From NCBI RefSeq assembly GCF_003018255.1, contig NZ_CP027440.1: a stretch of 64,000 nucleotides of DNA; one strand, given 5' to 3'. Source of the stretch: Escherichia coli (GTDB taxonomy: Bacteria; Pseudomonadota; Gammaproteobacteria; Enterobacterales; Enterobacteriaceae). How positions within the stretch are numbered: position 1 is the first letter of the stretch; the number at the start of each line of letters is the position of its first letter. The position numbers and the translations under genes were made by a program. The notes under the pieces are model-generated. The model worked only from the letters and a program-made list of their open reading frames with translations. It had not been told where the DNA came from and did no database searches. Positions 1 through 64,000 of this stretch are shown piece by piece.

Positions 1-2068
1 GGTTGGTTTTACGTACTGGATCTTCTTTGCCCAGCGCCGCAGGGACGATGGAGAAGGTGTACGAGATCCCATCTTTGGCGTAGGTGAACGGCAGTTTCGC
101 CACCGACGTCAATGAGGCCACGGCGCCTTTGCGATCACGACCGTGCATCGGGTTAGCGCCCGGCGCGAACGGTGTTCCGGCGCGGCGACCGTCCGGCGTG
201 TTCCCGGTTTTCTGACCGTACACCACGTTAGAGGTGATAGTCAGAATCGATTGGGTCGGCACAGCATTGCGATAGGTTGGCAAAGCTTTAATTTTCTTCA
301 TAAAGCGTTCAACCAGATCGCAGGCAATGCTGTCTACGCGCTCGTCGTTGTTGCCATACTGCGGATATTCGCCGTCAATCTCGAAATCCACCGCCAGGCC
401 GTTTTCATCACGGATTGGTTTCACACGAGCATATTTGATGGCAGACAGGGAGTCCGTTGCCACCGACAGGCCCGCGATGCCGCACGCCATGGTGCGATAG
501 ACATCACGATCATGTAGCGCCATCAGCGAAGCTTCGTAGCTGTACTTGTCGTGCATGTAGTGAATGATATTCAGCGCGCTGATGTACTGTACCGCCAGCC
601 AGTCCATGAAGTGGTCGAGGCTATCCATCACTTTGTCGTAGTCCAGCACGTCATCCATCAACGGAGCCGTTTTCGGGCCAACCTGAATCTTCAGCTTCTC
701 GTCCATTCCGCCGTTGATTGCGTATAGTAGCGTTTTCGCCAGGTTAGCGCGCGCACCGAAGAACTGCATCTGCTTACCAATCACCATTGGGCTGACGCAA
801 CAGGCAATCGCGTAATCGTCGCTATTGAAGTCAGTACGCATCAGATCGTCGTTTTCATACTGCAAAGAGGATGTGACGATAGACACCTGCGCGGCATATT
901 TTTTGAAGGCAATCGGCAAGGCTTCCGACCACAGAATAGTCAGGTTAGGTTCCGGTGCAGGCCCCATAGTGTGCAGGGTGTGTAAATAGCGGAAGGAGTT
1001 TTTGGTCACCAGGGTTCGACCGTCCAGCCCCATCCCGCCGATCACTTCCGTCGCCCAGATCGGGTCGCCGGAGAACAGCGAATCAAATTCCGGCGTACGC
1101 AAGAAGCGCACCATACGGATCTTCATGATGAAGTGGTCGATCAGTTCCTGTGCCTGCTGCTCATTGAGTACGCCTGCTTTAAAGTCGCGCTCAATGTAGA
1201 TATCGAGGAACGATGCCGTGCGCCCCAGCGACATCGCGCCGCCGTTCTGTGATTTCACTGCCGCCAGGTAAGCGAAGTAGAGCCACTGCACCGCTTCCTG
1301 TGCATTCTGCGCCGGGCGAGAGATGTCAAAACCGTATTTCGCCGCCATTTCTTGAATCTGCAACAGCGCACGACGATGTTCCGCCAGCTCCTCACGCAGA
1401 CGGATCGTAGCTTCGAGATCTTCGCCTTTTTCCAGACGGGACTGGAGATCGGCAAACTGCAGTTCGCGTTCACGTACCAGATAACTGATGCCGTAAAGCG
1501 CCACGCGGCGATAGTCACCGATGATACGCCCACGACCATAACCATCTGGTAAACCGGTCAGTACACCAGATTTACGGCAGCGCAGCATATCCGGTGAGTA
1601 AACATCAAATACGCCCTGATTATGGGTTTTACGCAGATCGGTAAAGATGTATTCAAATTCGCTGTCCATTTCACGACCATACGCGTGGAATGAACTTCTA
1701 ATCATATTAATGCCGCCGAACGGATGCAGCGCACGCTTTAATGGCGCATCCGTTTGCAGACCCACTATTTTTTCCAGCGGCTGGTCAATATATCCTGCAT
1801 CATGAGCGGTAATTGTGGTGGCAATATTGGTATCGAAATCCAATGGCGCGTGAGTCGCATTTTCGATACGGATGCCTTCCATCACTTTTTCCCACAATTC
1901 CGTGGTGGCAGGCGTCGCTTCGGCGAGAAAAGATTCATCACCTTCATACGGTGTATAGTTATGTTGAATAAAATCGCGGACATTAATTTCGTTTTTCCAG
2001 TCCGTACCTTTAAAGCCAAGCCATGCGTCGGCGTACAGCTTATCGCTGGTATCAATATCTACCTTCAT
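1..2068 (-). CDS. tdcE: 2-ketobutyrate/pyruvate formate-lyase (glycyl radical enzyme); N-terminal part only, 3' end lies beyond window start
   Basis: Reverse complement from 2068 reads ATG AAG GTA GAT ATT GAT ACC AGC GAT AAG ([10 protein letters not shown]...), open to the window edge; sits upstream of tdcD in the tdc operon order. Confidence 0.88.
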
Positions 2069-2101
2069 GAAAAATAATCTCTCTACAATACTTCAACTAA
2101 A

Positions 2102-3310
2102 TTATGCAAATTCTGCGGGCGCGTTCACTTTGCCTAAATGAATGGCATCCAAAGCAATCATTTTTTCTTCGTTAGTCGGAATTACGGCGCAAATGACACG
2201 CGCATTTTCACTGGAAACAATTCGCTCTCCAAAAGAGTTAGAGCGATTATTCATTTCTGTATCAATCTCTACGCCTAATACAGCTAAATGTTCCATGACC
2301 AGACGACGAATTAAACTTGAATTCTCTCCTATTCCGCCGGTGAATATAATTCCATCCAGGCGATGTAATGAAGCAGCGTGTCCGGCAATATGACGGGCAA
2401 TTCGGTGAACAAAGGTTTTAATTGCCAGTTGCGCGCGTTCGTGACCTTCATGCCAGGCTTTTTCCAGAACACGTAAATCCGAAGAAAGGCCGGAAATACC
2501 TAATAATCCCGACTCTTTATTCACTACGCGCTCCAGGTCCCCCAGGCTCTGGTTGGTTTGGCTGGCGACCCAGGACATCGCACCAAAGTCGACATCGCCA
2601 CTGCGGGTACCCATCATCAAGCCTTCCAGCGGCGTCATTCCCATGGAAGTGTCAACACTCTGACCGTTGCGAACCGCGCAGATTGACGCGCCATTGCCAA
2701 GATGCGCCACAACCAGGCCGGAGTCATCTTCCGCCAAATTCAGCAAAGAATGCGCGCGCTGGGAAACATAGCGGTGCGACGTGCCGTGGAAACCATAACG
2801 GCGTACACCTAACTCTTCATAATATTTCCACGGCAGGCCGTATAAATAAGCTTCCGGAGCCATCGTCTGGTGGAAACTGGTATCAAATACCGCTACCTGA
2901 GTTACGCCCGGAAATAATTGCTGCGCCGATTCAATACCACTTAAATTGGCGTAATTATGCAGGGGTGCCAGTGGAGAAACGCGACGGATATTATCAATGA
3001 CTTCATCGGTAATAATGGCGGACTCGGTAAAAATACTGCCGCCGTGAGCGATGCGGTGGCCAATTAAGGCCACACTGTCATTTAAATTCCGTTTTTCCAG
3101 TTCAAATGCAATTGCCTTCAATGCACCTTCGTAGCTGTGGTGAGCCAGCGGTGCTGGCTCTCCCCCATTTACGGATAAGAATGCATTTTCCGAGTTAATA
3201 CCGTCGGCAATACCTGACATTAATACTTCACAGTCGCTGGCATTGAGTACGGAAAACTTAATCGAAGACGAACCACAGTTAATAACCAAAACAACCGGAA
3301 ATTCATTCAT
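2102..3310 (-). CDS. tdcD: propionate/acetate kinase
   Basis: ORF track 2102..3322; N-terminus [19 protein letters not shown] matches acetate-kinase family TdcD; start trimmed to the ATG at 3310. Confidence 0.92.
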
Positions 3311-3335
3311 CTCTTTTCTCATCCTGAGTTACGGA

Positions 3336-4670
<1,335 letters not shown>

Positions 4671-4688
4671 CTATCCTCAACGAATTAA

Positions 4689-5678
4689 TTAAGCGTCAAC
4701 GAAACCGGTGATTTGAGAGACGCGAGAAAGATCGATATTGCCGCCGGAAATAATACTGACGGTTTTTCTGTTTTGAATATATTGGTCTAATTTACCGCTT
4801 AATAATGCAGCACATGCCAGAGCGCCTGCGCCTTCGGTGACGACTTTATTGCGCTGAATTAAGGCAATCATACTGTTTCTGATTTCATCTTCGCTGACCA
4901 GCACGATGTCATCGACTAATTCACGAACGATTTCGTAAGTTAAATTACCCGGGCGGGAGACATCACAACCATCCGCCAGGGTGCCGGTAGTTCGGTGCGT
5001 GGTTATTTCTCCGGAGTGGAAAGAAGCCGCCATGCCGTGAACGTTTTCAGACTGTACGCCAATAACACGAATGGTCGGGTTAATTGATTTAATCGCTACC
5101 GCAATACCAGCAATTAAACCGCCACCGCCAATTGGCACAATCACATTATCGACATCATAGAGATCTTCCATAATTTCCAGACCAATCGTTCCCTGGCCAG
5201 CAATCACTTTCGGATCATCGTAAGGTGGGATAAAAATACGGCCTTCCATTTCGACAATTTCGCTCACTTTAGCAATAGTGTCGTTGAAGTTATCACCATG
5301 CAAAACGACTTCTGCGGAGTAGTCGCACGTTGCCGCGACTTTGGATTTCGGCGCACCTTTTGGCATCACCACTTTACCGTCAATACCCAGCATCGCACAG
5401 GAGAGCGAAACCCCTTGCGCATGGTTGCCCGCAGAGCAGGCCACTACACCTTTACGTTTTTCCGCATCAGTCAGTGAACTTAATTTATTAAATGCGCCAC
5501 GAATTTTAAATGAACCGGTACGCTGCATGTTTTCGAATTTGAGGAATATTTCACCTTTGCAACGTTCACTAAAATAGTTGGAGCGAGGCATACCTGTTTT
5601 ATAAATTCGCCCAGCCAGTCGTTGTTTTGCTTCAATGATGTCATCAATAGCAACCGGGAGATCGTATGTAATATGCAT
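4689..5678 (-). CDS. tdcB: catabolic threonine dehydratase (PLP-dependent)
   Basis: 329-aa ORF with the PLP lysine motif SFKIRGA; operon position. Confidence 0.93.
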
Positions 5679-5776
5679 TATAAAACCTCTTAGCCTGAAT
5701 TAAATATGTAGGTAACCGTAACCGACACCTGCAAAACAGACAGGTGGATTATTTATGTTTAAATTAAAACAAATAA

Positions 5777-6715
5777 CTAATCAACTTCAATTAATTGCCT
5801 TCGTCTACACCCATTATAAGATGAATACTCTTTGGCTAATTCCACCAAAACCGATGCTGCTTTTTTAATACGATAATTTTTCGACCATACCGCGGCATAT
5901 TGTGCCACAGGTAATGTTTCTTCAACCGGAATAGTAATAAATTGATTAGAACCAAAAGGTGATGTCATATCACAAGGAATTACAGTTAAGAAATCAGCAT
6001 TGAGAACAAGATTATAAATTGTCACGACTGAGTCGGTTTTAACGATGTTTTCAATACTGATGCCATTTCTTTGTAACGTAGTAAGCAGCTCGCTGTAGTA
6101 CCCCATATTGGTTTGTGGCAACACCCACTGTTCGTTCTTCAACGACTCCAGCGTGGTGGTGCCGGTGCATGTTCGGGACTTACTGGCTACCAGCACAAAC
6201 TCGGACTCGAACAGCGGCTCAACATGTAAATCCTGAAGCTTCATTTCTGCGCTTAACGTACCAATCGCAAAATCCAGTCGACCGTCGCGGATTGCCGGTA
6301 AGAACGAAGACAGTTGCGCTTCATACATAGAAACCTGCGCTTTCGGGAACACCTCTTTGAACTTGTTGATCATCCCGGACATAAAAGTAAAACCAATCAA
6401 TGAAGGAAAACCAAATGAGACTTCCACCACCGCCTCAGAAGACATACCGCTTATCTCATTAACCATATTTTTCATTTCACGGGTAATGGATTCGGAACGG
6501 GAGAGTAACAATTGACCGGCAGGTGTTAATGTTACACCGGTATTTTTCCGCACCACTAACTCCACACCAAAATAATCTTCAATATCGTTAATGATTTTAC
6601 TGACGGCCGGTTGAGTTAACCCTAACTCTTTTGCAGCCGAGCCGATAGAACCACTTCTAATAACTTCCTGAAAGACTACCAGGTGCTGCGTTTTCGGAAG
6701 AAGAATAGTGCTCAT
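5777..6715 (-). CDS. tdcA: LysR-family transcriptional activator of the tdc operon
   Basis: 312-aa ORF with an N-terminal HTH (LTQPAVSKIINDIEDYFGVELV) typical of LysR regulators; first gene of the tdc operon. Confidence 0.92.
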   Translation of the reverse strand: MSTILLPKTQHLVVFQEVIRSGSIGSAAKELGLTQPAVSKIINDIEDYFGVELVVRKNTGVTLTPAGQLLLSRSESITREMKNMVNEISGMSSEAVVEVSFGFPSLIGFTFMSGMINKFKEVFPKAQVSMYEAQLSSFLPAIRDGRLDFAIGTLSAEMKLQDLHVEPLFESEFVLVASKSRTCTGTTTLESLKNEQWVLPQTNMGYYSELLTTLQRNGISIENIVKTDSVVTIYNLVLNADFLTVIPCDMTSPFGSNQFITIPVEETLPVAQYAAVWSKNYRIKKAASVLVELAKEYSSYNGCRRRQLIEVD

Positions 6716-6891
6716 AACGACCTACGTTAATTACCTCATTGACGGCATGAAGTGTATCAAAATGAAATGAACAGGATATGTGCGACCACTCACAAATTAA
6801 CTTTCAATACTTTCCAGGGTATCGTTATTACAATTAAATATCTTTATATATCAATGAGTTAAAGTATAAAAATCAGCATAAACCCTGATTT
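6716..6891. promoter_or_regulatory. tdcA-tdcR divergent control region (tdc operon promoter; CRP/IHF-dependent in K-12)
   Basis: AT-rich intergenic DNA between the divergent tdcA and tdcR frames; individual sites not resolved by eye. Confidence 0.5.
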
Positions 6892-7029
6892 TTGTCAAAA
6901 AAAATGACGGGGATAACCATATTTTATGGCGATAACATCATTCGTTATGTGGTTAATACAAAAAAGGGGCTGAGACCATATTTCAAGCAATTACCGGATA
7001 ATTACCAGGCAAAATTTGAGTTAAATTTA

Positions 7030-7248
7030 ATGAGCAAGTTCTCAAATTTTATTATAAATAAATCATTTTCAGTGATAAATAATGCGGCACGTCACATTTT
7101 TTCACGCTATTTGTTGGAGAACAAACATTTATTTTATCAATATTTTAAAATTTCGAATACAGGTATCGATCATCTCGAACAATTGATTAACGTCAACTTT
7201 TTCTCTTCTGACAGGACGTCATTTTGTGAATGCAATCGTTTTCCATAA
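7030..7248 (+). CDS. tdcR: small tdc operon regulatory protein, 72 aa
   Basis: ORF 6892..7248 contains an internal ATG at 7030 giving the 72-aa product MSKFSNFIINKSFSV...; divergent from tdcA. Confidence 0.7.
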   Translation: MSKFSNFIINKSFSVINNAARHIFSRYLLENKHLFYQYFKISNTGIDHLEQLINVNFFSSDRTSFCECNRFP

Positions 7249-7769
7249 ATTCCTCTCCCCTCATAGGCGACGAATAGCATTTTGTGTTGAGGATCACAAA
7301 ACGAATAATTGCTGGTCGCCGCGATAAGGTCAGACGAAGACAACAAGGGGGATTCTCACTGTGCTTTACATCAGCGTAGGCCATAGAATGTTGCTTCGTT
7401 GACTGTAATGCCGGGTAAATGAGCATTTTTTGATAGTGCGAAAGAACCCTGCGAGGAAAATAAGCATCTATTATTGTTTGTCATGATGACAAGGCAGGCA
7501 TCAATGAAAGGCTTCCCAATTGCACATATTTTTCACCCTTCAATCCCGCCAATGCACGCAGTGGTTAACAATCACAACAGAAATATTGATTATTGGACGG
7601 TAAAAATTTAGGTTATAACGCCCAAATGATTCAACGATCGGACAATACCTGCGAACTTACAATTAATGAGAGAAATATATGTATAATTACGACCTTTTAA
7701 ATGCAATATAGACTTAATAACTTCTTACAAAGTCTATTATTAATACCGTAGATATTCATCTTACCCTGG

Positions 7770-7805
7770 GCACCAAAAGCAAAAACCCGCCGAAGCGGGT
7801 TTTTA
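7770..7805 (-). terminator. rho-independent terminator downstream of rnpB
   Basis: Plus strand aaaaacccgccgaagcgggttttt: GC stem with TTCG-type loop, T-run on the minus strand directly 3' of the rnpB end. Confidence 0.8.
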
Positions 7806-7813
7806 CGTAAATC

Positions 7814-8190
<377 letters not shown>

Positions 8191-8197
8191 GGCGCGC

Positions 8198-8226
8198 AGT
8201 ATAGAGGGTTTGCGCGCCCTTGTCAC
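8198..8226 (-). promoter_or_regulatory. rnpB sigma70 promoter
   Basis: Minus strand reads GTGACA - 17 nt - TATACT - 7 nt - G(+1); the -35 hexamer (8221..8226) overlaps the garK stop codon (8223..8225). Confidence 0.75.
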
Positions 8227-9368
8227 CCCGCGTTGCGCATTCCAATCGCCAGTGTCGCGGCGATATTACGTGAAGCACGGCAGATATTGTCATAAGCTCC
8301 GCGGAATGCTTCGTCTAACGTACCAATGCTGGTCAATACGCTGAAGACCGCATCAATGCCATGCTGATGTACAACGCCAACATCATTGGTCAGGCTACCC
8401 GCAATGCCAATCACCGGTTTATGGTACTTTTTCGCCACGTTTGCGACGCCAATCGGAACCTTGCCGTGAATACTCTGGCTGTCAATACGCCCTTCACCGG
8501 TGATCACCAGCGTACAATCGTGAATATGTTCCTCCAGATTCAGCGCCGTAGTGACGATTTCAATACCACTTTTCAGTTCTGCACCAAGAAACGCCATCAG
8601 CGCCGCGCCCATACCACCCGCAGCTCCTGCGCCGGGGACATCTTTCACATCAACATGCAGCGCTTTTTTAATGACATCGGCATAGTGAGAGAGGTTATTG
8701 TCCAGCTCGACAATCATCGCTTCACTGGCTCCCTTTTGTGGGCCAAAGATGCGCGATGCGCCGTTATCGCCCACCAGCGGATTGGTGACATCACAAGCGA
8801 CGCGAATGACGCAATCTTTTAAGCGCGGATCGAGGCCGGAAATATCAATATCATTCAGAGTATTAAGACTACCGCCGCCAAAACCAATTTCATTGCCGTT
8901 GGCGTCGCATAATTTCGCCCCCAGCGCCTGTACCATGCCTGCGCCGCCATCATTTGTAGCGCTGCCGCCAATGCCGATAATAATGTTTGTTGCACCGCTC
9001 TCCAGCGCCTGCAGGATTAACTCGCCTGTGCCGCGTGAAGTGGTCACGAGTGGATCGCGTTTTTCCGCAGGTACCAGCTCCAGCCCACTGGCCGCCGCCA
9101 TTTCAATAAATGCGGTTTTGCCATCGCCGGAGATCCCCCAACTGGCATCCACTTTCTCGCCCAGCGGCCCTGTAACCCAGGCGTGACGTTCAGAACCCTG
9201 GGTAGCTGCAATCATCGCTTCCACCGTTCCTTCGCCACCATCGGCAACCGGAACAGAAACGTACTGTGCATCAGGAAAAATTTCCCGAAATCCTTTTTCT
9301 ATCGCCTGCGCAACCTCGCTGGCAGATAAACTTTCTTTATAAGAGTCTGGGGCGATTACGATTTTCAT
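8223..9368 (-). CDS. garK: glycerate 2-kinase
   Basis: ORF track 8223..9449; N-terminus MKIVIAPDSYKESLSASEVAQAIE (glycerate kinase family); start trimmed to the ATG at 9368. Confidence 0.9.
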   Translation of the reverse strand: MKIVIAPDSYKESLSASEVAQAIEKGFREIFPDAQYVSVPVADGGEGTVEAMIAATQGSERHAWVTGPLGEKVDASWGISGDGKTAFIEMAAASGLELVPAEKRDPLVTTSRGTGELILQALESGATNIIIGIGGSATNDGGAGMVQALGAKLCDANGNEIGFGGGSLNTLNDIDISGLDPRLKDCVIRVACDVTNPLVGDNGASRIFGPQKGASEAMIVELDNNLSHYADVIKKALHVDVKDVPGAGAAGGMGAALMAFLGAELKSGIEIVTTALNLEEHIHDCTLVITGEGRIDSQSIHGKVPIGVANVAKKYHKPVIGIAGSLTNDVGVVHQHGIDAVFSVLTSIGTLDEAFRGAYDNICRASRNIAATLAIGMRNAG

Positions 9369-9464
9369 ACCTATGCCTGTTACCACATGACGCCGGAGGG
9401 CGTTTCTCTTATTCGGCCTGGATTCCAGGCCCGGATTGCAATACGCCATCCGGGCACGACGTCA

Positions 9465-10349
9465 TTAACGAGTAACTTCGACTTTCGCCAGTTTTTCGTA
9501 GTAGCACGCCAGGGCGCTATGATCTGCCGTTCCTAAACCATCTGCTCGCAGTGCCTGCATCATCTCCATAACCGCAGCTGTGAGCGGCAGTTGCGCACCG
9601 ACGCCGTGGGAAGTATCCAGCGCATTTGCCAGATCCTTAATATGCAGATCAATACGGAAGCCCGGCTTGAAGTTGCGGTCCATCACCATCGGCGCTTTGG
9701 CATCCAGCACGGTACTGCCCGCCAGTCCACCGCGAATTGCCTGATACACCAAATCCGGGTTAACGCCCGCTTTGGTTGCCAGCGTTAACGCTTCTGACAT
9801 CGCGGCAATATTCAGCGCCACAATGACCTGATTCGCCAGTTTGGTAACGTTACCTGCACCAATTTCCCCGGTATGCACCACGGAACCCGCCATCGCTTTC
9901 ATCAAATCATAGTATTTGTCGAAAATAGCCTTGTCGCCGCCCACCATCACTGACAGCGTACCGTCGATGGCTTTCGGTTCACCGCCGCTCACCGGAGCAT
10001 CCAGCATATCAATGCCTTTCGCTTTCAGAGCTTCGCTGATTTCACGGCTTGCCAGCGGTGCAATAGAACTCATATCGATCAATACCGTACCTGGCTTCGC
10101 GCCTTCAATAATGCCATTCTCACCCAGCGCCACCTCTTTCACATGAGGGGAGTTTGGCAGCATGGTTATGATGACGTCACACTGTTCAGCGATCGCTTTA
10201 GCCGTAGAAGCTGTTTCTGCACCTGCAGCAATCACTTCAGCAATAGCTTCTGGGTTACGGTCAGCAACCACCAGCGAGTAACCTGCTTTCAGAAGGTTTT
10301 TACTCATTGGTTTACCCATAATCCCCAGGCCAATAAAACCAACTTTCAT
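9465..10349 (-). CDS. garR: tartronate semialdehyde reductase (2-hydroxy-3-oxopropionate reductase)
   Basis: N-terminus MKVGFIGLGIMGKPMSKNL with a Rossmann GxGxxG motif; gar operon position. Confidence 0.9.
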   Translation of the reverse strand: MKVGFIGLGIMGKPMSKNLLKAGYSLVVADRNPEAIAEVIAAGAETASTAKAIAEQCDVIITMLPNSPHVKEVALGENGIIEGAKPGTVLIDMSSIAPLASREISEALKAKGIDMLDAPVSGGEPKAIDGTLSVMVGGDKAIFDKYYDLMKAMAGSVVHTGEIGAGNVTKLANQVIVALNIAAMSEALTLATKAGVNPDLVYQAIRGGLAGSTVLDAKAPMVMDRNFKPGFRIDLHIKDLANALDTSHGVGAQLPLTAAVMEMMQALRADGLGTADHSALACYYEKLAKVEVTR

Positions 10350-10384
10350 AGTCATATCAATCATCTCTCTTGTTGCGGTGGTGG

Positions 10385-11155
10385 TTATTTTTTAAAGGTA
10401 TCAGCCAGTTTCTGAGTGGCAGAGCGGAAGACGCCGAGATCGCTGCCGACAGCCACAAACGTCGCGCCCCATTCCAGATAACGACGCGCATCGGCTTCGA
10501 CCGGCGCGAGGATACCGCTGGGTTTGCCGTGCGCGCTGGCACGGTTAAAAATGTGCTGAATTGCTTTTTGTACATCCGGGTGTGAGGCATTGCCGAGATG
10601 GCCTAATGCCGCAGCCAGATCGCTGGGGCCGACGAAGATACCGTCTACACCTTCGGTAGCGGCAATGGCATCGACGTTATCTACGCCCTGCTGACTTTCT
10701 ATCTGGACCAGAATAGTGATGTTCTTGTTCGACTGAGCGAAATAATCCGCCACGGTGCCAAACATATTGGCGCGGTGAGAAACGGAGACGCCGCGAATGC
10801 CTTCCGGCGGGTAACGAGTTGATGCCACCGCCTGCTCTGCTTCCTCTTTTGTTTCTACAAAAGGAATCAGGAAGTTATAGAAACCGATATCCAGAAGACG
10901 CTTAATAATTACCGGCTCGTTGGTCGGCACTCGCACTACTGGCGCGCTGGCGCTGCCTTTCAGGGCCATTAACTGCGGAATAAACGTGGAGATATCGTTT
11001 GGCGCATGTTCGCCATCCAGCACCAGCCAGTCAAACCCAGCCAAACCAAGAACTTCAGTGCTAATCGGGTTAGAGAGTGCTGACCAGCAACCAATTTGTA
11101 CCTGTTTCGCAGCCAGTGCGGCTTTGAATTTATTCGGGAAAACATCGTTATTCAT
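10385..11155 (-). CDS. garL: 5-keto-4-deoxy-D-glucarate aldolase
   Basis: 256-aa HpcH/HpaI-family aldolase ORF between garR and garP. Confidence 0.9.
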
Positions 11156-11170
11156 CGCTTATACCTTTGC

Positions 11171-12505
11171 TTATTTCTGCAATTCCATACGTTTAATGTC
11201 GCCAACTACGAAGAGGTAGCAGACCATCGCCATCAGCGCTGAACATCCCACGAAAACCAGTGCTGCATTGAAGGAGTGCAATTCACTTACCAGGTAGCCA
11301 ATCACCAGTGGAGTGACAATGGAGGCAACATTGCCAAAGACGTTAAAGACGCCGCCGCAGAGACCAACAATCTCTTTCGGCGCGGTGTCAGAAATCACTG
11401 GCCAGCCCAGCGCACCAAATCCTTTGCCAAAGAAAGCCAGCGCCATCAGCATGACCACCAGCGTGGTGTTGTTGGTGTAGTTACATAAGATGATGGTGGA
11501 AGCCAGCAACATTCCCAGCACAATCGGTAGCTTACGTGCCAGGGTCAGGGACAAACCGCGTTTGATCAGATAATCCGAGAAGACACCTCCCAGCACGCCG
11601 CCCGCAAAGCCACACAGTGCCGGAATCGAGGCGACCAGACCCACTTTCAGAATCGACATGCCTTTTTCCTGCACCAGATAAATTGGGAACCAAGTGAGGA
11701 AGAACCAGGTAATGGTGTTGATAAAATATTGTCCGAAAAATACGCCCAGCATCATGCGGTTAGAGAGCAATTGCTTGATGTAATGCAGTTTGGGACCACT
11801 TGCTGCCACACTGCCCGGCTTTTTGTGGTCCATATCGACCACCGCGCCATTTTCTGAGATAAACTTCAGCTCTTCCGCAGACATACGTGGGTGATCTGTC
11901 GGGTTATGAATCAACTTGATCCACAGCGCCGTCAGCACAAAACCAATTACCCCCATAACGGTAAAGACGTGCTCCCAGCCCCAGGCGAAAGTCAGCCAGC
12001 CAAGCAGCGGCGAAAAGAGCGCCAACGAGAAATATTGCGCCGAGTTAAAGATGGCGGAGGCAGTACCACGTTCTTTCGTCGGGAACCAGGCGGCGACAAT
12101 ACGGGCGTTCGCCGGGAATGATGGCGCTTCCGAGAACCCCAGCATAAAGCGCATAAAGAACATGGAGATCCCAGCCCAGGCCAGCGGAAACATATCGACA
12201 AAGCCTTGCAGGAAGGTGAACAGCGACCAGAAAAAGAGGCTGTAAGTGTAAACTTTCTTCGAGCCAAACTTATCAAGCAGCCAGCCGCCGGGAATTTGCA
12301 TCAGCAAGTAGGCCCAGCCAAAAGCAGAGAAGATGTAACCCATCGAAACCGCACTTAACTGCAACTCTTTTGCCACTTCGGTACCAGCAATAGACAGCGT
12401 TGCACGATCGGCGTAGTTAACGGCGGTAACAATAAAAATAATCAGTAATATTAAATAGCGGGTATGCACGCCTTTCTTTTTTTCGTCAACGGTGTCCAGC
12501 ATCAT
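11171..12505 (-). CDS. garP: galactarate/glucarate MFS transporter
   Basis: 444-aa 12-TM-like ORF with MFS character; first gene of garPLRK. Confidence 0.9.
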   Translation of the reverse strand: MMLDTVDEKKKGVHTRYLILLIIFIVTAVNYADRATLSIAGTEVAKELQLSAVSMGYIFSAFGWAYLLMQIPGGWLLDKFGSKKVYTYSLFFWSLFTFLQGFVDMFPLAWAGISMFFMRFMLGFSEAPSFPANARIVAAWFPTKERGTASAIFNSAQYFSLALFSPLLGWLTFAWGWEHVFTVMGVIGFVLTALWIKLIHNPTDHPRMSAEELKFISENGAVVDMDHKKPGSVAASGPKLHYIKQLLSNRMMLGVFFGQYFINTITWFFLTWFPIYLVQEKGMSILKVGLVASIPALCGFAGGVLGGVFSDYLIKRGLSLTLARKLPIVLGMLLASTIILCNYTNNTTLVVMLMALAFFGKGFGALGWPVISDTAPKEIVGLCGGVFNVFGNVASIVTPLVIGYLVSELHSFNAALVFVGCSALMAMVCYLFVVGDIKRMELQK

Positions 12506-12879
12506 TTTATTTACCTCGGGTACTTATGCTGATTTTTATTATTATGGGGAAGGTGTTATTTATGAGTTTCATTTATGCCGTTACGACAATGAACTCGGGA
12601 ATTAGTATAAGCAGCGCGAGAATAATAATCATTGTGCAAATGCTAATTTAATTAATACTATTTAAATATTATTTTGAGCATATGCACATAAGGTTGCGCG
12701 CTAAAGCACAGATTTGCGCTTTACCTTGCCGGGAGGTACTGCAATCCCTGAAATGATTGACATTGATCACATTTCTGCATTTAAACTCCTGACATTCTTA
12801 TTTCACCCAATGAAGTTATTTATTTTTAAATGAGACCAGGTCCTCATTTTAATAGTCCCTGGCTGGAGAATATTGCACA
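12506..12879. promoter_or_regulatory. garP/garD divergent promoter region (CdaR-activated in K-12)
   Basis: 374-bp AT-rich spacer between divergent garP and garD; sites not individually resolved. Confidence 0.5.
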
Positions 12880-14451
12880 ATGGCCAACATCAAAATCAGA
12901 CAAGAAACGCCAACTGCGTTTTATATAAAAGTTCACGACACAGATAATGTGGCAATTATTGTTAATGATAATGGCCTGAAAGCAGGAACGCGTTTTCCGG
13001 ATGGGCTGGAATTAATTGAACATATTCCCCAGGGGCATAAAGTCGCATTGCTGGACATTCCGGCTAATGGTGAAATTATTCGTTATGGCGAGGTGATTGG
13101 TTACGCCGTGCGCGCAATCCCACGCGGAAGCTGGATCGACGAATCAATGGTTGTACTACCGGAAGCGCCGCCGTTACATACGCTGCCACTGGCAACCAAA
13201 GTCCCGGAACCCTTACCGCCGCTGGAAGGATACACCTTTGAGGGCTATCGCAATGCCGATGGCAGCGTGGGCACCAAAAACCTGCTCGGCATCACCACCA
13301 GCGTCCACTGTGTGGCAGGCGTGGTGGACTACGTAGTAAAAATCATTGAACGCGATCTGCTACCGAAATACCCGAACGTCGATGGCGTGGTGGGGCTGAA
13401 TCATTTGTACGGTTGTGGCGTGGCGATTAACGCACCCGCGGCAGTTGTACCTATTCGTACCATTCACAATATTTCGCTGAACCCTAACTTTGGCGGCGAA
13501 GTAATGGTGATTGGTCTGGGTTGTGAAAAGTTGCAGCCTGAACGCCTACTGACTGGAACGGATGATGTGCAAGCTATTCCAGTAGAAAGCGCCAGCATTG
13601 TCAGTTTGCAGGATGAAAAGCATGTCGGTTTTCAGTCCATGGTCGAGGATATTTTGCAGGTCGCCGAATGCCATCTACAAAAACTGAATCAACGTCAGCG
13701 AGAAACCTGTCCGGCTTCAGAACTGGTTGTCGGCATGCAGTGCGGTGGCAGCGATGCGTTTTCTGGCGTAACGGCAAACCCGGCGGTTGGGTATGCGTCT
13801 GATCTATTGGTGCGCTGCGGCGCAACGGTGATGTTTTCAGAAGTCACAGAAGTGCGTGACGCGATACATCTGCTGACACCACGCGCAGTGAACGAAGAGG
13901 TCGGCAAACGGCTGCTGGAGGAGATGGAGTGGTACGATAATTATCTCAATATGGGAAAAACCGATCGCAGCGCCAACCCTTCGCCGGGGAACAAGAAAGG
14001 CGGTCTGGCAAATGTGGTGGAGAAGGCACTCGGCTCCATTGCTAAATCGGGTAAAAGTGCAATTGTTGAAGTGCTGTCGCCCGGCCAACGCCCGACTAAA
14101 CGCGGATTAATTTACGCCGCGACGCCAGCCAGCGATTTTGTCTGTGGCACGCAACAGGTGGCTTCGGGTATCACCGTGCAAGTGTTTACGACCGGTCGTG
14201 GTACGCCGTACGGCCTGATGGCGGTACCCGTCATTAAAATGGCGACCCGCACCGAGCTGGCGAACCGCTGGTTTGATTTAATGGATATTAACGCGGGCAC
14301 TATCGCTACCGGCGAAGAAACCATTGAAGAAGTGGGCTGGAAGTTGTTTCACTTTATTCTCGACGTCGCCAGCGGGAAGAAGAAAACTTTCTCGGATCAA
14401 TGGGGACTGCATAACCAGCTGGCGGTGTTTAACCCGGCACCGGTGACCTGA
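12880..14451 (+). CDS. garD: galactarate dehydratase
   Basis: 523-aa [30 protein letters not shown]; altronate-dehydratase-like family. Confidence 0.92.
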
Positions 14452-14473
14452 TTTCTTTTGGAACGTCCCTCGC

Positions 14474-14505
14474 AAAACATGGCCTTAGTGCCATGTTTTT
14501 ATTGT
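14474..14505 (+). terminator. rho-independent terminator after garD
   Basis: aacatggc-cttagt-gccatgtt hairpin followed by TTTTTATTGTTT. Confidence 0.7.
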
Positions 14506-14599
14506 TTAAAGTCCACACATCCATTAATAATGCATTTGCATTACCTTAGTTCAAGCTTATAATTTGAGCAGAAAACAGGCTGTAAAAGGACAGTAAATA

Positions 14600-14935
14600 A
14601 TGCCCGCTAATGCTCGCTCTAACGCTGTACTGACCACTGAATCAAAGGTCACTATACGCGGACAAACAACTATCCCCGCGCCAGTGCGTGAGGCCTTAAA
14701 ACTGAAGCCTGGCCTGGACAGCATTCATTACGAAATTCTGCCTGGTGGGCAAGTATTTATGTGCCGACTGGGAGATGAACAGGAGGATCATACTATGAAT
14801 GCATTTTTGCGTTTTCTGGATGCAGATATCCAGAACAACCCGCAAAAAACTCGTCCATTCGACATTCAACAAGGAAAGAAACTTGTCGCTGGCATGGACG
14901 TCAACATTGACGATGAGATTGGCGACGACGAATAA
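14600..14935 (+). CDS. prlF: type II antitoxin (AbrB/SpoVT-type swapped-hairpin DNA binding)
   Basis: 111-aa ORF with an acidic C-terminus (DDEIGDDE); stop overlaps the yhaV start (TAATG). Confidence 0.88.
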   Translation: MPANARSNAVLTTESKVTIRGQTTIPAPVREALKLKPGLDSIHYEILPGGQVFMCRLGDEQEDHTMNAFLRFLDADIQNNPQKTRPFDIQQGKKLVAGMDVNIDDEIGDDE

Positions 14936-15399
14936 TGGATTTTCCACAAAGGGTTAATGGTTGGGCGCTATATGCTCATCCCTGTTTTCAGGAAACCTAC
15001 GATGCTTTAGTTGCCGAAGTCGAGGCATTAAAGGGAAAAGATCCTGAAAATTATCAGAGAAAAGCTGCCACAAAGTTATTGGCGGTGGTCCATAAAGTGA
15101 TTGAGGAGCATATCACGGTCAATCCATCATCACCGGCATTCCGTCATGGCAAGTCGTTAGGCTCTGGGAAAAATAAAGACTGGTCACTGGTAAAATTTGG
15201 CGCTGGTCGCTATCGTCTCTTCTTTCGTTACAGTGAAAAAGAGAAAGTCATCATTCTGGGATGGATGAACGATGAAAACACGCTGCGCACCTACGGTAAA
15301 AAAACAGATGCCTATACCGTATTCAGTAAAATGTTAAAAAGAGGACATCCTCCTGCCGACTGGGAAAGCCTCACCCAAGAGACAGAAGAAAACCATTGA
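14935..15399 (+). CDS. yhaV: type II toxin, RelE/ParE-superfamily ribonuclease
   Basis: 154-aa ORF translationally coupled to prlF; K-12 synteny between garD and agaR. Confidence 0.88.
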   Translation: MDFPQRVNGWALYAHPCFQETYDALVAEVEALKGKDPENYQRKAATKLLAVVHKVIEEHITVNPSSPAFRHGKSLGSGKNKDWSLVKFGAGRYRLFFRYSEKEKVIILGWMNDENTLRTYGKKTDAYTVFSKMLKRGHPPADWESLTQETEENH

Positions 15400-15453
15400 T
15401 GGTGTTCACAATGCCCGCCGAACGCATTGGTGTTGACCAGCGGGCATCCTTTC

Positions 15454-16263
15454 TCATTCCCCGACCAGAATCACTTCAACCCCAGCCTTTCTCAGTCCTT
15501 CCAGACTATCCGCAGGAATGCCTTCATCAACAATGATCATGTCGATACGTTGAGTATCAATGATCTTATGTAAACTAGAACGATTGAACTTACTGGAATC
15601 GGTGACCACGATGATCCGTTCCGCAACTTCGCACATCCGACGGTTTAAACGGGCTTCATCTTCATTATGCGTGCTGACGCCACGCTCCAGATCAATAGCA
15701 TCTACACCAAGAAACAGCATATCGAAGTGGTAATTTTGCAGCGATTGCTCAGCCTGATCGCCATAAAAAGATTGTGACTGACGGCGCAAATGCCCGCCGG
15801 TCATCAGCAGCTCAACACCTTCCGCTTCCAGCAACGCATTAGCCACGTTCATACCGTTGGTCATCGCAATTACGTCGGTGTGCTTGCGCATCAGACGAGC
15901 AATCTCAAAAGTGGTAGTCCCGGAATCGAGGATTACCCGATGACCTGGCTGAATCAACTCAACGGCAGCTTTCGCAACGCTGCGTTTCATTGCGGTGTTC
16001 AGCGCGCTTTTATCTTCCACTGATGGCTCGACTGACGGCGTCGTGCTATCGCAGATCAACGCGCCGCCATAGGCACGCACAGCGATCCCCTGCTTTTCCA
16101 GAAACGCCAGATCGTTGCGGATCGTCACAGTAGATACACCATACAACGCCGATAGATCATTAACTTGCACACTTCCTTGCTGGCGCAGGCGTTGAATGAT
16201 CTGCTCTCGTCGCTCACTGGTGCCTGTCACTCGCTTCTCGCCTGAAGCGTCGGTATTACTCAT
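15454..16263 (-). CDS. agaR: DeoR-family repressor of the aga regulon
   Basis: 269-aa ORF with an N-terminal HTH ([35 protein letters not shown]) and a DeoR C-terminal sugar-phosphate domain. Confidence 0.92.
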
Positions 16264-16511
16264 AGTAAGTCCTTTCGTAAAACTTTCGTTTCATTTCGTT
16301 TTGCCTATTAACGCCTTTCTATTAAGCAAATGCAAGCCCACCTTACCCATTGGCGCAAGCTACTCTCGTTTCAGTGGCTTTCATTATGTTTCTTTTGTGA
16401 ATCAGATCAGAAAACTATTATCTTTCGTTTTATTTTTATCTCACCATGACGCAGTATCAACTGAAACAAAACGAAAGATTAATATCGCAGTAATCTGAAC
16501 TGGAGAGGAAA
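16264..16511. promoter_or_regulatory. agaR/kbaZ divergent promoters with AgaR operator repeats
   Basis: Repeated CTTTCGTTT / AAACGAAAG motifs at about 16271..16310, 16422..16436 and 16465..16478. Confidence 0.7.
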
Positions 16512-17792
16512 GTGAAACATCTGACAGAAATGGTGAGACAGCACAAAGCGGGCAAAACAAATGGGATTTATGCCGTTTGTTCCGCACATCCGCTGGTGCT
16601 GGAAGCTGCAATCCGCTACGCCAGTGCAAACCAAACGCCGTTACTGATTGAAGCAACCTCCAATCAGGTGGACCAGTTCGGCGGTTATACCGGAATGACA
16701 CCCGCCGATTTTCGCGGCTTTGTTTGTCAGCTAGCCGACTCGTTGAATTTCCCGCAGGATGCGCTGATTCTGGGTGGCGACCATCTGGGGCCAAACCGCT
16801 GGCAAAACCTGCCTGCCGCTCAGGCAATGGCCAATGCCGATGATTTGATTAAAAGCTACGTGGCGGCAGGATTCAAAAAAATTCACCTTGATTGCAGCAT
16901 GTCCTGTCAGGACGATCCGATTCCCTTAACTGATGATATCGTGGCTGAACGCGCCGCCCGTCTGGCGAAAGTGGCGGAAGAAACCTGCCGTGAACATTTT
17001 GGCGAGGCCGATCTGGTGTATGTCATTGGCACCGAAGTTCCGGTGCCTGGCGGCGCGCATGAAACCTTAAGCGAGCTGGCGGTCACCACACCGGATGCCG
17101 CCCGCGCCACACTGGAAGCCCATCGCCACGCCTTTGAAAAGCAGGGCCTGAATGCCATCTGGCCACGCATTATTGCCCTGGTGGTTCAACCCGGCGTCGA
17201 ATTCGATCACACCAACGTTATTGATTATCAGCCCGCCAAAGCGACCGCCTTAAGCCAGATGGTCGAAAACTACGAAACGCTGATTTTCGAAGCGCACTCT
17301 ACCGATTACCAAACACCGCAATCGCTGCGCCAGCTGGTGATTGACCACTTTGCCATTCTGAAAGTTGGCCCGGCGCTGACCTTTGCCCTGCGTGAAGCTC
17401 TGTTCTCTCTGGCGGCGATTGAAGAAGAACTGGTACCAGCAAAAGCCTGTTCTGGTCTGCGTCAGGTGCTGGAAAACGTGATGCTCGACCGCCCGGAATA
17501 CTGGCAAAGCCACTACCACGGTGACGGCAACGCGCGTCGTCTGGCGCGTGGTTACAGCTACTCGGACCGCGTGCGCTATTACTGGCCAGACAGCCAGATT
17601 GATGACGCTTTCGCTCATCTGGTTCGTAATCTGGCGGATTCACCAATTCCGCTGCCGCTGATCAGCCAGTATCTGCCGCTGCAGTACGTGAAAGTTCGCT
17701 CCGGCGAGCTGCAGCCAACGCTACGGGAACTCATTATCAACCATATTCAGGACATCCTGGCGCAGTACCACACAGCCTGTGAAGGCCAATAA
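16512..17792 (+). CDS. kbaZ: tagatose-bisphosphate aldolase non-catalytic subunit
   Basis: 426-aa [26 protein letters not shown]; GTG start at 16512 preceded by GGAGAGG. Confidence 0.92.
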
Positions 17793-17814
17793 GCAAAACA
17801 AAGAGGAACACGCT

Positions 17815-18288
17815 ATGCCAAATATTGTTTTAAGCCGGATTGATGAACGCTTGATTCACGGTCAGGTTGGCGTTCAGTGGGTCGGATTTGCGGGGGCAAA
17901 TCTGGTGCTGGTAGCCAACGATGAGGTTGCCGAAGATCCGGTACAACAAAACCTGATGGAAATGGTACTGGCAGAAGGGATCGCCGTACGTTTCTGGACG
18001 CTGCAAAAAGTTATCGACAACATTCATCGCGCCGCCGATCGACAGAAAATCCTGCTGGTTTGTAAAACACCTGCCGATTTCCTGACGCTGGTGAAAGGTG
18101 GCGTTCCGGTGAATCGCATTAACGTTGGCAATATGCACTACGCCAATGGCAAGCAACAAATCGCCAAAACGGTTTCTGTAGATGCGGGCGATATCGCAGC
18201 ATTTAACGACCTGAAAGCCGCTGGAGTGGAATGCTTCGTTCAGGGCGTCCCGACAGAGCCTGCTGTGGACCTCTTTAAATTACTTTGA
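17815..18288 (+). CDS. agaV: PTS N-acetylgalactosamine-specific EIIB
   Basis: N-terminus MPNIVLSRIDERLIHGQVG (mannose-family IIB); ATG at 17815. Confidence 0.9.
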   Translation: MPNIVLSRIDERLIHGQVGVQWVGFAGANLVLVANDEVAEDPVQQNLMEMVLAEGIAVRFWTLQKVIDNIHRAADRQKILLVCKTPADFLTLVKGGVPVNRINVGNMHYANGKQQIAKTVSVDAGDIAAFNDLKAAGVECFVQGVPTEPAVDLFKLL

Positions 18289-18298
18289 GGGATTCATC

Positions 18299-19078
18299 AT
18301 GGAAATCAGTCTGTTGCAGGCATTCGCGTTGGGCATTATCGCCTTTATCGCTGGCCTGGATATGTTTAACGGCCTAACCCATATGCACCGCCCGGTGGTC
18401 CTCGGCCCGTTGGTCGGGCTGGTACTTGGCGATCTGCATACCGGTATTTTAACCGGCGGTACGCTGGAACTGGTGTGGATGGGGCTGGCCCCGCTGGCGG
18501 GCGCACAGCCGCCTAACGTGATTATCGGTACTATCGTCGGCACGGCGTTTGCCATTACTACTGGCGTGAAACCCGATGTTGCAGTCGGTGTCGCCGTACC
18601 TTTCGCTGTCGCAGTACAGATGGGGATTACCTTCCTGTTCTCGGTGATGTCTGGCGTAATGTCCCGCTGTGACCGGATGGCAGAGAACGCCGATACACGC
18701 GGCATTGAACGCGTGAACTATCTGGCACTGCTGGCACTCGGCACTTTCTATTTTCTCTGCGCTTTCCTGCCTATCTACTTCGGCGCGGAACATGCAAAAA
18801 CCATCATTGATGTCCTACCGCAACGATTAATCGACGGCCTCGGCGTCGCGGGCGGCATCATGCCAGCAATCGGTTTTGCCGTGCTGCTGAAAATCATGAT
18901 GAAAAACGTCTACATCCCCTACTTCATCCTGGGCTTTGTTGCCGCAGCCTGGCTCAAGTTACCGGTGCTGGCTATTGCTGCCGCCGCGCTGGCGATGGCG
19001 CTGATCGACCTGCTGCGTAAATCTCCTGAACCGACTCAACCTGCGGCACAGAAAGAGGAATTTGAAGATGGCATCTAA
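18299..19078 (+). CDS. agaW: PTS N-acetylgalactosamine-specific EIIC (full length)
   Basis: 259-aa membrane ORF, uninterrupted; mannose-family IIC; overlaps agaE by 17 nt. Confidence 0.85.
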   Translation: MEISLLQAFALGIIAFIAGLDMFNGLTHMHRPVVLGPLVGLVLGDLHTGILTGGTLELVWMGLAPLAGAQPPNVIIGTIVGTAFAITTGVKPDVAVGVAVPFAVAVQMGITFLFSVMSGVMSRCDRMAENADTRGIERVNYLALLALGTFYFLCAFLPIYFGAEHAKTIIDVLPQRLIDGLGVAGGIMPAIGFAVLLKIMMKNVYIPYFILGFVAAAWLKLPVLAIAAAALAMALIDLLRKSPEPTQPAAQKEEFEDGI

Positions 19079-19946
19079 TCAAACCACCCTGCCGAACGTC
19101 AGTGAAAACGAAGAAACACTGCTGACAGGCGTCAATGAAAACGTGTATGAAGATCAGAGCATTGGCGCAGAGCTGACGAAAAAAGATATCAACCGCGTCG
19201 CCTGGCGTTCCATGCTGTTACAAGCGTCTTTTAACTACGAACGTATGCAGGCTTCTGGCTGGTTGTACGGTCTGCTGCCTGCTCTGAAAAAGATCCACAC
19301 TAATAAACGCGACCTGGCGCGCGCCATGAAGGGGCATATGGGTTTCTTCAATACCCATCCGTTTCTGGTGACGTTTGTTATCGGCATTATCCTTGCGATG
19401 GAGCGTTCTAAGCAGGACGTTAACAGTATTCAGAGCACCAAAATTGCCGTCGGTGCGCCGCTCGGCGGGATTGGCGATGCGATGTTCTGGCTAACGCTAC
19501 TGCCGATTTGTGGCGGGATAGGCGCAAGCCTCGCGCTACAAGGCTCTATTCTTGGCGCAGTCGTCTTTATTGTGCTGTTCAACGTGGTACACCTGGGGCT
19601 GCGTTTTGGTCTGGCGCATTATGCTTACCGCATGGGCGTGGCGGCGATTCCACTCATTAAAGCGAATACCAAAAAAGTCGGCCATGCTGCGTCAATCGTT
19701 GGGATGACGGTAATCGGCGCGCTGGTGGCAACCTATGTTCGTTTAAGCACCACGCTGGAAATCACCGCTGGCGACGCAGTGGTTAAGTTACAGGCTGATG
19801 TTATCGACAAACTGATGCCAGCCTTCTTACCGCTGGTCTACACCCTGACCATGTTCTGGCTGGTACGCCGCGGCTGGAGTCCGCTGCGCCTGATTGCAGT
19901 GACCGTGGTTCTCGGCATCGTCGGTAAATTCTGCCATTTCCTTTAA
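19062..19946 (+). CDS. agaE: PTS N-acetylgalactosamine-specific EIID
   Basis: 294-aa membrane ORF following agaW; mannose-family IID. Confidence 0.85.
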   Translation: MKMASNQTTLPNVSENEETLLTGVNENVYEDQSIGAELTKKDINRVAWRSMLLQASFNYERMQASGWLYGLLPALKKIHTNKRDLARAMKGHMGFFNTHPFLVTFVIGIILAMERSKQDVNSIQSTKIAVGAPLGGIGDAMFWLTLLPICGGIGASLALQGSILGAVVFIVLFNVVHLGLRFGLAHYAYRMGVAAIPLIKANTKKVGHAASIVGMTVIGALVATYVRLSTTLEITAGDAVVKLQADVIDKLMPAFLPLVYTLTMFWLVRRGWSPLRLIAVTVVLGIVGKFCHFL

Positions 19947-19963
19947 ATACAATGAGGTATTAG

Positions 19964-20398
19964 ATGTTAAGTATTATTTTGACAGGGCATGGCGGGTTTG
20001 CCAGTGGCATGGAAAAAGCAATGAAGCAAATCCTCGGCGAGCAATCGCAGTTTATTGCCATCGATTTTCCGGAAACCTCAAGCACCGCGCTGCTTACATC
20101 GCAGCTTGAAGAGGCCATCGCCCAACTGGATTGTGAAGACGGCATTGTTTTTCTGACGGATTTGCTGGGCGGCACGCCGTTTCGCGTAGCTTCAACGCTG
20201 GCGATGCAAAAACTGGGCTGTGAAGTGATTACCGGCACCAATTTGCAACTGCTACTGGAGATGGTGCTGGAGCGCGAAGGGTTAAGCGGTGAAGAGTTTC
20301 GTGTGCAGGCGCTGGAGTGTGGACATCGTGGGCTGACCAGTCTGGTGGACGAGTTAGGCCGCTGCCATGAGGAATGTCCGGTCGAGGAAGGAATATGA
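19964..20398 (+). CDS. agaF: PTS EIIA (mannose family), shared by the Aga and Gam systems
   Basis: 144-aa ORF MLSIILTGHGGFASGMEKA; stop overlaps the agaA start (ATGA). Confidence 0.85.
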   Translation: MLSIILTGHGGFASGMEKAMKQILGEQSQFIAIDFPETSSTALLTSQLEEAIAQLDCEDGIVFLTDLLGGTPFRVASTLAMQKLGCEVITGTNLQLLLEMVLEREGLSGEEFRVQALECGHRGLTSLVDELGRCHEECPVEEGI

Positions 20399-21528
20399 CA
20401 CCCGTTTTGCGCGCCAGAAGGCTGCTGACTGAAGAGGGATGGCTCGATGACCATCAGTTGCGTATTGCTGACGGTGTAATCGCAGAAATCGAACCGATTC
20501 CAGTGGGCGTGACTGAACGCGATGCGGAACTGCTCTGCCCCGCTTACATCGACACCCATGTACACGGTGGTGCGGGCGTTGATGTAATGGATGACGCGCT
20601 GGATGTGCTCGACAAGCTGGCAATGCACAAAGCACGCGAAGGTGTCGGCAGTTGGTTACCGACCACCGTAACCGCGCCGCTTAATACCATTCATGCGGCG
20701 CTGGAACGTATTGCTCAACGTTGCCAACGCGGCGGACCTGGTGCACAAATACTGGGGAGTTATCTCGAAGGACCGTACTTCACGCCGCAGAATAAAGGCG
20801 CGCATCCGCCGGAGCTGTTTCGCGAGCTGGAAATTGCCGAGCTGGATCAATTGATTGCCGTTTCTCAGCACACCTTGCGCGTGGTGGCGCTGGCACCGGA
20901 AAAAGAAGGGGCATTGCAGGCCATCCGCCATCTTAAACAGCAAAACGTAAGGGTGATGCTGGGGCATAGCGCGGCGACCTGGCAACAAACCCGCGCCGCG
21001 TTTGATGCTGGTGCCGACGGCCTGGTGCATTGCTATAACGGGATGACAGGTTTACATCACCGCGAACCGGGAATGGTTGGCGCGGGATTAACGGACAAGC
21101 GCGCCTGGCTGGAACTGATAGCCGATGGTCATCATGTGCATCCGGCGGCGATGTCGCTGTGTTGTTGCTGTGCGAAAGAGAGAATCGTGCTGATCACCGA
21201 CGCGATGCAGGCAGCCGGGATGCCGGATGGTCGCTATACGTTATGTGGCGAAGAAGTGCAGATGCACGGTGGCGTTGTCCGTACCGCGTCCGGTGGGCTG
21301 GCGGGCAGTACGCTGTCTGTTGATGCGGCAGTGCGCAACATGGTTGAGTTGGCGGGTGTAACGCCTGCGGAAGCCATCCATATGGCATCGCTGCATCCGG
21401 CGCGTATGCTGGGTGTTGATGATGTTCTGGGATCGCTTAAACCGGGCAAACGCGCCAGCGTCGTTGCGCTGGATAGCGGGCTGCATGTGCAACAAATCTG
21501 GATTCAGGGTCAATTAGCTTCGTTTTGA
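20395..21528 (+). CDS. agaA: N-acetylgalactosamine-6-phosphate deacetylase (full length)
   Basis: ORF track 20374..21528; ATG at 20395 gives about 377 aa (MTPVLRARRLLTEEGW...); NagA-like amidohydrolase. Confidence 0.85.
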   Translation: MTPVLRARRLLTEEGWLDDHQLRIADGVIAEIEPIPVGVTERDAELLCPAYIDTHVHGGAGVDVMDDALDVLDKLAMHKAREGVGSWLPTTVTAPLNTIHAALERIAQRCQRGGPGAQILGSYLEGPYFTPQNKGAHPPELFRELEIAELDQLIAVSQHTLRVVALAPEKEGALQAIRHLKQQNVRVMLGHSAATWQQTRAAFDAGADGLVHCYNGMTGLHHREPGMVGAGLTDKRAWLELIADGHHVHPAAMSLCCCCAKERIVLITDAMQAAGMPDGRYTLCGEEVQMHGGVVRTASGGLAGSTLSVDAAVRNMVELAGVTPAEAIHMASLHPARMLGVDDVLGSLKPGKRASVVALDSGLHVQQIWIQGQLASF

Positions 21529-21539
21529 TGGTTTGCTCC

Positions 21540-21700
21540 TTTATTGGGCCTTCACTTCCCCCGTAAGGCCTTTCTTTTTCTTTCGTTTTGATCTGTGCAG
21601 CGGTGTCGGATGCGACGCTAATGCGCCTTATCCGACCTACGGTTGGTGACCGTAAGGCCGGATAAAGTATTTACGCCGCATCCAGCAATCCCTTTTACTT
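21540..21700. repeat. REP/BIME-type palindromic repeats
   Basis: Imperfect palindromes gcgccttatccgacctacg and ggccggataaag...gccgcatcc typical of E. coli REP units. Confidence 0.75.
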
Positions 21701-21877
21701 CCCTTGTCTTTTCTTTCAACGATCACAGATTTCGTTTTATTTCCTTTTTCTCCATTGAACTTTCAGTTTCTTTTCTATAGATTTTAACCAACGAAAGAAA
21801 TCACCAAGTGAAATGAAACGAAAGGCAAACGAAAGCGACAACGCCGACGTCAAGTTCATCAGACTAAGGATTGAGTT
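21700..21877 (+). promoter_or_regulatory. agaS promoter with AgaR operator repeats
   Basis: Four clusters of TTTCGTTT / AACGAAAG motifs (about 21729..21745, 21758..21775, 21790..21805, 21810..21836). Confidence 0.7.
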
Positions 21878-23032
21878 ATGCCAGAAAATTACACCCCTGC
21901 TGCTGCCGCAACCGATACATGGACTGAAGAAGAGATCCGCCATCAGCCTCGCGCATGGATCCGTTCACTCACCAACATCGACGCGCTACGTTCCGCGCTC
22001 AATAACTTCCTTGAACCGTTACTGCGCAAAGAGAATCTGCAAATCATCCTGACCGGAGCCGGAACCTCGGCATTTATCGGTGACATCATCGCGCCGTGGC
22101 TCGCCAGTCATACCGGTAAAAACTTCAGCGCCGTACCGACCACCGATCTGGTCACTAATCCGATGGACTACCTGAATCCAGCTCATCCGCTGCTGTTGAT
22201 CTCCTTCGGTCGATCCGGCAACAGCCCGGAAAGCGTCGCTGCCGTGGAACTGGCAAATCAATTTGTACCCGAGTGCTATCACCTGCCGATCACCTGCAAC
22301 GAAGCGGGCGCTCTTTACCAAAACGCGATCAACAGCGACAACGCGTTTGCCCTACTGATGCCCGCAGAAACGCACGACCGCGGCTTTGCGATGACCAGCA
22401 GCATTACCACCATGATGGCCAGTTGCCTCGCGGTTTTCGCACCTGAGACGATCAACAGCCAGAGCTTCCGCGACGTGGCGGATCGTTGCCAGGCGATCCT
22501 GACCTCACTGGGCGATTTCAGCGAAGGTGTGTTTGGTTACGCACCGTGGAAACGGATCGTTTATCTCGGCAGCGGTGGCTTACAGGGCGCAGCACGCGAG
22601 TCGGCGCTGAAAGTGCTGGAACTGACAGCGGGTAAACTGGCGGCCTTCTATGATTCCCCGACCGGATTCCGTCATGGCCCGAAATCGCTGGTCGATAACG
22701 AAACGCTGGTGGTGGTATTTGTCTCCAGCCACCCTTACACCCGTCAGTATGATCTTGATCTGCTGGCAGAACTCCGCCGCGATAACCAGGCAATGCGCGT
22801 AATCGCCATCGCCGCGGAAAGCAATGACGTTATTACTGCCGGTCCACATATCATCCTGCCGCCGTCCCGTCACTTTATCGACGTTGAGCAGGCATTTTGC
22901 TTCCTGATGTACGCCCAGACATTTGCACTGATGCAGTCGCTGCACATGGGTAATACACCGGATACCCCATCAGCCAGTGGCACCGTTAACCGCGTGGTGC
23001 AAGGCGTAATCATTCATCCGTGGCAGGCATAA
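21878..23032 (+). CDS. agaS: galactosamine-6-phosphate deaminase/isomerase (SIS domains)
   Basis: 384-aa ORF MPENYTPAAAATDTWTEEEIRHQPRAW. Confidence 0.92.
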   Translation: MPENYTPAAAATDTWTEEEIRHQPRAWIRSLTNIDALRSALNNFLEPLLRKENLQIILTGAGTSAFIGDIIAPWLASHTGKNFSAVPTTDLVTNPMDYLNPAHPLLLISFGRSGNSPESVAAVELANQFVPECYHLPITCNEAGALYQNAINSDNAFALLMPAETHDRGFAMTSSITTMMASCLAVFAPETINSQSFRDVADRCQAILTSLGDFSEGVFGYAPWKRIVYLGSGGLQGAARESALKVLELTAGKLAAFYDSPTGFRHGPKSLVDNETLVVVFVSSHPYTRQYDLDLLAELRRDNQAMRVIAIAAESNDVITAGPHIILPPSRHFIDVEQAFCFLMYAQTFALMQSLHMGNTPDTPSASGTVNRVVQGVIIHPWQA

Positions 23033-23905
<873 letters not shown>

Positions 23906-24071
23906 TCATTAGTTTTTTATGATTTATCCCAATGTACTTCCCGATTAATATCGGGGAGTGCCTTAATGGTAAAGGAGATAACTAAACCTTAATAAATACA
24001 TCAGTACAATATCGCAACAATAATATATTTAAAAAGATTATATTATTCAACTTTATGGTGAGGATCACACA

Positions 24072-24548
24072 ATGAGCAGTCCAAATATTCTCTTAACCCG
24101 TATTGATAACCGTCTGGTTCACGGTCAGGTTGGCGTGACCTGGACATCCACCATCGGTGCGAATCTGTTGGTAGTCGTGGATGATGTTGTCGCTAACGAT
24201 GATATTCAACAGAAATTAATGGGTATTACCGCAGAAACCTACGGCTTTGGCATTCGTTTCTTTACTATCGAAAAAACCATTAACGTCATCGGCAAAGCTG
24301 CACCACATCAGAAGATCTTCCTGATTTGCCGTACGCCACAAACGGTACGTAAATTGGTAGAAGGTGGTATTGACCTGAAAGATGTCAACGTCGGCAATAT
24401 GCATTTCTCGGAAGGGAAAAAGCAAATCAGCAGTAAAGTTTATGTCGATGACCAGGATCTCACGGACTTACGTTTTATTAAACAACGTGGCGTGAATGTT
24501 TTCATTCAGGACGTCCCTGGCGATCAAAAAGAACAAATCCCTGACTAA
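24072..24548 (+). CDS. agaB: PTS galactosamine-specific EIIB
   Basis: 158-aa ORF MSSPNILLTRIDNRLVHGQVG. Confidence 0.92.
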   Translation: MSSPNILLTRIDNRLVHGQVGVTWTSTIGANLLVVVDDVVANDDIQQKLMGITAETYGFGIRFFTIEKTINVIGKAAPHQKIFLICRTPQTVRKLVEGGIDLKDVNVGNMHFSEGKKQISSKVYVDDQDLTDLRFIKQRGVNVFIQDVPGDQKEQIPD

Positions 24549-24586
24549 ATCTAAAATCGCCTTAATATTGGTTTGAGGTAATAAAA

Positions 24587-25390
24587 ATGCATGAAATAAC
24601 CCTACTCCAGGGATTATCCCTGGCGGCGTTAGTTTTCTTTCTGGGGATTGATTTTTGGCTGGAAGCCTTATTTTTATTCCGCCCGATAATCGTTTGTACC
24701 CTTACAGGTGCTATTCTCGGTGATATTCAGACTGGCTTAATTACCGGTGGCCTGACAGAGTTGGCTTTCGCCGGATTAACCCCTGCAGGTGGTGTTCAGC
24801 CGCCCAACCCTATTATGGCGGGTCTGATGACCACTGTCATTGCATGGTCTACGGGCGTTGATGCCAAAACGGCAATTGGTCTTGGCCTGCCGTTTAGTTT
24901 GTTAATGCAGTACGTCATTCTGTTCTTCTATTCCGCTTTCTCATTATTTATGACCAAAGCCGATAAATGCGCAAAAGAGGCGGATACGGCAGCGTTTTCC
25001 CGACTTAACTGGACAACGATGCTCATCGTCGCTTCAGCGTATGCGGTGATTGCTTTCCTCTGTACTTACCTGGCACAGGGGGCGATGCAGGCGCTGGTGA
25101 AAGCGATGCCCGCCTGGCTGACCCACGGCTTTGAAGTGGCTGGCGGTATTCTGCCTGCCGTTGGTTTTGGCTTGCTGCTGCGCGTGATGTTCAAAGCGCA
25201 ATATATCCCTTACCTGATCGCCGGTTTCCTGTTTGTTTGCTACATCCAGGTCAGCAACCTGTTGCCGGTTGCCGTGCTGGGCGCAGGCTTTGCGGTGTAT
25301 GAGTTTTTCAATGCGAAATCCCGGCAGCAAGCGCAACCGCAGCCCGTTGCCAGTAAAAATGAAGAAGAGGACTACAGCAATGGGATCTGA
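24587..25390 (+). CDS. agaC: PTS galactosamine-specific EIIC
   Basis: 267-aa membrane ORF; overlaps agaD by 11 nt. Confidence 0.92.
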   Translation: MHEITLLQGLSLAALVFFLGIDFWLEALFLFRPIIVCTLTGAILGDIQTGLITGGLTELAFAGLTPAGGVQPPNPIMAGLMTTVIAWSTGVDAKTAIGLGLPFSLLMQYVILFFYSAFSLFMTKADKCAKEADTAAFSRLNWTTMLIVASAYAVIAFLCTYLAQGAMQALVKAMPAWLTHGFEVAGGILPAVGFGLLLRVMFKAQYIPYLIAGFLFVCYIQVSNLLPVAVLGAGFAVYEFFNAKSRQQAQPQPVASKNEEEDYSNGI

Positions 25391-26171
25391 AATCAGTAAA
25401 AAAGATATCACCCGTCTGGGCTTTCGTTCGTCACTGCTACAAGCAAGCTTTAACTACGAAAGGATGCAGGCGGGCGGTTTTACCTGGGCGATGTTGCCGA
25501 TCCTGAAAAAGATTTATAAGGACGACAAACCGGGCCTAAGCGCGGCGATGAAAGATAACCTCGAATTTATTAATACCCACCCTAATCTGGTCGGATTCCT
25601 GATGGGGTTATTAATTTCGATGGAAGAAAAAGGAGAAAACCGCGACACCATTAAAGGCCTCAAAGTAGCACTGTTTGGCCCAATCGCCGGGATTGGCGAT
25701 GCGATTTTCTGGTTCACTTTGTTGCCGATTATGGCGGGGATTTGCTCATCGTTTGCCAGTCAGGGAAACCTGCTGGGGCCGATTCTATTTTTCGCCGTTT
25801 ACCTGCTTATCTTTTTCCTGCGCGTCGGCTGGACCCACGTCGGTTATTCAGTCGGCGTGAAGGCGATCGATAAAGTGCGAGAGAACTCGCAGATGATTGC
25901 CCGTTCGGCAACCATCCTCGGGATCACAGTAATCGGCGGGCTGATCGCTTCGTATGTGCATATTAACGTGGTGACATCGTTTGCCATCGACAGTACCCAC
26001 AGCGTCGCGCTGCAGCAGGATTTCTTCGATAAAGTCTTCCCGAATATTTTACCGATGGCCTACACCCTGCTGATGTATTACTTCCTGCGGGTAAAAAAAG
26101 CGCATCCGGTGCTGTTAATCGGCGTGACGTTTGTTCTTTCTATTGTTTGTTCTGCATTCGGCATTTTGTAA
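25380..26171 (+). CDS. agaD: PTS galactosamine-specific EIID
   Basis: ORF track 25233..26171; internal ATG at 25380 gives the 263-aa product MGSEISKKDITRLGF. Confidence 0.9.
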   Translation: MGSEISKKDITRLGFRSSLLQASFNYERMQAGGFTWAMLPILKKIYKDDKPGLSAAMKDNLEFINTHPNLVGFLMGLLISMEEKGENRDTIKGLKVALFGPIAGIGDAIFWFTLLPIMAGICSSFASQGNLLGPILFFAVYLLIFFLRVGWTHVGYSVGVKAIDKVRENSQMIARSATILGITVIGGLIASYVHINVVTSFAIDSTHSVALQQDFFDKVFPNILPMAYTLLMYYFLRVKKAHPVLLIGVTFVLSIVCSAFGIL

Positions 26172-26939
26172 ATGGAACGAGGCACCGCGTCTGGCGGTGC
26201 CTCTTTACTTAAGGAATTTCATCCTGTGCAAACCCTTCAACAAGTTGAAAACTATACGGCGTTAAGTGAACGTGCCAGCGAATATTTATTGGCCGTGATC
26301 CGTAGCAAACCGGATGCCGTGATTTGCCTGGCGACCGGAGCCACGCCATTACTGACGTATCATTATCTGGTAGAAAAAATCCACCAGCAGCAGGTTGATG
26401 TCAGCCAGCTCACCTTCGTGAAGCTCGACGAATGGGTGGATCTGCCATTAACGATGCCTGGTACCTGCGAAACTTTCCTGCAACAGCATATCGTGCAGCC
26501 GCTGGGGCTACGTGAAGACCAGCTCATCAGCTTTCGCTCCGAAGAGATAAATGAGACAGAGTGCGAACGGGTAACGAACCTGATTGCGCGCAAAGGCGGT
26601 CTGGATTTATGCGTTCTCGGATTGGGGAAAAACGGTCATCTTGGGCTGAACGAACCGGGAGAAAGCCTGCAACCGGCCTGCCATATCAGTCAACTTGATG
26701 CCAGAACACAGCAACATGAGATGTTAAAAACCGCGGGTCACCCCGTGACTCGTGGGATCACCTTAGGCCTGAAGGATATTCTCAATGCCCGCGAAGTTTT
26801 GTTACTGGTGACTGGCGAAGGAAAGCAGGATGCGACAGAACGTTTTCTCACAGCTAAAGTCTCTACCGCTATCCCGGCTTCATTTTTATGGCTGCATAAC
26901 TATTTCACATGCATGATTGATGAGATGTGTCGTCGTTAA
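26172..26939 (+). CDS. agaI: putative galactosamine-6-phosphate deaminase/isomerase (NagB family)
   Basis: 255-aa ORF starting at the ATG directly after the agaD stop; the annotated K-12 start may lie a few codons away. Confidence 0.85.
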   Translation: MERGTASGGASLLKEFHPVQTLQQVENYTALSERASEYLLAVIRSKPDAVICLATGATPLLTYHYLVEKIHQQQVDVSQLTFVKLDEWVDLPLTMPGTCETFLQQHIVQPLGLREDQLISFRSEEINETECERVTNLIARKGGLDLCVLGLGKNGHLGLNEPGESLQPACHISQLDARTQQHEMLKTAGHPVTRGITLGLKDILNAREVLLLVTGEGKQDATERFLTAKVSTAIPASFLWLHNYFTCMIDEMCRR

Positions 26940-26948
26940 CTCGCCTGC

Positions 26949-26987
26949 TACAGGCGTTGCAACGCTATTCCTGCTGCGACGCCTGTA
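26949..26987. terminator. inverted repeat between convergent agaI and rsmI (probable bidirectional terminator)
   Basis: tacaggcgt ... acgcctgta arms with an internal gcgttgcaacgc palindrome inside a 49-bp spacer. Confidence 0.55.
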
Positions 26988-26988
26988 A

Positions 26989-27852
26989 TCACTCTCCCTG
27001 CTGCTCCAGCGCATACTTATACAGCGCATTTTTCTTCACGCCGTGAATTTCTGCGGCCAGCGCCGCCGCTTTTTTCAGCGGCAGTTCTGCCTGCAACAGC
27101 GCCAGCGTGCGCAGAGCATCGGCGGGTAAGTCTTCTTCCTGTGCTTTATGGCCTTCGACAATCAGCACCATTTCGCCTTTGCGACGGTTTTCATCTTCTT
27201 TGACCCACGCCAGCAGCTCGCCAACGGGCGCGCCGTGAATGGTTTCCCAGGTTTTGGTCAGCTCACGCGCCAGAACCACGTAGCGGGATTCGCCTAATAC
27301 CGCAACGATATCTTCCAGGCTATCTAACAGACGGTGGGTAGATTCATAAAAAATCAGCGTGCGCGGCTCCGCTTCAATAGCTTTTAGCGCATCACGGCGG
27401 CCTTTTGATTTGGCAGGTAAAAAGCCTTCATAACAAAAACGATCGGATGGTAAACCCGCGGCGCTTAACGCAGTGATAGCAGCACACGGCCCTGGTAGCG
27501 GCACCACGCGAATCCCCGCTTCACGACAGGTACGCACCAGATGGTAGCCAGGATCGTTAATTAGCGGCGTTCCGGCATCGGAAACCAGCGCAATGTTTTG
27601 CCCCTCTTGCAGTTTCGCCAGCAGCGTTTCGGCTTTTTGTTGTTCGTTATGGTCGTGCAGCGCAAACAACCGGGCATTAATCCCAAAATGTTGCAGCAAT
27701 AAACCGGTGTGACGCGTATCCTCGGCGGCAATCAGATCAACGGCCTGTAATACCTCTAATGCACGCTGGGTGATATCAGCCAGATTGCCGATTGGCGTCG
27801 GTACAATGTAAAGCTGGCCCTGAGAATTATCCGCCGATTGGTGTTGTTTCAT
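26989..27852 (-). CDS. rsmI: 16S rRNA (cytidine1402-2'-O)-methyltransferase
   Basis: 287-aa [31 protein letters not shown] (tetrapyrrole-methylase fold); divergent from lpoA. Confidence 0.9.
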
Positions 27853-27916
27853 TGTGTCGTCCGTATTGCCGATTTAATATTGAGCATTGCGTAAAAAAAA
27901 TATCACTGGATACATT

Positions 27917-29953
27917 ATGGTACCCTCAACATTTTCTCGTTTGAAAGCCGCGCGTTGTCTGCCTGTTGTTCTGGCAGCCCTGATTTTCGCCGGTTGTGGC
28001 ACCCATACTCCCGATCAGTCCACTGCTTATATGCAGGGCACGGCGCAGGCTGATTCTGCCTTTTACCTGCAACAGATGCAGCAAAGTTCTGATGATACCA
28101 GGATCAACTGGCAATTACTCGCCATTCGTGCACTGGTGAAAGAAGGTAAAACCGGACAGGCGGTGGAGTTGTTTAACCAACTACCGCAAGAACTGAACGA
28201 TTCTCAGCGTCGCGAGAAAACACTGCTGGCGGCAGAGATTAAACTGGCGCAGAAAGATTTTGCTGGCGCGCAAAACTTGCTGGCGAAAATCACACCTGCC
28301 GATTTAGAACAAAACCAGCAAGCCCGTTACTGGCAGGCAAAAATCGATGCCAGCCAGGGGCGTCCTTCCATTGATTTACTGCGCGCGTTAATTGCTCAGG
28401 AACCGCTGCTCGGTGCGAAAGAAAAGCAGCAGAATATTGACGCCACATGGCAGGCGCTCTCCTCCATGACTCAGGAGCAGGCGAATACGCTGGTGATCAA
28501 CGCCGACGAAAATATTCTGCAAGGCTGGCTGGATTTGCAGCGCGTCTGGTTTGATAACCGTAACGATCCTGACATGATGAAAGCTGGGATCGCCGACTGG
28601 CAGAAACGTTATCCGAACAACCCGGGCGCGAAAATGCTACCAACGCAGTTGGTTAACGTAAAAGCGTTTAAACCCGCATCGACCAACAAAATCGCCCTGC
28701 TGTTGCCGCTGAATGGCCAGGCAGCGGTATTTGGTCGCACTATTCAGCAAGGCTTTGAAGCGGCGAAAAATATCGGCACTCAGCCAGTGGCGGCCCAGGT
28801 AGCAGCCGCACCTGCCGCAGACGTAGCAGAACAACCTCAGCCGCAAACCGTGGATGGCGTTGCCAGCCCGGCACAAGCTTCGGTTAGCGAGCTGACCGGT
28901 GAACAGCCTGCGGCCCAGCCGGTACCTGTAAGCGCCCCGGCGACAAGCACCGCAGCGGTAAGCGCACCCGCAAATCCATCCGCAGAGCTGAAAATCTACG
29001 ATACCTCATCACAACCACTTAGCCAGATCTTAAGCCAGGTTCAGCAGGATGGTGCGAGTATTGTGGTCGGTCCGTTGCTGAAAAATAACGTTGAAGAGTT
29101 GCTGAAGAGCAACACCCCGCTGAACGTGCTGGCACTGAACCAGCCGGAGAACATCGAAAACCGCGTCAATATTTGTTACTTCGCGCTTTCACCGGAAGAC
29201 GAAGCGCGCGATGCAGCGCGTCATATTCGTGACCAGGGTAAACAAGCGCCGCTGGTGCTGATCCCACGCAGTTCATTGGGCGACCGCGTAGCCAATGCGT
29301 TTGCGCAAGAGTGGCAGAAACTGGGCGGCGGCACCGTTCTGCAACAAAAATTTGGTTCCACCAGCGAATTACGCGCGGGTGTTAACGGCGGTTCTGGTAT
29401 TGCTTTAACGGGTAGCCCGATTACTCCCAGAGCGACAACCGACTCCGGCATGACGACCAACAATCCAACGCTGCAAACCACGCCAACCGATGACCAGTTC
29501 ACCAATAATGGCGGTCGTGTCGATGCGGTGTACATTGTGGCAACGCCGGGTGAAATCGCTTTTATCAAACCGATGATCGCCATGCGTAACGGTAGCCAGA
29601 GCGGTGCAACGCTGTACGCCAGTTCCCGCAGCGCACAAGGCACCGCAGGCCCGGATTTCCGTCTGGAGATGGAAGGCTTGCAGTATAGCGAAATCCCGAT
29701 GCTGGCAGGCGGTAATCTGCCGTTAATGCAGCAGGCGCTCAGCGCGGTGAACAACGATTATTCGCTGGCTCGCATGTATGCGATGGGCGTCGATGCCTGG
29801 TCGTTGGCAAATCATTTCTCACAAATGCGCCAGGTTCAGGGTTTTGAAATCAACGGTAATACCGGAAGCCTGACGGCAAACCCGGATTGCGTGATTAACA
29901 GGAAGTTATCATGGCTACAGTACCAACAAGGTCAGGTAGTCCCCGCCAGTTAA
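27917..29953 (+). CDS. lpoA: outer-membrane lipoprotein activator of PBP1A
   Basis: ORF track 27887..29953; ATG at 27917 gives [28 protein letters not shown] with lipobox LAGC; TPR N-domain plus Ala/Pro/Gln-rich linker. Confidence 0.9.
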
Positions 29954-30306
29954 CCACCAAACAGACCGGCGATGCGTGGGAAGCACAAGCGCGTCGCTGG
30001 CTGGAAGGCAAAGGACTACGGTTTATCGCCGCTAACGTGAACGAGCGTGGCGGCGAGATCGATCTGATAATGCGTGAAGGCCGGACCACCATTTTTATCG
30101 AGGTGCGTTACCGCCGCTCTGCGCTTTATGGCGGCGCGGCAGCCAGTGTGACCCGCAGCAAACAACACAAATTATTACAGACTGCCCGCTTGTGGCTCGC
30201 GCGTCATAATGGGAGTTTTGATACTGTGGATTGCCGGTTCGATGTGGTAGCCTTCACCGGGAATGAGGTTGAGTGGATTAAGGATGCCTTTAATGACCAC
30301 TCATAA
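29911..30306 (+). CDS. yraN: UPF0102 family protein
   Basis: 131-aa ORF overlapping the lpoA 3' end by 43 nt. Confidence 0.85.
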
Positions 30307-30325
30307 TTAAGGTTTAAGGATTAGC

Positions 30326-30916
30326 GTGCAAGAAAGAATTAAAGCTTGCTTCACTGAAAGCATTCAAACTCAAATTGCGGCGGCAGAGGCGCTTCCGGAT
30401 GCCATCTCGCGTGCAGCTATGACGCTGGTTCAGTCTCTGCTCAATGGCAACAAAATCCTCTGTTGTGGTAATGGAACTTCCGCTGCCAATGCACAGCATT
30501 TTGCTGCCAGCATGATCAACCGTTTCGAAACGGAGCGGCCCAGCTTACCTGCCATTGCACTAAATACTGATAATGTTGTCTTAACGGCGATTGCCAACGA
30601 TCGCTTACATGATGAAGTGTATGCAAAACAGGTGCGGGCGCTGGGTCATGCGGGAGATGTATTGTTAGCCATTTCCACCCGTGGCAACAGCCGCGATATT
30701 GTAAAAGCGGTAGAAGCTGCCGTTACGCGTGATATGACCATTGTGGCATTAACCGGCTATGACGGCGGTGAACTTGCAGGTTTGTTAGGGCCACAGGATG
30801 TGGAGATCCGCATTCCTTCGCATCGTAGTGCTCGCATTCAGGAAATGCATATGCTGACGGTAAATTGCCTGTGCGATCTGATCGATAACACGCTTTTCCC
30901 TCACCAGGATGTTTAA
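30326..30916 (+). CDS. diaA: DnaA initiator-associating protein (SIS domain)
   Basis: 196-aa [30 protein letters not shown]. Confidence 0.9.
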
Positions 30917-30925
30917 GGAGAATAC

Positions 30926-31501
30926 ATGAAGGCATTATCGCCAATCGCAGTCCTTCTTTCCGCGCTGCTGTTGCAAGGTTGTGTTGCCGCTGCCGTAGTG
31001 GGTACCGCTGCTGTAGGTACCAAAGCCGCAACTGACCCACGCAGTGTCGGCACCCAGGTGGACGATGGTACCCTGGAAGTGCGCGTGAACAGCGCATTGT
31101 CGAAAGACGAACAAATTAAGAAAGAAGCGCGCATTAATGTCACGGCCTATCAGGGCAAAGTGCTGCTGGTTGGGCAGTCACCAAACGCTGAACTTTCGGC
31201 TCGCGCCAAACAGATTGCTATGGGCGTAGACGGTGCCAACGAAGTGTATAACGAGATTCGTCAGGGCCAGCCGATTGGTCTGGGCGAAGCGTCTAACGAT
31301 ACGTGGATCACCACCAAAGTACGTTCGCAGCTGTTAACCAGCGACCTGGTGAAATCGTCCAACGTGAAAGTGACCACCGAAAACGGTGAAGTGTTCCTGA
31401 TGGGGCTGGTGACTGAACGTGAAGCGAAAGCGGCGGCAGATATTGCCAGCCGGGTAAGCGGCGTGAAGCGGGTAACTACGGCGTTTACGTTTATTAAATA
31501 G
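30926..31501 (+). CDS. dolP: BON-domain outer-membrane lipoprotein
   Basis: 191-aa ORF with signal peptide and lipobox LLQGC. Confidence 0.9.
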   Translation: MKALSPIAVLLSALLLQGCVAAAVVGTAAVGTKAATDPRSVGTQVDDGTLEVRVNSALSKDEQIKKEARINVTAYQGKVLLVGQSPNAELSARAKQIAMGVDGANEVYNEIRQGQPIGLGEASNDTWITTKVRSQLLTSDLVKSSNVKVTTENGEVFLMGLVTEREAKAAADIASRVSGVKRVTTAFTFIK

Positions 31502-31510
31502 CAGCCCTTG

Positions 31511-31601
31511 TAATGCCTGATGCGACGCTTGCAGCGTCTTATCAGGCCTACAACGATGCAAACCGTAGGTCGGATAAGGCGTTTACGCCGCATCCGACAT
31601 G
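31511..31601. repeat. REP/BIME element
   Basis: gcctgatgcgacgcttgcagcgtcttatcaggcctac ... ggtcggataaggcgtttacgccgcatccgaca. Confidence 0.8.
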
Positions 31602-31613
31602 TTTTCCCTCAAA

Positions 31614-32654
31614 TCAAACCAACAGCGCCAGCCCGCCGACAATCACACCAGACACTGCCACCATCGCCCCCGTCAGCCATAAGGCTTTCGCCGGGAACGC
31701 TTTGCGCAGCATAATCAGTGACGGCAAACTCACCGCCGGGAGCGTCATCAACAATGCCAGCGCCGGAGCAGTTCCCATACCTGCCAGCATCATCGTTTGT
31801 ACAATCGGAATTTCTGCTGCCGTGGGAATGACAAACAAGCATCCCGCTACCGCCATCGCCACCACCCACATCAGGCTGTTATCGACAGCACCATCGGCAT
31901 GGGGGAATAACCAGACGCGAGCGGCACCCAACACCAGTACTGCAAGGATGTAAACCGGGATCGTACTCCAGAAAAGCGTCCATAGCGCCCTGCCCCAGCG
32001 GCTAAAAAATCCTCCCTGTGCTTCCGGTATGTCAATTTCGACCGGTGCCTGCGTTTGCGGTGTTTCACGCACCCATTTTTGCACCAGCGTCGCAATCAGC
32101 AACACCATCACCAGCCCCGCCACCAGACGAATCGCCGCAAAATCCCAGCCGAGGACGAACCCCATAAACACCAGCGTCGCCGGGTTTAACAACGGATTCC
32201 CCATCCAGAATGCCAGCGCACCGCCCATCGACACCTGTTGGCGACGCATTCCCGCCGCGACCGGAGCCGCACAGCAGGTACACATCATGCCCGGCAGCGA
32301 AAACAGCGTTCCCAGCAGCGTGCCGCGAAAGCGCGATTGCCCAAGCGTACGCAATAACCAGTCACGCGGGATCAGCACCTGAATCAACGACCCGAGCAGT
32401 ACGCCCAGCACCGCCGCTTTCCATACCGCGAGGAAATAGATCATCGCGTAATCCAACGCCGCCTGCCACGGATTAGCATCCGCCTGCGCAAGGATAGATT
32501 TACCGATACTGTGGGTTTCGGCAGCAGTAAACGCTTTGCCGTAGTAAGGTTGCCATTTCACATACCAGAGACCAGCAATGACAACGAGAAAGAAAAGCGC
32601 GGGTTTCCACCACTGAATGGGCGTTGCCGCCTGAGATGAAGACTGACCAGTCAT
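31614..32654 (-). CDS. yraQ: putative permease
   Basis: 346-aa polytopic membrane ORF. Confidence 0.85.
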   Translation of the reverse strand: MTGQSSSQAATPIQWWKPALFFLVVIAGLWYVKWQPYYGKAFTAAETHSIGKSILAQADANPWQAALDYAMIYFLAVWKAAVLGVLLGSLIQVLIPRDWLLRTLGQSRFRGTLLGTLFSLPGMMCTCCAAPVAAGMRRQQVSMGGALAFWMGNPLLNPATLVFMGFVLGWDFAAIRLVAGLVMVLLIATLVQKWVRETPQTQAPVEIDIPEAQGGFFSRWGRALWTLFWSTIPVYILAVLVLGAARVWLFPHADGAVDNSLMWVVAMAVAGCLFVIPTAAEIPIVQTMMLAGMGTAPALALLMTLPAVSLPSLIMLRKAFPAKALWLTGAMVAVSGVIVGGLALLV

Positions 32655-32726
32655 AGCATTCCCCAGGAATAAGTTATGATAATTGAGCGCGTGAATATTA
32701 CGCTCACTATCAATTCTTGGGAATAA

Positions 32727-33476
<750 letters not shown>

Positions 33477-33477
33477 T

Positions 33478-33987
<510 letters not shown>

Positions 33988-34008
<21 letters not shown>

Positions 34009-34431
34009 GTTACGTAGCCAGATCATTTTTTTACCAAAGCCCAGCGTGTTGTCGGTGAATTTGATTTCATCAAGCCGGATTTCCCACACCGGGGCCGACA
34101 GCATTCTGGCAACCGGAAAGCGACGATTGTACGCCTGGCGCGCAAGGTCGCTTTCCTCACCTTCAAGCCTGCGGATCTCGCCTTTAAATTGCACGCCGCG
34201 AATTAACGCTACCGTTTTCGGCTGACCGTTTACCGTTCCGGCAACTGCCGCCTGCGGCCCACTCATCTGCGCGTGGCGCGTTTTTTCTTCCGTCAAAATG
34301 TAGAAGGCAACTTTCTGCGCATCAAAAAGATAAAAGGCATTAGCGCACCAGAGTTCCCCTTCCTGCTGCACACACCAGGTGACAACATGTTGTTTTGCCA
34401 GCCAACGGCTGATGGCGGTGAGTGTTTCCAT
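33988..34431 (-). CDS. yhbP: UPF0306 protein
   Basis: 147-aa ORF; 3' end overlaps yhbO convergently. Confidence 0.85.
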
Positions 34432-34481
34432 TGCTGTTCTCTTTTATACTGTGGGCCTGACCTTAACATGCGACGCAGACG

Positions 34482-34784
34482 ATGACACCCTGGTTTCTTT
34501 ACTTGATCCGTACCGCCGACGATAAGCTTTATACCGGGATCACCACAGATGTCGAACGCCGCTATCAGCAGCACCAAAGCGGCAAAGGGGCGAAAGCACT
34601 GCGCGGGAAAGGAGAACTAACGCTGGCGTTTTCCGCGCCAGTGGGCGATCGTTCGCTGGCACTACGGGCGGAATATCGCGTTAAGCAACTGACCAAACGG
34701 CAAAAAGAGCGTCTGGTAGCGGAAGGCGCAGGGTTTGCAGAACTGTTGAGCAGCCTGCAAACCCCAAAGATTAAAAGCGATTGA
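34482..34784 (+). CDS. yhbQ: GIY-YIG domain nuclease
   Basis: 100-aa ORF with [16 protein letters not shown] (GIY-YIG-like). Confidence 0.85.
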
Positions 34785-35274
34785 AGTGCTCGTGATACTC
34801 AACCAGACCAGTTACACCGTTCAGCGCGTCATCCGCTAAACGATGTACCTGGAAGGCACTTTCAGTGCCCGGCCAGCGGCAACGCAGATCGTGATGTGCC
34901 GCCAGTTCAAAGCCGAAACGGCTGTACAGCGCCGGATCGCCCAGCGTCACCACTGCGGCATAGCCGAACTCATTAAGCGAATCGAGTCCTTCATAGACCA
35001 GTTGGCGTGCCAGCCCCTGTCCACGGTATTTTTCATCTACCGCCAGCGGTGCCATGCCGACCCATTGCAGGTCTTCGCCCTGCACATCAACCGGACTAAA
35101 TGCCACATAGCCAATGACCTGACCTTCGTCATCTGTCGCCACCAGCCCCAGCGTCAGAAAGCCATCTTCACGCAGATCGTGAACCAGCTTCGCTTCCGCA
35201 TCACTTTCGAATGAACGACGCAGCAGGGCATCAATACCCGGCGCATCAATGGGAATTTCTACTCGAATTAGCAT
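34771..35274 (-). CDS. yhbS: GNAT-family N-acetyltransferase
   Basis: 167-aa ORF; 3' end overlaps yhbQ convergently. Confidence 0.85.
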
Positions 35275-35792
35275 GGTTCACCTACCGATGTCTGTTTGGT
35301 TTCAGGCGCGGTTTTCATTCCCGCCTCAACAAAATCCGCCAGTTGCAGCAGCATCATGCGTAAGGCTTTCGGCATTTGCTCCAGTTCAATGGCGTCCATC
35401 AGGTTTTTCACATACAGCCCCAGCTCCGTATCGCCTTCAATTACCAGCCGACGCTGGAAGAAGAGCGTATCCGGATCTTGTTTACGCGCCGCAATCATCA
35501 GCAGATCGCTGGCGTCGGCACTAAAACTCACATCAGCTTGCGCGTTCTGGCTAACGACCAGTTTGCCATTCACCACCGAGGTAAACCATTGCAGGTCAAT
35601 ATCACGCACATGAATACTTAACCAGCGGCCTTCAAGAAACTCCAGCTCGCCATCATCCAACGCCTGGCGGAATTGCCAGCTTAAGACCTGCTCAAGAACC
35701 TGGCGTTTTAGCGCAAATGGCGTCAGTTTTACCGGTACACTCAACAGAGATGGCCCCAAATGCACAATACGGGAACGCAGTTTATCCAACAC
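35268..35792 (-). CDS. ubiT: SCP2-domain lipid-binding protein for O2-independent ubiquinone synthesis
   Basis: ORF track 35268..35816; GTG at 35792 gives the 174-aa product M-LDKLRSRIVHLGPSLL (yhbT). Confidence 0.8.
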   Translation of the reverse strand: MLDKLRSRIVHLGPSLLSVPVKLTPFALKRQVLEQVLSWQFRQALDDGELEFLEGRWLSIHVRDIDLQWFTSVVNGKLVVSQNAQADVSFSADASDLLMIAARKQDPDTLFFQRRLVIEGDTELGLYVKNLMDAIELEQMPKALRMMLLQLADFVEAGMKTAPETKQTSVGEPC

Positions 35793-36000
35793 GAGTTTTA
35801 CTCCCTGTTTCAACAATCATCCTATTTTGCCATATCAGAAAAATAACATAGCGGTATAAATCAACAATTCCATATGAAATTGCTGCTACCACCAATACAA
35901 CTTTAACTGCCTTAAATCAAAAATTGTCGCAGCAAGGTTAACTAAAATCCCAGTTCGTTAACATTTTTGCGCTTTGATAGCGCAACCTTCAGGAAAAATT

Positions 36001-36996
36001 ATGGAGCTGCTCTGCCCTGCCGGAAATCTCCCGGCGCTTAAGGCGGCCATCGAAAACGGCGCAGATGCTGTTTATATCGGGCTAAAAGATGATACCAATG
36101 CCCGTCACTTCGCCGGCCTTAACTTTACCGAGAAAAAATTGCAGGAAGCGGTGAGTTTTGTCCATCAACATCGCCGCAAACTTCACATCGCGATTAACAC
36201 TTTTGCGCATCCGGACGGTTACGCCCGCTGGCAGCGCGCCGTGGATATGGCGGCGCAGTTGGGTGCCGACGCGCTGATCCTCGCCGACCTCGCCATGCTG
36301 GAGTACGCCGCCGAGCGTTACCCGCATATTGAGCGTCATGTGTCAGTGCAGGCTTCGGCGACCAATGAAGAGGCGATTAACTTTTATCATCGCCATTTTG
36401 ACGTTGCCCGCGTGGTGCTGCCGCGCGTGTTGTCGATTCATCAGGTGAAACAACTGGCACGGGTCACACCTGTCCCGCTGGAAGTGTTTGCTTTCGGCAG
36501 CCTGTGCATTATGTCGGAAGGCCGTTGCTATCTGTCGTCGTATCTGACGGGTGAGTCGCCCAACACCGTGGGCGCGTGTTCTCCGGCCCGTTTCGTGCGC
36601 TGGCAGCAAACGCCGCAGGGACTGGAATCTCGCCTGAACGAAGTGCTGATCGACCGTTATCAGGATGGCGAAAACGCAGGTTATCCGACGCTGTGTAAAG
36701 GGCGTTATCTGGTGGACGGCGAGCGCTATCACGCGCTGGAAGAACCCACCAGTCTCAATACCCTGGAACTGCTGCCGGAGTTAATGGCGGCGAATATTGC
36801 TTCGGTGAAAATTGAAGGCCGCCAGCGTAGCCCGGCGTATGTCAGCCAGGTGGCGAAAGTCTGGCGTCAGGCTATCGACCGTTGTAAGGCCGATCCGCAA
36901 AACTTCGTACCGCAAAGCGCGTGGATGGAGACGCTCGGGTCGATGTCCGAAGGCACGCAAACTACCCTTGGCGCGTATCACCGTAAATGGCAGTGA
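36001..36996 (+). CDS. ubiU: U32-peptidase-family protein, O2-independent ubiquinone hydroxylation
   Basis: ATG at 36001 gives MELLCPAGNLPALKAAIENGADAVYIG (yhbU). Confidence 0.88.
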   Translation: MELLCPAGNLPALKAAIENGADAVYIGLKDDTNARHFAGLNFTEKKLQEAVSFVHQHRRKLHIAINTFAHPDGYARWQRAVDMAAQLGADALILADLAMLEYAAERYPHIERHVSVQASATNEEAINFYHRHFDVARVVLPRVLSIHQVKQLARVTPVPLEVFAFGSLCIMSEGRCYLSSYLTGESPNTVGACSPARFVRWQQTPQGLESRLNEVLIDRYQDGENAGYPTLCKGRYLVDGERYHALEEPTSLNTLELLPELMAANIASVKIEGRQRSPAYVSQVAKVWRQAIDRCKADPQNFVPQSAWMETLGSMSEGTQTTLGAYHRKWQ

Positions 36997-37004
36997 GAAA
37001 AGCA

Positions 37005-37883
37005 ATGAAATATTCCTTAGGGCCGGTGCTATGGTACTGGCCAAAAGAGACGCTGGAAGACTTTTATCAGCAGGCCGCCGCCAGCAGCGCAGACGTGATT
37101 TATCTTGGTGAAGCGGTCTGTAGCAAACGCCGGGCAACCAAAGTTGGCGACTGGCTGGAGATGGCAAAATCGCTCGCCGGAAGTGGCAAGCAGATTGTGC
37201 TCTCCACGCTGGCGCTGGTGCAGGCGTCCTCCGAACTTGGCGAACTGAAACGTTATGTTGAGAACGGTGAGTTTCTGATTGAAGCCAGCGATCTCGGCGT
37301 GGTGAATATGTGCGCTGAACGCAAACTGCCGTTCGTCGCCGGGCACGCGCTGAACTGCTACAACGCGGTGACACTGAAAATATTGCTCAAACAGGGCATG
37401 ATGCGCTGGTGTATGCCGGTGGAGCTTTCCCGCGACTGGCTGGTGAATCTGCTTAATCAGTGCGATGAGCTGGGCATTCGCAACCAGTTTGAAGTGGAAG
37501 TCCTGAGCTACGGTCATCTGCCGCTGGCCTACTCCGCCCGCTGCTTTACCGCGCGTTCGGAAGACCGCCCGAAAGATGAGTGTGAAACCTGCTGCATTAA
37601 GTATCCGAACGGGCGCAACGTGCTATCGCAGGAAAACCAACAAGTGTTTGTACTCAATGGCATTCAGACCATGAGCGGCTACGTTTACAACCTCGGTAAC
37701 GAGCTGGCATCCATGCAGGGGCTGGTCGATGTGGTCCGCCTGTCACCGCAGGGTACTGACACTTTCGCGATACTCGACGCCTTCCGCGCCAATGAAAATG
37801 GCGCTGCACCACTGCCGTTGACGGCAAACAGCGATTGTAACGGCTACTGGCGGCGGCTGGCCGGGCTGGAGCTGCAAGCCTAA
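37005..37883 (+). CDS. ubiV: U32-peptidase-family protein, partner of UbiU
   Basis: ATG at 37005 gives MKYSLGPVLWYWPKETLEDFYQ (yhbV); overlaps the ubiU frame end. Confidence 0.88.
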   Translation: MKYSLGPVLWYWPKETLEDFYQQAAASSADVIYLGEAVCSKRRATKVGDWLEMAKSLAGSGKQIVLSTLALVQASSELGELKRYVENGEFLIEASDLGVVNMCAERKLPFVAGHALNCYNAVTLKILLKQGMMRWCMPVELSRDWLVNLLNQCDELGIRNQFEVEVLSYGHLPLAYSARCFTARSEDRPKDECETCCIKYPNGRNVLSQENQQVFVLNGIQTMSGYVYNLGNELASMQGLVDVVRLSPQGTDTFAILDAFRANENGAAPLPLTANSDCNGYWRRLAGLELQA

Positions 37884-37963
37884 GTAAATAGCTCACTTTG
37901 TTAACAACTTTAACTACTCTTTAATGCAGTATTAAAGATTAATCAGTAACAAAGTGAGCTGTT

Positions 37964-38971
37964 ATGACTGATAAAACCATTGCGTTTTCGCTACTCGATC
38001 TGGCCCCCATTCCCGAAGGCTCTTCAGCGCGGGAAGCGTTCTCCCACTCTCTCGACCTCGCCCGTCTGGCTGAAAAGCGCGGCTATCATCGCTACTGGCT
38101 GGCGGAACACCACAATATGACCGGCATTGCCAGTGCTGCAACATCAGTTTTGATTGGCTATCTGGCGGCGAATACCACTACGCTGCATCTGGGGTCTGGC
38201 GGCGTGATGTTGCCTAACCACTCACCATTGGTGATCGCCGAACAGTTCGGCACGCTTAATACGCTCTATCCGGGGCGAATCGATTTGGGGCTGGGTCGTG
38301 CGCCGGGTAGTGACCAGCGAACCATGATGGCACTACGTCGTCATATGAGCGGTGATATTGATAATTTCCCCCGCGATGTCGCGGAGCTGGTGGACTGGTT
38401 TGACGCCCGCGATCCCAATCCGCATGTGCGCCCGGTACCAGGCTATGGCGAGAAAATCCCCGTGTGGTTGTTAGGCTCCAGCCTTTACAGCGCGCAACTG
38501 GCGGCGCAGCTTGGTCTGCCGTTTGCGTTTGCCTCACACTTCGCGCCGGATATGTTGTTCCAGGCGCTGCATCTTTATCGCAGCAACTTCAAACCGTCGG
38601 CACGACTGGAAAAACCATACGCGATGGTGTGCATCAATATTATCGCTGCCGACAGCAACCGCGACGCTGAATTTCTGTTTACCTCAATGCAGCAAGCCTT
38701 TGTGAAACTACGCCGTGGCGAAACCGGACAACTACCGCCACCGATTCAAAATATGGATCAGTTCTGGTCACCGTCTGAGCAGTATGGCGTGCAGCAGGCG
38801 CTGAGTATGTCGTTGGTAGGTGATAAAGCGAAAGTGCGTCATGGCTTGCAGTCGATCCTGCGCGAAACCGACGCCGATGAGATTATGGTTAACGGGCAGA
38901 TTTTCGATCACCAGGCACGCCTGCATTCGTTTGAACTGGCGATGGATGTGAAGGAAGAGTTGTTGGGATAG
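37964..38971 (+). CDS. yhbW: luciferase-like flavin-dependent monooxygenase
   Basis: 335-aa [29 protein letters not shown]. Confidence 0.88.
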
Positions 38972-38982
38972 TATGTCTTAAC

Positions 38983-39085
38983 GCGGGAAGCCTTATCCGA
39001 GCTGGCAACGCTGTCCTACGTAGACCTGATAAGCGAAGCGCATCAGGCATTGTGGAGGCAGCAGAAATGTCGGATAAGGCACCGC
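38983..39085. repeat. REP/BIME element
   Basis: gccttatccgagctggc ... tgtcggataaggcaccgc palindromic units between yhbW and mtr. Confidence 0.75.
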
Positions 39086-39088
39086 TGA

Positions 39089-40333
39089 TTACTGATACAC
39101 CGGCAGCAAATTAAAGCTCGATAAAATATGCACCAGTGCGTTGCCGACGCCAAATACCAGAATCAGCGCAATCATCGGCTTGCCGCCCCAGACGCGGAAT
39201 TTCGGGCTGCCAAAGCGTTTACGCGATGCGCGGGCCAACAGCGCCGGTACAATTGCCGCCCAGATAGTAGCTGCTAAGCCAGCATAACCAATGGCATACA
39301 GGAATCCGTTCGGAAATAGCAGACCACCCACAACAGGCGGGGCAAAGGTCAGCAACGCCGTTTTAAAGCGGCCCAGGGCAGAGTCGTCAAAACCAAACAG
39401 ATCTGCCAGATAGTCAAACAAACCCAGCGTTACGCCGAGGAACGAACTTGCTACCGCAAAGTTTGAGAACACGACCAGCAGAAGGTCCAGGCTACGGCTG
39501 TTCAGCACGCCGCTTAATGCCTGTACCAGCACATCAATATTACCGCCCTTCTCGGCGATGCCGATAAACTCCGGACGAGGGATGTTGCCCATCGTCGCCA
39601 GCAACCAGATGGTATACAGCGCCAGCGCCATCAGCGTACCGTACACCAGGCATTTCACGATGGTTTTCGGATCTTTGCCGTAATACTTCATCAGGCTCGG
39701 CACGTTACCGTGATAACCAAACGATGCCAGACAGAATGGCAGCGTCATCAGCAGATACGGTGCATAAGACGCATTGCTTTCGGCGACGTTGAACAATGTC
39801 GCAGGCTGCACATGCCCCAGTAGGCTACCGAAGGTGAGGAAGAAGGTAATGACTTTCGCCCCCAGCACAATCGCCGTCATGCGGCTGACGGCTTTAGTGC
39901 TCAACCACACCACAAACGCCACCAGCAGTGCAAAACCAAAACCCGCTGCCCGTGCCGGGACGTTCAATGACATCTCTGCGAAGGTATGATGCAGAATCGA
40001 ACCGCTGGCAGAAATATAGGCATAGGTCAGGATATAGAGCACAAAGGCAATGGAAATGCCGTTGACCACGTTCCAGCCTTTGCCCAGCAAATCTTTGGTG
40101 ATGGTGTCAAAGCTCGAACCGATTCGGTAATTCAGGTTAGCTTCCAGAATCATCAAGCCGGAATGCAGCATACAGAACCAGGTAAAGATCAGCGCCGCCA
40201 TTGACCAGAAGAACCACGCCCCGGACATGACCACAGGCAGAGAAAACATCCCTGCGCCAATAATGGTGCCGCCGATAATCACCACGCCGCCAAGCAGCGA
40301 CGGTGACGTTTGGGTGGTGGTTAGTGTTGCCAT
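39089..40333 (-). CDS. mtr: tryptophan-specific permease
   Basis: 414-aa membrane [36 protein letters not shown]. Confidence 0.92.
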
Positions 40334-40486
40334 GAGGGCTTCTCTCCAGTGAAAAATAGTGCGACTGCGTTGTTATGCATTGCACTGTACCAGTACACGA
40401 GTACAAAAGACAGAAAAAAAGCCCCGATGGTAAAAATCGGGGCTGTATATATTATTTTACAGATTGTGTTCGCTGTTCAGCGATGA

Positions 40487-42376
40487 TTACGCATCACCAC
40501 CGAAACGACGACGACCGGTAGAGTCATCACGACGCGGAGCGCGGCCTTCACGACGTTCGCCGCTAAAACGACGACCATCACCACGACCACCTTCACGGCG
40601 TTCACCGCTGAAGTTACGACCGCCTTCACGACGTTCGCCACTGAAACCACGACCACCGCCACGACGCTCACCGCCAGTATGCGGCTGTGCATCGCCCAGT
40701 AACTGCATGTTCATCGGCTTGTTGAGAATGCGAGTGCGTGTAAAGTGTTGCAGCACTTCACCCGGCATACCTTTCGGCAGTTCGATGGTGGAGTGAGAAG
40801 CAAACAGCTTGATGTTACCAATGTAACGGCTGCTGATGTCGCCTTCGTTAGCAATCGCACCAACGATATGACGAACTTCAACACCATCATCGCGGCCCAC
40901 TTCAATGCGGTACAGCTGCATATCGCCAACATCACGACGTTCACGACGCGGACGATCTTCACGGTCACCACGCGGGCCACGGTCGTTACGATCGCGCGGA
41001 CCACGGTCATCACGGTCACGGAATTCACGTTTCGGACGCATCGGCGCATCTGGCGGAACAATCAGAGTACGTTCACCCTGTGCCATTTTCAGCAGTGCGG
41101 CGGCCAGAGTTTCGAGATCCAGCTCTTCACCTTCTGCCGTCGGCTGAATTTTGCTCAGCAGTGCACGGTATTGATCCAGATCGCTGCTTTCCAGCTGCTG
41201 CTGTACTTTAGCGGCGAATTTTTCCAGACGACGTTTGCCCAGCAGTTCTGCGTTCGGCAGTTCAACTTCCGGAATGGTCAGCTTCATGGTGCGTTCAATG
41301 TTACGCAGCAGACGACGCTCACGGTTCTCAACGAACAGCAGCGCACGGCCAGCACGGCCCGCACGACCAGTACGACCGATACGGTGAACGTAAGACTCAG
41401 AATCCATCGGGATATCGTAGTTAACTACCAGGCTGATACGCTCAACGTCCAGGCCACGGGCCGCAACGTCGGTCGCAATCAGGATGTCCAGACGACCATC
41501 TTTCAGTCGTTCCAGTGTCTGCTCACGCAGCGCCTGGTTCATGTCACCGTTCAGCGCGGCGCTGTTGTAGCCGTTACGCTCAAGGGCTTCTGCCACTTCC
41601 AGAGTCGCGTTTTTGGTACGAACGAAGATAATCGCCGCATCAAAATCTTCCGCTTCCAGGAAACGTACCAGTGCTTCGTTTTTACGCATACCCCAGACAG
41701 TCCAGTAGCTCTGGCTGATGTCAGGACGGGTAGTCACGCTGGACTGAATGCGCACTTCCTGCGGCTCTTTCATAAAGCGGCGGGTAATGCGACGAATCGC
41801 TTCCGGCATGGTTGCAGAGAACAGAGCGGTCTGATGACCTTCCGGGATCTGCGCCATAATAGTTTCAACGTCTTCGATGAAGCCCATGCGCAGCATTTCG
41901 TCAGCTTCATCCAGAACCAGACCGCTCAGTTTAGAAAGGTCCAGAGTGCCACGTTTCAGGTGATCCAGCAGACGGCCCGGAGTACCGACAACGATCTGCG
42001 GCCCCTGACGCAGGGCGCGTAATTGCACGTCATAACGCTGGCCGCCGTACAGGGCAACCACGTTTACGCCGCGCATGTGTTTAGAGAAATCCGTCATTGC
42101 CTCAGCAACCTGTACCGCCAGTTCGCGGGTCGGTGCCAACACCAGAATCTGTGGTGCTTTCAGCTCAGGATCAAGATTCTGCAGCAGAGGTAAAGAGAAT
42201 GCTGCAGTTTTTCCGCTCCCCGTCTGGGCCATACCCAGAACGTCGCGGCCATTCAGCAGATGTGGAATACACTCTGCCTGAATTGGAGATGGTTTTTCGT
42301 AACCCAGATCGTTAAGGGCTTCAAGGATAGGAGCCTTCAGGCCCAGATCTGCAAAAGTGGTTTCGAATTCAGCCAT
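40487..42376 (-). CDS. deaD: cold-shock DEAD-box RNA helicase
   Basis: ORF track 40487..42442; ATG at 42376 gives [33 protein letters not shown]; DEAD motif; RGG/GERREG-rich C-terminus. Confidence 0.93.
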
Positions 42377-42449
42377 GTAGTACGTGTGCCTCAAAATTAA
42401 TGGCGGCCAGTCTACATAACTCATCATGAAATTGATCAGCAATTTTCAT
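42369..42449 (-). CDS. yrbN: 26-codon small ORF overlapping the deaD start
   Basis: Read directly: ATG AAA ATT GCT GAT CAA TTT CAT GAT GAG TTA TGT AGA CTG GCC GCC ATT AAT TTT GAG GCA CAC GTA CTA CAT GGC TGA; stop overlaps the deaD ATG; name recalled from K-12 annotation. Confidence 0.55.
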
Positions 42450-42555
42450 TGAAAAGTGTGAACCGGCTCAAAGTAGGTGTATTAACGAACAACAACGCCC
42501 TCACCCGTTAAGGTGATGGCAATCAAAAAAGATTACGGGCTGATGTGTACGTCAG

Positions 42556-43440
42556 CTATTGCTGGTCCGATTCTGCCAGGTCATCTTGGTCCTGGCCCAG
42601 GAGCGATAATTCCAACAATGCGTATCGGTGCTCAACAAAGTTATGAACGTTGTTGGCAACCGCCAGTTTGAACAGTGCCGTGGCGCTGTCCAAATCCCCC
42701 AGACTTAGGTAGTACTTACCTAAATAGAAGTTGGTTTCACTGAGATGCTCAGCGAGCGAGGTGTTATCCGTTGCGTCCGCCTTGAGCCTTTCCATTAACG
42801 TTTGTTCGCTAATGTTGCCCAGGTAGAACTCGACAATGTTCCATCCCCACTGTTCCTTATCCGATTTTTCGAAGTGCTGTTTCAACACTTCTTTAGCCTG
42901 CTTCTCATCGAGCTTCTGCTCGGCGAGATAAAGCCACAGACTACGGAAAGGATCATTGGGATCGTCTTGATAAAACGCCAGCAGATCATCTTGCGCTAAC
43001 TTGTCACGACCGCCGTAATATAATGCGATCCCGCGATTCAAGTGCGCGTAGTTGTAAGTTGGATCAAGCTCAAGTACAGAATCAAACGCTTCATAGGCAG
43101 CATCAAAATTGCCTGCCTGCGTTAAATATATGCCTAAGTAATTGAATACTTCAGGCATATCCGGTCGGATTGCCAGCGCTTGCGAAAAATCGTTACGCGC
43201 TAATGCCCTCAGACCGAGACTATCATACAACACTCCGCGCTCATATAAAAGCTGTGCGCGTTCGTCATCGGTTAAAGCCCGACTGGCAAGGATTTGTTCC
43301 ATACGTGCCAGAATCACTTCCTGCTGTAAAGTCGGTTGCAATGGTACCGCGAGGACTTCACTTTTACGCCAGGAAGTATTACTGCATCCTGCAAGCGTAA
43401 GTGCTGTCGCAACGAAACACCAGCGCAAAAAAGGCTTCAT
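42556..43440 (-). CDS. nlpI: TPR-repeat lipoprotein
   Basis: 294-aa [22 protein letters not shown] with lipobox. Confidence 0.92.
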
Positions 43441-43548
43441 TTCCCACTCCCGAAGACCACGGTTGAATGAACGTCCTGTTCCCGGTTGCTAACAAGGCGT
43501 CCTGCCCGGTTAAAAGCCCCCCGCCGCAGCGGAGGGCAAATGGCAACC

Positions 43549-45684
43549 TTACTCGCCCTGTTCAGCAGCCGGAGCTTCCGGTGCTGCAGCAGGTTGAGAC
43601 TGCTCAGTCGCTTCTTTAATGCTCAGACGGATACGGCCCTGGCGATCAACTTCCAGAACTTTCACCGGTACTTCCTGACCCATCTGCAGGTAATCGGTCA
43701 CTTTCTCAACGCGTTTGTCAGCGATCTGAGAGATGTGTACCAGACCTTCTTTACCGCCGCCGATGGCAACAAATGCGCCAAAGTCAACGATACGGGTCAC
43801 TTTACCATTGTAGACGCGGCCCACTTCGATTTCTGCAGTGATCTCTTCGATACGACGAATAGCATGTTTCGCTTTCTCGCCGTCGGTCGCTGCGATTTTC
43901 ACAGTACCGTCATCTTCGATTTCGATGGTGGTGCCAGTTTCTTCGGTCAGAGCACGGATAACAGAACCGCCTTTACCGATAACGTCTTTGATCTTGTCCG
44001 GGTTGATCTTGATGGTATGGATACGCGGAGCGAACTCAGAGATATCGCCGCGCGGCGCGTTGATCGCCTGTTCCATTACGCCCAGGATATGCAGACGCGC
44101 ACCTTTAGCCTGGTTCAGCGCAACCTGCATGATCTCTTTGGTGATACCTTCAATTTTGATATCCATCTGCAATGCAGAGATACCGTCACGGGAACCCGCA
44201 ACTTTGAAGTCCATATCGCCCAGGTGATCTTCGTCGCCCAAAATGTCAGACAGTACAACGTAGTTGTCGCCTTCTTTCACCAGACCCATTGCGATACCCG
44301 CAACGGCAGCTTTGATCGGCACACCTGCGTCCATCAGCGCCAGAGACGCGCCGCACACGGAAGCCATAGAAGAGGAACCGTTGGATTCGGTGATTTCAGA
44401 CACAACACGTACGGTATACGGGAATTTGTCCATATCCGGCATGACTGCCAGCACGCCGCGCTTCGCCAGACGACCGTGACCAATTTCACGACGCTTCGGA
44501 GAACCGACCATGCCGGTTTCGCCTACAGAGTACGGAGGGAAGTTGTAGTGGAACAGGAAGGTGTCAGTACGTTCGCCCATCAGTTCATCAAGAACCTGCG
44601 CGTCACGTGCAGTACCTAGCGTTGCGGTAACCAGCGCCTGAGTTTCACCACGGGTGAACAGCGCAGAACCGTGAGTACGCGGCAGCACACCAGTACGCAC
44701 ATCCAGACCACGGATCATATCTTTTTCACGACCGTCGATACGCGGTTCGCCTGCCAGTACGCGGCTACGAACAACATTTTTCTCGATAGCGTGCAGAATT
44801 TCACCCAGTTCGTTTTCGTCCAGGGTTTCGTCTTCAGCAAGCAGTGTCGCGATGGTTTCAGATTTGATGACATCAACCTGCGCATAACGCTCTTGTTTGT
44901 CGGTGATGCGGTAAGCATCGCTCAGACGAGCTTCAGCCAGTGCAGCAACGCGCGCGTTCAGCGCTTCGTTTACCGGCTCCGGCTGCCAGTCCCAACGCGG
45001 TTTACCGGCTTCTTTCACCAGTTCATTGATGTTCTGAATAACAACCTGCTGTTGTTCATGACCGAAGACTACTGCGCCCAGCATCTGGTCTTCGCTCAGC
45101 AGTTCAGCTTCAGATTCAACCATCAGTACAGCGGCTTCAGTACCCGCAACAACCAGATCCAGTTTGCTCTCTTTCAACTCGTCCTGAGTCGGGTTCAGTA
45201 CGTACTGGTCATTGATGTAACCTACACGGGCAGCACCAATCGGGCCATTGAACGGAATACCAGACAGAGACAGGGCTGCGGAAGCACCAATCATCGCGAC
45301 GATATCCGGGTTAACCTGCGGGTTAACAGAAACCACGGTGGCGATAACCTGAACTTCGTTGACGAAGCCTTCCGGGAACAGCGGGCGAATCGGGCGGTCA
45401 ATCAGACGCGCGATCAGGGTTTCGCCTTCGCTTGGGCGGCCTTCACGACGGAAGAAGCTACCCGGGATACGACCAGCAGCGTAGGTACGCTCCTGATAGT
45501 TAACGGTCAGCGGGAAGAAGTCCTGACCTGGTTTGGCTTTTTTCTGACCAACAACGGTAACGAATACCGCAGTGTCATCCATGCTAACCATAACAGCGGC
45601 AGTAGCCTGACGAGCCATCATGCCGGTTTCCAGAGTCACGGTGTGTTGGCCGTACTGGAATTTACGAACGATCGGATTAAGCAA
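43549..45684 (-). CDS. pnp: polynucleotide phosphorylase
   Basis: ORF track 43549..45771; PNPase N-terminus (M)[20 protein letters not shown] begins at a TTG codon at 45684; KH and S1 domains at the C-terminus. Confidence 0.93.
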
Positions 45685-45930
45685 TGTAATATCCTTTCTC
45701 TTTCTTAGACAGTACCTTACGGCACTGGTGTTAATACCCGATCTTCTGCGCATCCTCGCGACTAATGACAACCCTAACCCAGCTCTATGTGGGTAAAGCC
45801 TCTCATTAGCCGCGCGAACCTCTGCAGCGGAAGATCATTCATAGCAACAATACATTAGTTTCCAGTGAATTGCTGCCGTCAGCTTGAAAAAAGGGGCCAC
45901 TCAGGCCCCCTTTTCTGAAACTCGCAAGAA
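45685..45930 (-). promoter_or_regulatory. pnp leader and rpsO terminator region
   Basis: GC-rich hairpin aaaaaaggggccactcaggccccctttt at 45887..45914 just 3' of rpsO, followed by a long structured pnp 5' UTR. Confidence 0.7.
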
Positions 45931-46296
<366 letters not shown>

Positions 46297-46348
46297 TTAA
46301 GCGGCAGTATTCTACTCGTAGCGACCTGTTATCGCAAGACGGTTAACA

Positions 46349-47293
46349 TTACGCCGGGTATTCAACCACCAGGCGACGAGGCGCAACGCGGCCTTCATCG
46401 TCAATTTCGCCCATACCGATAAACTTGCCGTTCTCACCTTCTGTAACGCGAACCAGTCCTTCCAGCGGCGCACCGGATGTACGAACCGGGTTACCATTTT
46501 TGAAGTAAACAGAAGACGTTAACGGAAGATTCACCACTGGATAGTCCGAAGCTGGACTGTCCATTGGCATCAGTAATGGATCAAGTAACTCCGCAGCCGG
46601 AATATCCTGCTGTTCGGCTTGCTCAACCAGTTCACGCAGATGTTCCAGGGTCACCATCCGTTCAACCGGATATTTACTTACCGCCAGACGACGCAAGTAA
46701 ATAACATGCGCGCCACAACCGAGTTTTTCGCCGAGATCGTCAATGATAGTGCGGATATAAGTGCCTTTTGAGCAGTGAATTTCCAGCTCCAGCTCATTGC
46801 CTTCATGGCGAATAAACAGCAATTCATAAACGGTAATCGGGCGCGCTTCACGCGGAACTTCAATGCCCTGACGCGCGTATTCGTACAGTTTTTTGCCCTG
46901 ATATTTCAGTGCTGAATACATCGAAGGGATCTGTTCGATATCGCCACGGAAGGTATCCAGCGCCGCCGCCAGTTGCTCTGCACTAAAGGTTACCGGACGT
47001 TCTTCAACGATTTGTCCGTCGGCATCAGAAGTATCGGTACGCTGTCCAAGACGCGCAATGACCCGATAACGTTTGTCGGAGTCCAGCAGATACTGGGAAA
47101 ACTTCGTCGCTTCCCCGAGGCAAATTGGCAACATGCCGGTCGCCAGCGGGTCCAGCGCACCGGTATGCCCGGCACGGTTGGCGTTATAAATCCGTTTCAC
47201 TTTTTGCAGCGCATCGTTGCTGGACATCCCCTGCGGTTTATCCAGCAACAAAACGCCGTTAATGTCGCGACCGCGACGACGAGGACGACTCAT
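46349..47293 (-). CDS. truB: tRNA pseudouridine(55) synthase
   Basis: 314-aa ORF with the catalytic motif [11 protein letters not shown]. Confidence 0.95.
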
Positions 47294-47694
47294 TAGTCCT
47301 CCTTGCTGTCGTCCGGGTTAACACGACGTTCTTCGTCATGTTTGACCACGCTGGTCACCAGGTTTGACATGCGCATCCCTTCAACCAGAGAGTTGTCGTA
47401 GAAGAAGGTCAGTTCCGGCACGATACGCAGGCGCATCGCTTTCCCCAGCAGGCTGCGGATGAAACCAGAAGCTTCCTGCAGCGCTTTGATGCCCGCTTTA
47501 ACCGCGTCTTCATCTTTGTCGTTGAGGAACGTTACATATACTTTGGCATACGCCAGGTCGCGAGACATTTCGACACCGGAAACGGTGGTCATCATGCCCA
47601 GACGAGGATCTTTAATTTCACGCTGCAGGATGAGAGCGATCTCTTTTTGCATTTCCTGCGCTACGCGCTGCGGGCGACCAAATTCTTTCGCCAT
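47293..47694 (-). CDS. rbfA: 30S ribosome-binding factor A
   Basis: ATG at 47694 gives [23 protein letters not shown]; 3' end abuts truB. Confidence 0.93.
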
Positions 47695-47772
47695 AATAAA
47701 TTCTCCTGACAAAAAAGGGGCTGTTAGCCCCTTTTTAAAATTAATTTCAGGTGGAAGGGCTGTTCACGTTGG

Positions 47773-47846
47773 CCTGATAAGACGCGCCAGCGTCGCATCA
47801 GGCAATCCATGCCGGATGCGGCGTAAACGCCTTATCCCGCATGGAA
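47773..47846. repeat. REP/BIME element
   Basis: ggcctgataagacgcgccagcgtcgcatcaggc ... gccggatgcggcgtaaacgccttatcc. Confidence 0.8.
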
Positions 47847-47857
47847 CCCTAAAAACC

Positions 47858-50530
47858 TTAAGCGATGGTACGTTGGATTTCGATGATTTCGAATACTTCG
47901 ATCACATCGCCAGTGCGGACGTCGTTGTAGTTCTTAACGCCGATACCACATTCCATACCGTTACGGACTTCGTTAACGTCATCTTTGAAGCGGCGCAGGG
48001 ACTCCAGCTCGCCTTCGTAGATAACCACGTTGTCGCGCAGAACGCGGATCGGGTTGTGACGTTTAACCACACCTTCGGTAACCATACAACCTGCGATGGC
48101 ACCAAATTTCGGTGATTTGAATACGTCACGAACTTCCGCCAGACCGATAATCTGTTGTTTCAGTTCCGGAGACAGCATACCGCTCATTGCCGCTTTCACT
48201 TCGTCGATCAGGTTATAGATGACGGAGTAGTAACGCAGATCCAGGCTTTCCGCTTCAATCACTTTACGTGCAGAGGCATCAGCACGTACGTTGAAGCCAA
48301 CCAGGATGGCATTGGACGCCGCAGCCAGGGTAGCGTCGGTTTCGGTGATACCACCTACGCCAGAACCGATGATCTTCACTTTAACTTCGTCAGTAGACAG
48401 TTTCAGCAAGGAGTCGGAGATAGCTTCCACAGAACCCTGTACGTCTGCCTTCAGGACGATATTCACTTCGTGAACTTCGCCTTCGGTCATGTTGGCGAAC
48501 ATGTTCTCGAGTTTAGATTTCTGCTGACGCGCCAGTTTAACTTCGCGGAATTTACCCTGACGATAGAGTGCAACTTCACGCGCTTTCTTCTCGTCACGTA
48601 CAACGGTAACTTCATCACCCGCAGCCGGAACGCCGGACAGGCCGAGGATTTCCACCGGAATGGACGGACCCGCTTCCAGCACTTCCTGACCCAGTTCGTT
48701 GCGCATCGCACGAACACGACCGTATTCGAAGCCACACAGAACGATATCGCCCTTGTGCAGAGTACCTTCACGTACCAGAACGGTAGCAACCGGACCACGA
48801 CCTTTATCGAGGAAGGATTCGATAACCGCACCGCTCGCCATACCTTTACGTACCGCTTTCAGTTCCAGAACTTCCGCCTGCAGCAGGATAGCGTCCAGCA
48901 GCTCATCGATACCAGTACCCGCTTTCGCAGACACATGTACGAACTGGCTTTCACCGCCCCACTCTTCCGGCAGGATGCCGTACTGGGAGAGTTCGTTCTT
49001 AACGCGATCCGGATCGGCTTCTGGTTTATCGATCTTGTTCACTGCAACCACCACCGGAACCTGCGCCGCTTTCGCGTGCTGGATTGCTTCGATGGTCTGC
49101 GGCATTACGCCGTCGTCGGCAGCAACAACCAGGACTACGATGTCCGTTGCCTGCGCACCACGAGCACGCATTGAAGTAAACGCGGCGTGCCCCGGGGTGT
49201 CCAGGAAGGTGATCATGCCGTTTTCAGTTTCAACGTGGTATGCACCAATGTGCTGGGTAATGCCGCCCGCTTCGCCAGAGGCCACTTTCGTTGAACGAAT
49301 GTAGTCCAGCAGAGAGGTTTTACCGTGGTCAACGTGACCCATGATGGTCACAACCGGCGCGCGCGGTTCAGCCGCTGCACCCGTGTCACGGTCGCTCATT
49401 ACCGCTTCTTCCAACTCGTTTTCACGACGCAGGATAACTTTGTGGCCCATCTCTTCAGCAACCAGCTGTGCGGTTTCCTGATCGATAACCTGGTTGATGG
49501 TTGCCATTGCGCCCAGTTTCATCATCGCTTTGATGACCTGAGAGCCTTTAACCGCCATCTTGTTCGCCAGTTCGCCAACGGTGATGGTTTCGCCGATCAC
49601 AACGTCACGGTTAACGGCCTGAGCAGGCTTCTGGAAGCCTTGCTGCAGCGAAGAACCTTTACGTTTTCCGCCCTTACCGCCACGTACTGCTGCGCGTGCT
49701 TCTTCACGATCAGCTTTTGATTCAGCGTGTTTGTTGCCTTTCTTCGGACGCGCAGCTTTCGCGTTACGACCACGGCCACGGCCGCCTTCGACTTCACGAT
49801 CGCTTTCGTCTTCTGCCTGGCGAGCATGTTGAGAAGTAGTAACGTGATAATCGCTGGAATCTTCAGTCGGTTCCGCGTTATCAGTCCATTTGTTTTCTTC
49901 CGCCATACGACGTGCTTCTTCAGCAACGCGACGTGCTTCTTCTTCGAGTTTACGACGCGCTTCTTCTTCGGCTTTACGCTTGAGCTCTGCAGCTTCCTGC
50001 TCACGGCGGGCTTTTTCAGCCTGGGCGTTTTTAGTCATATCGTCTTGTTGATTGCTCACTTTGTCTTTTTCCGCAGCTTCACGTTTCGCTTGTTCAGCAG
50101 CTTCACGCTTAGCTTGTTCTGCGGCCTCACGTTCAGCTTTTTGTTGCGCCTCACGTTTGGCCGATTCTTCTGCCTCACGACGGGCTTGCTCTTCCGCTTC
50201 ACGCTGCGCTTGCTCTTCCGCAGCAAGGCGTTCAGCCTCTTGCGGATCGCGTTTCACAAAGGTGCGTTTCTTGCGGACTTCGATTTGTACCGATTTGCTT
50301 TTTCCACCGGTACCAGGAATGTTAAGGGTGCTGCGTGTTTTACGTTGCAGCGTCAATTTGTCCGGGCCTGAATTTTTCTGATTCAGGTGGTCAATCAAAG
50401 TCTGTTTCTCTTGTGCAGACACAGAGTCGTCAGCAGACTTCCGGATACCTGCATCAGCAAATTGCTGTACCAGGCGTTCCACGGAGGTCTGTCGCTCTGC
50501 GGCCAGCGTTTTAATCGTTACATCTGTCAT
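47858..50530 (-). CDS. infB: translation initiation factor IF-2
   Basis: 890-aa [32 protein letters not shown]; GTPase motifs; charged repeat-rich N-terminal region. Confidence 0.97.
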
Positions 50531-50554
50531 GCTGTTCCTTCCTGCTACAGTTTA

Positions 50555-52042
<1,488 letters not shown>

Positions 52043-52069
52043 CGCGGGCTTTTCACCTCATCCAGACTA

Positions 52070-52522
52070 TTAAAAGTGGGGAACCAGGTTCGCCTTCTGG
52101 ATATTACTCAGCGCGAACACTTCATCTTTACCTTCGACGGTAACTGTGATCATTTCACCGTCTACCGCTTTGATAACGCCCTGCCATTTACGACGGTTTT
52201 GTACCGCCATGCGGAGAACCAGAGTCACCTCTTCTCCGACGAAACGGGCGTAGTGTTCAGCCGTGAACAGTGGGCGATCGAGACCCGGTGAGGAGACTTC
52301 CAGGTTATAAGCAACGGTGATGGGATCTTCAACATCCAGCACAGCACTTACCTGGTGGCTCACATCAGCACAATCATCAACATTGATGCCATCTTCACTA
52401 TCAATATAGATGCGCAGTGTGGATGTGCGACCGCGAATAAATTCGATGCCAACCAGTTCAAAACCCAGGGCCTCAACTGGCGCAGTAATCATCTCTGTTA
52501 ATTTTTGCTCTAATGTGGACAA
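52070..52522 (-). CDS. rimP: ribosome maturation factor RimP
   Basis: ORF track 52070..52534; the 150-aa product (M)[27 protein letters not shown] begins at the TTG at 52522. Confidence 0.88.
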
Positions 52523-52582
52523 GCCCACCCCCAAGACATAAAAAAAGGGCCTAAAGCCCAGTTATTCTGTAGTCAGATAACA

Positions 52583-52608
52583 AAAAACCCCGATAAATCG
52601 GGGCTTTA
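52583..52608 (-). terminator. hairpin with U-run between metY and rimP (probable partial terminator/attenuator)
   Basis: Plus strand aaaaaaccccgataaatcggggcttt; on the minus strand a 6-bp GC stem followed by Ts. Confidence 0.55.
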
Positions 52609-52728
52609 TATAACTGAACCCTATAACCGCAACTGCGGTCTGGAGCACTTTCCAGAAGGATTTTTTCAAATCCCACTACGAAGGCCGAAGTCTTCACAGT
52701 ATATTTGAAAAAGGACTCTAAGGGAAAG

Positions 52729-52805
<77 letters not shown>

Positions 52806-53062
52806 CCTGAAACGTGGCAAATTCTACTCGTTTTGGGTAAAAAATGCAAATACTGCTGGGATTTGGTGTACCGAGACGGGACGTAAAATCTGCAGGCATT
52901 ATAGTGATCCACGCCACATTTTGTCAACGTTTATTGCTAATCACGTGAATGAATATCCAGTTCACTTTCATTTGTTGAATACTTTTGCCTTCTCCTGCTC
53001 TCCCTTAAGCGCATTATTTTACAAAAAACACACTAAACTCTTCCTGTCTCCGATAAAAGATG

Positions 53063-53101
53063 ATTAAATGAAAACTCATTTATTTTGCATAAAAATTCAG
53101 T
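53063..53101 (+). promoter_or_regulatory. argG control region with putative tandem ARG boxes (ArgR operators)
   Basis: aatgaaaactcattta and tttgcataaaaattcagt resemble the TNTGAAT-AT-rich-ATTCA ARG box consensus; assigned by eye. Confidence 0.5.
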
Positions 53102-53137
53102 GAGAGCGGAAATCCAGGCTCCTCATCAGTTAATTAA

Positions 53138-54496
<1,359 letters not shown>

Positions 54497-54503
54497 TTCG
54501 ACA

Positions 54504-56129
54504 TCAACCCTGCCCTTCAGGGGTGGGGTTACCTTGCTTATCCTCTGTAAACTCCTTTCTGAGCATCACATAATCGAAAACATCATGGTTTGCATCCACA
54601 ACCCGTGAGTCTCCTTTATAGTGTGCAATCACTTCCTCCAGCGTTTTCGGTTGTTCCGGCTTTGTTACCCCCATCCACGCATTAATCAGGTAATTATTGT
54701 AAGCTGTGGAAAAGATGTTGTTTTCCGTTGTGCGATCCACGCCATCCCCAAGAACGGGGCTATACCAGATAAACATCGGGACATGATATGCCTGCTGGCT
54801 GGCCTCCCTGCCTCCATGAAAATAGACGTTCTTCTTCGTAGGGTCACGTTCCAGGCCGTGGTCGGCAAAATACATGACCGAGGCGCGGCGATCTTTTAAT
54901 AATTCAAAAACCTGACCTAGCAAACTATCTGTGTAATGAATGGAGTTGTCATAGCAGGCATCCTGATCGTCCTGCGGTTGAAACACGGCGCTGGATTGCG
55001 GATAGGCGCTACAAGCCGGTTCATGGCTTCCATTTAAATGAAGAACAATCAGTTTCTTTTGCTGCGTATTTTGCTGTAATGCTTGCGATAAATGCGGCAA
55101 CAACAATTCATCAAATCCTCTGACATAAACTGTTTCCATGGCGCGCATGGCGATACTGGTAACTGCTGTACCATTCTGCCGAAAAGCGGATTGCGAGCTT
55201 AGCCAGAAAGTCTGAAATCCTGCTTGATTAGCCATATTAATAATGTTGTCCGGGTAATTATGAATGTCATGACTCAAAACGGAATCAGCAGTTAAAGAAA
55301 GGGGAACCGACAGCGCAGTGTAAGGTGCACCGCTTATTGCTTGATTAAACAGTTTGATCTGTTTTCTTTGTGCTTCGACTTGCGGTGTCGTAGAGCGTGT
55401 ATATCCATACAAAGACATATTGTCGACGCGTACAGACTCCCCCACAATCAACACGTAGGTATCAATACCTGTATCCCTGACTGATAATTGAAAATACGGC
55501 ACCGTGTTTGCAATTGAGAGTAATCTTTGATGCTCTTTCGCTGCTAAAGCAAAATAATTGAGATTGAAAAACGGTGTATAGGTAGCAAATCGCGACGCTA
55601 GTATATATGGACTGAACGCTTTTTTATTTTTTGCATCTTTATAAGCAAATTGACAAGCGGAAAATAAACTGCCCGAAATGACAATCAGCAATAATATTCC
55701 TGTCACTTTTTTCGTCGGCAAGGAAACATCATATTTTATTATTACTGCCAAAAAAAGAAGGGATAAAAAGGCAAAAGCACATAGATAAGGGATATACATC
55801 CCCAGCATTTTGACAACTTCATCCGGATCACTCTGCAGCACACTAATCGCAAATCCATCATTGAAAGTTGTACCAAAGGTACACCATGAATAGAGGCTAA
55901 TACTCATGTCTGCCGCTGTCAGTAACACAAATGGTGCGGCAACAAGCAGGCGAAGCGGAAGGGATGATATACGTTTAACAACCAGGATGGTCAGAACGAA
56001 GAACAGCAATCGCTGAACCATATGCGCTCCGGAAGAGGCGACTAAGTTCGTAATACCAAAAACAATAACACAAAGATACAACAACCAATGAGATTTAAAA
56101 CTTCTAACAAATTTGTTGAATACTGTCAT
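54504..56129 (-). CDS. yhbX: putative phosphoethanolamine transferase (sulfatase superfamily, EptA/OpgE-like)
   Basis: ORF track 54504..56162; ATG at 56129 gives MTVFNKFVRSFKSHWLL; N-terminal TM helices then a sulfatase-like domain; convergent with argG across a 7-nt gap. Confidence 0.85.
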   Translation of the reverse strand: MTVFNKFVRSFKSHWLLYLCVIVFGITNLVASSGAHMVQRLLFFVLTILVVKRISSLPLRLLVAAPFVLLTAADMSISLYSWCTFGTTFNDGFAISVLQSDPDEVVKMLGMYIPYLCAFAFLSLLFLAVIIKYDVSLPTKKVTGILLLIVISGSLFSACQFAYKDAKNKKAFSPYILASRFATYTPFFNLNYFALAAKEHQRLLSIANTVPYFQLSVRDTGIDTYVLIVGESVRVDNMSLYGYTRSTTPQVEAQRKQIKLFNQAISGAPYTALSVPLSLTADSVLSHDIHNYPDNIINMANQAGFQTFWLSSQSAFRQNGTAVTSIAMRAMETVYVRGFDELLLPHLSQALQQNTQQKKLIVLHLNGSHEPACSAYPQSSAVFQPQDDQDACYDNSIHYTDSLLGQVFELLKDRRASVMYFADHGLERDPTKKNVYFHGGREASQQAYHVPMFIWYSPVLGDGVDRTTENNIFSTAYNNYLINAWMGVTKPEQPKTLEEVIAHYKGDSRVVDANHDVFDYVMLRKEFTEDKQGNPTPEGQG

Positions 56130-56544
56130 CCAGAAATCCAAGTTCACAACCAATATAAACAATTATCAACAATGTTCAATTTTATATCAGACATGTTTTT
56201 CAACTCTGATCCATATCAGACCGAAACACTGTTAGTTTTTTCTTTTTAAATGATGCGGCCATTGTTCTCAGTAATTAAATAACATTATCAATGCGTCTCT
56301 AAACATTACGCAGAACGTAGCCATCAGTAGTTATACTGACAGGAGCAGGATGGTTTATCGAGAAGTAAACATATCCGTATTCGTACCGGAACTGGAGTTG
56401 ACACAATAAAGTGCCAATTATGTCAGCAGAAGGGAAAAGTTTATAACTAAGGCGTACCGATACCATCGTTTCAAAGTACCAGCTACGAGTAAAGCAACTG
56501 GACGAGATACAGATACCTGACAACCATTCCTCAGACCAGGACCA

Positions 56545-56577
56545 AAACGAAAAAAGACGCTTTTCAGCGTCTCTTTT
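56545..56577 (-). terminator. rho-independent terminator of the secG-leuU transcript
   Basis: Plus strand aaaacgaaaaaagacgcttttcagcgtct; on the minus strand agacgct/agcgtct stem followed by a T-run. Confidence 0.8.
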
Positions 56578-56585
56578 CTGGAATT

Positions 56586-56672
56586 TGGTACCGAGGACGG
56601 GACTTGAACCCGTAAGCCCTATTGGGCACTACCACCTCAAGGTAGCGTGTCTACCAATTCCACCACCTCGGC
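56586..56672 (-). tRNA. leuU: tRNA-Leu (GAG anticodon), 87 nt
   Basis: Reverse complement reads GCCGAGGTGGTGGAATTGGTAGACACGCTACCTTGAGGTGGTAGTGCCCAATAGGGCTTACGGGTTCAAGTCCCGTCCTCGGTACCA. Confidence 0.95.
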
Positions 56673-56686
56673 ACGGATACTACTTT

Positions 56687-57019
56687 TTAGTTCGGGATAT
56701 CGCTGGTCGGCTTAGCCGGAGCTGCTGGCTGAATTTGTTCGGTTTTCGTCGGCGCACTCAGGTTTTCCCATTCGCTACCTTTATTGGTTTTGTTGCTATT
56801 GATGTTACCCAGCACCAGACTGATGATGAAGAATAACGTTGCCAGCAGCGCTGTCATGCGGGTCATGAAGTTACCAGAACCACTTGAACCAAACAGCGTA
56901 GCGGAAGCGCCTGCTCCGAAGGAGGCTCCCATATCAGCGCCTTTACCTTGCTGCAGCATGATCAGACCAACAAGGCCAATTGCCACAATAAGGAAAACTA
57001 CTAAAAGAGCTTCGTACAT
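56687..57019 (-). CDS. secG: protein-export membrane protein SecG
   Basis: ORF track 56687..57067; ATG at 57019 gives MYEALLVVFLIVAIGLVGLIMLQQGKGADMGASFG. Confidence 0.95.
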   Translation of the reverse strand: MYEALLVVFLIVAIGLVGLIMLQQGKGADMGASFGAGASATLFGSSGSGNFMTRMTALLATLFFIISLVLGNINSNKTNKGSEWENLSAPTKTEQIQPAAPAKPTSDIPN

Positions 57020-57202
57020 AATCAACCTGTTCCTTGCGGAGTTGCCGCGTACCAATGCTTCAACCAATAAAGCGGGAGTTTTTAATCTTTCCCACTGAAG
57101 CGGGTGTGAATACTAACCAAAGCGAATGACCTTCGCAAGGGCAATTTTATTGCATTGTATCAACTGCGGAAAAAAACAGCAAAACCGATGTGTTCGCTGA
57201 GA

Positions 57203-57232
57203 AAAAAGGCGACAATCGCCGCCTTTTTAGCC
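57203..57232 (-). terminator. hairpin plus U-run 3' of glmM
   Basis: Plus strand aaaaaaggcgacaatcgccgcctttt located just downstream (minus sense) of the glmM stop. Confidence 0.55.
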
Positions 57233-57246
57233 AGTTATTTATCGTT

Positions 57247-58584
57247 TTAAACGGCTTTTACTGCATCGGCGATGCGGTGTGCAAATTCAGTCACCTGCGC
57301 TTCGTCTTCGCCTTCCACCATCACGCGAATTAACGGTTCGGTGCCGGATTTACGCAACAGCACACGTCCACGGCTACCCAGCGCAGCTTCAACTTCTGCG
57401 GTCACAGCTTTGACTGACTCATGCTCCAGCGGATCGCCGCTGCCTGCTGTGTAACGCACGTTAACCAGAATCTGCGGGAACATTTTCATGCCGCTGCAAA
57501 GGTCGTGCAGGCTCATATGGTTACGCGCCATCGCCGCCAGCACCTGCAAGCCAGCAACAATGCCGTCACCGGTAGTGGTTTTATCCAGCAGGATCACATG
57601 ACCGGAGTTCTCTGCACCGATACGCCAGCCTTTCTCCTGCATTTTTTCCAGTACGTAGCGGTCACCCACTTTCGCGCGCGCAAATGGAATACCTAACTGT
57701 TTCAGCGCCAGTTCAAGCCCCATGTTGCTCATCAATGTACCCACAGCACCACCACGCAGCTGGCCCTGACGAAGACCTTCACGCGCGATGATATACATGA
57801 TCTGATCGCCATCGACTTTATTGCCTTCATGGTCAACCATAATCACGCGATCGCCGTCGCCGTCGAAGGCAATACCGAGATCCGCTTTTTCAGCCAGCAC
57901 ACGAGCCTGGAGCGCGCGAACGTCGGTAGCCCCCACTTCGGCATTGATGTTTACACCGTTCGGCTCACAACCGATAGCGATAACGTTCGCCCCCAGTTCG
58001 CGCAGCACGTTCGGCGCGATGTGATAAGTCGCACCGTTTGCACAATCCACCACAATCTTCAGTTCACTGAGGCTAAGTTCGTTCGGGAACGTGGCTTTGC
58101 AAAACTCGATATAGCGACCCGCAGCATCAACGATACGGCTGGCTTTACCCAGTTCTGCCGAATCAACGCAGCTGATCTCTTTTTCCATTTCCGCTTCGAT
58201 GGCCTCTTCTACCGCATCCGGTAGTTTGGTGCCGTCGATAGAGAAGAATTTAATGCCGTTATCGTAGAATGGGTTATGCGATGCAGAAATTACAATTCCA
58301 GCCTCTGCGCGGAAGGTACGCGTCAGATAAGCCACGGCCGGTGTTGGCATCGGGCCAGTGAAGAGCGCGGAAAGACCGGCTGCCGCAAGCCCCGCTTCCA
58401 GTGCTGACTCCAGCATATAGCCAGAAATACGCGTGTCTTTACCAATAATAATCTTACGGGAGCCGTGGCGCGCCAGCACTTTACCCGCGGCCCAACCCAG
58501 CTTAAGCACAAAATCAGGGGTGATCGGCGCATCCCCTACACGACCACGAATCCCATCGGTACCGAAATATTTACGATTACTCAT
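57247..58584 (-). CDS. glmM: phosphoglucosamine mutase
   Basis: 445-aa [20 protein letters not shown] with the active-site Ser in the SASHNP motif. Confidence 0.96.
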
Positions 58585-59425
58585 AGCGTTTGTTTTCCTT
58601 TGCAGACAGAGTGGCTTCCACCACCCGCATCGCTTCTACGGTTTCTTTGACGTCATGAACACGAATGATGTGCGCGCCTTGCATTGCGGCAATGACCGCA
58701 CAGGCCAGACTACCGCTCAAACGCTCGGACGGCCCCACGTTCAGCAGCTGTCCAATCATCGATTTTCGTGACATACCCACCAACAGCGGCAGGTTGAAAT
58801 GGTGAAATTCAGCCAGGCGCGCCAGTAATGAATAGTTATGGGAGAGATTTTTACCGAAACCGAATCCGGGGTCGAGCAACAATTTCTCTTTTGCGATACC
58901 CGCCTGCTCGCAACGTGCTATTTGCTCAATAAAGTAGCGATTCACTTCTGCAAAGACATCGTGATACTTCGGGGCTTCCTGCATGGTTTTTGGATTTCCC
59001 TGCATATGCATCAGACAAACCGGTAAACCGGTTTCTGCAGCCGCCTCCAGAGCGCCAGGTTCGGAAAGGGAGCGGATATCGTTAATAATGTGAGCGCCAA
59101 CTTTCGCTGACTCACGGATGACTTCTGGTTTGGATGTATCTACCGAGATCCAGACTTCGAAGCGTTGAGCAATTGCCTCAACCACAGGAATAACACGTTG
59201 TAACTCTTCTTCAACGCTAACTTCCGCCGCCCCTGGACGTGTGGACTCGCCACCAACGTCAATGATCGTCGCGCCAGCGTTGATCATCAGATTCGCATGT
59301 TTCACCGCATCTATCAGCGAGTTATGCGTGCCACCATCCGAAAAGGAATCAGGCGTGACGTTGAGGATCCCCATTACGTGAGGATGGCTAAGGTCCAGTG
59401 AAGTACCCTGGGCAAAGAGTTTCAT
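58577..59425 (-). CDS. folP: dihydropteroate synthase
   Basis: ATG at 59425 gives [32 protein letters not shown]; 3' end overlaps the glmM start. Confidence 0.95.
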
Positions 59426-59514
59426 AATGTTATCCCTGGTATGAATTGATAAGAAAAAACCCCGGAGCACGCCCCGGGGTTTTTGGTACAAATACAGTCA
59501 TCTGATGCGGGAAC

Positions 59515-61449
59515 TTACTTGTCGCCTAACTGCTCTGACATGGTGTTACCCGGGTTCGGCGTACGCGGTTCATCAACCGGACGAGGAGCCTTTGGACTAC
59601 CATTGTCGCCAGAATTGTTAGAAGCGCCTGGTTCTTCCCAGCCCGCTGGCGGACGTACATCGCGACGTGCCATCAGGTCATCAATCTGCGGTGCGTCGAT
59701 AGTCTCATATTTCATGAGAGCATCTTTCATCGCATGCAGTATATCCATATTGTCGGTCAGAAGCTGACGCGCACGATTATAGTTGCGCTCAATCAGTGCT
59801 TTCACTTCCTGGTCGATGATACGTGCAGTTTCATCGGACATATGTTTCGCCTTCGCTACGCTACGGCCGAGGAACACTTCACCTTCTTCTTCCGCGTACA
59901 GCAGTGGACCCAATTTCTCAGAGAAGCCCCACTGAGTCACCATGTTACGTGCCAGGTTGGTCGCAACTTTAATATCGTTGGACGCACCGGTAGAAACATG
60001 TTCCGGCCCGTAGATGATCTCTTCTGCCAGACGACCACCGTACAGCGTAGAAATCTGGCTTTCCAGTTTCTGACGGCTAGCGCTGATTGCGTCGCCCTCA
60101 GGCAAGAAGAAAGTCACACCCAGCGCACGACCGCGTGGGATAATCGTCACTTTGTGCACCGGATCATGTTCCGGCACCAGGCGACCGATAATCGCATGAC
60201 CCGCTTCGTGGTAAGCCGTCGATTCTTTCTGCGCTTCCGTCATCACCATGGAGCGACGTTCCGCACCCATCATGATTTTGTCTTTCGCTTTCTCGAACTC
60301 AACCATCGACACAACGCGTTTGTTGCCACGAGCAGCGAACAGTGCCGCTTCGTTCACCAGGTTCGCCAGGTCAGCACCGGAGAAACCAGGAGTACCACGG
60401 GCAATGATTGCCGCGTCGATATCGGGTGCCAATGGTACGCGACGCATGTGAACTTTCAGGATCTGTTCACGACCGCGAACATCTGGCAAGCCAACCACAA
60501 CCTGACGGTCGAAACGGCCAGGACGCAGCAGCGCCGGGTCGAGAACGTCCGGACGGTTAGTCGCGGCGATAACGATGATACCTTCGTTACCTTCGAAGCC
60601 ATCCATCTCAACCAGCATCTGGTTCAGAGTCTGTTCACGTTCATCGTGACCACCGCCCAGACCTGCGCCACGCTGGCGGCCTACGGCGTCGATTTCATCG
60701 ATAAAGATGATGCAGGGTGCCGCTTTCTTCGCCTGTTCGAACATGTCACGAACACGGGATGCACCCACACCGACGAACATTTCTACGAAGTCAGAACCGG
60801 AGATAGTAAAGAACGGAACTTTCGCTTCGCCTGCAATCGCTTTCGCCAGCAACGTTTTACCGGTACCCGGAGGACCGACCATCAGGACGCCTTTCGGGAT
60901 CTTACCGCCGAGTTTCTGGAAGCGGCTCGGCTCGCGCAGATACTCAACCAGTTCAGCAACTTCTTCTTTTGCTTCGTCGCAGCCCGCAACGTCAGCAAAG
61001 GTCGTTTTGATCTGATCTTCAGTCAGCATGCGCGCTTTGCTCTTACCAAACGACATGGCACCTTTGCCACCGCCGCCCTGCATTTGACGCATGAAGAAGA
61101 TCCAGACACCAATCAGCAACAGCATCGGGAACCAGGAGATGAAGATAGAAGCCAGCAGGCTTGGTTCTTCAGGCGGTTCACCGACAACCTTGACGTTCTT
61201 GGTCAACAAGTTATCCAGTAATTTCGGATCCTGAACCGGAATGTAAGTGGTATAACGGTTACTATCTTTCTTGGTAACGTTGATTTCACGTCCGTTGATA
61301 CGCGCTTCACGAACCTGGTCGTTATTGACCTCTTGTAGGAAGGTAGAGTAATCCACCTTACGGCCATTAGACTCGCTGGGCCCAAAGCTCTGGAATACTG
61401 ACATCAGCACAACGGCAATGACCAGCCAGAGTATTAGGTTTTTCGCCAT
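59515..61449 (-). CDS. ftsH: ATP-dependent zinc metalloprotease FtsH (AAA+)
   Basis: ORF track to 61458; [19 protein letters not shown] from the ATG at 61449; Walker A GPPGTGKT and zinc-binding HEAGH motif. Confidence 0.96.
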
Positions 61450-61548
61450 GTCACTCAAGGGATTAACCTCTTATTACAACTGTGTTAAAAACAGCGTCAG
61501 GATACTCTATATCCAGCATCTTTCAAACTTTCGTCTGAAATCTCCCGG

Positions 61549-62178
61549 TTAGGGTTTACGCCCGGTCGCTACAATATACACTTCCCGCGAACGTGCGCGA
61601 GAAGAGTCCGGCTTACGAACTTTGACCTTCGTAAACAGGGAGCGAATTTCCCTTAGATACTCATCGAAACCTTCGCCCTGGAACACCTTCACTACAAAAC
61701 TGCCACCTGGCGCTAATACATCACGACACATTTCTAGCGCCAGTTCCACCAGATACATGGCACGGGGGATATCCACCGCCGGTGTTCCGCTCATGTTTGG
61801 TGCCATATCGGACATGACAACCTGGACTTTGCTGTCGCCAACGCGCTCCAGCAGTGCTTTCATCACCAGTTCATCACGAAAATCGCCCTGAAGAAAGTCC
61901 ACACCAACGATAGGATCCATAGGTAAAAGATCGCAAGCGATGATACGGCCTTTACCGCCAATTTGGGTGACCACATATTGTGACCAACCACCCGGCGCAG
62001 CACCAAGGTCGACAACCGTCATTCCCGGTTTAAAGAGTTTGTCACTTTGCTGTATTTCATCAAGTTTAAACCAGGCACGGGAACGTAACCCCTTTTTCTG
62101 TGCCTGTTGAACATATTTATCGCTAAAGTGTTCCTGAAGCCAGCGGCTGGAGCTGGCAGAACGCTTCTTACCTGTCAT
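61549..62178 (-). CDS. rlmE: 23S rRNA (uridine2552-2'-O)-methyltransferase
   Basis: 209-aa [45 protein letters not shown]. Confidence 0.95.
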
Positions 62179-62303
62179 TTAACTTTCCCATTGGGATAAC
62201 TCATCGTAACCAATTGCGTAAATTTTTACGCGCCTATTTGGCGATATATGGGAGATGGCGGTAGAATGACCCGTTTTCAATCCCAACGTAAGCAAAAAAT
62301 ACG

Positions 62304-62597
62304 ATGAATCTGAGTACTAAACAAAAACAGCACCTGAAAGGTCTGGCACATCCGCTCAAGCCAGTTGTTCTGCTTGGCAGTAATGGTTTGACCGAAGGGG
62401 TGCTGGCCGAGATTGAACAAGCGTTAGAGCACCATGAACTCATCAAGGTGAAAATCGCCACCGAAGATCGCGAAACTAAAACCTTGATCGTGGAAGCTAT
62501 CGTGCGCGAAACCGGCGCCTGTAATGTACAGGTCATCGGTAAAACGCTGGTGCTTTATCGCCCAACTAAAGAACGTAAAATCTCGCTGCCACGCTAA
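62304..62597 (+). CDS. yhbY: CRS1/YhbY-domain RNA-binding protein
   Basis: 97-aa ORF MNLSTKQKQHLKGLAHPLKPVVLLGSNGLTEG; divergent from rlmE. Confidence 0.93.
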   Translation: MNLSTKQKQHLKGLAHPLKPVVLLGSNGLTEGVLAEIEQALEHHELIKVKIATEDRETKTLIVEAIVRETGACNVQVIGKTLVLYRPTKERKISLPR

Positions 62598-62752
62598 GAT
62601 TATCCTAAAGTTACACACATTTGCTGTGTAAAACGAGGGGTTTTCCGCAGGCAGGAGAGCAAAATGCCACGCTCTGTTCGTTGATAAAAGGCCGCATAGC
62701 GGCCTTTTTCCTTTCTTTACAATACATCAACATCTTGAGTATTGGGTAATTC

Positions 62753-63229
<477 letters not shown>

Positions 63230-63475
63230 TTGTTATACCTCTTGAATATTCCTGATGGGGCAAGTCTTCACCCACCCCGGCTGTTCGGCCTGCCCGGCAT
63301 AACTCCTCACCGGGACCAGAAGCAAAAAAATACCGACCCGGGTACAAGTCCCAGGTCAGCTACAATTCACATTTTGATAGTCATTTTACCCTGAAGTTCC
63401 CGAAGGGTCATCGTTTACTTTATAGGGCGTTGCGCCGTAGTATGACGGCTCGATTCCAGGTTGTTAGCGCGAGAT

Positions 63476-64000
63476 TATGCGATTTTCCAGATTTATCATC
63501 GGATTGACCAGCTGTATAGCGTTCAGTGTTCAGGCCGCAAATGTTGATGAGTACATTACTCAACTCCCCGCTGGTGCCAACCTTGCCCTGATGGTGCAAA
63601 AAGTCGGCGCGTCGGCCCCCGCTATTGATTACCACAGTCAGCAGATGGCGCTGCCCGCCAGTACGCAGAAAGTGATTACTGCACTGGCGGCGTTGATTCA
63701 ACTCGGCCCCGATTTTCGTTTTACCACGACGCTTGAAACCAAAGGCAATGTGGAAAACGGCGTACTTAAGGGTGACTTAGTGGCGCGATTTGGTGCCGAT
63801 CCGACGTTAAGACGTCAGGATATTCGCAATATGGTCGCGACTTTGAAAAAATCTGGCGTCAACCAAATCGATGGCAATGTGTTGATAGATACCTCCATTT
63901 TCGCCAGCCACGATAAAGCCCCCGGCTGGCCATGGAATGACATGACACAATGCTTTAGCGCTCCGCCTGCCGCCGCCATAGTTGACCGCAACTGTTTCTC
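63476..64000 (+). CDS. dacB: D-alanyl-D-alanine carboxypeptidase/endopeptidase (PBP4); 5' part only, continues past window end
   Basis: ATG at 63476 opens MRFSRFIIGLTSCIAFSVQA (signal peptide), frame open to the window edge. Confidence 0.85.

Follow-up and report, generated by a model that had tools for sequence, protein, structure and literature searches.

The locus analysed here lies in a stretch of 64,000 nucleotides from Escherichia coli contig NZ_CP027440.1, which as a whole is called the window below. The genes tdcB, tdcA and tdcR stand on one side of the spacer under study, and rnpB and garK on the other (Table 1). TdcR scored 171.5 bits against its NCBIfam model NF008507 (cut-off 100) over profile positions 1-72 of 72, shares 96% amino-acid identity with K-12 TdcR, and was placed identically by PGAP in NZ_CP116067, a record identical to the window. 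rnpB matched Rfam RF00010 over model positions 1-367 of 367 with 319.7 bits (gathering threshold 100 bits). From the tdcR stop codon to the 3' end of rnpB the spacer spans 565 bp (7249-7813, 40% GC), the length that the initial annotation had reported. It had also correctly placed yhaB and yhaC between tdcR and rnpB in K-12, where the MG1655 reference locus (NZ_CM151407, L001 in the coordinates below) has a spacer of 2,617 bp with 37% GC that contains yhaB (540 bp) and yhaC (1,188 bp). At the two sides of the spacer, the tdcR frame extends upstream to a TTG at 6892 (118 aa, vs 72 aa as annotated from the ATG at 7030), and the garK frame (8223-9449) is open for 408 aa, vs 381 aa annotated.

Table 1. 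Features of the tdcB-garK region in the window.
Feature	Position	Strand	Basis
tdcB	4689-5678	minus	
tdcA	5777-6715	minus	
tdcR, 72 aa, left edge of spacer	7030-7248	plus	NCBIfam NF008507 equivalog; stop codon 7246-7248
tdcR-yhaB intergenic region, collinear with K-12	7249-7503	no strand	blastn
Truncated yhaB ORF, 35 codons and stop	7504-7611	plus	tblastn, direct reading
Deletion junction 1	7606-7607	no strand	three-way alignment
Internal yhaC fragment, codons 91-111	7607-7669	plus	blastn, tblastn
Deletion junction 2	7668-7669	no strand	three-way alignment
yhaC final 42 nt	7670-7711	plus	blastn
Stretch downstream of yhaC with degenerate repeat tail	7712-7772	no strand	blastn; tail by eye
rnpB intrinsic terminator hairpin	7779-7806	minus	terminator scan
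rnpB, RNase P RNA class A, right edge of spacer	7814-8190	minus	Rfam RF00010
garK	from 8223	minus	

Comparison with K-12 by blastn revealed that all 565 bp of the spacer are K-12-homologous sequence, arranged in four collinear pieces on the same strand and between the same neighbours, tdcR and rnpB (E-values from 1e-23 to 0). The first piece, window 6700-7606, corresponds to L001 4001-4907 with 97.1% identity and extends 103 nt into yhaB; with the spacer as query, its spacer part (7249-7606 against L001 4550-4907) is gap-free and 95.3% identical. The second, 7607-7669, is internal yhaC sequence (L001 5635-5697, 93.7%), and the third, 7668-7802, comprises the final 44 nt of yhaC and sequence downstream of it (L001 6510-6648, 90.6%), within which 7712-7772 is collinear with L001 6554-6618. 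The fourth, 7773-8300, carries the terminator, rnpB and garK sequence (L001 7126-7653, 99.6%). Remnants of yhaB and yhaC thus stand in their original order, on the same strand and between the same flanking genes, which is the arrangement looked for in a deletion scar.

At the protein level, yhaB codons 1-34 are kept at 7504-7606 with 100% amino-acid identity to K-12 YhaB (tblastn). The reading frame that begins there consists of these 34 codons followed by a single new ATT codon and a TAG stop, both created by the first junction, so that this 35-codon frame, which had been counted among short and low-complexity ORFs, is the beginning of a known gene. Codons 91-111 of yhaC are recovered at 7607-7669 with 95% amino-acid identity (tblastn), out of frame with the yhaB remnant; this island is 96.8% identical to yhaC of strain BS-01 (blastn). 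The surviving TAG stop of yhaC, whose K-12 end is at L001 6553, is found at 7709-7711 within the last 42 nt of the gene. The statement that yhaB and yhaC are missing therefore holds for intact genes and fails for their sequence, as three pieces (7504-7606, 7607-7669 and 7670-7711) are retained, and yhaB/yhaC-homologous sequence is detected inside 7249-7813 by both blastn and tblastn, the outcome that the initial annotation had itself named as refuting its claim.

Neither gene persists as a member of its family. Full-length yhaB (~179 aa) is absent from the window, where tblastn found just residues 1-34, and the remnant is a truncated pseudogene and not a member gene. The YhaC family (NCBIfam NF007262) is defined by a protein of ~395 aa scoring above 765 bits (K-12 YhaC reaches 887 bits), while what is left in the window is codons 91-111 and the final 13 codons with the stop, and no single frame with a start codon connects these pieces. 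RefSeq already flags the two larger remnants as partial pseudogenes: in NZ_CP116067 the PGAP annotation has a partial CDS 'missing C-terminus' at 7504-7605, as it also does in UTI89, and a partial CDS without both termini at 7608-7670.

To resolve the breakpoints, the window and the two K-12 flanks were placed in one three-way alignment. The first deletion took out 727 bp, which in K-12 run from codon 35 of yhaB to nt 269 of yhaC, and joined L001 4907 to 5635; this junction (7606|7607) is blunt, with 0 nt shared between the flanks. The second removed 812 bp within yhaC and joined L001 5697 to 6510, with 2 nt (GA) of microhomology. Short direct repeats, which the initial annotation had proposed to look for at the junction in an alignment with MG1655, were found at neither of the two. 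Both sit in unique sequence inside yhaB/yhaC, outside repeats, and no IS element and no extra DNA were observed at either, so an IS-mediated deletion is not indicated there. A third loss, ~513 bp in all, comprises a REP-like segment and tandem 113-bp copies of the rnpB 3' end.

In K-12 the region of this third loss consists of a degenerate repeat copy broken by the REP-like segment and then 3.5 tandem 113-bp units with 96% matches (L001 6797-7189), each unit being a copy of the rnpB 3' end with its terminator. Tandem repeats 3' of K-12 rnpB were reportedly described by Reed and Altman in the early 1980s. Taking at least one extra head-to-tail 113-bp copy beside rnpB as the mark of a repeat array, the window has none: TRF gave 0 arrays in 7200-8300, and the repeat consensus matched only the native rnpB 3' end. 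The terminator itself is intact, with a T tail after a 12-pair stem that contains 6 GC pairs (terminator scan), and its stretch is 100% identical to L001 7126-7166 (blastn). Just upstream of it, the stretch 7712-7772 ends in a degenerate repeat-unit tail, ATTCATCT TACCCTGGGCACCAAAAGC, whose likeness to the consensus tail CATCTTTCTGCCCCTCCAAAAGC was judged by eye. In the window, where the corresponding stretch is 7773-7863, the single unit has the 8-mer ATTCATCT at each end (about 7752 and 7856). The number of extra 113-bp copies is 3 in K-12, ~1 in strains BS-01 and E-1246, 1-3 in other Escherichia species (at least one in every non-coli Escherichia examined), and none in the window and UTI89. 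The direction of the copy-number change is not proven, as extra copies are likewise lacking in Citrobacter (sp. MGH106) and Salmonella arizonae.

The compact allele is widespread among E. coli. Among 5,426 complete E. coli genomes, 1,061 matched a 161-bp query across both junctions as a single piece, and 70-bp queries for each junction alone (match required over at least 80% of query length) detected junction 1 in 1,061 genomes and junction 2 in 1,059; no single-deletion intermediate was seen among the 5,426 genomes with these separate queries. At least 80% of K-12 yhaB-yhaC is kept in 4,302 of them (79%), with 93-100% identity. The locus of the two genes (L001 4805-6553) is unusually polymorphic for a chromosomal one, with identities from 100% down to ~93% and 1,170 records in the 90-95% band. 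The ~60 leftover genomes hold other states, among them LR-48 (L070 3945-4954), where yhaB breaks off after ~99 codons and is immediately followed by an IS1B transposase gene and then rnpB, with yhaC gone. Carriers of the compact allele include UTI89 (NC_007946) and an O25b:H4-ST131 strain, both of which we take to belong to phylogroup B2. Most of the nearest relatives of the window, which are 99.7-100% identical to it over 2.7 kb, are isolates from poultry or APEC; they include O78:H4 strains, presumably ST117 of phylogroup G.

Between the window and UTI89 the spacer has the same structure and 98.4% identity, with 8 substitutions and one 1-nt indel, but divergence in the adjacent tdcR and garK is 3.2-3.5%, which implies that the allele is old relative to the split of the two backgrounds or was moved by recombination. 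Divergence along the locus is uneven (tdcA 0.4%, the tdcA-tdcR intergenic region at 6716-7029 4.5%, tdcR 3.2%, rnpB 0%, and garK at 8223-9368 3.5%), a pattern compatible with recombination patches around it.

To place the deletion in a wider frame, TdcA-anchored loci from species-representative genomes were collected, and TdcR, YhaB, YhaC, rnpB and GarK were mapped on each. In Citrobacter and Salmonella, where tdcA and rnpB were both on the fetched stretch, the gap between them is usually ~0.7-0.8 kb, with several loci of 2-5 kb; no yhaBC was detected at these loci, and usually no tdcR. Six non-coli Escherichia genomes (E. whittamii, E. albertii, MOD1-EC7003, E1V33, and two records labelled E. 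coli whose TdcR is just 69-76% identical to that of K-12) have tdcR and spacers of 236-594 bp without intact yhaBC. Their breakpoints (E. albertii in L008, the others in L004-L007 and L016) differ from those of the window: four of the six lose the match to E. coli 62-65 nt after tdcR, while MOD1-EC7003 keeps 176 nt and a weak 53-bp yhaC-like stretch. E. albertii NBRC 107761 (L008 7177-7293) has a yhaB 5' remnant of its own with 54% amino-acid and 73% nucleotide identity, which corresponds to K-12 spacer positions 270-400 and reaches past junction 1 of the window. From these states it follows that yhaB, at least, is older than E. coli and was lost several times independently. Three contigs with labels from distant taxa also carried an enterobacterial tdcA: L003 (CAUHML010000178.1, an 'uncultured Bacteroides' MAG, with a TdcA 100% identical to K-12 and both yhaB and yhaC present), L037 (CACSKA010000005.1, 'Chryseobacterium sp. 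18061') and L062 (URUZ01000051.1, 'uncultured Clostridium'), which suggests bin contamination or mislabelling.

The window state is best explained by deletion, because an empty insertion site cannot hold internal fragments of the genes, and we consider it very probable that the 565-bp spacer is the deletion scar of yhaB-yhaC. Of the two origins offered by the initial annotation, a deletion in this lineage is thus the one borne out by the ordered, collinear remnants of both genes, and its account as a whole is partly confirmed in observation and partly supported in interpretation.

A broader reading takes the tdcR-rnpB interval as a site of recurrent loss, with the loss of this fast-evolving, AT-rich gene pair favoured in some niches including those of extra-intestinal pathogenic B2 and poultry lineages. 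At least four or five yhaBC losses may be counted for it, namely the double deletion described here, the IS1-associated loss in LR-48, and those in E. albertii, in MOD1-EC7003 and in the group breaking 62-65 nt after tdcR; we hold selection of this kind to be improbable.

The opposite polarity, which takes the compact spacer as the ancestral state and yhaB-yhaC as a horizontally acquired insertion of the K-12 lineage or of most E. coli, would agree with the AT-richness of yhaBC and its surroundings (the low GC of the K-12 spacer), the lack of a Pfam family for either gene, their young phylostratigraphic stratum (PMC12218254), and the lack of intact yhaBC between tdcA or tdcR and rnpB in the six non-coli Escherichia, Citrobacter and Salmonella. 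It is nevertheless very unlikely: the start of yhaB, an internal part of yhaC and the end of yhaC are kept in the right order and orientation, which an empty site would lack, and an origin of these pieces by chance matching is disfavoured by their E-values, which in a single pairwise search range from 1e-23 to 1e-52. The idea of an insertion specific to the K-12 strain is further contradicted by the presence of yhaBC in more than three quarters of E. coli genomes, as counted above, and by the truncated yhaB of E. albertii with its other breakpoint. A gain of yhaBC in an Escherichia ancestor could still have taken place; this is a separate claim, and it would not make the window state ancestral.

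It was also considered whether the remnants are kept for a new role, either as a 35-residue YhaB-derived peptide or in regulation or termination between the convergent tdcR and rnpB. The upstream region and start codon of yhaB are intact, the 34 codons are identical to K-12 in protein sequence, and the yhaC island is unchanged between the window and UTI89. However, the yhaB remnants of the window and UTI89 are separated by three substitutions, of which two are nonsynonymous (codons 5 and 16, Pro to Ser in both; codons read by hand), and an island of 63 bp is too short for the lack of differences to be telling at ~2% divergence. In a search for hidden RNA genes with Rfam at gathering and permissive thresholds, rnpB was the only match above threshold in the region, the others being terminator-driven look-alikes far below it, and promoter-like sites were not enriched (3 found vs 1.8 ± 1.3 in shuffled sequence). 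The remnants thus appear unconstrained and probably lack function, and a new role is very unlikely. Finally, an assembly artefact, by collapse of the repeat-rich rnpB 3' region in one genome, can practically be dismissed, since the 3.5 tandem repeats and REP-like segment of K-12 could collapse in short-read assemblies but identical junctions recur across 1,061 complete genomes obtained independently, the finished reference of UTI89 among them, and junctions 1 and 2 fall in unique sequence and not in repeats.

Returning to the deletion scar, the following history may be proposed. The ancestor of the lineage of the window would have had a K-12-like arrangement, tdcR-yhaB-yhaC-rnpB. Two illegitimate-recombination deletions, the blunt one of 727 bp and the one of 812 bp with GA microhomology, would then have taken most of the gene pair, leaving yhaB codons 1-34, the 63-bp yhaC island and the last 42 nt of yhaC. 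Because no single-deletion intermediate was observed, two events and one complex event are not distinguishable. The loss of the extra 113-bp copies and the REP-like segment most likely arose by unequal recombination within the array. We infer that the allele was fixed before the poultry-associated clade of the window split from the clade of UTI89 and ST131, and that the remnants have been drifting since as non-functional DNA. The yhaC pieces differ from K-12 by 6-10%, more than the flanks do, a difference that may go back to a parental allele already divergent and not to decay following the deletion.

What was lost has been listed as a young operon of unknown function in a phylostratigraphic study (PMC12218254). 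For the K-12 proteins YhaB and YhaC no Pfam family was obtained, and PADLOC and PDB sequence searches gave nothing usable; YhaC matched only its own NCBIfam equivalog. K-12 YhaB (L001 4805-5344) showed a sub-threshold match to the KEOPS kinase Bud32 model TIGR03724 (16.5 bits, E 0.0044, residues 24-149), and a match to MkoA of 11 bits, far below the cut-off. The faint resemblance to Bud32 hints that yhaBC could be a signalling or conflict module. In the literature naming yhaB and yhaC together nothing on the deletion polymorphism was found, and a separate search gave no paper with both rnpB and tdcR.

The compact spacer is an ordinary lineage-specific variant present in about one in five sequenced E. 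coli (~20%); it opens no long-standing question and matters little in itself. For annotation, the ORF at 7504 should be read as a yhaB pseudogene remnant in B2 and related E. coli, and a second remnant as deriving from yhaC. As a lineage marker, the common junctions identify the B2-type clade cleanly. The two K-12 'y-genes' are dispensable and were lost repeatedly, which speaks mildly for their being accessory, and this repeated independent loss across Escherichia is the one mildly notable aspect of the locus.

Compared with known loci, the window shares with K-12 MG1655 the genes tdcB, tdcA, tdcR / rnpB, garK, garR in the same order and orientation, with an identity that we summarize as 95-99.6% wherever sequence is kept, whereas in K-12 yhaB (179 aa) and yhaC (395 aa) are intact, and the REP-like segment and 3 extra 113-bp copies are present. 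With respect to the K-12 rnpB 3'-flank repeats in particular, the window has the native copy and a degenerate unit tail upstream of the terminator, in contrast to the 3 extra copies of K-12 and the 1-3 of other Escherichia. LR-48 resembles the window in its truncated yhaB and absent yhaC between tdcR and rnpB but has another breakpoint with IS1B at the junction, while the window is without IS and its junctions are blunt or share 2 nt. The compact allele of UTI89 and 1,060 other complete genomes has the structure of the window; UTI89 has identical junctions and two RefSeq partial pseudogene CDS at equivalent positions, and differs in its tdcR and garK flanks to an extent (3.2-3.5%) that indicates another genetic background.

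Follow-up and report, generated by a model that had tools for sequence, protein, structure and literature searches.

Promoters of stable RNAs such as rRNA and tRNA carry a GC-rich discriminator, a feature that renders them sensitive to ppGpp and growth rate. Among the described systems, the one closest to the locus investigated here is the promoter of the essential gene rnpB in Escherichia coli K-12, which is called rnpBp or P-1. As judged from reference lists, this promoter has been studied since the 1980s, with titles up to 2002 being concerned with mutations in its -35 region and with the stringent response. The title of Motamedi et al. (1984; PMC345347) refers to 'tandem promoters' upstream of rnpB, and the titles of Jung and Lee (1997) and Park et al. 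(2002) point to a stringent control of rnpBp. In a CRISPRi screen, garP-garL-garR-garK-rnpB was treated as a single transcriptional unit, in which rnpBp was termed an "intra-operonic promoter" (bioRxiv 10.1101/2020.03.04.975888). This preprint was the sole relevant paper found in a literature search for garK and rnpB together; papers on garPLRK otherwise deal with altered expression or employ a 'garPLRK terminator' as a part.

We have analysed the junction between garK and rnpB in a 64-kb stretch of E. coli DNA, which we refer to as the window. A first-pass annotation of this DNA had placed the rnpB promoter at the very end of garK and had proposed that the overlap couples transcription of the gar operon to that of RNase P RNA, without mentioning that the promoter had already been characterised. 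The observation of a promoter overlapping the garK stop codon is correct, ordinary and already known, since the promoter assignment is right and has been established by experiment in K-12. Between -105 and +40 around the rnpB start, K-12 MG1655 and the window are identical, with the same transcription start site (TSS) and the same 32-nt distance to garK, and thus no difference in the promoter. The segment 8226..8191 on the minus strand is therefore very likely the known, autonomous sigma-70 promoter of rnpB.

The likeness to other described systems is partial. With rrn P1 and tRNA promoters, rnpBp shares the dependence on sigma-70, near-consensus hexamers, a GC-rich discriminator and a stable non-coding RNA product that serves translation capacity. 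It differs from them in the absence of an A+T-rich, UP-element-like sequence upstream of the -35 element, where the region from -59 to -37 is garK coding sequence with about 33% A+T that is not conserved and can be replaced by the end of an insertion sequence, and in a spacer of 17 nt compared to the 16 nt of rrn P1. Like intra-operonic promoters, it overlaps or borders a coding region of the same orientation, from which it is not separated by a terminator, and allows expression of an essential gene independently of the operon. It differs from these in that its product is an RNA whose mature 5' end coincides with the TSS, for which reason read-through transcripts would need cleavage at their 5' end. 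To our knowledge, such 5' cleavage of gar-rnpB read-through transcripts is not known to occur, and rnpB-containing transcripts arriving from upstream are reportedly removed by RNase E. Finally, the same packing is found at the rsmI-rnpB loci of other Gammaproteobacteria, where the upstream frame stops between -20 and -69 relative to the rnpB 5' end, often with the TGA of the -35 element, the upstream gene being rsmI rather than garK.

Anatomy of the rnpB promoter

The features of the region are summarized in Table 1. Both boundaries that define the overlap are well supported. A match to the Rfam family RF00010 (RNaseP_bact_a) with a score of 319.7 bits (gathering score 100, E 2e-104) covers model positions 1-367 of 367 and, together with direct reading of the sequence and the K-12 annotation, places the rnpB 5' end exactly at the G in position 8190, 32 nt (8222..8191) from the garK stop, as had been stated previously. 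From this G, rnpB opens with GAAGCTGACCAG on the minus strand. On the opposite side, the garK open frame, which runs further upstream to an ATG at 9449, matches the NCBIfam equivalog NF007668 with 843.8 bits (cutoff 686) over profile positions 1-381 of 381. As this match reaches the last residue, the stop codon is located where the family expects it, and its position is also in agreement with the K-12 annotation, where rnpB (3270216..3270592) and garK (3270625..3271770) are separated by the same 32-nt gap. The 3' end of garK reads ...ATG CGC AAC GCG GGG TGA and direct reading of the sequence identifies its stop codon as bases 2-4 of the hexamer GTGACA, which confirms the claimed overlap.

Table 1. 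Position of features at the garK-rnpB junction and of rsmI within the window.
Feature	Position	Strand	Basis or remark
rnpB intrinsic terminator, hairpin CCCGC-TTCG-GCGGG (7799..7786) followed by T-run	7775..7806	-	Sequence and terminator scan
rnpB, RNase P RNA (M1 RNA), type A, 377 nt	7814..8190	-	RF00010 match
rnpB transcription start +1 (G), mature RNase P RNA 5' end	8190	-	Rfam model position 1; K-12 TSS
Discriminator GCGCGCC, GC-rich, 7 nt, between -10 and +1	8191..8197	-	Sequence
-10 hexamer TATACT	8198..8203	-	5/6 compared to TATAAT
Promoter spacer AGGGCGCGCAAACCCTC, 17 nt	8204..8220	-	Sequence sliced by script
-35 hexamer GTGACA of the rnpB promoter	8221..8226	-	5/6 compared to TTGACA; read from sequence
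garK stop codon TGA	8223..8225	-	-35..-33 relative to the rnpB start
garK, glycerate 2-kinase, 381 codons	8223..9368	-	Start according to family profile and K-12 annotation
garR, garL, garP, co-oriented, upstream of garK	9465..12505	-	No terminator-like site before rnpB
rsmI, 16S rRNA C1402 2'-O-methyltransferase	26989..27852	-	NF011570, 1-287/287

The two hexamers match the sigma-70 consensus at 10 of 12 positions with a spacing inside the usual range of 17 ± 1 bp, and the earlier reading of a near-consensus promoter was correct to the base. In a promoter scan of the region 7500..13500, this site is the best and the sole one with 10/12 matches. The scan in total yielded 7 sites compared to 7.0 expected from shuffled sequences, so that the rnpB site stands out by its score and position only. 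Sites with at least 10/12 matches are found only 11 times on both strands of the whole window (128 kb of sequence), and for one of them to end by chance 5-9 nt ahead of an RNA 5' end that was defined independently, the probability is about 4e-4. The discriminator has the GC-rich character of stringently controlled stable-RNA promoters, and both its sequence and the titles of published work suggest that the rnpB promoter may be under the control of ppGpp and growth rate.

Upstream of garK, the genes garR, garL and garP are followed by the divergent garD. A scan of the minus strand between position 13500 and the rnpB terminator, placed by the scan at 7806..7779, did not find any terminator-like site, and the first such site downstream of the entire gar operon is the rnpB terminator itself. 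The locus thus shows the layout of an internal promoter, with a co-oriented upstream gene ending in the -35 element and no terminator-like site between the two. In the absence of a terminator before rnpB, transcripts of the gar operon would have to traverse the promoter and rnpB to reach the rnpB terminator.

Start site and autonomy of the promoter

SMRT-Cappable-seq, which captures only 5'-triphosphate ends, has detected a TSS on the reverse strand of K-12 at 3270592 with 54 reads, 40 of which end at 3270215, assigned to the gene b3123 (Yan et al., 2018; PMC6131387, Supplementary Data 1). In these K-12 data, the start falls exactly on the equivalent of 8190, 7 nt after TATACT and within the 5-9 nt expected for a primary start. 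A mapped start far from 8190, which had been named as a refuting outcome, is thus not seen, and the mapping supports the assigned position. Among the rows listed in the tables of this study, a transcript containing rnpB only is present, whereas none was found for gar transcripts or gar-rnpB read-through. With a start at the mature 5' end, RNase P RNA would need no processing on this side.

These results bear on the alternative that the hexamers match by chance and that the end at 8190 is generated by processing of a longer transcript, which starts in or upstream of garK. On the minus strand, garK contains two weak promoter-like sites (9/12), at 8410..8382 and 9004..8977, which might provide the start of such a precursor and might be connected to the 'tandem promoters' in the title of the 1984 paper (PMC345347). 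However, promoter-like sites are no more common there than in shuffled sequences (7 compared to 7.0 expected). Besides the location of the triphosphate end and the low chance of a match at this very spot, the described processing is also at odds with the invariance of the hexamers across genera in the midst of drifting flanks and with the deleterious effect of CRISPRi directed at rnpBp but not at garK. We consider this explanation as extremely unlikely and effectively refuted.

The autonomy of the promoter is evident from the published CRISPRi screen, where guides on rnpBp or rnpB lower fitness, whereas those on garK, garR, garL or garP cause no defect (bioRxiv 10.1101/2020.03.04.975888). The downstream gene is thus expressed despite a block of the upstream genes, and a natural variant is in agreement with this result. 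The garK/rnpB stretch is present in 5425 of 5426 complete E. coli genomes, where it is annotated as garK/rnpB, with 100% identity to one strain, and the 60-mer 8181..8240 occurs unchanged in 5024 of 5413 E. coli genomes. In E. coli VG48B2 (NZ_CP128584.1), the IS4-like element IS421, with a length of about 1.3 kb by its junction coordinates, is inserted between garK and rnpB. Its junctions, at 2650-2690 and 3980-4010 of the locus extract, are located exactly at the overlap of the garK stop and the -35 element, and its target duplication of 10-11 bp, (G)GGTGACAAGG, leaves garK with its TGA and rnpB with a complete -35 element. In this viable strain, the promoter is intact from -37 and everything further upstream is IS sequence. 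VG48B2 is thus a case of natural uncoupling of garK and rnpB, although an outward-facing IS promoter could in principle help, so that the sufficiency of the region -37..+1 is not strictly proved. Together, the CRISPRi data and the IS421 variant show that the rnpB promoter is autonomous and that read-through from gar, if any, is dispensable.

Conservation of the promoter and exchange of the upstream gene

For a comparison across species, rnpB loci of 120 gammaproteobacterial species among the matches listed, a set without Salmonella and Klebsiella, were collected with a conserved rnpB pattern. Upstream genes were assigned from the longest open frame, except for Citrobacter R56, Kosakonia and Enterobacter R1, where they were read from the alignment and tblastn. 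In 20 species of Enterobacteriaceae, the identity to the majority sequence is 62% in the region -70..-37, compared to 100% in the -35 hexamer and 99% in the -10 hexamer, and it is 96% in the discriminator and 99.5% in the region +1..+20. The hexamers are thus more conserved than the flanking sequence and the conservation has its boundary exactly at -36. In the same species, the 3' half of the spacer, AAACCCTC (8211..8204, -21..-14), also shows 100% identity; this invariant stretch corresponds to no recognised sigma-70 element, and the 5' half of the spacer is variable.

Behind this boundary, different genes are found. The gene garK, with its TGA at -35..-33, precedes the promoter in Escherichia, Citrobacter, several Enterobacter, Pseudescherichia, Mangrovibacter and Kosakonia. 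In Lelliottia, Enterobacter MGH24 and Shimwellia, garK is absent and the upstream gene is garR with a stop at -62 or -54, whereas agaR takes this place in Pluralibacter and Enterobacter Ag1 (stop at -62) and rsmI in every sampled member of the Enterobacterales outside the Enterobacteriaceae. By alignment and tblastn, a garK remnant or C-terminus ends at the hexamer TGA in Citrobacter R56 and Kosakonia, and in Enterobacter R1 garR is found about 140 nt upstream. In Citrobacter sp. R56, garK is reduced to its last ~31 codons with the GGGTGACA junction and the promoter being intact. In garK-type species, the C-termini of GarK in front of the hexamer include MRNAG, MRSAG, MLTEG, MQTEG, MHTQG and MCTAR; with the last four residues varying freely, nothing specific to gar is conserved beside the hexamer.

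The only garK-type species sampled without the stop inside the hexamer is Siccibacter. In Siccibacter colletis, garK ends with GGC TGA at -80..-78 and about 45 nt of new sequence are inserted, while rnpB carries a different -35-like hexamer, TTGCAA, with an 18-nt spacer before the conserved TATACT.

The described distribution is informative with respect to the proposed coupling, according to which the overlap would have been selected so that transcription of gar modulates rnpB, either by occlusion of rnpBp upon induction of the operon or by providing additional RNase P RNA from read-through. Its structural part stands: no terminator-like site stops gar transcription before rnpB and the published transcriptional unit extends from garP to rnpB. 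The preservation of the geometry in all sampled garK-type species but one would be a further point in its favour, although this shared feature can equally be inherited from a single ancestor. The functional part finds no such support, as CRISPRi blocks in the four gar genes have no effect on fitness, as the same promoter is found behind garR, agaR or rsmI, as a viable strain contains IS421 between garK and rnpB and as the GarK codons next to the hexamer are not constrained. We thus regard a functional coupling as quite improbable.

A second candidate for a selected feature within this region is an inverted repeat around the -10 hexamer. The sequence GGCGCGCA (8218..8211) is the exact complement of TGCGCGCC (8198..8191), which comprises the last base of the -10 element and the discriminator, and the resulting perfect 8-bp repeat brackets the -10 hexamer. 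Such a repeat might be bound by a regulator or, in read-through RNA, fold into a leader hairpin by which the 5' end of rnpB is marked or insulated. In E. coli, the predicted RNA hairpin has a stability of -15.8 kcal/mol and would end at -1 of read-through RNA, the pairing is kept in E. albertii, where a C>T and a G>A change occur together, and similar hairpins are predicted in many Enterobacterales. Yet, in 28 promoters of Enterobacterales, the pairing of 58.5% barely differs from the 57.6% obtained in column shuffles, with 154 of 500 shuffles reaching or exceeding the observed value, and the score for covariation falls short of the mean of the shuffles. Since the GC-alternating runs on either side of the -10 hexamer are self-complementary by composition alone and since there is no support from covariation in the 28 species, we have rejected the repeat as an effect of composition, and selection for it appears very improbable.

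An older arrangement with rsmI upstream of rnpB

In most of the sampled Gammaproteobacteria, the gene next to rnpB on its upstream side is rsmI. Among the matches listed, a co-oriented rsmI is located directly upstream of rnpB in 76 of 120 gammaproteobacterial loci, and in 59 of these 76 the distance between the rsmI stop and the internal rnpB pattern is below 135 nt, which places the stop within about 75 nt of the rnpB 5' end. Where 5' ends were defined by Rfam, the rsmI stop is found at -34 to -69 in 18 of 20 non-enteric species. The details of the junction vary. In Erwinia persicina, Mixta and three Pantoea species, the stop of rsmI is the TGA of the hexamer GTGACA itself. In Yersinia, Dickeya, Edwardsiella and Acerihabitans, the frame stays open across the hexamer and ends in the spacer, and in Serratia, Budvicia, Rosenbergiella, Pantoea stewartii and Plesiomonas the stop precedes the hexamer by 6-24 nt. 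In several Pseudomonas the rsmI TGA abuts a hexamer TTGTTA or TTGTTC, and it is contained within TTGAGC in Atopomonas and within TTGAGT in strain HTCC2148. What is constant across these loci is the tight, terminator-less packing and no one particular overlap.

In the window, rsmI ends with ...GAG TGA, as in Erwinia, and about 18.8 kb, including agaR, garD and garPLRK, separate its TGA from the rnpB -35 element. Both junctions of this island (the rsmI stop and the rnpB -35 element, with 8227-26988 in between) carry (G)TGA. Smaller islands between rsmI and rnpB are found in Shimwellia (2.1 kb), Enterobacter R1 (5.4 kb) and Enterobacter BIGb0383 (7.2 kb). As far as the sequences tell, rsmI followed by rnpB would be the ancestral arrangement, which is still found in most of the sampled Gammaproteobacteria, and the arrangement in E. 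coli would be derived. A paper linking rsmI and rnpB was not found in the searchable literature.

A proposed fixed promoter edge with exchangeable neighbours

The preferred explanation for the overlap thus starts from the promoter. RNA polymerase would recognise GTGACA and TATACT across the 17-nt spacer and start at G 8190, and transcription would end at the hairpin and T-run of rnpB at 7799..7775. From -36 downstream, the sequence would be constrained by promoter function, whereas the sequence upstream would be free to be replaced. In the older state, rsmI would have ended in or beside the rnpB -35 element, and in the Enterobacteriaceae gene islands (gar, aga and others) would have inserted between rsmI and the promoter. 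The simplest reading of the compared loci is that insertions and deletions have been accepted time and again immediately upstream of -36 and that an incoming open reading frame would run to the first stop that it encounters, which frequently would be the immutable in-frame TGA provided by TGACA. The garK stop would be located inside the -35 hexamer because the gar genes are flush against a promoter with its upstream edge fixed at -36. The overlap is thus best read as tight packing beside a fixed landmark and not as a regulatory device specific to gar.

A broader version of selection would concern the packing itself. The terminator-less placement of a co-oriented gene, of rsmI and, after the arrival of islands, of garK, garR or agaR, against the rnpB -35 element could be selected across Gammaproteobacteria, with rnpB always being also the 3' part of an upstream mRNA. 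In such case, read-through might supply small amounts of RNase P RNA precursors independently of ppGpp while rnpBp is switched off or, alternatively, the rnpB structure and terminator might act as 3' end and stabiliser of the upstream mRNA. We consider this idea as unlikely.

With respect to novelty, what our analysis would add to the known promoter is comparative only and incremental: the ancestry of the rsmI-rnpB arrangement, the sharp boundary at -36 and the recurrent use of the TGA in the hexamer as a stop by genes that are unrelated, none of which was found in the searchable literature. The upstream edge of the rnpB promoter emerges as a sharp boundary of old age, in front of which one gene has been exchanged for another and for which rsmI is the older and still widespread partner. 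A fixed boundary with exchangeable genes would explain how the gene of a sugar-acid kinase can end in the promoter of a tRNA-processing ribozyme without the need for a regulatory link. For annotation, the start and the promoter of rnpB can be placed to the base, with garK having no terminator of its own. For the engineering or deletion of garK, or the addition of terminators after it, the segment 8226..8191 has to be kept to prevent the loss of an essential RNA.

Two further observations concern other parts of the sequence. The only perfect sigma-70 consensus of the window (12/12, TTGACA-18 nt-TATAAT) is located at 52898-52927 on the minus strand. At this locus, the sole difference between K-12 and the strain of the window is found downstream of rnpB, where K-12 (extract 847-1239) contains a tandem array with 3.5 copies of a 113-bp unit, beginning inside the 3' end and terminator of rnpB, compared to a single copy of the unit, with no tandem array found, in the region 7250-7813 of the window; the repeat explains why an 801-nt query gives up to 7 matches in some E. 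coli genomes.

Follow-up and report, generated by a model that had tools for sequence, protein, structure and literature searches.

The window analyzed here is a stretch of 64,000 nt of Escherichia coli DNA (contig NZ_CP027440.1), in which the usual slot between garD and agaR is occupied by the chromosomal type II toxin–antitoxin operon prlF–yhaV. The ORF list and the sequence place the antitoxin gene prlF at positions 14600..14935 of the plus strand, with an ATG start and a product of 111 aa ending in the acidic tail NIDDEIGDDE, and the toxin gene yhaV at 14935..15399 of the same strand, also with an ATG start and with a product of 154 aa, which are the two reading frames on which the initial annotation of the region was built. 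The genes are joined by a TAATG stop/start overlap (14933..14937, plus strand), where the prlF TAA (14933-14935) and the yhaV ATG (14935-14937) have one base in common, and the layout that had been proposed for translational coupling is thus borne out by the sequence. Upstream, garD ends at 14451; downstream, agaR (15454..16263, minus strand) runs convergent to yhaV, as had been described, with the stops of the two genes 54 nt apart in the ORF list. The 1009-nt region spanning 14452-15460 is present once in 5167 of the 5426 complete E. coli genomes searched, where it carries the annotation prlF/yhaV/agaR. The locus had no match in 259 of these genomes; one genome showed four places for it, and one place lies on a plasmid. 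The PrlF–YhaV system itself is already known and ordinary, having been characterized since 2007.

The identity of the pair and its position between the gar and aga loci, both suggested previously, are upheld by matches to Pfam and NCBIfam models, which lie far outside what chance would give, and by the fact that PrlF (SohA, b3129) and YhaV (b3130) of K-12 occupy the same garD/prlF–yhaV/agaR slot, with the same lengths of 111 and 154 aa and the same TAATG overlap. The K-12 proteins match the same curated families as those of the window, and the palindrome in the K-12 prlF promoter (TAATGCATTTGCATTA) equals that of the window. The description of the pair as a known K-12 system therefore stands for the system and the slot but not for the sequence, which is not that of K-12 and differs from it at 27 nt in 1009. 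At the protein level, the changes from K-12 to the window are H8N, Q39L, and N88D in PrlF, and T31A, R85L, T145S, R148Q, and T153N in YhaV. The PrlF changes are common to WP_001296435.1, and those of YhaV other than R85L are common to the allele WP_000347251.1; judged from these alleles, R85L is the only unusual change among the differences from K-12. The aga cluster (agaW, agaE, agaF, and agaA/nagA; about 18300-21530 in the window) is intact, as in strain 200164, whereas agaW and agaA are pseudogenes in K-12, which likewise speaks against a K-12 origin of the window. Positions 8000-22000 are 99.6% identical to strains 200164, MDR_56, and APEC O2-211, and no complete RefSeq genome matches the window above 99.6% over 14 kb, while positions 39500-64000 are 99.8% identical to JNE23-011. 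This difference in the best-matching genomes between parts of the window suggests a mosaic lineage that is absent from the complete RefSeq genomes.

Colinear annotated genomes revealed no other toxin–antitoxin or defense gene in the window, in agreement with the earlier claim that the pair is the only visible module of the defense or addiction type, and showed core genes only, starting with the tdc and gar operons, continuing over aga, rsmI, lpoA, pnp, and infB, and reaching ftsH, greA, and dacB. The label of a defense module, which had also been attached to the pair, found no backing, since neither protein was matched by any PADLOC model. Between tdcR and rnpB, the closest annotated genome holds only two tiny pseudogene fragments (17005-17171 of that locus, corresponding to 7504-7670 of the window). 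The same interval of K-12 presumably holds yhaB/yhaC-type genes, and by colinearity these appear to be missing or decayed in the window. Searches with Rfam located RNase P RNA (rnpB, 7814-8190, minus strand), the SraG sRNA (45743-45914, plus strand), the S15 leader (46144-46258, minus strand), naRNA4 (47771-47841, minus strand), the rimP leader (52540-52640, minus strand), and the greA leader (63325-63446, minus strand), and detected no RNA family within 14.4-15.5 kb. Genes for tRNA-Met (52729-52805) and tRNA-Leu (56586-56672) are also present.

Predicted control elements and distribution of the pair

The module is bounded upstream by a hairpin resembling an intrinsic terminator, which was called by the terminator scan at 14474..14509 on the plus strand and consists of the arms AAAACATGGC and GCCATGTTTT followed by a T-rich tail. 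The inverted-repeat check showed that the arms (14474-14483 and 14490-14499) form a perfect 10-nt repeat around a 6-nt loop, and the terminator previously proposed after garD is accordingly recovered as a 10-bp hairpin with a T-run. At the other end, a GC-rich hairpin, ATGCCCGC ... GCGGGCAT, lies between the convergent yhaV and agaR (15411..15447). Its RNA fold reaches -21.1 kcal/mol, with a folding z-score of only -0.8, which is not significant, and the terminator scan made no call for it; this hairpin might possibly serve as a bidirectional terminator shared by both genes.

Between the garD hairpin and prlF, a consensus scan found a sigma-70-like site on the plus strand (14535..14563, 10/12 matches), comprising the -35 hexamer TTTGCA (14535-14540), a 17-nt spacer, and the -10 hexamer TATAAT (14558-14563). 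As the best-scoring candidate, this site is the predicted prlF promoter, and its TATAAT is conserved, with comparable spacing, among the enterobacterial loci described below. A Shine–Dalgarno-like AAGGA, read directly from the sequence, is located at 14586..14590 on the plus strand, 9 nt before the prlF ATG. The -35 hexamer is overlapped by a 16-bp palindrome, TAATGCA-TT-TGCATTA (14528..14543), which occurs once in the window against an expectation of 0.02. When the 143 nt upstream of prlF were aligned between the window and nine distant loci, the palindrome was found at the same upstream position in 10/10. The enterobacterial consensus is (G)TAATGCA(NN)TGCATTA(C), and the three loci of alphaproteobacterial type (Paracoccus, Neokomagataea, and the locus L012) bear arms resembling GTAAGAAT / ATTCCTTAC, in the form GTAAG(G)AAT/ATTCCTTAC, so that the two arms co-vary. 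Such changing of both arms together at a kept position suggests co-evolution with the DNA-binding domain of PrlF. Binding of a PrlF2–YhaV4 complex to a palindrome in the prlF promoter is summarized in a review that cites Schmidt 2007 for it (PMC7781912), and the alignment indicates that the palindrome at 14528..14543 is likely the operator of PrlF, possibly together with YhaV.

The nine distant loci encode YhaV homologs with 51-66% identity and come from Salmonella, Yersinia, Kosakonia, Erwinia, an Enterobacter MAG, Paracoccus, Neokomagataea, and two metagenomic contigs. A gene for a PrlF_antitoxin protein of 108-115 aa stands directly upstream of the yhaV homolog in all nine, and the junction between the two is tight in every case, where an overlap of 1-4 nt or a gap of ≤7 nt was taken as tight. 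The surrounding genes differ in all nine loci while the pair is kept, and it therefore behaves as a mobile two-gene cassette. Prophages are among its settings: in Salmonella enterica (L005, 1-2462) the homologs adjoin Phage_pRha and ANT antirepressor genes in a prophage region, and in Yersinia mollaretii (L006, 193-3243) a prophage holds them with a holin/lysozyme/spanin lysis cassette on one side and a KilA-N gene on the other. A YhaV homolog with 44% identity is also encoded by ORF14a of a Vibrio phage O395 fragment.

Families and predicted folds of PrlF and YhaV

PrlF was assigned to its own family by both the Pfam model PF15937 (PrlF_antitoxin; 4.1e-41, 139.6 bits against a cut-off of 32) and the NCBIfam equivalog NF007429 (7.5e-50, 167.6 bits against a cut-off of 125), and the protein of the window is identical to WP_001296435.1 of strain 104. 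YhaV matched PF11663 (Toxin_YhaV) with 1.3e-52 and 177.9 bits (cut-off 35), covering 137 of the 138 profile positions; NCBIfam held no model matching it. Direct sequence searches of the PDB returned no true relative among solved structures for either protein, and for this reason the fold claims were tested separately. One match to ThreeFoil (5e-5) was judged spurious, as two copies of a designed repeat aligned with a single 30-residue stretch.

Searched alone, PrlF fell just under the curated cut-offs of the AbrB/SpoVT models (17.5 vs 24.7 bits for PF04014 and 26.4 vs 28.3 bits for TIGR01439). A family profile built from ten PrlF proteins of the distant loci matched SpoVT (2w1t, 1.2e-4) and the AbrB-family regulators 5itj, 5itm, and 2l66 (each about 5e-4) over residues of about 12-57, and PF04014 was matched by 7 of the 10 family members, with a best E-value of 1.4e-8. 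The assignment to AbrB/SpoVT holds on these profile matches, and PrlF is thus predicted to carry a domain of this type at its N-terminus (about residues 12-57), while its C-terminal part, with the acidic tail, would bind the toxin. The family searches proposed with the initial annotation turned out as expected: PrlF fell into the PrlF family and, by way of the profile built from it, into AbrB/SpoVT, and YhaV fell into Toxin_YhaV. Like the swapped-hairpin antitoxins MazE, AbrB, and SpoVT, whose N-domains align with the PrlF family profile over the same residues, PrlF is accompanied by a palindromic operator, as expected for a dimeric binder; unlike in those antitoxins, its partner is a toxin of the RelE fold and not of the MazF fold.

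Regarding the toxin, an AlphaFold2 model was computed from 38 homologs (mean pLDDT 85, pTM 0.80). The order of elements in this model is b1 (10-14), a1 (16-35), a2 (44-60), b2 (84-88), b3 (93-100), and b4 (105-111), followed by C-terminal helices, and its beta-alpha-alpha-beta-beta-beta core can be superposed on RelE, YoeB, and ParE. Foldseek of the model against the PDB returned PfiT, M. tuberculosis RelE1, E. coli RelE, HigB2, ParE, and YoeB, the highest probability being 1.00. Sequence profiles were insufficient by themselves: the YhaV-family profile search of the PDB recovered no RelE and yielded only chance matches to Zuotin, PPR, and channel fragments, and hhalign of the YhaV family against RelE aligned only b3-b4 with a probability of about 1%, both in a single-sequence run and in a later one with a 26-sequence profile. 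The RelE/ParE-like nature previously suggested for the toxin is supported through the predicted structure, which points to a RelE/ParE (BECR) fold. In comparison with RelE of E. coli RelBE, the modeled YhaV has 60 additional residues, its helices are longer, and further helices extend its C-terminus; the two share only 8-16% identity, no significant connection exists between their sequence profiles, and the RelB antitoxin is ribbon-helix-helix whereas PrlF is of the AbrB type. The YhaV family has, as in RelE, a cluster of invariant basic residues, namely R85, K87 (near-invariant), R94, and R118, in addition to Y127. Among the E. coli YhaV entries in the protein clusters P0047, P0048, P0081, P0082, P0032, and P0046, many have a length of only 98-130 aa (cluster sizes of 20-200 members), and a few of roughly 200 aa bear both the PrlF and YhaV Pfam domains; these may be contig-edge fragments, truncations, or read-through fusions.

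The published work groups YhaV with the ribosome-dependent mRNA endonucleases of the RelE family (PMC7781912, PMC8546651, PMC11980606). The toxin cuts with a bias in codon position and favors sites at which a G follows immediately, and it groups in one clade with RelE and HigB (PMC8546651, PMC11980606). K-12 YhaV expressed alone arrests growth, and the antitoxin rescues it (PMC8546651).

The leucine at position 85 of YhaV

Codon 85 of yhaV (15187..15189, plus strand) reads CTG (Leu) in the window and CGG (Arg) elsewhere, due to a T at 15188, a change that the initial annotation had overlooked. Across 1009 nt, this T in place of G is the sole difference from strain 104, the closest genome. The frequency of the allele was assessed with a 55-mer centered on 15188, such that every 28-nt megablast seed includes the base: the T-version was found in 0 of the 5426 complete E. 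coli genomes, and the G-version, used as positive control, in 5001. In the wider public data, the exact L85 protein (P0002) occurs on 59 contigs from NCBI, JGI, ENA, and Logan, under several accession numbers, and in 87 index blocks, while its R85 twin is found on at least 1000 contigs. Across 6465 nt, base 15188 included, the window shows no difference from the draft assembly GCA_032429015.1. The L85 allele is thus real though rare.

The arginine replaced here does not vary across the family alignments. In one of them, covering 49-99% identity, Arg stands at this site in 37/37 other sequences. In another, made from 50%-cluster representatives (34-56% identity), it stands in all 68 sequences in which the site is occupied, the lone exception lacking the entire strand; the residue is thereby invariant in 105/105 other homologs down to 34% identity. 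The set of family-invariant residues is consequently incomplete in the window YhaV, in which Arg85 is Leu and all others are present. Scored with a family HMM from which the E. coli sequence had been left out, R85L loses 6.3 bits, as much as R94L and R118L, against a loss of 0.3-2.6 bits when Leu is placed at variable sites.

In the model, residue 85 is predicted to lie on b2 beside the near-invariant Lys87, with the invariant Arg94 on b3. The hhalign register (probability about 1%) equates Y93-R94-L95 of YhaV with Y60-R61-L62 of RelE, and in the YhaV model, as in RelE, four residues make up the b2-b3 hairpin; by ungapped extension, K87 would probably correspond to RelE K54 and R85 to RelE K52. 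Sequence profiles by themselves give no significant link to RelE, and the mapping is therefore based on the similarity of fold and the extension. In RelE, K52 and R81 are associated with acid–base catalysis, and K54 and R61 with stabilization of the transition state (PMC4652777, PMC12620021). For the K52A variant of RelE, an end-point assay revealed no significant loss (PMC2807027), and in M. tuberculosis RelE1 the equivalent residue is a Ser, where S58A left toxicity unchanged (PMC12620021). By this analogy, the loss of the side chain at residue 85 might be tolerated. Alternatively, R85 could have its role in ribosome or PrlF binding, or R85L could retune the cleavage specificity. The literature searched offered only coincidental matches for YhaV R85 and no mutational map of the YhaV active site.

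Loss of function of yhaV has been selected repeatedly in E. coli chemostats (PMC5960147), which makes a natural attenuated allele plausible. On the conservation of the residue and its predicted site, we lean toward an attenuation of the toxin by R85L in this lineage, though only slightly, given that RelE K52A is without significant effect and RelE1 of M. tuberculosis has Ser there. Against attenuation also stands the unchanged PrlF of the L85 lineage, which gives no hint that selection on the pair has relaxed.

Proposed working of the module and meaning of the L85 allele

Together, these observations can be assembled into an account that we regard, as a whole, as highly probable, namely a canonical autorepressed prlF–yhaV operon at its normal site, with a toxin that R85L may partly disarm. 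The putative sigma-70 promoter is overlapped by the 16-bp palindrome, to which PrlF dimers may bind via the AbrB/SpoVT-type N-terminal domain with YhaV as co-repressor, and the operon would repress itself through a PrlF2–YhaV4 complex, a stoichiometry taken from the review literature. With prlF translated first and yhaV coupled to it through the TAATG overlap, the antitoxin would be in excess. Upon loss of PrlF, free YhaV would enter the ribosomal A site and cut mRNA preferentially before G, and growth would stop; ribosome dependence and cleavage preference are both adopted from the literature. In the window, the replacement of Arg85 on strand beta-2 by Leu would affect the presumed position of RelE Lys52, beside Lys87 (= Lys54) and Arg94 (= Arg61), and may weaken or abolish RNA cleavage while folding, PrlF binding, and co-repression presumably stay intact, which would result in a partly disarmed module. 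For the stricter form of this account, in which R85L abolishes mRNA cleavage and keeps PrlF binding and co-repression, with the operon surviving as a regulatory circuit of PrlF, we see even chances.

The main alternative to attenuation is a fully active canonical PrlF–YhaV, in which R85L is a neutral or nearly neutral polymorphism of the lineage and the toxin behaves as its K-12 counterpart does. The tolerance of RelE to K52A (PMC2807027) and the natural Ser of RelE1 in M. tuberculosis, with unchanged toxicity in S58A (PMC12620021), agree with neutrality, as does the persistence of the allele in many isolates (59 contigs and 87 index blocks) with PrlF and the promoter intact and unchanged; however, Arg85 is kept in all 105 other homologs (34-99% identity), the HMM penalty is the same as for Arg94, the equivalent of RelE R61, the charge is wholly removed by Leu, and none of the 5426 complete genomes carries the change. 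In view of this balance we consider neutrality possible but rather unlikely. Another reading, in which an error of sequencing or assembly produced the T at 15188 and the true gene encodes Arg85, draws on the change being a single base carried by no complete RefSeq genome, and is all but excluded by the exact L85 protein on contigs from four sources and by the independent draft that matches the window through that base.

Two further readings concern the function of the system rather than the allele. Since the YhaV model finds some of its best structural matches in ParE toxins, YhaV could be a gyrase poison of the ParE type and not an RNase; this would contradict the published cleavage data on YhaV, and the family keeps, as RelE does, the basic cluster R85, K87, R94, and R118 together with Y127, which leaves the gyrase reading very improbable. 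That prlF–yhaV acts mainly as an anti-phage module of the abortive-infection kind finds some footing in the homologous pairs inside the Salmonella and Yersinia prophages and in the YhaV homolog of the Vibrio phage fragment, but no family of PADLOC-DB 2.0 matched PrlF or YhaV at E ≤ 0.01, the E. coli locus is a fixed core-genome site amid metabolic operons with no defense island, and the literature searched holds no experimental report of such a role. We therefore hold a primary function in defense to be unlikely.

Under the favored account of an autorepressed operon with a partly disarmed toxin, practical and evolutionary consequences can be considered. A toxicity assay on the L85 allele could fail without refuting the family assignment, and since the toxin carries Leu at an invariant Arg, such an assay of the second ORF could wrongly appear to refute the annotation. 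The allele itself is of modest value, as a natural point change at a family-invariant residue of a toxin without a solved structure, and bears on whether a position of the RelE K52 type is essential in YhaV. If the disarming is true, this YhaV would parallel in nature the loss-of-function mutations of yhaV that prevail in chemostats, and the allele would bear on whether chromosomal toxin–antitoxin pairs decay in the wild by inactivation of the toxin first, as laboratory evolution suggests.

Follow-up and report, generated by a model that had tools for sequence, protein, structure and literature searches.

The GUG codons of kbaZ, diaA and ubiT and the UUG codons of pnp and rimP are very probably ordinary near-cognate initiation codons and the true starts of these genes, with infB carrying a further, internal GUG for IF2-beta. 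Each GUG or UUG is placed about 4-9 nt 3' of a predicted Shine-Dalgarno (SD) element and would be decoded by initiator fMet-tRNA, giving a protein that starts with formyl-Met. The pairing of a weak codon with a good SD may make initiation slower or more easily repressed, a state that selection would then have retained.

An earlier note on this DNA had assigned GTG starts to kbaZ (16512, +, with GGAGAGG upstream) and to ubiT, also called yhbT (35792, −), and TTG starts to pnp (45684, −) and rimP (52522, −). All four assignments hold when the sequence is read, the minus-strand codons appearing as CAC at 35790-35792 and CAA at 45682-45684 and 52520-52522. Each is also the annotated start in RefSeq/PGAP and K-12, and pnp is further backed by a toeprint, a mutant and an N-terminal peptide. 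The same codons are used in K-12 MG1655 (kbaZ b3132 at 3278914, ubiT b3157 at 3301276, pnp b3164, rimP b3170 at 3318006). These four starts are already in curated annotation and there is nothing new in their existence; that of pnp, a UUG, has been familiar for decades and is, like the IF2-beta GUG, a textbook case. The list of four was incomplete, omitting the GTG of diaA (30326; 3295809 in K-12) and the internal IF2-beta GTG of infB (50059), both of which belong among the non-AUG starts. The N-terminus annotation of the window is trustworthy, and the one modest addition made here is to document that the UUG codons of pnp and rimP are invariant across genera. Coordinates are collected in Table 1.

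Table 1. Start codons, Shine-Dalgarno elements and leader features at the non-ATG starts (window coordinates; energies are for anti-SD duplexes).
Feature	Position	Strand	Evidence or remark
kbaZ Shine-Dalgarno GGAGAGG	16502..16508	+	best anti-SD duplex −6.4 kcal/mol, ends 5 nt before GTG
kbaZ GTG initiation codon	16512..16514	+	annotated start in RefSeq and K-12
diaA GTG initiation codon	30326..30328	+	annotated start; absent from earlier note
ubiT (yhbT) GTG initiation codon	35790..35792	−	annotated start; GTG in 72/74 sequences
ubiT Shine-Dalgarno GGGAGT	35800..35805	−	duplex −7.7 kcal/mol, canonical spacing to GTG
pnp TTG initiation codon	45682..45684	−	annotated start; toeprint; N-terminal peptide
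pnp Shine-Dalgarno AAGGA	45692..45696	−	positions −12 to −8 nearly invariant, 74 sequences
pnp in-frame upstream ATG (−69), not a start	45751..45753	−	SD match poor, −2.2 kcal/mol
SraG antisense sRNA (RF00082)	45743-45914	+	Rfam match; overlaps pnp 5' UTR
infB internal GTG, codon 158, IF2-beta start	50057..50059	−	read in window; K-12 annotation; absent from earlier note
rimP TTG initiation codon	52520..52522	−	annotated start; K-12 protein version NP_417639.6
rimP Shine-Dalgarno GGGGGTG (GGAGGTG in some genera)	52526..52532	−	duplex −9.7 kcal/mol; holds in-frame GTG −6
rimP leader RNA motif (Rfam RF01770)	52540..52640	−	cmscan 102 bits vs gathering threshold 47

Gene content and frequency of non-ATG starts

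The window, by which we mean the whole 64,000-nt stretch analysed, is a segment of the E. coli chromosome with 99.9-100 % identity to complete E. coli genomes by megablast, and its counterpart in K-12 MG1655 lies at 3.277-3.326 Mb. It holds, in order, tdc, gar, prlF-yhaV, agaR, the aga operon, rsmI, lpoA-yraN-diaA-dolP, yraQR, yhbOPQS, ubiTUV, yhbW and mtr, followed by deaD, nlpI, pnp, rpsO, truB, rbfA, infB, nusA, rimP, metY, argG, yhbX, secG, glmM, folP, ftsH, rlmE, yhbY, greA and dacB. The aga operon is intact here (agaW, agaE, agaF and agaA/nagA; 18299-21555), whereas agaW and agaA are pseudogenes in K-12, and the yraHIJK fimbrial operon, which in K-12 separates agaI from rsmI, is missing (26940-26990). 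A match to naRNA4, a nucleoid-associated ncRNA of REP type (RF02564, 77 bits), lies between rbfA and infB at 47771-47841 (−).

To obtain CDS starts, the coding sequences annotated in the two nearest RefSeq genomes were mapped to the window. The resulting 62 starts comprise 57 ATG, three GTG and two TTG, so that 5/62 (8 %) of primary starts are non-ATG. The norm for E. coli is ~17 %, with ATG, GTG and TTG at 83, 14 and 3 % of start codons (bioRxiv 10.1101/063800). Against these proportions the window is slightly depleted in non-ATG starts (P = 0.036 for five or fewer), and the presence of two TTG starts is unremarkable (P = 0.56 for two or more). With a frequency of 8 % where ~17 % is expected, the non-AUG starts of the window are therefore genomic background, without local enrichment, and not a local peculiarity.

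Placement of the starts

SD duplex energies at the five primary starts range from −5.4 to −9.7 kcal/mol, versus 0 to −4.7 kcal/mol for the alternative in-frame candidates. At each site the SD is the best among in-frame candidates, with the exception of a TTG at +3 in ubiT that shares the same SD. The mean SD energy is −7.0 kcal/mol for the five non-ATG genes as compared to −5.2 kcal/mol for the 57 ATG genes (one-sided P = 0.043, n = 5), in agreement with the reported compensation trend by which strong SDs tend to accompany weak starts (Belinky et al., PMC5622118). All five NTG codons stand at the 5' end of their open reading frames, where orthologues start in cross-genus comparison. No in-frame start lies upstream in kbaZ or diaA, those in pnp and ubiT are not conserved, and rimP is a partial case, with a conserved GTG at −6 inside its SD. 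On these sequence grounds we regard the positions of all five starts as well supported. Direct experimental evidence of initiation is confined to the pnp TTG and the IF2-beta GTG; the other starts rest on SD geometry, non-conserved alternatives and orthologues.

The main challenge to these placements is that some of the non-ATG starts are mis-annotated and that the real start is an in-frame ATG elsewhere (pnp −69, kbaZ +18, rimP +30, diaA +93). Such ATGs do occur in the window, and the protein-version revisions NP_417633.4 and NP_417639.6 indicate that these starts were formerly disputed. Nonetheless, the four ATG alternatives all lack an SD, and with the gene-specific evidence below we consider mis-annotation extremely improbable; for pnp it is already refuted.

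No ATG, GTG or TTG lies between an in-frame TAA at −21 and the kbaZ GTG. The sole alternative, the ATG at codon 7 (+18), was rejected; it has no SD and is not conserved in Klebsiella, where codon 7 is TTG. Klebsiella has the same SD-region sequence, ctggagaggaaaGTG, and GTG at the equal position, and where E. coli has its GTG, the more distant orthologues of Proteus, Vibrio and Photobacterium carry an ATG. The diaA reading frame is bounded by an in-frame TAA at −18, and its next in-frame candidate is the ATG at +93 (codon 32), use of which would delete 31 conserved N-terminal residues. The diaA start is GTG in Salmonella, Klebsiella, Enterobacter and Proteus, and ATG in Aeromonas. Outgroup sequences were drawn from chromosomes misplaced in the plasmid collection.

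For ubiT, pnp, infB and rimP, a scan of species-representative genomes with NlpI and 10-kb flanks yielded 80 loci, all from Enterobacteriaceae except a few from Erwiniaceae; all counts given for these genes include the window. At the homologous ubiT start position, the 74 sequences have GTG apart from two with ATG, and the SD core GGAG is conserved at −12 to −9. The in-frame neighbours of the GTG are a TGA at −27, TTGs at −24 and −21, and the TTG at +3. The upstream TTGs were rejected as not conserved. The adjacent TTG was rejected as well: codon 2 varies among TTG, TTA, CTG and TTC, and the adjacent TTG is therefore not the start.

The pnp start has been mapped by experiment. A 30S/tRNAfMet toeprint lies at +15 relative to the UUG, and pnp translation was abolished by mutating the TTG to TGA (Fontaine et al., PMC5029454). 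The TRAINSPOTTER study, whose Table S1 holds initiation-indicative (formyl-Met-derived) N-termini recovered after deformylation, lists the peptide MLNPIVR (residues 1-7; K-12 3311168-3311166) and labels the codon TTG/near-cognate/dbTIS, flagged too by Ribo-RET, INRI-seq and REPARATION (PMC13245402). The check proposed in the earlier note, N-terminal proteomics or ribosome profiling, has a published answer for pnp, with both the peptide and the Ribo-RET flag at the TTG. All 74 Enterobacteriaceae and Erwiniaceae sequences start with TTG. Among outgroups, Proteus also starts with TTG, Aeromonas uses a GTG placed one codon further downstream, and Neisseria and Acinetobacter have an ATG within a codon of the position. 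The leader above the SD, the spacer between SD and start, and the third base of codon 2 vary freely around a nearly invariant AAGGA and a constant TTG. The ATG at −69 was rejected; it occurs in the window and E. albertii only (2/74), the frame leading to the TTG is interrupted by stops in many species (15-39 nt before the TTG), and the experiments map the TTG. We take this ATG to be the origin of the 734-aa product in early K-12 annotations.

Three infB products are annotated in K-12, and the IF2-beta' ATG is found at 50038 in the window. N-terminal peptides of IF2 starting at GTG158 (MSNQQDD...) and at ATG165 have been published (PMC13245402, Table S2). After correction of three one-codon offsets, the IF2-beta codon is GTG in 60/61 sequences and TTG in 1/61, the single TTG belonging to Enterobacter sp. 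BIGb0383.

The rimP start is TTG in 58/58 sequences, and also in Proteus and Aeromonas, the latter with the SD GGAGGGTGA; in Acinetobacter the start is an ATG two codons upstream. The rimP SD is the second strongest among the 62 genes of the window. Over the 58 sequences its position −8 changed twice (G to A) and the other six positions never. The core of this SD stops 5 nt short of the TTG and directly adjoins the in-frame GTG at −6, and it could be argued that RimP begins two codons earlier at that GTG, as a 152-aa protein (MGLSTLEQ...), or that both codons are used. The GTG is indeed present in 58/58 sequences as well as in Proteus and Aeromonas, and the K-12 RimP protein record has been revised six times. 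However, the GTG is part of the SD itself (GGRGGTG), which explains its conservation, and no purine-rich element lies at a usable distance upstream of it (duplex −0.9 kcal/mol vs −9.7 kcal/mol for the TTG). The codon between GTG and TTG changes non-synonymously (GGC, GGT, GCG, GAA, GAC, GCT), and MSTLEQ is the RimP N-terminus adopted in curated K-12 annotation, in PGAP and by the PDB depositors. The PDB entries of E. coli RimP (MSTLEQ...) are recombinant constructs, and hence not independent evidence. We find the earlier start improbable and retain the TTG. Two further candidates were rejected: a TTG at −12, present in 53/58 sequences, with CTG, TCG or CCG in its place in the other five, and an ATG at −30, present in 26/58 sequences and sitting in the loop of a terminator hairpin.

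In the TRAINSPOTTER N-terminomics table (PMC13245402), rimP, kbaZ, ubiT and diaA are absent, the rows running from nusA to argG. A search of supplements of TetRP, INRI-seq, the Ribo-RET preprint and Salmonella riboproteogenomics likewise yielded no start-site data for these four genes, the INRI-seq supplement listing just an out-of-frame ATT near rimP; of the genes with non-ATG starts, data came to light for pnp and infB alone. The mBio paper on UbiUVT does not comment on the ubiT GTG.

A separate observation concerns ftsH. An in-frame TTG at 61456-61458 (−) lies 9 nt upstream of the annotated ATG at 61449 (…AAGAGGTTAATCCCTTGAGTGACATG), and the SD AAGAGGT is 7-8 nt from this TTG and ~16 nt from the ATG. 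The TTG at −9 appears in the INRI-seq supplement, and FtsH is absent from the TRAINSPOTTER N-terminomics table. It may be a further non-AUG start, or one used instead of the ATG, with the product MSDMAKN….

Retention of the weak codons

Changes were counted by parsimony on a neighbour-joining tree built from the pnp codon alignment. Four-fold degenerate sites changed 14.1 (pnp), 11.1 (rimP) and 17.4 (ubiT) times on average, as compared to 0, 0 and 1 changes at the first base of the respective start codons on the same tree; just 4/264 four-fold sites in pnp are unchanged. Because CTG is unusable as a start and the usable changes are T-to-A or T-to-G, the TTG codons were compared on transversions only. 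By this measure 28 % of four-fold sites in pnp and 26 % in rimP are themselves transversion-free, and the single-site test for TTG is thus not significant. The unconstrained positions −15 to −20 of the pnp leader carry 9-15 transversions each, and next to them the invariance of the TTG is striking. In rimP the conservation of the TTG is less informative, since the region upstream is highly conserved throughout as a structured leader.

The retention of GTG in ubiT is more convincing than the pnp or rimP case because ATG is only one transition away. That transition occurred once, where four-fold sites have a median of 18.5 changes. The two ubiT sequences with ATG come from Citrobacter sp. JGM124 and Klebsiella sp. 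BIGb0407, in which GGGAGT is lost and the SD is degenerate (cAGGtt). This combination looks like a reciprocal compensation between start codon and SD in one lineage, arising as a single evolutionary event.

UUG-to-AUG and GUG-to-AUG switches normally exceed the neutral expectation (Belinky et al., PMC5622118). The lack of ATG switches at the starts of the window runs counter to this trend and points to gene-specific constraint. These comparisons amount to moderate evidence, not proof, that the weak start codons are retained on purpose.

The five starts could also be real but neutral, historical accidents at rarely mutating sites that have no tuning or regulatory role. This account is possible, if somewhat doubtful. 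The frequency of non-ATG starts in the window is at or under the genome norm, 26-40 % of comparable four-fold sites are also transversion-free on the same tree, and kbaZ, diaA and pnp orthologues of more distant genera function with ATG. It sits less well with an any-change rate of 11-17 per four-fold site and with the transversions at the free pnp leader positions, and it has to accommodate both the single ubiT switch and the way in which ATG-ward switches are usually favoured. The sole ubiT lineage that did switch is, moreover, one without a strong SD.

A reading in which selection keeps the weak codons would leave room for a role in expression. That the starts other than that of pnp tune expression, as the earlier note proposed, is a hypothesis with which the strict TTG and GTG conservation would be consistent. 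From the outgroup codons in Proteus and Aeromonas, we date the non-ATG state as old in pnp and rimP, reaching back to the Enterobacterales-Aeromonadales split; it appears younger in kbaZ. Across Enterobacterales, pnp and rimP have retained UUG despite the usual drift towards AUG, and the two codons are good candidates for testing whether weak codons are maintained for regulation.

The rimP and pnp leaders and comparison with known systems

The rimP leader motif is found between metY and rimP, its end 18 nt short of the TTG. Within it, two hairpins that resemble terminators (52607-52584 and 52559-52547) are each followed by a T-run. A PIRT-seq study described an unvalidated small CDS (CDS115) that is co-conserved with rimP and was suggested to be a leader peptide (PMC12350097); CDS115 was not located. 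Behind the leader attenuator, the rimP UUG would determine how much is made from the first cistron in proportion to nusA and infB. That it sets RimP versus NusA/IF2 output in this way, or joins leader-dependent control, is speculation.

The operon has the metY initiator tRNA upstream and nusA and infB (IF2) downstream, a translation-related setting comparable to infC. It is conceivable, though we think it unlikely, that the rimP UUG acts as a sensor of initiation capacity, with infC-like feedback on IF2. Limiting fMet-tRNA or IF2, or an excess of IF3, would lead to poor initiation at the UUG, and this could in turn alter translation-coupled read-through or mRNA stability of nusA-infB. The parallel in pnp would be a UUG whose slow initiation lets CsrA, PNPase or SraG prevail at the ribosome-binding site.

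The pnp leader is subject to RNase III cleavage, trimming by PNPase, CsrA binding over the SD, competition between PNPase and S1, and antisense pairing with SraG (PMC5029454). The earlier note had described the weak pnp start as a known contributor to translational autoregulation. In the accessible literature no such role is assigned to the UUG, the published account crediting RNase III, PNPase, CsrA, S1 and SraG (PMC5029454), and the statement may be a conflation with infC. A slow-starting UUG would plausibly make it easier for CsrA, PNPase/S1 and SraG to outcompete the ribosome at its binding site. The true 5' end of SraG lies 42 nt further upstream than annotated (PMC5029454), which would bring SraG next to the pnp SD. 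Besides SraG, the S15 leader is present in the window.

Among known systems, the closest to the pnp start of the window is pnp itself, in which the known UUG stands in the rpsO-pnp leader controlled by RNase III, PNPase, CsrA and SraG; gene and codon are identical. The AUU of infC is the textbook case of start-codon-based autoregulation. It resembles the pnp and rimP starts in being a weak codon that opens a gene connected with translation. The infC product, IF3, discriminates against its own start codon, a link that is not known for pnp or rimP, and the UUG of both genes is a far better start codon than the infC AUU. AUU starts are mentioned for infC and pcnB in bioRxiv 10.1101/063800. The IF2 isoforms from GUG158 and AUG165 provide a proven non-AUG start, but one that is internal and yields a second isoform, unlike the primary gene starts discussed here. 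Overall, the annotated GUG and UUG starts of E. coli (about 14 % and 3 % of genes, respectively) are characterized by an NTG codon, canonical SD spacing and initiation with fMet, and the five genes belong to this class without any difference from it.

Follow-up and report, generated by a model that had tools for sequence, protein, structure and literature searches.

The spacer between agaA and agaS in this Escherichia coli strain is very probably an ordinary junction of two AgaR-controlled operons, kbaZ-agaVWEFA and agaS-kbaY-agaBCDI (operon definitions as in PMC10101011), at which a hairpin and a pair of REP units would act on the upstream transcript and an array of operators would act on the downstream promoter. 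Our analysis showed directly the sequence anatomy of the junction, the enrichment and the conservation of the operator motif, and the confinement of the REP pair to one lineage; AgaR binding and repression at the agaS promoter in K-12 are taken from the literature. Read from the end of agaA, the order is a hairpin with a pyrimidine tail, then the REP pair, and then the agaS promoter within an array of AgaR boxes (Table 1).

Table 1. Genes and sequence features at the agaA-agaS junction and at related sites in the 64-kb window. Positions count from the first nucleotide of the window.
Feature	Position	Strand	Remarks
AgaR gene	15454-16263	-	NF040755, E = 3.9e-140
Exact TTTCGTTT in agaR-kbaZ spacer	16284, 16294, 16423, 16469	+, +, +, -	
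AgaR boxes, agaR-kbaZ spacer	16280-16303, 16375-16398, 16419-16442, 16457-16480	+, +, +, -	matrix ranks 3-6
KbaZ gene	16512-17792		NCBIfam
AgaA gene (nagA-family deacetylase)	20374-21528		ORF; TIGR00221
agaA stop codon, TGA	21526-21528	+	end of the last gene in the kbaZ-agaVWEFA unit
Hairpin, GGGCCTT.AC / GT.AAGGCC	21547-21571	+	in minimum-energy and centroid folds
Pyrimidine tract, CTTTCTTTTTCTTTCGTTTT	21567-21590	+	directly 3' of hairpin; 3 mismatches to AgaR consensus
Exact TTTCGTTT in agaA-agaS spacer	21581, 21730, 21816, 21827	+, +, -, -	
REP unit 1, Y-type	21603-21640	-	30/35 to Y; GTAGG end at 21640
REP unit 2, degenerate Y-type	21652-21688	+	29/35 to Y; GTAAGG replaces GTAGG
GATCACA	21721-21727	+	just 5' of first promoter box; 80-100% conserved in 69 sequences
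AgaR box abutting the putative -35 hexamer on its 5' side	21726-21749	+	matrix rank 1, 31.9 bits
Putative agaS promoter	21755-21781	+	near-invariant in 69 sequences; spacer 15 nt
Putative -35, TTGAAC	21755-21760		
CTTTCAGTTTCTTTTC box in promoter spacer	21760-21775	+	2 mismatches to 14-nt core
Putative -10, TATAGA	21776-21781		
AACGAAAGAAA box, extra half-site	21790-21800	-	perfect inverted repeat of 21577-21587
AgaR box 3' of promoter	21804-21827	-	0 mismatches; core 21810-21823; matrix rank 2, 31.3 bits
Extra TTTCGTTT unit adjoining the perfect box	21825-21838 (octamer 21827-21834)	-	Escherichia-specific
agaS ribosome-binding site TAAGGA, with ATG at 21878	21863-21880	+	conserved block
AgaS gene	21878-23032		ORF; TIGR02815
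AgaI gene	26172-26939		NCBIfam
REP pair after dolP	31513-31600		Z2 35/37 + Y 32/35
REP sequence after yhbW	39020-39048		one shortened unit + fragments
REP pair in infB-rbfA spacer	47768-47846		Z2 35/37 + Y 29/35

The window, by which we mean the whole 64-kb stretch of E. coli chromosome that was analyzed, carries an intact aga/gam cluster. Genes were called by combining an ORF map with NCBIfam scans, which also identified DolP, a YhbW-type oxidoreductase, and RbfA. The scans agree with every gene name given in the initial annotation of this sequence (AgaR, KbaZ, AgaA-type deacetylase, AgaS, DolP, YhbW-type, and RbfA). The agaA-agaS spacer itself extends from 21529 to 21877. A 601-nt query over the junction had matches in 5313 of the 5426 complete E. 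coli genomes, every one of them flanked by agaA, a nagA-family deacetylase gene, on one side and by agaS on the other. The corresponding spacer of K-12 MG1655 has the same architecture and aligns end to end with only scattered substitutions (~96% identity over the 601-nt query), so that published work on K-12 is applicable here.

Several features of the surrounding genes vary among strains and species. The agaW, agaE, agaF, and agaA genes are intact at 18299-21528 in the window, and agaW and agaA are pseudogene fragments in K-12 MG1655, which has lost sequence from this segment through the known 2.3-kb deletion. At the other end of the cluster, a convergent rsmI (yraL) lies ~50 nt past agaI (26939-26989). 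In K-12, agaI is followed by the fimbrial genes yraHIJK (at least yraH-yraJ in the stretch compared), which are seemingly absent from the window strain. Escherichia albertii has agaS without an upstream agaA, and its promoter boxes are degraded. In E. coli KFu022, agaS stands directly beside kbaZ, with agaVWEFA and the agaA-agaS spacer deleted.

The evidence for an operator array begins with the octamer TTTCGTTT, of which the window holds 11 exact copies on both strands, compared with 4.0 expected; none of 100 shuffles reached 11. Eight of the 11 fall in two spacers, agaA-agaS and agaR-kbaZ, with four in each. The degenerate form TTTCRTTT occurs five times in the agaA-agaS spacer (0.20 expected) and five times in the agaR-kbaZ spacer (0.12 expected), and 0 of 1000 shuffles reached 5 in either case. 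These expectations come from dinucleotide shuffles of each spacer alone and therefore control for local T-richness. AgaR-type repeats before agaS, and the same motif in the agaR-kbaZ spacer, had both been proposed in the initial annotation, which named a lack of enrichment over shuffled sequence as the result that would count against them; that comparison instead found the repeats clearly enriched. Both spacers contain the octamer along with consensus boxes. The proposal of an array of at least four repeats before agaS needs one adjustment: all four exact octamers are present in the spacer, but the copy at 21581 lies upstream of the REP pair and outside the promoter array.

Ray and Larson, in 2004 (Mol Microbiol 51:813), reportedly described AgaR operators at the K-12 agaS, kbaZ (agaZ), and agaR promoters. 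The 24-nt AgaR consensus is said to have been given there as WRMMTTTCRTTTYRTTTYNYTTKK, composed of tandem TTTCR pentamers. Searching the 64 kb with this consensus at up to 3 mismatches, for which 0.17 matches would be expected, returned six, every one of them inside the two aga spacers. The matches at 16280-16303 (+) and 21804-21827 (-) are perfect. Perfect 14-nt cores occur in the 64 kb only at 16284, 16289, 16423, 16463(-), 21730, and 21810(-). We also trained a weight matrix solely on 57 distinct promoter-proximal boxes from outside Escherichia and scored it over the ~128,000 positions of the window. Its eight highest scores all fall in the two aga spacers, and the best position elsewhere reaches 8.6 bits. 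A full-text literature search found neither the consensus string WRMMTTTCRTTTYRTTTYNYTTKK nor the operator sequences. An error in the consensus is unlikely, given two sites that fit it perfectly and a matrix that was derived independently of it. The boxes before agaS thus have the features expected of AgaR operators, in that they match the consensus, lie at an aga promoter of a locus with the repressor gene, and occupy conserved orthologous positions.

These boxes are arranged around a putative promoter for agaS. The core TTTCGTTTTATTTC of the upstream box (21730-21743) is a perfect match, and together with the core of the downstream box on the opposite strand (21810-21823) it forms an inverted repeat that is 93% complementary, with 80 bp from center to center. 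The midpoint of this pair, at 21776.5, falls on the putative -10 hexamer. From the sequence, TTGAAC and TATAGA would constitute a weak agaS promoter. A consensus promoter scan of 21400-21950 called no promoter because each hexamer matches the consensus at just 4/6 positions. The AACGAAAGAAA box at 21790-21800 is Escherichia-specific and poorly conserved elsewhere. The GATCACA at 21721-21727 is possibly a CRP half-site. We rejected a full CRP site at the agaS promoter; the stretch at 21712-21727 has 3 mismatches to TGTGA-N6-TCACA, and its left half is weak.

To place these elements in a wider context, we fetched 71 agaS loci from other species; 70 loci, all from Enterobacterales, enter the counts given here, and 69 sequences enter the footprint. 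Most of the 70 loci have one box at about -153 (+) and another at about -76 (-) relative to the agaS ATG, in the same orientation throughout. Both boxes are present in Citrobacter, Enterobacter, Klebsiella, Kluyvera, Salmonella diarizonae, Lelliottia, Cedecea, and others. The footprint resolves into conserved blocks at 21721-21749 (GATCACA and the first box), 21755-21760 (TTGAAC), 21760-21782 (the spacer box running into TATAGA), and 21806-21824 (the core of the second box), followed by the ribosome-binding site.

The sister array in the agaR-kbaZ spacer has a related layout. An inverted pair of cores before kbaZ, at 16423-16436 and 16463-16476, is 40 bp apart and resembles the pair at agaS. 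That spacer also has a strong CRP-like site, TGTGAATCAGATCAGA, at 16396-16411 between two AgaR boxes, with 1 mismatch to TGTGA-N6-TCACA; at that level of match, there are only 4 such sites in the 64 kb.

Between the agaA stop codon and the promoter array, the sequence divides into two parts. The first is the hairpin with its pyrimidine tract. In an alignment of 37 distinct sequences from many genera (Escherichia, Citrobacter, Enterobacter, Klebsiella, Raoultella, Kluyvera, Salmonella diarizonae, Lelliottia, and others), nine pairs make up the G+C-rich hairpin, and compensatory double changes are seen at three of them. Even in Yersinia, Buttiauxella, and Cedecea, where the sequence of the stem is altered, a hairpin is still present. 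The stability of the E. coli hairpin is no better than that of shuffled sequence (z = -0.15), and a simple terminator scan of 21400-21950 missed it, its loop being longer than the 3-8 nt that the scan allows. The tract that follows is T-rich but broken by conserved C residues, so the hairpin may be a poor terminator. Most simply, the hairpin and its tail are a candidate intrinsic terminator of the kbaZ-agaVWEFA operon, an assignment that we do not regard as secure. In Kosakonia pseudosacchari, at ~225-183 nt 5' of agaS, five CTTTCG hexamers replace a 15-nt portion of the tract, as if an AgaR-like unit had been amplified.

The second part is the REP pair. REP units were called from head and tail patterns and from alignment to published K-12 units (PMC2817692, Table 1). 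The initial annotation had assigned REP/BIME palindromes to the whole of 21540-21700, and this holds for two units within 21603-21688; the segment at 21540-21600 is the hairpin and tract rather than REP. We considered that segment as a degenerate REP and rejected it, with only 15/35 matches to a Y unit and with the hairpin conserved in genera that have no REP there. The two units are extragenic and lie tail to tail in opposite orientation, ~11 nt apart, and their joint fold has an energy of -43 kcal/mol (z = -4.0). They have the general properties of REP elements, being palindromes of ~35 nt that are extragenic, repeated in the genome, and alternating in orientation. They do not have the composition of a canonical BIME-1 or BIME-2, since both score best as Y; this is not a Y+Z1 or Y+Z2 cluster and is best described as an atypical REP pair. 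The end of unit 2 reads GTAAGG in the window and GCAAGG in K-12, compared with GTAGG in unit 1. At a permissive threshold, Rfam returned weak sub-threshold matches to naRNA4, which is derived from a REP cluster; further sub-threshold matches to a plant microRNA family and to suhB were set aside as chance.

The REP pair is an accessory insertion and not part of the operator array, because it is found only in Escherichia and because roughly one in two complete E. coli genomes has a truncated unit 2. Across the 70 loci, REP head and tail patterns were found in no spacer from outside Escherichia. Where the pair would lie, Citrobacter, Salmonella, Klebsiella, and Kluyvera have an A+T-rich stretch and Enterobacter has almost nothing. 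Within Escherichia, there are two deletion alleles of the segment at 21636-21700. The window strain, K-12, O157:H7, and ST131 have the full unit 2; the other allele, found in O145:H28 and several cryptic lineages, has the head half of unit 2 and ~30 nt of other sequence. The divergent strain E69 retains both segments. The truncated allele is present in 2697 of the 5426 complete E. coli genomes. Neither the operators nor the promoter vary between the alleles. REP clusters are a main source of intergenic polymorphism, and the segregating alleles fit that role. The K-12 RefSeq annotation has no entries for repeats, not even for the evident REPs after dolP, and therefore cannot tell whether the agaA-agaS pair has been catalogued.

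Three further REP sites in the window had been listed in the initial annotation, with differing outcomes. The site after dolP is a clean Z2 + Y pair, as proposed. After yhbW, REP sequence is indeed present, but as a single shortened unit plus fragments. The pair described as following rbfA exists, but it sits between infB and rbfA; with the two genes transcribed from the minus strand, the pair is 5' of rbfA. This Z2-like + Y-like pair is an internal REP and not a 3'-terminal one; infB and rbfA belong to the nusA-infB operon.

We considered three other accounts of the spacer, of which the most credible concerns the pyrimidine tract. The tract at 21567-21590 may be a true distal AgaR operator overlapping the terminator tail of agaA, a reading to which we give somewhat less than an even chance. 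The array would then once have spanned the whole spacer, with the REP pair inserted into it in Escherichia, and AgaR bound both at the tract and at the promoter-proximal boxes could form a bridge or a DNA loop, by analogy with other DeoR-family repressors. Speaking for such an operator is the exact 15-mer CTTTCTTTTYCTTTC (21570-21584), which is found upstream of agaS in 47 of the 70 loci and in 13 genera, is retained even in Yersinia and Buttiauxella, where the sequence of the hairpin stem has changed, and has 0 matches in 470 kb of other locus sequence. The C positions of the tract are conserved, and a plain U-tract would not need them. The tract also ranks seventh in the window by the weight matrix, at 15.9 bits compared with 8.6 for the best non-aga position; it lies just ~45 nt from the proximal box in Enterobacter, and Kosakonia has an expanded CTTTCG run at the same place. 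Yet the tract departs from the consensus at 3 positions, where it has pyrimidines in place of purines, and its distance from the proximal box varies (~45, 100, and 159 nt), keeping no constant helical phase. Moreover, the G of its TTTCGTTT is polymorphic in E. coli, being T in ST131 and O145:H28, and a terminator tail by itself accounts for the T-richness. If the tract does prove to be an operator, then one sequence would serve as both terminator tail and repressor site from Escherichia to Yersinia. In either case, CTTTCTTTTYCTTTC is conserved more strictly than a terminator tail requires and could interest those who work on the regulon.

We consider it most improbable that the REP pair is instead a working part of AgaR regulation, for example as a bend or a gyrase site that aids the repressor complex. 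The pair does lie between two AgaR-like sites, and binding of DNA gyrase to REP clusters, and of IHF to some types, is established (PMC2817692, PMC6379681). All loci outside Escherichia lack the pair, however, and retain the same operators and promoter; two deletion alleles segregate in E. coli, with unit 2 halved in 2697 of 5426 genomes; and, both units being Y-type, the pair is without the canonical Y+Z1 or Y+Z2 linkers that carry the IHF site. Least probable of all, to a degree that we treat as negligible, is that the TTTC-rich repeats are a by-product of the T-rich composition of promoters and terminators and have no specific protein partner. The plus strand of the spacer is pyrimidine-rich and some of the repeat families are short, but shuffles of the spacer that preserve dinucleotides never attain the observed repeat count, perfect 14-nt cores are confined to two aga spacers in 64 kb, and the position and orientation of the boxes are conserved across genera while their flanks diverge. 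Together with published AgaR binding data (PMC3668189), these observations leave little to composition, an origin that the shuffles and the conservation across genera refute.

Returning to the junction of two AgaR-controlled operons, the published genetics agree with the layout. The agaS promoter is induced by GalNAc (PMC3668189; PMC4694137, PMC5018945, PMC10101011) and agaS is expressed constitutively once agaR is deleted (PMC3668189, Table 2). AgaR binds tandem repeats in the aga intergenic regions (PMC5018945), and both its binding and AgaR-dependent repression have been published for K-12 and E. coli C (PMC3668189). In our model, AgaR, a DeoR-family repressor encoded 5.3 kb upstream, would occupy the array over ~60 nt on the upstream side and ~50 nt on the downstream side of the putative start, expected near 21788, with the two perfect inverted cores bracketing the -35 and -10 hexamers and the weaker boxes lying within the promoter spacer and just downstream. 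The promoter would be kept shut by AgaR until an amino sugar is present. On the other side, recent work shows that REPs situated between tandem genes partially terminate transcription and stabilize the mRNA upstream of them (bioRxiv 10.64898/2026.03.23.713779). The hairpin and the REP pair would likewise end or attenuate transcription from agaA, and they may shield the 3' end of the agaA transcript from exonucleases. Since they would act on the upstream transcript, the two operons would be expressed from separate promoters. We infer the promoter hexamers, termination at the hairpin, and the effect of the REP pair.

Compared with known systems, the array is closest to the AgaR operators of K-12, with the same locus, a spacer that is ~96% identical, the same consensus, and the same adjacent repressor gene. 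The window strain differs in its intact agaW-agaA segment and in an extra exact TTTCGTTT at 21827-21834, which reads CTTTCACTT in K-12; nothing substantial differs otherwise. DeoR at the deo operon and GlpR at the glp operons belong to the same family and likewise use several operators over or around the promoter. The AgaR box differs in sequence from theirs, and looping or bridging by AgaR oligomers is suggested by analogy with the family. The REP pair resembles other E. coli REP/BIME elements in being made up of imperfect palindromes of ~35 nt in an extragenic 3' region, in opposite orientation and with a strong fold. It departs from the canonical form in that both units are Y-like and the GTAG end of unit 2 is disrupted, in contrast to the canonical Z2+Y pair after dolP.

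Both the repression of the agaS promoter by AgaR and the occurrence of REP elements in 3' untranslated regions have been published. Taken together, the junction has the textbook layout of a characterized sugar-use locus, and it matters little beyond correct annotation. The two common REP alleles nevertheless offer a natural experiment on the level of upstream mRNA or on read-through into agaS, and the junction as a whole neatly illustrates a repressor array around a weak promoter beside a lineage-specific REP insertion.

What the first reader, a model, noticed from the sequence alone, without database searches (positions are those of the whole stretch)
26940..26988. agaI and rsmI are separated by only 49 bp; no yraHIJK fimbrial operon
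In K-12 the chaperone-usher fimbrial operon yraHIJK lies between agaI and yraL(rsmI). Here the two stop codons are 49 bp apart and the spacer is filled by one inverted repeat (tacaggcgt...acgcctgta around a gcgttgcaacgc palindrome). This is either the ancestral empty site or a clean deletion; the hairpin may serve as a bidirectional terminator for the convergent genes.
Basis: partly seen in the sequence, partly recalled or inferred. Interest (0 to 1): 0.4.

Follow-up and report, generated by a model that had tools for sequence, protein, structure and literature searches.

The report
Empty yra-fimbriae site with conserved hairpin
This E. coli genome carries the common, old "unoccupied" version of a small variable site between the agaI and rsmI genes. 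Where K-12 has the yraHIJK fimbrial operon, this genome has only a conserved 49-bp hairpin spacer. It is an ordinary and already known strain difference.

Summary
agaI (26172-26939, +) and rsmI (26989-27852, -) converge across a 49-bp spacer that holds one strong stem-loop, and K-12 has agaI-yraHIJK-rsmI.

The interpretation needs refining. This is not a recent clean deletion, and the operon is not an insertion that splits the hairpin.
- The two alleles differ by a block replacement: 99 bp (26897-26995) against about 5.49 kb. The borders lie inside both genes, covering the last 14 agaI codons and the rsmI stop region.
- The empty allele is in about 34% of 5,426 complete E. coli genomes. E. albertii has it at 48/49 spacer identity, and so does another Escherichia clade.
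- The same architecture and stem core (GCGTYGC..GCAACGC) recur in Citrobacter and Pseudocitrobacter.
- The yra allele is in about 65% of genomes and also in E. whittamii. It keeps a diverged copy of the hairpin core between yraK and rsmI.
- Two rarer cargoes occupy the same site: a RelE/ParE-HTH pair and LysR plus an MBL hydrolase.

The hairpin shows compensatory changes across genera but has no U-tract on either strand. It is therefore not a canonical bidirectional intrinsic terminator. A role in marking or protecting the 3' ends of both transcripts is inferred, not shown.

The yra presence/absence is already published, so interest is low.

The parts
26172..26939 (+). agaI (galactosamine-6-phosphate isomerase), 255 aa. 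This is the class-1 form, ending ...WLHNYFTCMIDEMCRR*.
   Evidence: ORF. RefSeq annotation of the near-identical locus in strain 104. Translation compared with K-12.
26897..26995 (.). The 99-bp allele-specific block. In K-12 and E. whittamii it is replaced by about 5.49 kb holding the yraHIJK operon.
   Evidence: megablast and blastn homology to K-12 and to E. whittamii stops at 26896/26897 and resumes at 26996/26997.
26897..26939 (+). The class-1 agaI tail, its last 14 codons. It differs from the K-12 tail at 16 of 30 aligned bases (hand count on the, 46 sequences), while the rest of the gene is about 99% identical.
   Evidence: The same tail occurs in E. albertii, the E69 clade, and the TA and LysR-MBL alleles. 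A 36-aa remnant in Pseudocitrobacter faecalis ends at the same residue.
26940..26988 (.). The 49-bp spacer between the agaI stop (TAA) and the rsmI stop (TGA on the - strand).
   Evidence: A 151-bp query spanning it is covered at 80% or more in 1,821 of 5,426 complete E. coli genomes, at 92.7-100% identity among the sampled hits.
26949..26987 (.). The stem-loop. The arms are 26949-26961 and 26975-26987, with a 13-nt interior.
   Evidence: The stem is kept in every variant examined, with one compensatory pair in the E69 clade.
26954..26982 (-). The conserved stem core, GCGTYGC..GCAACGC. It is shared with Citrobacter and Pseudocitrobacter, and with the yraK-rsmI hairpin of E. whittamii. K-12 matches 13 of the 14 specified bases.
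   Evidence: It is the only match in the 64-kb window, where 0.14 is expected by chance. In the fetched loci it occurs in the sequence downstream of the rsmI 3' end (the only region scanned); the sole more distant match is a weak one in L043. Covariation is shown.
26954..26965 (.). The 12-nt palindrome gcgttgcaacgc. It is incidental, created by the lineage-specific A at 26962.
   Evidence: E. albertii, JJ1886, Nissle and others have G at this position.
26989..27852 (-). rsmI (16S rRNA C1402 2'-O-methyltransferase), 287 aa, ending ...EQQGE*. The K-12 protein ends ...EQQG*.

Best explanation
What it is. The spacer is the unoccupied allele of a small multi-allelic cargo site between two convergent core genes. 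In this genome's lineage the site was probably never occupied by yraHIJK.

The allele has three linked parts: its own agaI tail, a 49-bp hairpin spacer, and its own rsmI last codon. It appears to be inherited vertically. It is shared with phylogroup B2 strains and, per the literature, the other non-EB1A lineages of E. coli, with E. albertii, and with another Escherichia clade. Its layout (agaI tail, then about 50 nt holding the same stem core, then rsmI) also exists in Citrobacter and Pseudocitrobacter.

How the alleles relate. The K-12-type allele replaces 99 bp (26897-26995) with about 5.49 kb. That segment has lower G+C, no mobility genes and no target-site duplication. Its borders sit right next to sequence blocks that are conserved across genera. 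This pattern points to exchange by homologous recombination in agaI and rsmI, not to insertion by a mobile element (inferred).

What the hairpin does (inferred). The hairpin is a conserved structured element. It most likely defines the 3' ends of both converging transcripts. It could do so by pausing polymerases so that converging ones meet between the genes, by protecting the 3' ends from exonucleases, or both. It is not a canonical intrinsic terminator, because it has no U-tract on either strand.
For: Anatomy.

Block replacement with borders inside both genes.

Allele frequencies in 5,426 complete E. coli genomes:
- empty: 1,821
- yraHIJK: 3,523
- LysR plus MBL hydrolase: 64
- RelE/ParE-HTH pair: 13
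- The two rare cargoes carry the same agaI and rsmI tails as the window.

Orthologous empty allele in other species:
- E. albertii has a 48/49 identical spacer, with flanks at the usual 88-97% identity.
- The E69 clade has the same 49-bp spacer with a G-C to A-T compensatory pair.

Same borders in another species: E. whittamii carries yraHIJK with borders 26897/26997. Its operon is 83.7% identical to K-12's, against about 92% for the flanks.

The hairpin core elsewhere:
- It occurs once in the window, where 0.14 is expected.
- In Citrobacter and Pseudocitrobacter it occurs downstream of the rsmI 3' end, which was the only region of those loci scanned.
- Across genera, 6 of 12 pairs show changes on both sides. 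The covariation score is 0.271 against 0.147 for shuffles, reached by 0 of 500 shuffles.

Pseudocitrobacter faecalis keeps a 36-aa agaI 3' remnant that ends at the same residue, followed by a 50-nt hairpin spacer and rsmI.

The K-12 junctions have no direct repeats. The yra segment is 45% G+C against 50-55% for the flanks.

Literature:
- PMC6896753 infers that the E/B1/A lineage acquired yra.
- Preprint 10.1101/2022.10.23.513370 reports that a nascent-RNA stem-loop positions head-on polymerase collisions between convergent genes.
Against: - yra-like chaperone-usher operons lie next to the rsmI 3' end in Klebsiella, Citrobacter sp. MGH106, Superficieibacter and a divergent Escherichia. An older occupied state followed by an ancient deletion therefore cannot be excluded.
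- E. fergusonii, E. marmotae and E. ruysiae were not identifiably sampled.
- Within Escherichia alone, covariation in the hairpin is not significant: 1 compensatory pair, reached by 60 of 500 shuffles.
- The cross-genus hairpin set was collected with a palindromic search pattern, which inflates pairing in the 7 core pairs.
- No transcript 3'-end data were available, so hairpin function is purely inferred.
- Wobble pairs do not favour either strand.
Confidence: 0.7

Rival explanations
1. Ancient deletion. A yra-type fimbrial operon was the original occupant next to rsmI in the Enterobacteriaceae ancestor. The empty allele descends from an old deletion that predates the split of E. coli and E. 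albertii.
For: yra-like operons converge on rsmI in Klebsiella spallanzanii, K. oxytoca, Citrobacter sp. MGH106, Superficieibacter, E. whittamii and Escherichia sp. MOD1-EC7003.
Against: - There are no yra remnants in the 49-bp spacer.
- The hairpin lies on opposite sides of the operon in different lineages. It is on the rsmI side in K-12 and E. whittamii, and on the far side in Citrobacter MGH106. That suggests separate insertion events.
- Klebsiella has a different hairpin.
- YraI of MOD1-EC7003 is as distant from K-12's (65%) as Klebsiella's is (70%), so descent is not simply vertical.
- agaI lies directly next to rsmI in Citrobacter youngae and C. werkmanii, Enterobacter, Trabulsiella, Phytobacter and Pseudocitrobacter.
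Confidence: 0.17
2. Recent clean deletion of yraHIJK in this strain's lineage.
For: Partial deletions and IS disruptions of yra do occur in E. coli. Strain EC25, for example, keeps only the first 136 nt of the agaI-yraH spacer.
Against: - The window carries the class-1 agaI tail and rsmI end, not K-12-type sequence, on both sides of the junction.
- The same 49 bp is found in 1,821 genomes and in E. albertii.
- A recent deletion from a yra allele would leave class-2 flanks.
Confidence: 0.02
3. The hairpin is a canonical bidirectional Rho-independent terminator that serves both agaI and rsmI.
For: It is a strong G+C-rich stem-loop between convergent stop codons. The related K-12 hairpin is followed in the rsmI sense by TCTTCTTTTA, which looks like a true intrinsic terminator. 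The Citrobacter copies are followed by TTTC in the agaI sense.
Against: In the window the 3' flanks are ATCACTCT on the + strand and GCAGGCGA on the - strand, so there is no U-tract. The scan lists nine terminator-like sites in 26000-28000 but not this hairpin. The stem also starts only 1-2 nt after the rsmI stop codon, where a terminating ribosome would cover it.
Confidence: 0.15
4. The hairpin is a decayed REP/BIME element or a chance palindrome with no function.
For: One arm matches a REP arm at 12 of 13 positions (the REP consensus was recalled from memory). In Trabulsiella and Enterobacter the agaI-rsmI spacer holds sequences that look like REP elements by eye, judged against the same recalled consensus.
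Against: - It is single-copy per genome and has no second copy in the window. True REPs are readily found elsewhere in the window.
- Folding energy z-scores are -4 to -5.
- The stem core is conserved across three genera with compensatory changes.
Confidence: 0.06

Closest known systems
Phylogroup-linked presence or absence of the cryptic Yra (yraHIJK) chaperone-usher fimbrial operon in E. coli
   Same: This is exactly that polymorphism. The operon is present in K-12, BL21, HS, O157, O111 and O121 type genomes. It is absent from B2 strains such as S88, UTI89, ATCC 11775, Nissle and JJ1886, and from this window. PMC6896753 states that the E/B1/A lineage acquired yra. PMC5717340 notes the uneven distribution of YraJ.
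   Different: I did not find the junction anatomy described in the papers searched. That covers the 99 bp against 5.49 kb replacement, the borders inside both genes, the two further rare cargoes, and the presence of both alleles in other Escherichia species.
Regions of genome plasticity, or recombination hot spots, between conserved core genes in E. coli
   Same: Fixed flanks hold alternative cargoes: fimbriae, a toxin-antitoxin pair, a regulator plus hydrolase, or nothing. There is no integrase, tRNA or direct repeat, which fits exchange by flanking homologous recombination.
   Different: The site is very small. The zone of divergence includes the coding 3' ends of both flanking genes, so each allele class carries its own AgaI and RsmI C-terminus.
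Bidirectional terminators between convergent genes (SEnd-seq work; collision model in preprint 10.1101/2022.10.23.513370)
   Same: A single stem-loop lies between two convergent stop codons. A nascent-RNA stem-loop is reported to position head-on polymerase collisions.
   Different: There are no flanking A- or U-tracts here, and no transcript data exist for this allele because K-12 lacks it.
REP/BIME intergenic palindromes
   Same: It is an intergenic, G+C-rich imperfect palindrome at the 3' ends of genes, and it could stabilise mRNA 3' ends.
   Different: It is single-copy and locus-specific, and it does not match the full REP consensus.

Membership tests
Rho-independent (intrinsic) terminator | A G+C-rich stem-loop with a short loop, downstream of a stop codon | tested here: met
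   The stem is 13 bp (16 bp in sister alleles). It folds at -23.9 and -23.5 kcal/mol. It begins 9 nt after the agaI stop and 1-2 nt after the rsmI stop.
Rho-independent (intrinsic) terminator | A U-tract immediately 3' of the stem (at least 5 T within 8 nt) | tested here: not met
   The + strand tail is ATCACTCT and the - strand tail is GCAGGCGA. The scan of 26000-28000 does not list this hairpin.
Bidirectional intrinsic terminator | A hairpin between convergent genes, with an A-tract 5' and a U-tract 3' so that both strands read hairpin plus U-tract | tested here: not met
   The genes are convergent, so that part is met. There is no A- or U-tract. The K-12 allele's hairpin does have a T-rich tail (TCTTCTTTTA) in the rsmI sense.
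Bidirectional intrinsic terminator | Mapped RNA 3' ends of both transcripts at the hairpin | not testable with these tools
   No transcript-end data are available for an empty-allele strain.
REP/BIME repeat family | Many dispersed copies per genome | tested here: not met
   A 151-bp query gives a median of 1 place per genome. The window holds no second copy, while true REPs are found at about 21.6, 31.5 and 47.8 kb.
REP/BIME repeat family | A full-length match to the REP consensus | tested here: not met
   The best local match is 12/13 to one arm only. The consensus was recalled from memory.
Empty allele of the yraHIJK site | agaI and rsmI adjacent with no fimbrial genes between them | tested here: met
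.
Empty allele of the yraHIJK site | The same junction is shared by other genomes that lack yra | tested here: met
   It is found in 1,821 genomes, with a 151-bp junction query identical in ATCC 11775 and UTI89. The 49-bp spacer is 48/49 identical in E. albertii.
Mobile-element insertion (genomic island or transposon) as the origin of the yra allele | An integrase or transposase, target-site duplication or att repeats at the borders | tested here: not met
   The K-12 segment has only four annotated genes, yraH, yraI, yraJ and yraK. Its junctions share no direct repeat of 7 nt or more.
Conserved structured intergenic element | Base pairs are kept through compensatory substitutions in relatives | tested here: inconclusive
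   Within Escherichia there is 1 compensatory pair, which is not significant. Across genera, 6 of 12 pairs show double changes and 0 of 500 shuffles reach the score. However, the sequences were collected with a palindromic pattern. The pairs outside that pattern (columns 5/36 and 13-15/26-28) still covary.

The most novel reading that the evidence does not exclude
The agaI-rsmI junction may be an old polymorphism shared across Escherichia species. Two deeply diverged allele classes would persist or move between species by recombination. Each class has its own AgaI C-terminus, its own RsmI last codon and its own variant of one conserved hairpin. The hairpin, which lacks a U-tract, would be a conserved collision- or pause-type element that sets the boundary between the two convergent transcripts in several enterobacterial genera.
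Probability: 0.35. Interest if true: 0.35.

Novelty: already known. Interest (0 to 1): 0.15.

Why it matters
It matters little. The absence of yraHIJK outside the E/B1/A lineages of E. coli is already published, and fimbrial operons are well known to be variable.

The added details are modest:
- The exact borders show allele replacement by homologous recombination, not insertion or deletion within the spacer.
- Both alleles occur in other Escherichia species. This qualifies the simple published statement that the E/B1/A lineage acquired yra.
- The hairpin is a compact test case. It is conserved across genera, and its U-tract was lost on one allele and kept on the other. It could be used to ask whether stem-loops without U-tracts set transcript boundaries between convergent genes.

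Tried and rejected
- Rfam search of 26700-27200 at E-value up to 10 gave only chance-level hits.
- The terminator scan did not call the hairpin.
- REP/BIME identity was rejected on copy number and consensus.
- Covariation within Escherichia alone was uninformative.
- Target-site duplications or inverted repeats at the K-12 yra borders were sought and none found.
- I looked for the outer stem (TACAGGC / GCCTGTA) at the K-12 junctions, as a split hairpin would predict. It is absent.
- Wurpel et al. 2013 (PMC3559732) has no usable text on Yra.
- Phylogroups of individual genomes could not be assigned with these tools. Phylogroup statements rest on well-known strains and on PMC6896753.
E. fergusonii, E. 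marmotae and E. ruysiae were not identifiably recovered.
- Anchors for E. albertii and MOD1-EC7003 mis-hit. I ignored those two rows and used the alignment instead.

Full report
**1. Observation**

The window carries agaI on the + strand (26172..26939, 255 aa) and rsmI on the - strand (26989..27852, 287 aa). The two stop codons are separated by 26940..26988, which is 49 bp.

The spacer holds an inverted repeat with arms at 26949-26961 and 26975-26987. Each arm is 13 nt and there is one mismatch. As RNA it folds at -23.9 kcal/mol on the + strand and -23.5 kcal/mol on the - strand. The z-scores are -5.3 and -4.1, and none of 200 shuffles folded as well.

It exists only because this lineage has A at 26962. 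E. albertii, ST131 and Nissle have G there, which extends the stem to 16 bp at -28.6 to -28.8 kcal/mol.

The window is E. coli. It is 97.4-98.4% identical to K-12 in the flanks and 99.1-99.4% identical to its closest complete genomes.

**2. The recalled K-12 order is right, but the difference is a block replacement**

DH5alpha, a K-12 derivative, is annotated agaI, yraH, yraI, yraJ, yraK, rsmI.

Aligning the window to K-12 shows that homology ends inside agaI at 26897, which is nucleotide 725 of the gene. It resumes inside rsmI at 26996. So 99 bp in the window (26897-26995) correspond to about 5.49 kb in K-12.

Each allele therefore carries its own protein ends:

| Protein | Window | K-12 |
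|---|---|---|
| AgaI C-terminus | ...WLHNYFTCMIDEMCRR* | ...WLHSNFICLINT* |
| RsmI C-terminus | ...EQQGE* | ...EQQG* |

The two agaI tails can still be aligned codon for codon. They differ at 16 of 30 bases, while the rest of agaI is about 99% identical. Each tail differs from the Citrobacter youngae tail at 12 of 30 bases. These are counts made by hand on the sequences.

The left border lies directly after GCTTCATTTTTATGGCTGCA. That block is identical in Citrobacter youngae and E. coli.

The K-12 junctions share no direct repeat. The yra segment is 45% G+C against 50-55% for the flanks, and the agaI-yraH spacer is 27% G+C.

**3. Survey of 5,426 complete E. coli genomes**

| Allele at the agaI-rsmI site | Genomes | Share |
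|---|---|---|
| yraHIJK (3,264 nearly complete; several cut by IS1 or IS1203) | 3,523 | about 65% |
| Empty, 49-bp hairpin spacer | 1,821 | about 34% |
| LysR regulator plus MBL-fold hydrolase | 64 | about 1.2% |
| RelE/ParE toxin plus HTH protein | 13 | about 0.2% |

- Empty-allele genomes include ATCC 11775, UTI89, S88, Nissle and JJ1886.
- Both rare cargoes have the window-type agaI tail and rsmI end, but a different spacer without the hairpin.
- The site therefore has at least four alleles.
- The uneven distribution of yra is already published. PMC6896753 infers that the E/B1/A lineage acquired the operon. PMC5717340 notes the patchy distribution of YraJ.

**4. Outgroups**

One scan of GTDB species representatives with RsmI returned 80 loci. 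I screened them by tblastn and read the tails and spacers.

- **E. albertii** has the empty allele. Its spacer is 48/49 identical, its tail is ...NHFTCLTDEMCRR* and its RsmI ends ...GE*. The flanking identity of 88-97% is ordinary for these two species, so this looks vertical and not a recent transfer.
- **A roughly 93%-identical Escherichia clade** (strain E69) has the same 49-bp layout, with a G-C to A-T compensatory pair.
- **E. whittamii** has yraHIJK with the same borders (26897/26997). Its proteins are 83-90% identical to K-12's. The operon is 83.7% identical at the DNA level, against about 92% for the flanks.
- **Escherichia sp. MOD1-EC7003** has a very divergent yra-like operon at the same place (53-65% amino-acid identity).
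- **Klebsiella spallanzanii, K. oxytoca, Citrobacter sp. MGH106 and Superficieibacter** have yra-like operons converging on rsmI.
- **Citrobacter youngae, C. werkmanii, Enterobacter, Trabulsiella and Phytobacter** have agaI directly next to rsmI.
- **A Pseudocitrobacter MAG** has the RelE/HTH pair next to rsmI.
- **Pseudocitrobacter faecalis** keeps only a 36-aa agaI 3' remnant. Its tail (...WLHKKLTCLVDELIAR*) ends at the same residue as the window's. It is followed by a 50-nt hairpin spacer and then rsmI.

**5. The hairpin is an old, locus-specific element and the operon does not split it**

The core GCGTYGC-N(0-20)-GCAACGC occurs once in the 64-kb window, where 0.14 is expected by chance. 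In the fetched loci it occurs downstream of the rsmI 3' end (the region scanned) in Escherichia, Citrobacter and Pseudocitrobacter. One weak match, in L043, lies further away.

- In E. whittamii the core lies between yraK and rsmI.
- In K-12 it lies in the same place and matches 13 of the 14 specified bases: CGTTGCGTT-ttgatt-AACGCAACG. In the rsmI sense it is followed by TCTTCTTTTA.
- So the Escherichia yra operon lies wholly on the agaI side of the hairpin. The outer stem (TACAGGC / GCCTGTA) is at neither junction.
- In Citrobacter sp. MGH106 the yra-like operon lies on the other side, between the hairpin and rsmI. There the hairpin follows an upstream 257-aa ORF (function not checked) and has a TTTC tail.
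- The Pseudocitrobacter toxin-antitoxin pair also lies between the hairpin and rsmI.
- Cargo on both sides of the same hairpin suggests separate insertion events at one hot spot.

The covariation evidence is mixed.

- Within Escherichia it is not significant: 1 compensatory pair, reached by 60 of 500 shuffles.
- Across genera, 6 of 12 pairs change on both sides. The score is 0.271 against a shuffled mean of 0.147, reached by 0 of 500 shuffles.
- One caveat applies. I collected the cross-genus set with a palindromic search pattern, which forces pairing in the 7 core positions. The covarying pairs outside that pattern (columns 5/36, 13/28, 14/27, 15/26) are not affected.

**6. Function of the hairpin**

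- There is no U-tract on either strand. The tails are ATCACTCT (+) and GCAGGCGA (-).
- The consensus scan lists nine terminator-like sites in 26000-28000 but not this hairpin.
- No Rfam family matches.
- It is single-copy, while genuine REP elements lie elsewhere in the window.
- G-U wobble substitutions do not favour one strand.

The hairpin therefore fails a defining feature of canonical and bidirectional intrinsic terminators.

The best remaining mechanism is inferred, not shown. The stem-loop would form at the ends of both converging transcripts. It could pause polymerases so that converging ones meet between the genes, as proposed for convergent pairs in preprint 10.1101/2022.10.23.513370. 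It could also protect the 3' ends from exonucleases.

A canonical-looking + strand terminator lies at 27053-27075 inside rsmI. It could catch agaI read-through.

**7. Verdict**

- 'Ancestral empty site' is favoured over 'clean deletion' for this lineage, with confidence of about 0.7.
- A recent deletion is excluded, because the flanks are class-1 and not K-12-type.
- A much older deletion, from a fimbriated ancestor of the family, remains possible at about 0.17.
- The hairpin is a conserved structure of this locus, but its role as a terminator is unproven.
- The polymorphism itself is already in the literature, so novelty and interest are low.

Noticed in passing
window 26179-26203: A perfect 10-bp stem (GAGGCACCGC-gtctg-GCGGTGCCTC) is followed by TTTACTT. 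It is called terminator-like on both strands. It lies in codons 3-11 of the annotated agaI, directly after agaD. AgaI matches in other genera mostly begin around residue 19-27. The true agaI start may therefore be the GTG at codon 19, with the hairpin acting as an attenuator between agaD and agaI.
   Followed up: no
window 27053-27075 (+ strand, inside rsmI): The stem GCGGC..GCCGC is followed by TTTTTT on the strand antisense to rsmI. It could terminate agaI read-through, or it could be a by-product of the KKAAALAA coding sequence.
   Followed up: no
L003 8071-8921 (strain 2018-05-2CC) and L004 8071-10491 (ETEC L7 isolate): Two rare alternative cargoes occupy the same agaI-rsmI site. One is a RelE/ParE toxin with an HTH protein (13 genomes). 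The other is a LysR regulator with an MBL-fold hydrolase (64 genomes, including O145:H28). L004 keeps the first and last parts of the toxin-antitoxin spacer, so one allele appears to be derived from the other.
   Followed up: partly
window 18871-26940: The window is colinear with a locus annotated agaW-agaE-agaF-nagA(agaA)-agaS-kbaY-agaB-agaC-agaD-agaI. It therefore has the complete aga/gam cluster. From my own knowledge, the K-12 version has lost part of the cluster by deletion.
   Followed up: partly
L007 10861-11223 ('E. coli' SCPM-O-B-8794, about 92-94% identical to the window): This cryptic-clade genome lacks the whole aga cluster. After rsmI and a remnant of the toxin-antitoxin type spacer, homology jumps to window position 14547.
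   Followed up: no
L012, L014 and L020, about 25-65 nt downstream of the rsmI stop (Citrobacter): The Citrobacter agaI-rsmI spacers carry three tandem copies of GTCGGAAGAAAT between the hairpin and rsmI.
   Followed up: no
L001 3837-6352; one search hits H65, H68, H74-H78, H80: yraJ is annotated as frameshifted in DH5alpha. In O157:H7 the operon is interrupted by IS1203, and in several other strains by IS1. Strain EC25 keeps only the first 136 nt of the agaI-yraH spacer. The operon is therefore decaying in many of the genomes that carry it.
   Followed up: no
window about 21624-21683, 31515-31596 and 47771-47837: Genuine REP/BIME elements match REP consensus sequences recalled from memory. They served as a positive control for the REP test.
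   Followed up: no
L018 1677-7101 (Escherichia sp. MOD1-EC7003): A second, deeply divergent lineage of yra-like fimbrial operon (53-65% amino-acid identity to K-12) sits at the same agaI-rsmI site. It has its own agaI tail (...NNFTCLFDKLTLEKHNYIL*). It may be related to the UshC group that PMC5717340 reports as mutually exclusive with YraJ. This was not tested.
   Followed up: no

Follow-up and report, generated by a model that had tools for sequence, protein, structure and literature searches.

An alanine- and proline-rich segment of Escherichia coli LpoA is a disordered loop within the C-terminal domain, expanded in enterobacterial lineages

The window analysed here is a stretch of 64,000 nucleotides whose source is Escherichia coli; a 423-nt query taken around the segment under study is 100% identical to strain 104 and matched lpoA in 5,424 of 5,426 complete E. 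coli genomes. The lpoA (yraM) coding sequence occupies positions 27917-29953 on the plus strand and specifies 678 aa plus a stop, as identified from the ORF list, RefSeq and Pfam. The mechanical ORF begins 10 codons earlier at a TTG, and RefSeq annotates the ATG, from which the product is named “penicillin-binding protein activator LpoA” at identical or near-identical loci. The gene lies in its conserved genomic context of rsmI (minus strand), lpoA, yraN and diaA, as read from the ORFs of the window and from RefSeq at matching loci. At the protein level, the Pfam profile LppC (PF04348) matches with an E-value of 1.8e-135 and 453 bits (cut-off 28.8); the match is split into two stretches, the best of which spans aa 350-672. 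NCBIfam profiles gave no match to the protein. The features of the LpoA/LppC family are present, namely the lipobox cysteine (a lipoprotein signal peptide with lipobox LIFAG/C, Cys27), a TPR-like helical N-domain and a C-domain resembling periplasmic binding proteins. According to the literature, LpoA of E. coli K-12 binds and stimulates PBP1A; the allele of the window is at least 98% identical to it in protein.

The domain organisation of the protein can be laid out with some precision. The N-terminal, all-helical TPR-like domain (27998-28684, plus strand, aa 28-256) differs by two substitutions from the solved E. coli N-domain (2MHK, aa 27-256; 6DR3, aa 31-252). An AF2 model built on 115 family sequences (mean pLDDT 87, pTM 0.81) places its helices at aa 47-249 with pLDDT above 90. 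The true inter-domain linker, K249-K258 (28661-28690), was defined by Jean et al. (2014), whose numbering fits the protein of the window. The C-domain then opens with strand 1 (aa 258-263) and helix 1 (aa 270-286), encoded at 28688-28774 and modelled with pLDDT of about 97, both of which lie upstream of the low-complexity run. This opening part aligns to residues 3-37 of the H. influenzae C-domain structure 3CKM, which itself begins at the equivalent of aa 257, and to 5KCN up to residue 259. Next comes a coil at aa 287-356 (28775-28984), with pLDDT values of 32-50 that remain below 50 throughout aa 296-345. It is followed by strand 2 (aa 357-362, ELKIYD, 28985-29002; pLDDT up to 98), the downstream anchor of the loop, which aligns to the VQVFDTS of H. 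influenzae and in which D362 is nearly invariant among 115 family members. Further downstream, a second flexible insert of the same kind but separate from the first, region 2 (S493-N531, 29393-29509), also described by Jean et al. (2014), interrupts the C-domain. In the model its block-mean pLDDT is 51-72 for aa 501-530, falling below 50 at 510-513, and the flanking blocks 491-500 and 531-540 have values of 94 and 86.

Within the coil, the low-complexity run proper covers 66 residues (aa 292-357, nt 28790-28987), in frame within lpoA, from AAQVAAAP at nt 28790 to PANPSAE, which ends at nt 28987. Alanine (31%), proline (15%), valine (12%), glutamine (11%) and serine (11%) dominate aa 292-356, and K, R, I, F, W, Y, M, C and H are all absent from it. 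The Shannon entropy of this stretch is 2.95 bits as against a mean of 3.73 over all 65-aa windows of LpoA, and the minimum among these windows is reached by the one that begins at aa 288. Low complexity at the protein level is thus beyond chance, and the Ala/Pro/Gln-rich peptide pointed out in the sequence-only reading is present exactly, in frame. The span given there, 28800-29012, starts 10 nt late and runs 25 nt into the next beta-strand (LKIYDTSSQ). The same reading described the DNA as GC-rich and quasi-repetitive, and only the former description holds. The GC content of 28800-29012 is 62%, compared with 54% for lpoA as a whole and 51% over the window. Only the first and second codon positions carry the excess (0.82 and 0.65 in the segment vs 0.59 and 0.43), GC3 not being raised (0.53 vs 0.58), so the high GC content follows from the use of alanine and proline codons (GCN, CCN). 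Regarding repetitiveness, Tandem Repeats Finder reported no repeat in 28600-29700 at a minimum score of 30, and exact 8-10-nt repeats are no commoner than in codon-shuffled versions (P = 0.2-1.0); the label “quasi-repetitive” is therefore dropped. The sole repeat-like element of the segment is a pair of degenerate 30-nt units (28928-28987, plus strand), identical at 20 of 30 nt. Two 9-nt direct repeats, also on the plus strand, are relevant to the deletions described below: GCGGCCCAG, with copies at 28790-28798 and 28910-28918 (120 nt apart), and GCAGCGGTA, with copies at 28721-28729 and 28952-28960 (231 nt apart).

Comparison with solved structures establishes where the run sits in the fold. 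The best Foldseek matches to the AF2 model are the crystal forms of H. influenzae LpoA, followed by binding proteins of the LivJ/LivK type, and the model superposes on full-length H. influenzae LpoA. The H. influenzae protein (5KCN, 5VAT, 5VBG; C-domain 3CKM) has the same two-domain architecture with a PBP-like C-domain (Foldseek E about 1e-42). It differs at two points: the roughly 70 residues of E. coli are replaced by a turn of about 6 (GNSTIP), and region 2 is much shorter. In a PDB phmmer search, 5KCN aligned to aa 37-291 and then to aa 351-472; its chain runs “...AKGNSTIPV” directly into “QVFDTS”, leaving zero residues opposite aa 292-350. Type I periplasmic binding proteins such as LivJ/LivK, which share the two-lobe alpha/beta fold of the LpoA C-domain, likewise make a tight helix-to-strand turn at this position with no low-complexity insertion, unlike E. 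coli LpoA. The segment is therefore an expanded helix-to-strand connection in the first lobe of the C-domain, with 35 residues of that domain already upstream of it. Because H. influenzae joins the same two points by a turn of about six residues, the ends of the loop must be anchored within a few residues of each other.

The segment is, moreover, already known. Jean et al. (Structure 2014; PMC4111904) described region 1 (N285-P351) of the LpoA C-domain as flexible by NMR, regions 1 and 2 being the only two stretches of flexible, visible residues. Both regions lack a counterpart in H. influenzae and both were disordered by IUPred, with values above 0.5 for region 1. The segment studied here consists of the same residues of the same protein, in an allele that differs by a few substitutions, and is in this sense ordinary. 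The disorder that the sequence-only reading proposed to check is accordingly borne out by the AF2 coil and its low pLDDT as well as by the published IUPred profile, and the entropy minimum and the lack of aromatic and large aliphatic residues agree with a disordered, low-complexity stretch. In the literature searched, no later paper testing the function of region 1 and no structure of an LpoA-PBP1A complex was found.

The length of the loop differs greatly across the family. Measured between K284 and L358 in the window's protein, the site holds 73 residues in E. coli and in E. albertii, 64 in an Escherichia-like sequence (86% identical), 76-82 in Citrobacter and Salmonella and 97-144 in Enterobacter, Lelliottia and Pseudescherichia, giving a range of 64-144 for the Enterobacteriaceae overall. 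(The DNA of P0014, an Escherichia-like protein of 669 aa, returned no megablast match when used as query.) Among 17 clusters labelled Enterobacter cloacae, LpoA measures 715-727 aa, with a constant 604 aa outside the loop, and all the length differences lie in the copy number of QPAA and PA-type units; as these species labels are unreliable, the variation is to be read as strain- or species-level. Over 105 full-length representatives (50% identity), the median is 11 residues at the site, and the 18 representatives with 40 or more are among the closest relatives of the window's LpoA. The loop has thus expanded in a lineage-specific manner, at a permissive site.

Within E. coli, the length of the same loop is nearly fixed. 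Lengths were counted in two evenly spaced samples of ranked matches (40 and 60) and by allele-specific searches among the 5,424 genomes. The span of the query was kept in 39 of 40 sampled genomes with the 423-nt query and in 59 of 60 with a 213-nt query, 98 of 100 in total, and both exceptions are the lowest-ranked row of their respective sample. With small indels still possible in unsampled genomes, and with the lowest identity bands (8-13 genomes) inspected in part, the count of length variants in the 5,424 complete genomes stands at six or more (one of +30 nt and five of -9 nt). In the longer one, strain AST85, the first 30-nt unit is duplicated perfectly and in tandem (VSAPAASTAA twice; LpoA of 688 aa). 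When its own allele served as query, no other genome among the 60 best matches had a span of 453 nt, and the same allele without the duplication occurs in 8 genomes among those matches. The shorter allele, exemplified by strain MS 69-1, has lost 9 nt (AAP codons; LpoA of 675 aa) and is found in 5 genomes.

Further deletions were recovered from a protein collection of 5.8 billion clusters, in which normal E. coli LpoA forms one cluster of 10,877 distinct sequences and deletions that affect region 1 are found in five tiny clusters. These have lost 3 aa of region 1 plus 16 aa of region 2 (P0004), 34 aa (P0006), 40 aa (P0008), 80 aa (P0012) and, in a singleton E. coli protein, 77 aa (P0013). Six other singletons have deletions elsewhere in lpoA, so some of the deletion clusters may represent damaged or mis-assembled genes. 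In the P0008 allele (GCA_006232845.1, a draft genome with an otherwise normal locus), exactly 40 codons (120 nt) have been lost and a single GCGGCCCAG remains at the junction. The 77-aa deletion of P0013 equals the spacing of the GCAGCGGTA pair (28721, 28952), a match made by spacing at the protein level. The mutational routes to a change in length which the sequence-only reading had in mind therefore exist, but E. coli strains very rarely carry their products. Its proposal that linker length could vary between strains is almost wholly wrong for E. coli itself and holds between genera and among the proteins labelled E. cloacae. Of the two observations it named as speaking against the proposal, a length perfectly conserved across strains and a structured segment, the first comes very near to what is seen in E. 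coli and the second does not apply.

Selection on the loop is relaxed but not absent. In a small sample of nine E. coli alleles, three of which were chosen for divergence in the segment (which inflates absolute diversity and should affect the ratio less), regions 1 and 2 have pN/pS values of 0.22 and 0.24, as against 0.035 elsewhere in lpoA. The segment shows no dip in synonymous diversity (pS 0.17 vs 0.10). Cross-genus alignment and E. coli polymorphism pick out a conserved island within the loop. This island, at aa 313-328 (28853-28900, plus strand) and ending in [D/E]LTG, follows the motif D-x-V-[AVTI]-[SN]-P-[SA]-x-A-x-[VTI]-x-[DE]-L-T. This motif is found in full-length LpoA of Escherichia, Citrobacter, Salmonella, Enterobacter, Lelliottia and Pseudescherichia, through replacement of its flanks and a two-fold change in length. 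It also occurs in four more distant representatives, partly degenerate beyond a V-V-S-P-S-A-A core (P0122, P0240). The strict motif failed in 13 of 117 close homologues, ten of them conservative variants (VTSP, VISP, VANP) and three of them deletion alleles, namely P0006 and P0008 of E. coli and P0064 of Salmonella. Across the nine E. coli alleles, 1 of 16 island codons is amino-acid-polymorphic and 5 are polymorphic at synonymous sites only, the corresponding figures for the flanks being 17 and 14 of 44 codons. The sole amino-acid polymorphism of the island is the window's own D325E; the eight other alleles and the other aligned E. coli sequences have D325. Similarly conserved is ANPSAE, the last residues before strand 2. 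A short conserved stretch between unconserved disordered flanks is the pattern of a short linear motif, and the island fits it. The island was not found described in the literature searched. The AF2 monomer shows no rise in confidence over it (pLDDT about 32-40), and intramolecular docking of the island was left without support on that account.

Taken together, these data make it highly probable that the segment is the disordered region 1 loop inside the C-domain, an expansion, confined to Enterobacterales and close relatives, of the connection (typically 6-12 residues) between helix 1 and strand 2, and that it would serve for the most part as a tolerated spacer. Most of the loop would be under weak constraint and its length would drift, presumably through duplication and loss of small peptide units and through deletion between short direct repeats. 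A specific contact would be likely only for the island and the ANPSAE end.

A stricter version of this view, in which the whole loop, island included, is neutral filler at a permissive surface site and the island is conserved merely by shared ancestry over a short time, is a possibility of some substance, though an unlikely one. Most of the family does without the loop, its flanks cannot be aligned between genera, its pN/pS is six-fold above that of the rest of the gene, the AF2 model finds no structure in it, and natural in-frame deletions of 34-42 residues in E. coli and Salmonella take the island with them. Nevertheless, a pN/pS of 0.22 is still well below 1, and each of the large deletions is a singleton in a set of some 10,900 distinct LpoA sequences from E. 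coli. Furthermore, the V, S, P and A of the island are invariant and its D/E-L-T nearly so despite the replacement of the flanks around them, which is hard to square with uniform neutrality.

The sequence-only reading took the segment for a linker that joins the TPR-like N-domain to the C-domain and whose length could alter how far LpoA reaches across the periplasm. On this view it would be a flexible tether tuning the reach from the outer membrane to PBP1A, much as LpoB uses its disordered N-terminus. Disorder, low complexity and the large differences in length between genera are all compatible with this idea, and LpoB is reported in a review to span the periplasm with a long disordered region. 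LpoB, the activator of PBP1B, is likewise a lipoprotein of the outer membrane that activates a class A PBP and has a Pro-rich, disordered N-terminal region, but its stretch connects the lipid anchor to the globular domain and gives a reach of up to about 145 A. The LpoA loop, in contrast, leaves and re-enters a folded domain within one and the same lobe and is unable to serve as a tether. The N-domain ends at aa 256 and 35 residues of C-domain fold (strand 258-263 and helix 270-286) precede the segment, with strand 357-362 following it, so that the proposed separation of the two domains does not stand. H. influenzae LpoA keeps the same two-domain architecture with zero residues at the site, and within E. 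coli the length is close to fixed. As both ends lie side by side in one lobe, the loop adds nothing to the end-to-end length of LpoA. Published NMR, AUC and SAXS data instead find the linker K249-K258 rather rigid and LpoA elongated, at about 145 A, and place the reach in this stiff two-domain body (PMC4111904). The loop is thus not what allows LpoA to bridge the periplasm, and a tether role for it is very improbable.

Still less credit can be given to a contingency or VNTR locus, at which tandem copy-number switching would generate strain or phase variation of a surface-associated lipoprotein. The perfect 30-nt duplication of AST85 and the varying numbers of QPAA and PA-type units in Enterobacter are of the kind that such a locus would produce. 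Against it, the segment contains no tandem repeat detectable by TRF and its short repeats are at the level of codon shuffles, while the length variants of E. coli amount to at least six in 5,424 complete genomes and frequent variation holds in the proteins labelled E. cloacae, that is, in another genus. LpoA, moreover, faces the periplasm and not the cell surface, which also counts against this interpretation.

An origin of the composition outside LpoA is scarcely credible, whether in an antisense gene (an antisense ORF of 79 codons does overlap, at 28637-28876), in a structured RNA or in DNA acquired horizontally (GC is locally raised). Against it stand the undiminished synonymous diversity, the unraised GC3, an Rfam scan of lpoA whose single match lies elsewhere in the gene at chance level (E=0.26), and the presence of the segment in frame in the lpoA of every matching genome (5,424/5,426).

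To the published description of region 1, the present analysis adds statistics on loop length in the population and across the family, the routes by which that length mutates, and the conserved island. The structural interpretation is corrected to a loop and not a tether, and otherwise the finding matters little. There is a slim chance that the island is a short linear docking motif on a flexible leash, in which case its target may be PBP1A (through its ODD domain), the conserved grooves in the TPR-like N-domain of LpoA itself or some other peptidoglycan enzyme, and the variable flanks would just set the capture radius. It is not indispensable for viability (with PBP1B-LpoB presumably present), since natural alleles that delete it exist. 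The island together with the rare natural deletion alleles provides a cheap and concrete handle on the role of the enterobacterial LpoA inserts; if the docking interpretation were true, the island would give LpoA of the Enterobacteriaceae a regulatory contact that is absent from LpoA of the H. influenzae type.

Within the disordered loop of the LpoA C-domain (region 1, N285-P351; Jean et al., 2014), an island of twelve residues followed by [D/E]LTG (window 28853-28900, aa 313-328) is retained in at least six enterobacterial genera; its flanks vary in both length and sequence, and the loop around it is otherwise fast-evolving. At residue 325, the window allele carries E, whereas D is found in all eight of the other E. 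coli alleles compared, as well as in the remaining E. coli sequences of the protein alignment. The second flexible C-domain insert described by Jean et al. (region 2, S493-N531; window 29393-29509, aa 493-531) is under similarly relaxed constraint (pN/pS of 0.24). In contrast to region 1, region 2 hardly varies in length: among 120 close homologues, 52-53 residues lie between its fixed anchors. In P0004 and P0011, both rare clusters of E. coli proteins, 16 residues of this insert are missing.

At the DNA level, two perfect 9-nt direct repeat pairs are present, one at window 28790-28798 and 28910-28918 (spacing 120 nt) and the other at 28721-28729 and 28952-28960 (spacing 231 nt). Both spacings are exact multiples of three and correspond in size to naturally occurring in-frame deletions (40 and 77 codons, respectively) carried by E. 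coli LpoA sequences that are singletons. The junction of the 120-nt deletion was confirmed in the DNA of the E. coli draft genome GCA_006232845.1 (locus L011).

With respect to the gene ends, the lpoA frame remains open for 10 further codons in the 5' direction, up to a TTG (window 27887-27916), while the RefSeq start (ATG at 27917) yields a normal lipoprotein signal peptide with the lipobox LIFAG↓C27. The 3' end of lpoA shares 43 nt (29911-29953) with the yraN ORF (29911-30306) in a different frame, and the overlap is annotated identically in every RefSeq locus fetched. Comparison of the LpoA protein (window 27917-29950) with NCBIfam release 20 returned no family at E <= 0.01; RefSeq naming is consistent despite this blank and presumably has a source outside the NCBIfam HMMs. 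On the minus strand (28257-28325), Rfam gives a weak match to the flavivirus frameshift element, at 19 bits where the gathering score is 43 (E=0.26); this was judged to be a chance hit.

In proteins labelled Enterobacter cloacae (clusters P0081-P0120), LpoA measures 715, 719, 723 or 727 aa. All of these length differences reside in region 1, as QPAA and PA-rich units varying in copy number, and the remainder of the protein is fixed at 604 aa. Enterobacter has a strain- or species-level LpoA length polymorphism that is almost absent from E. coli.
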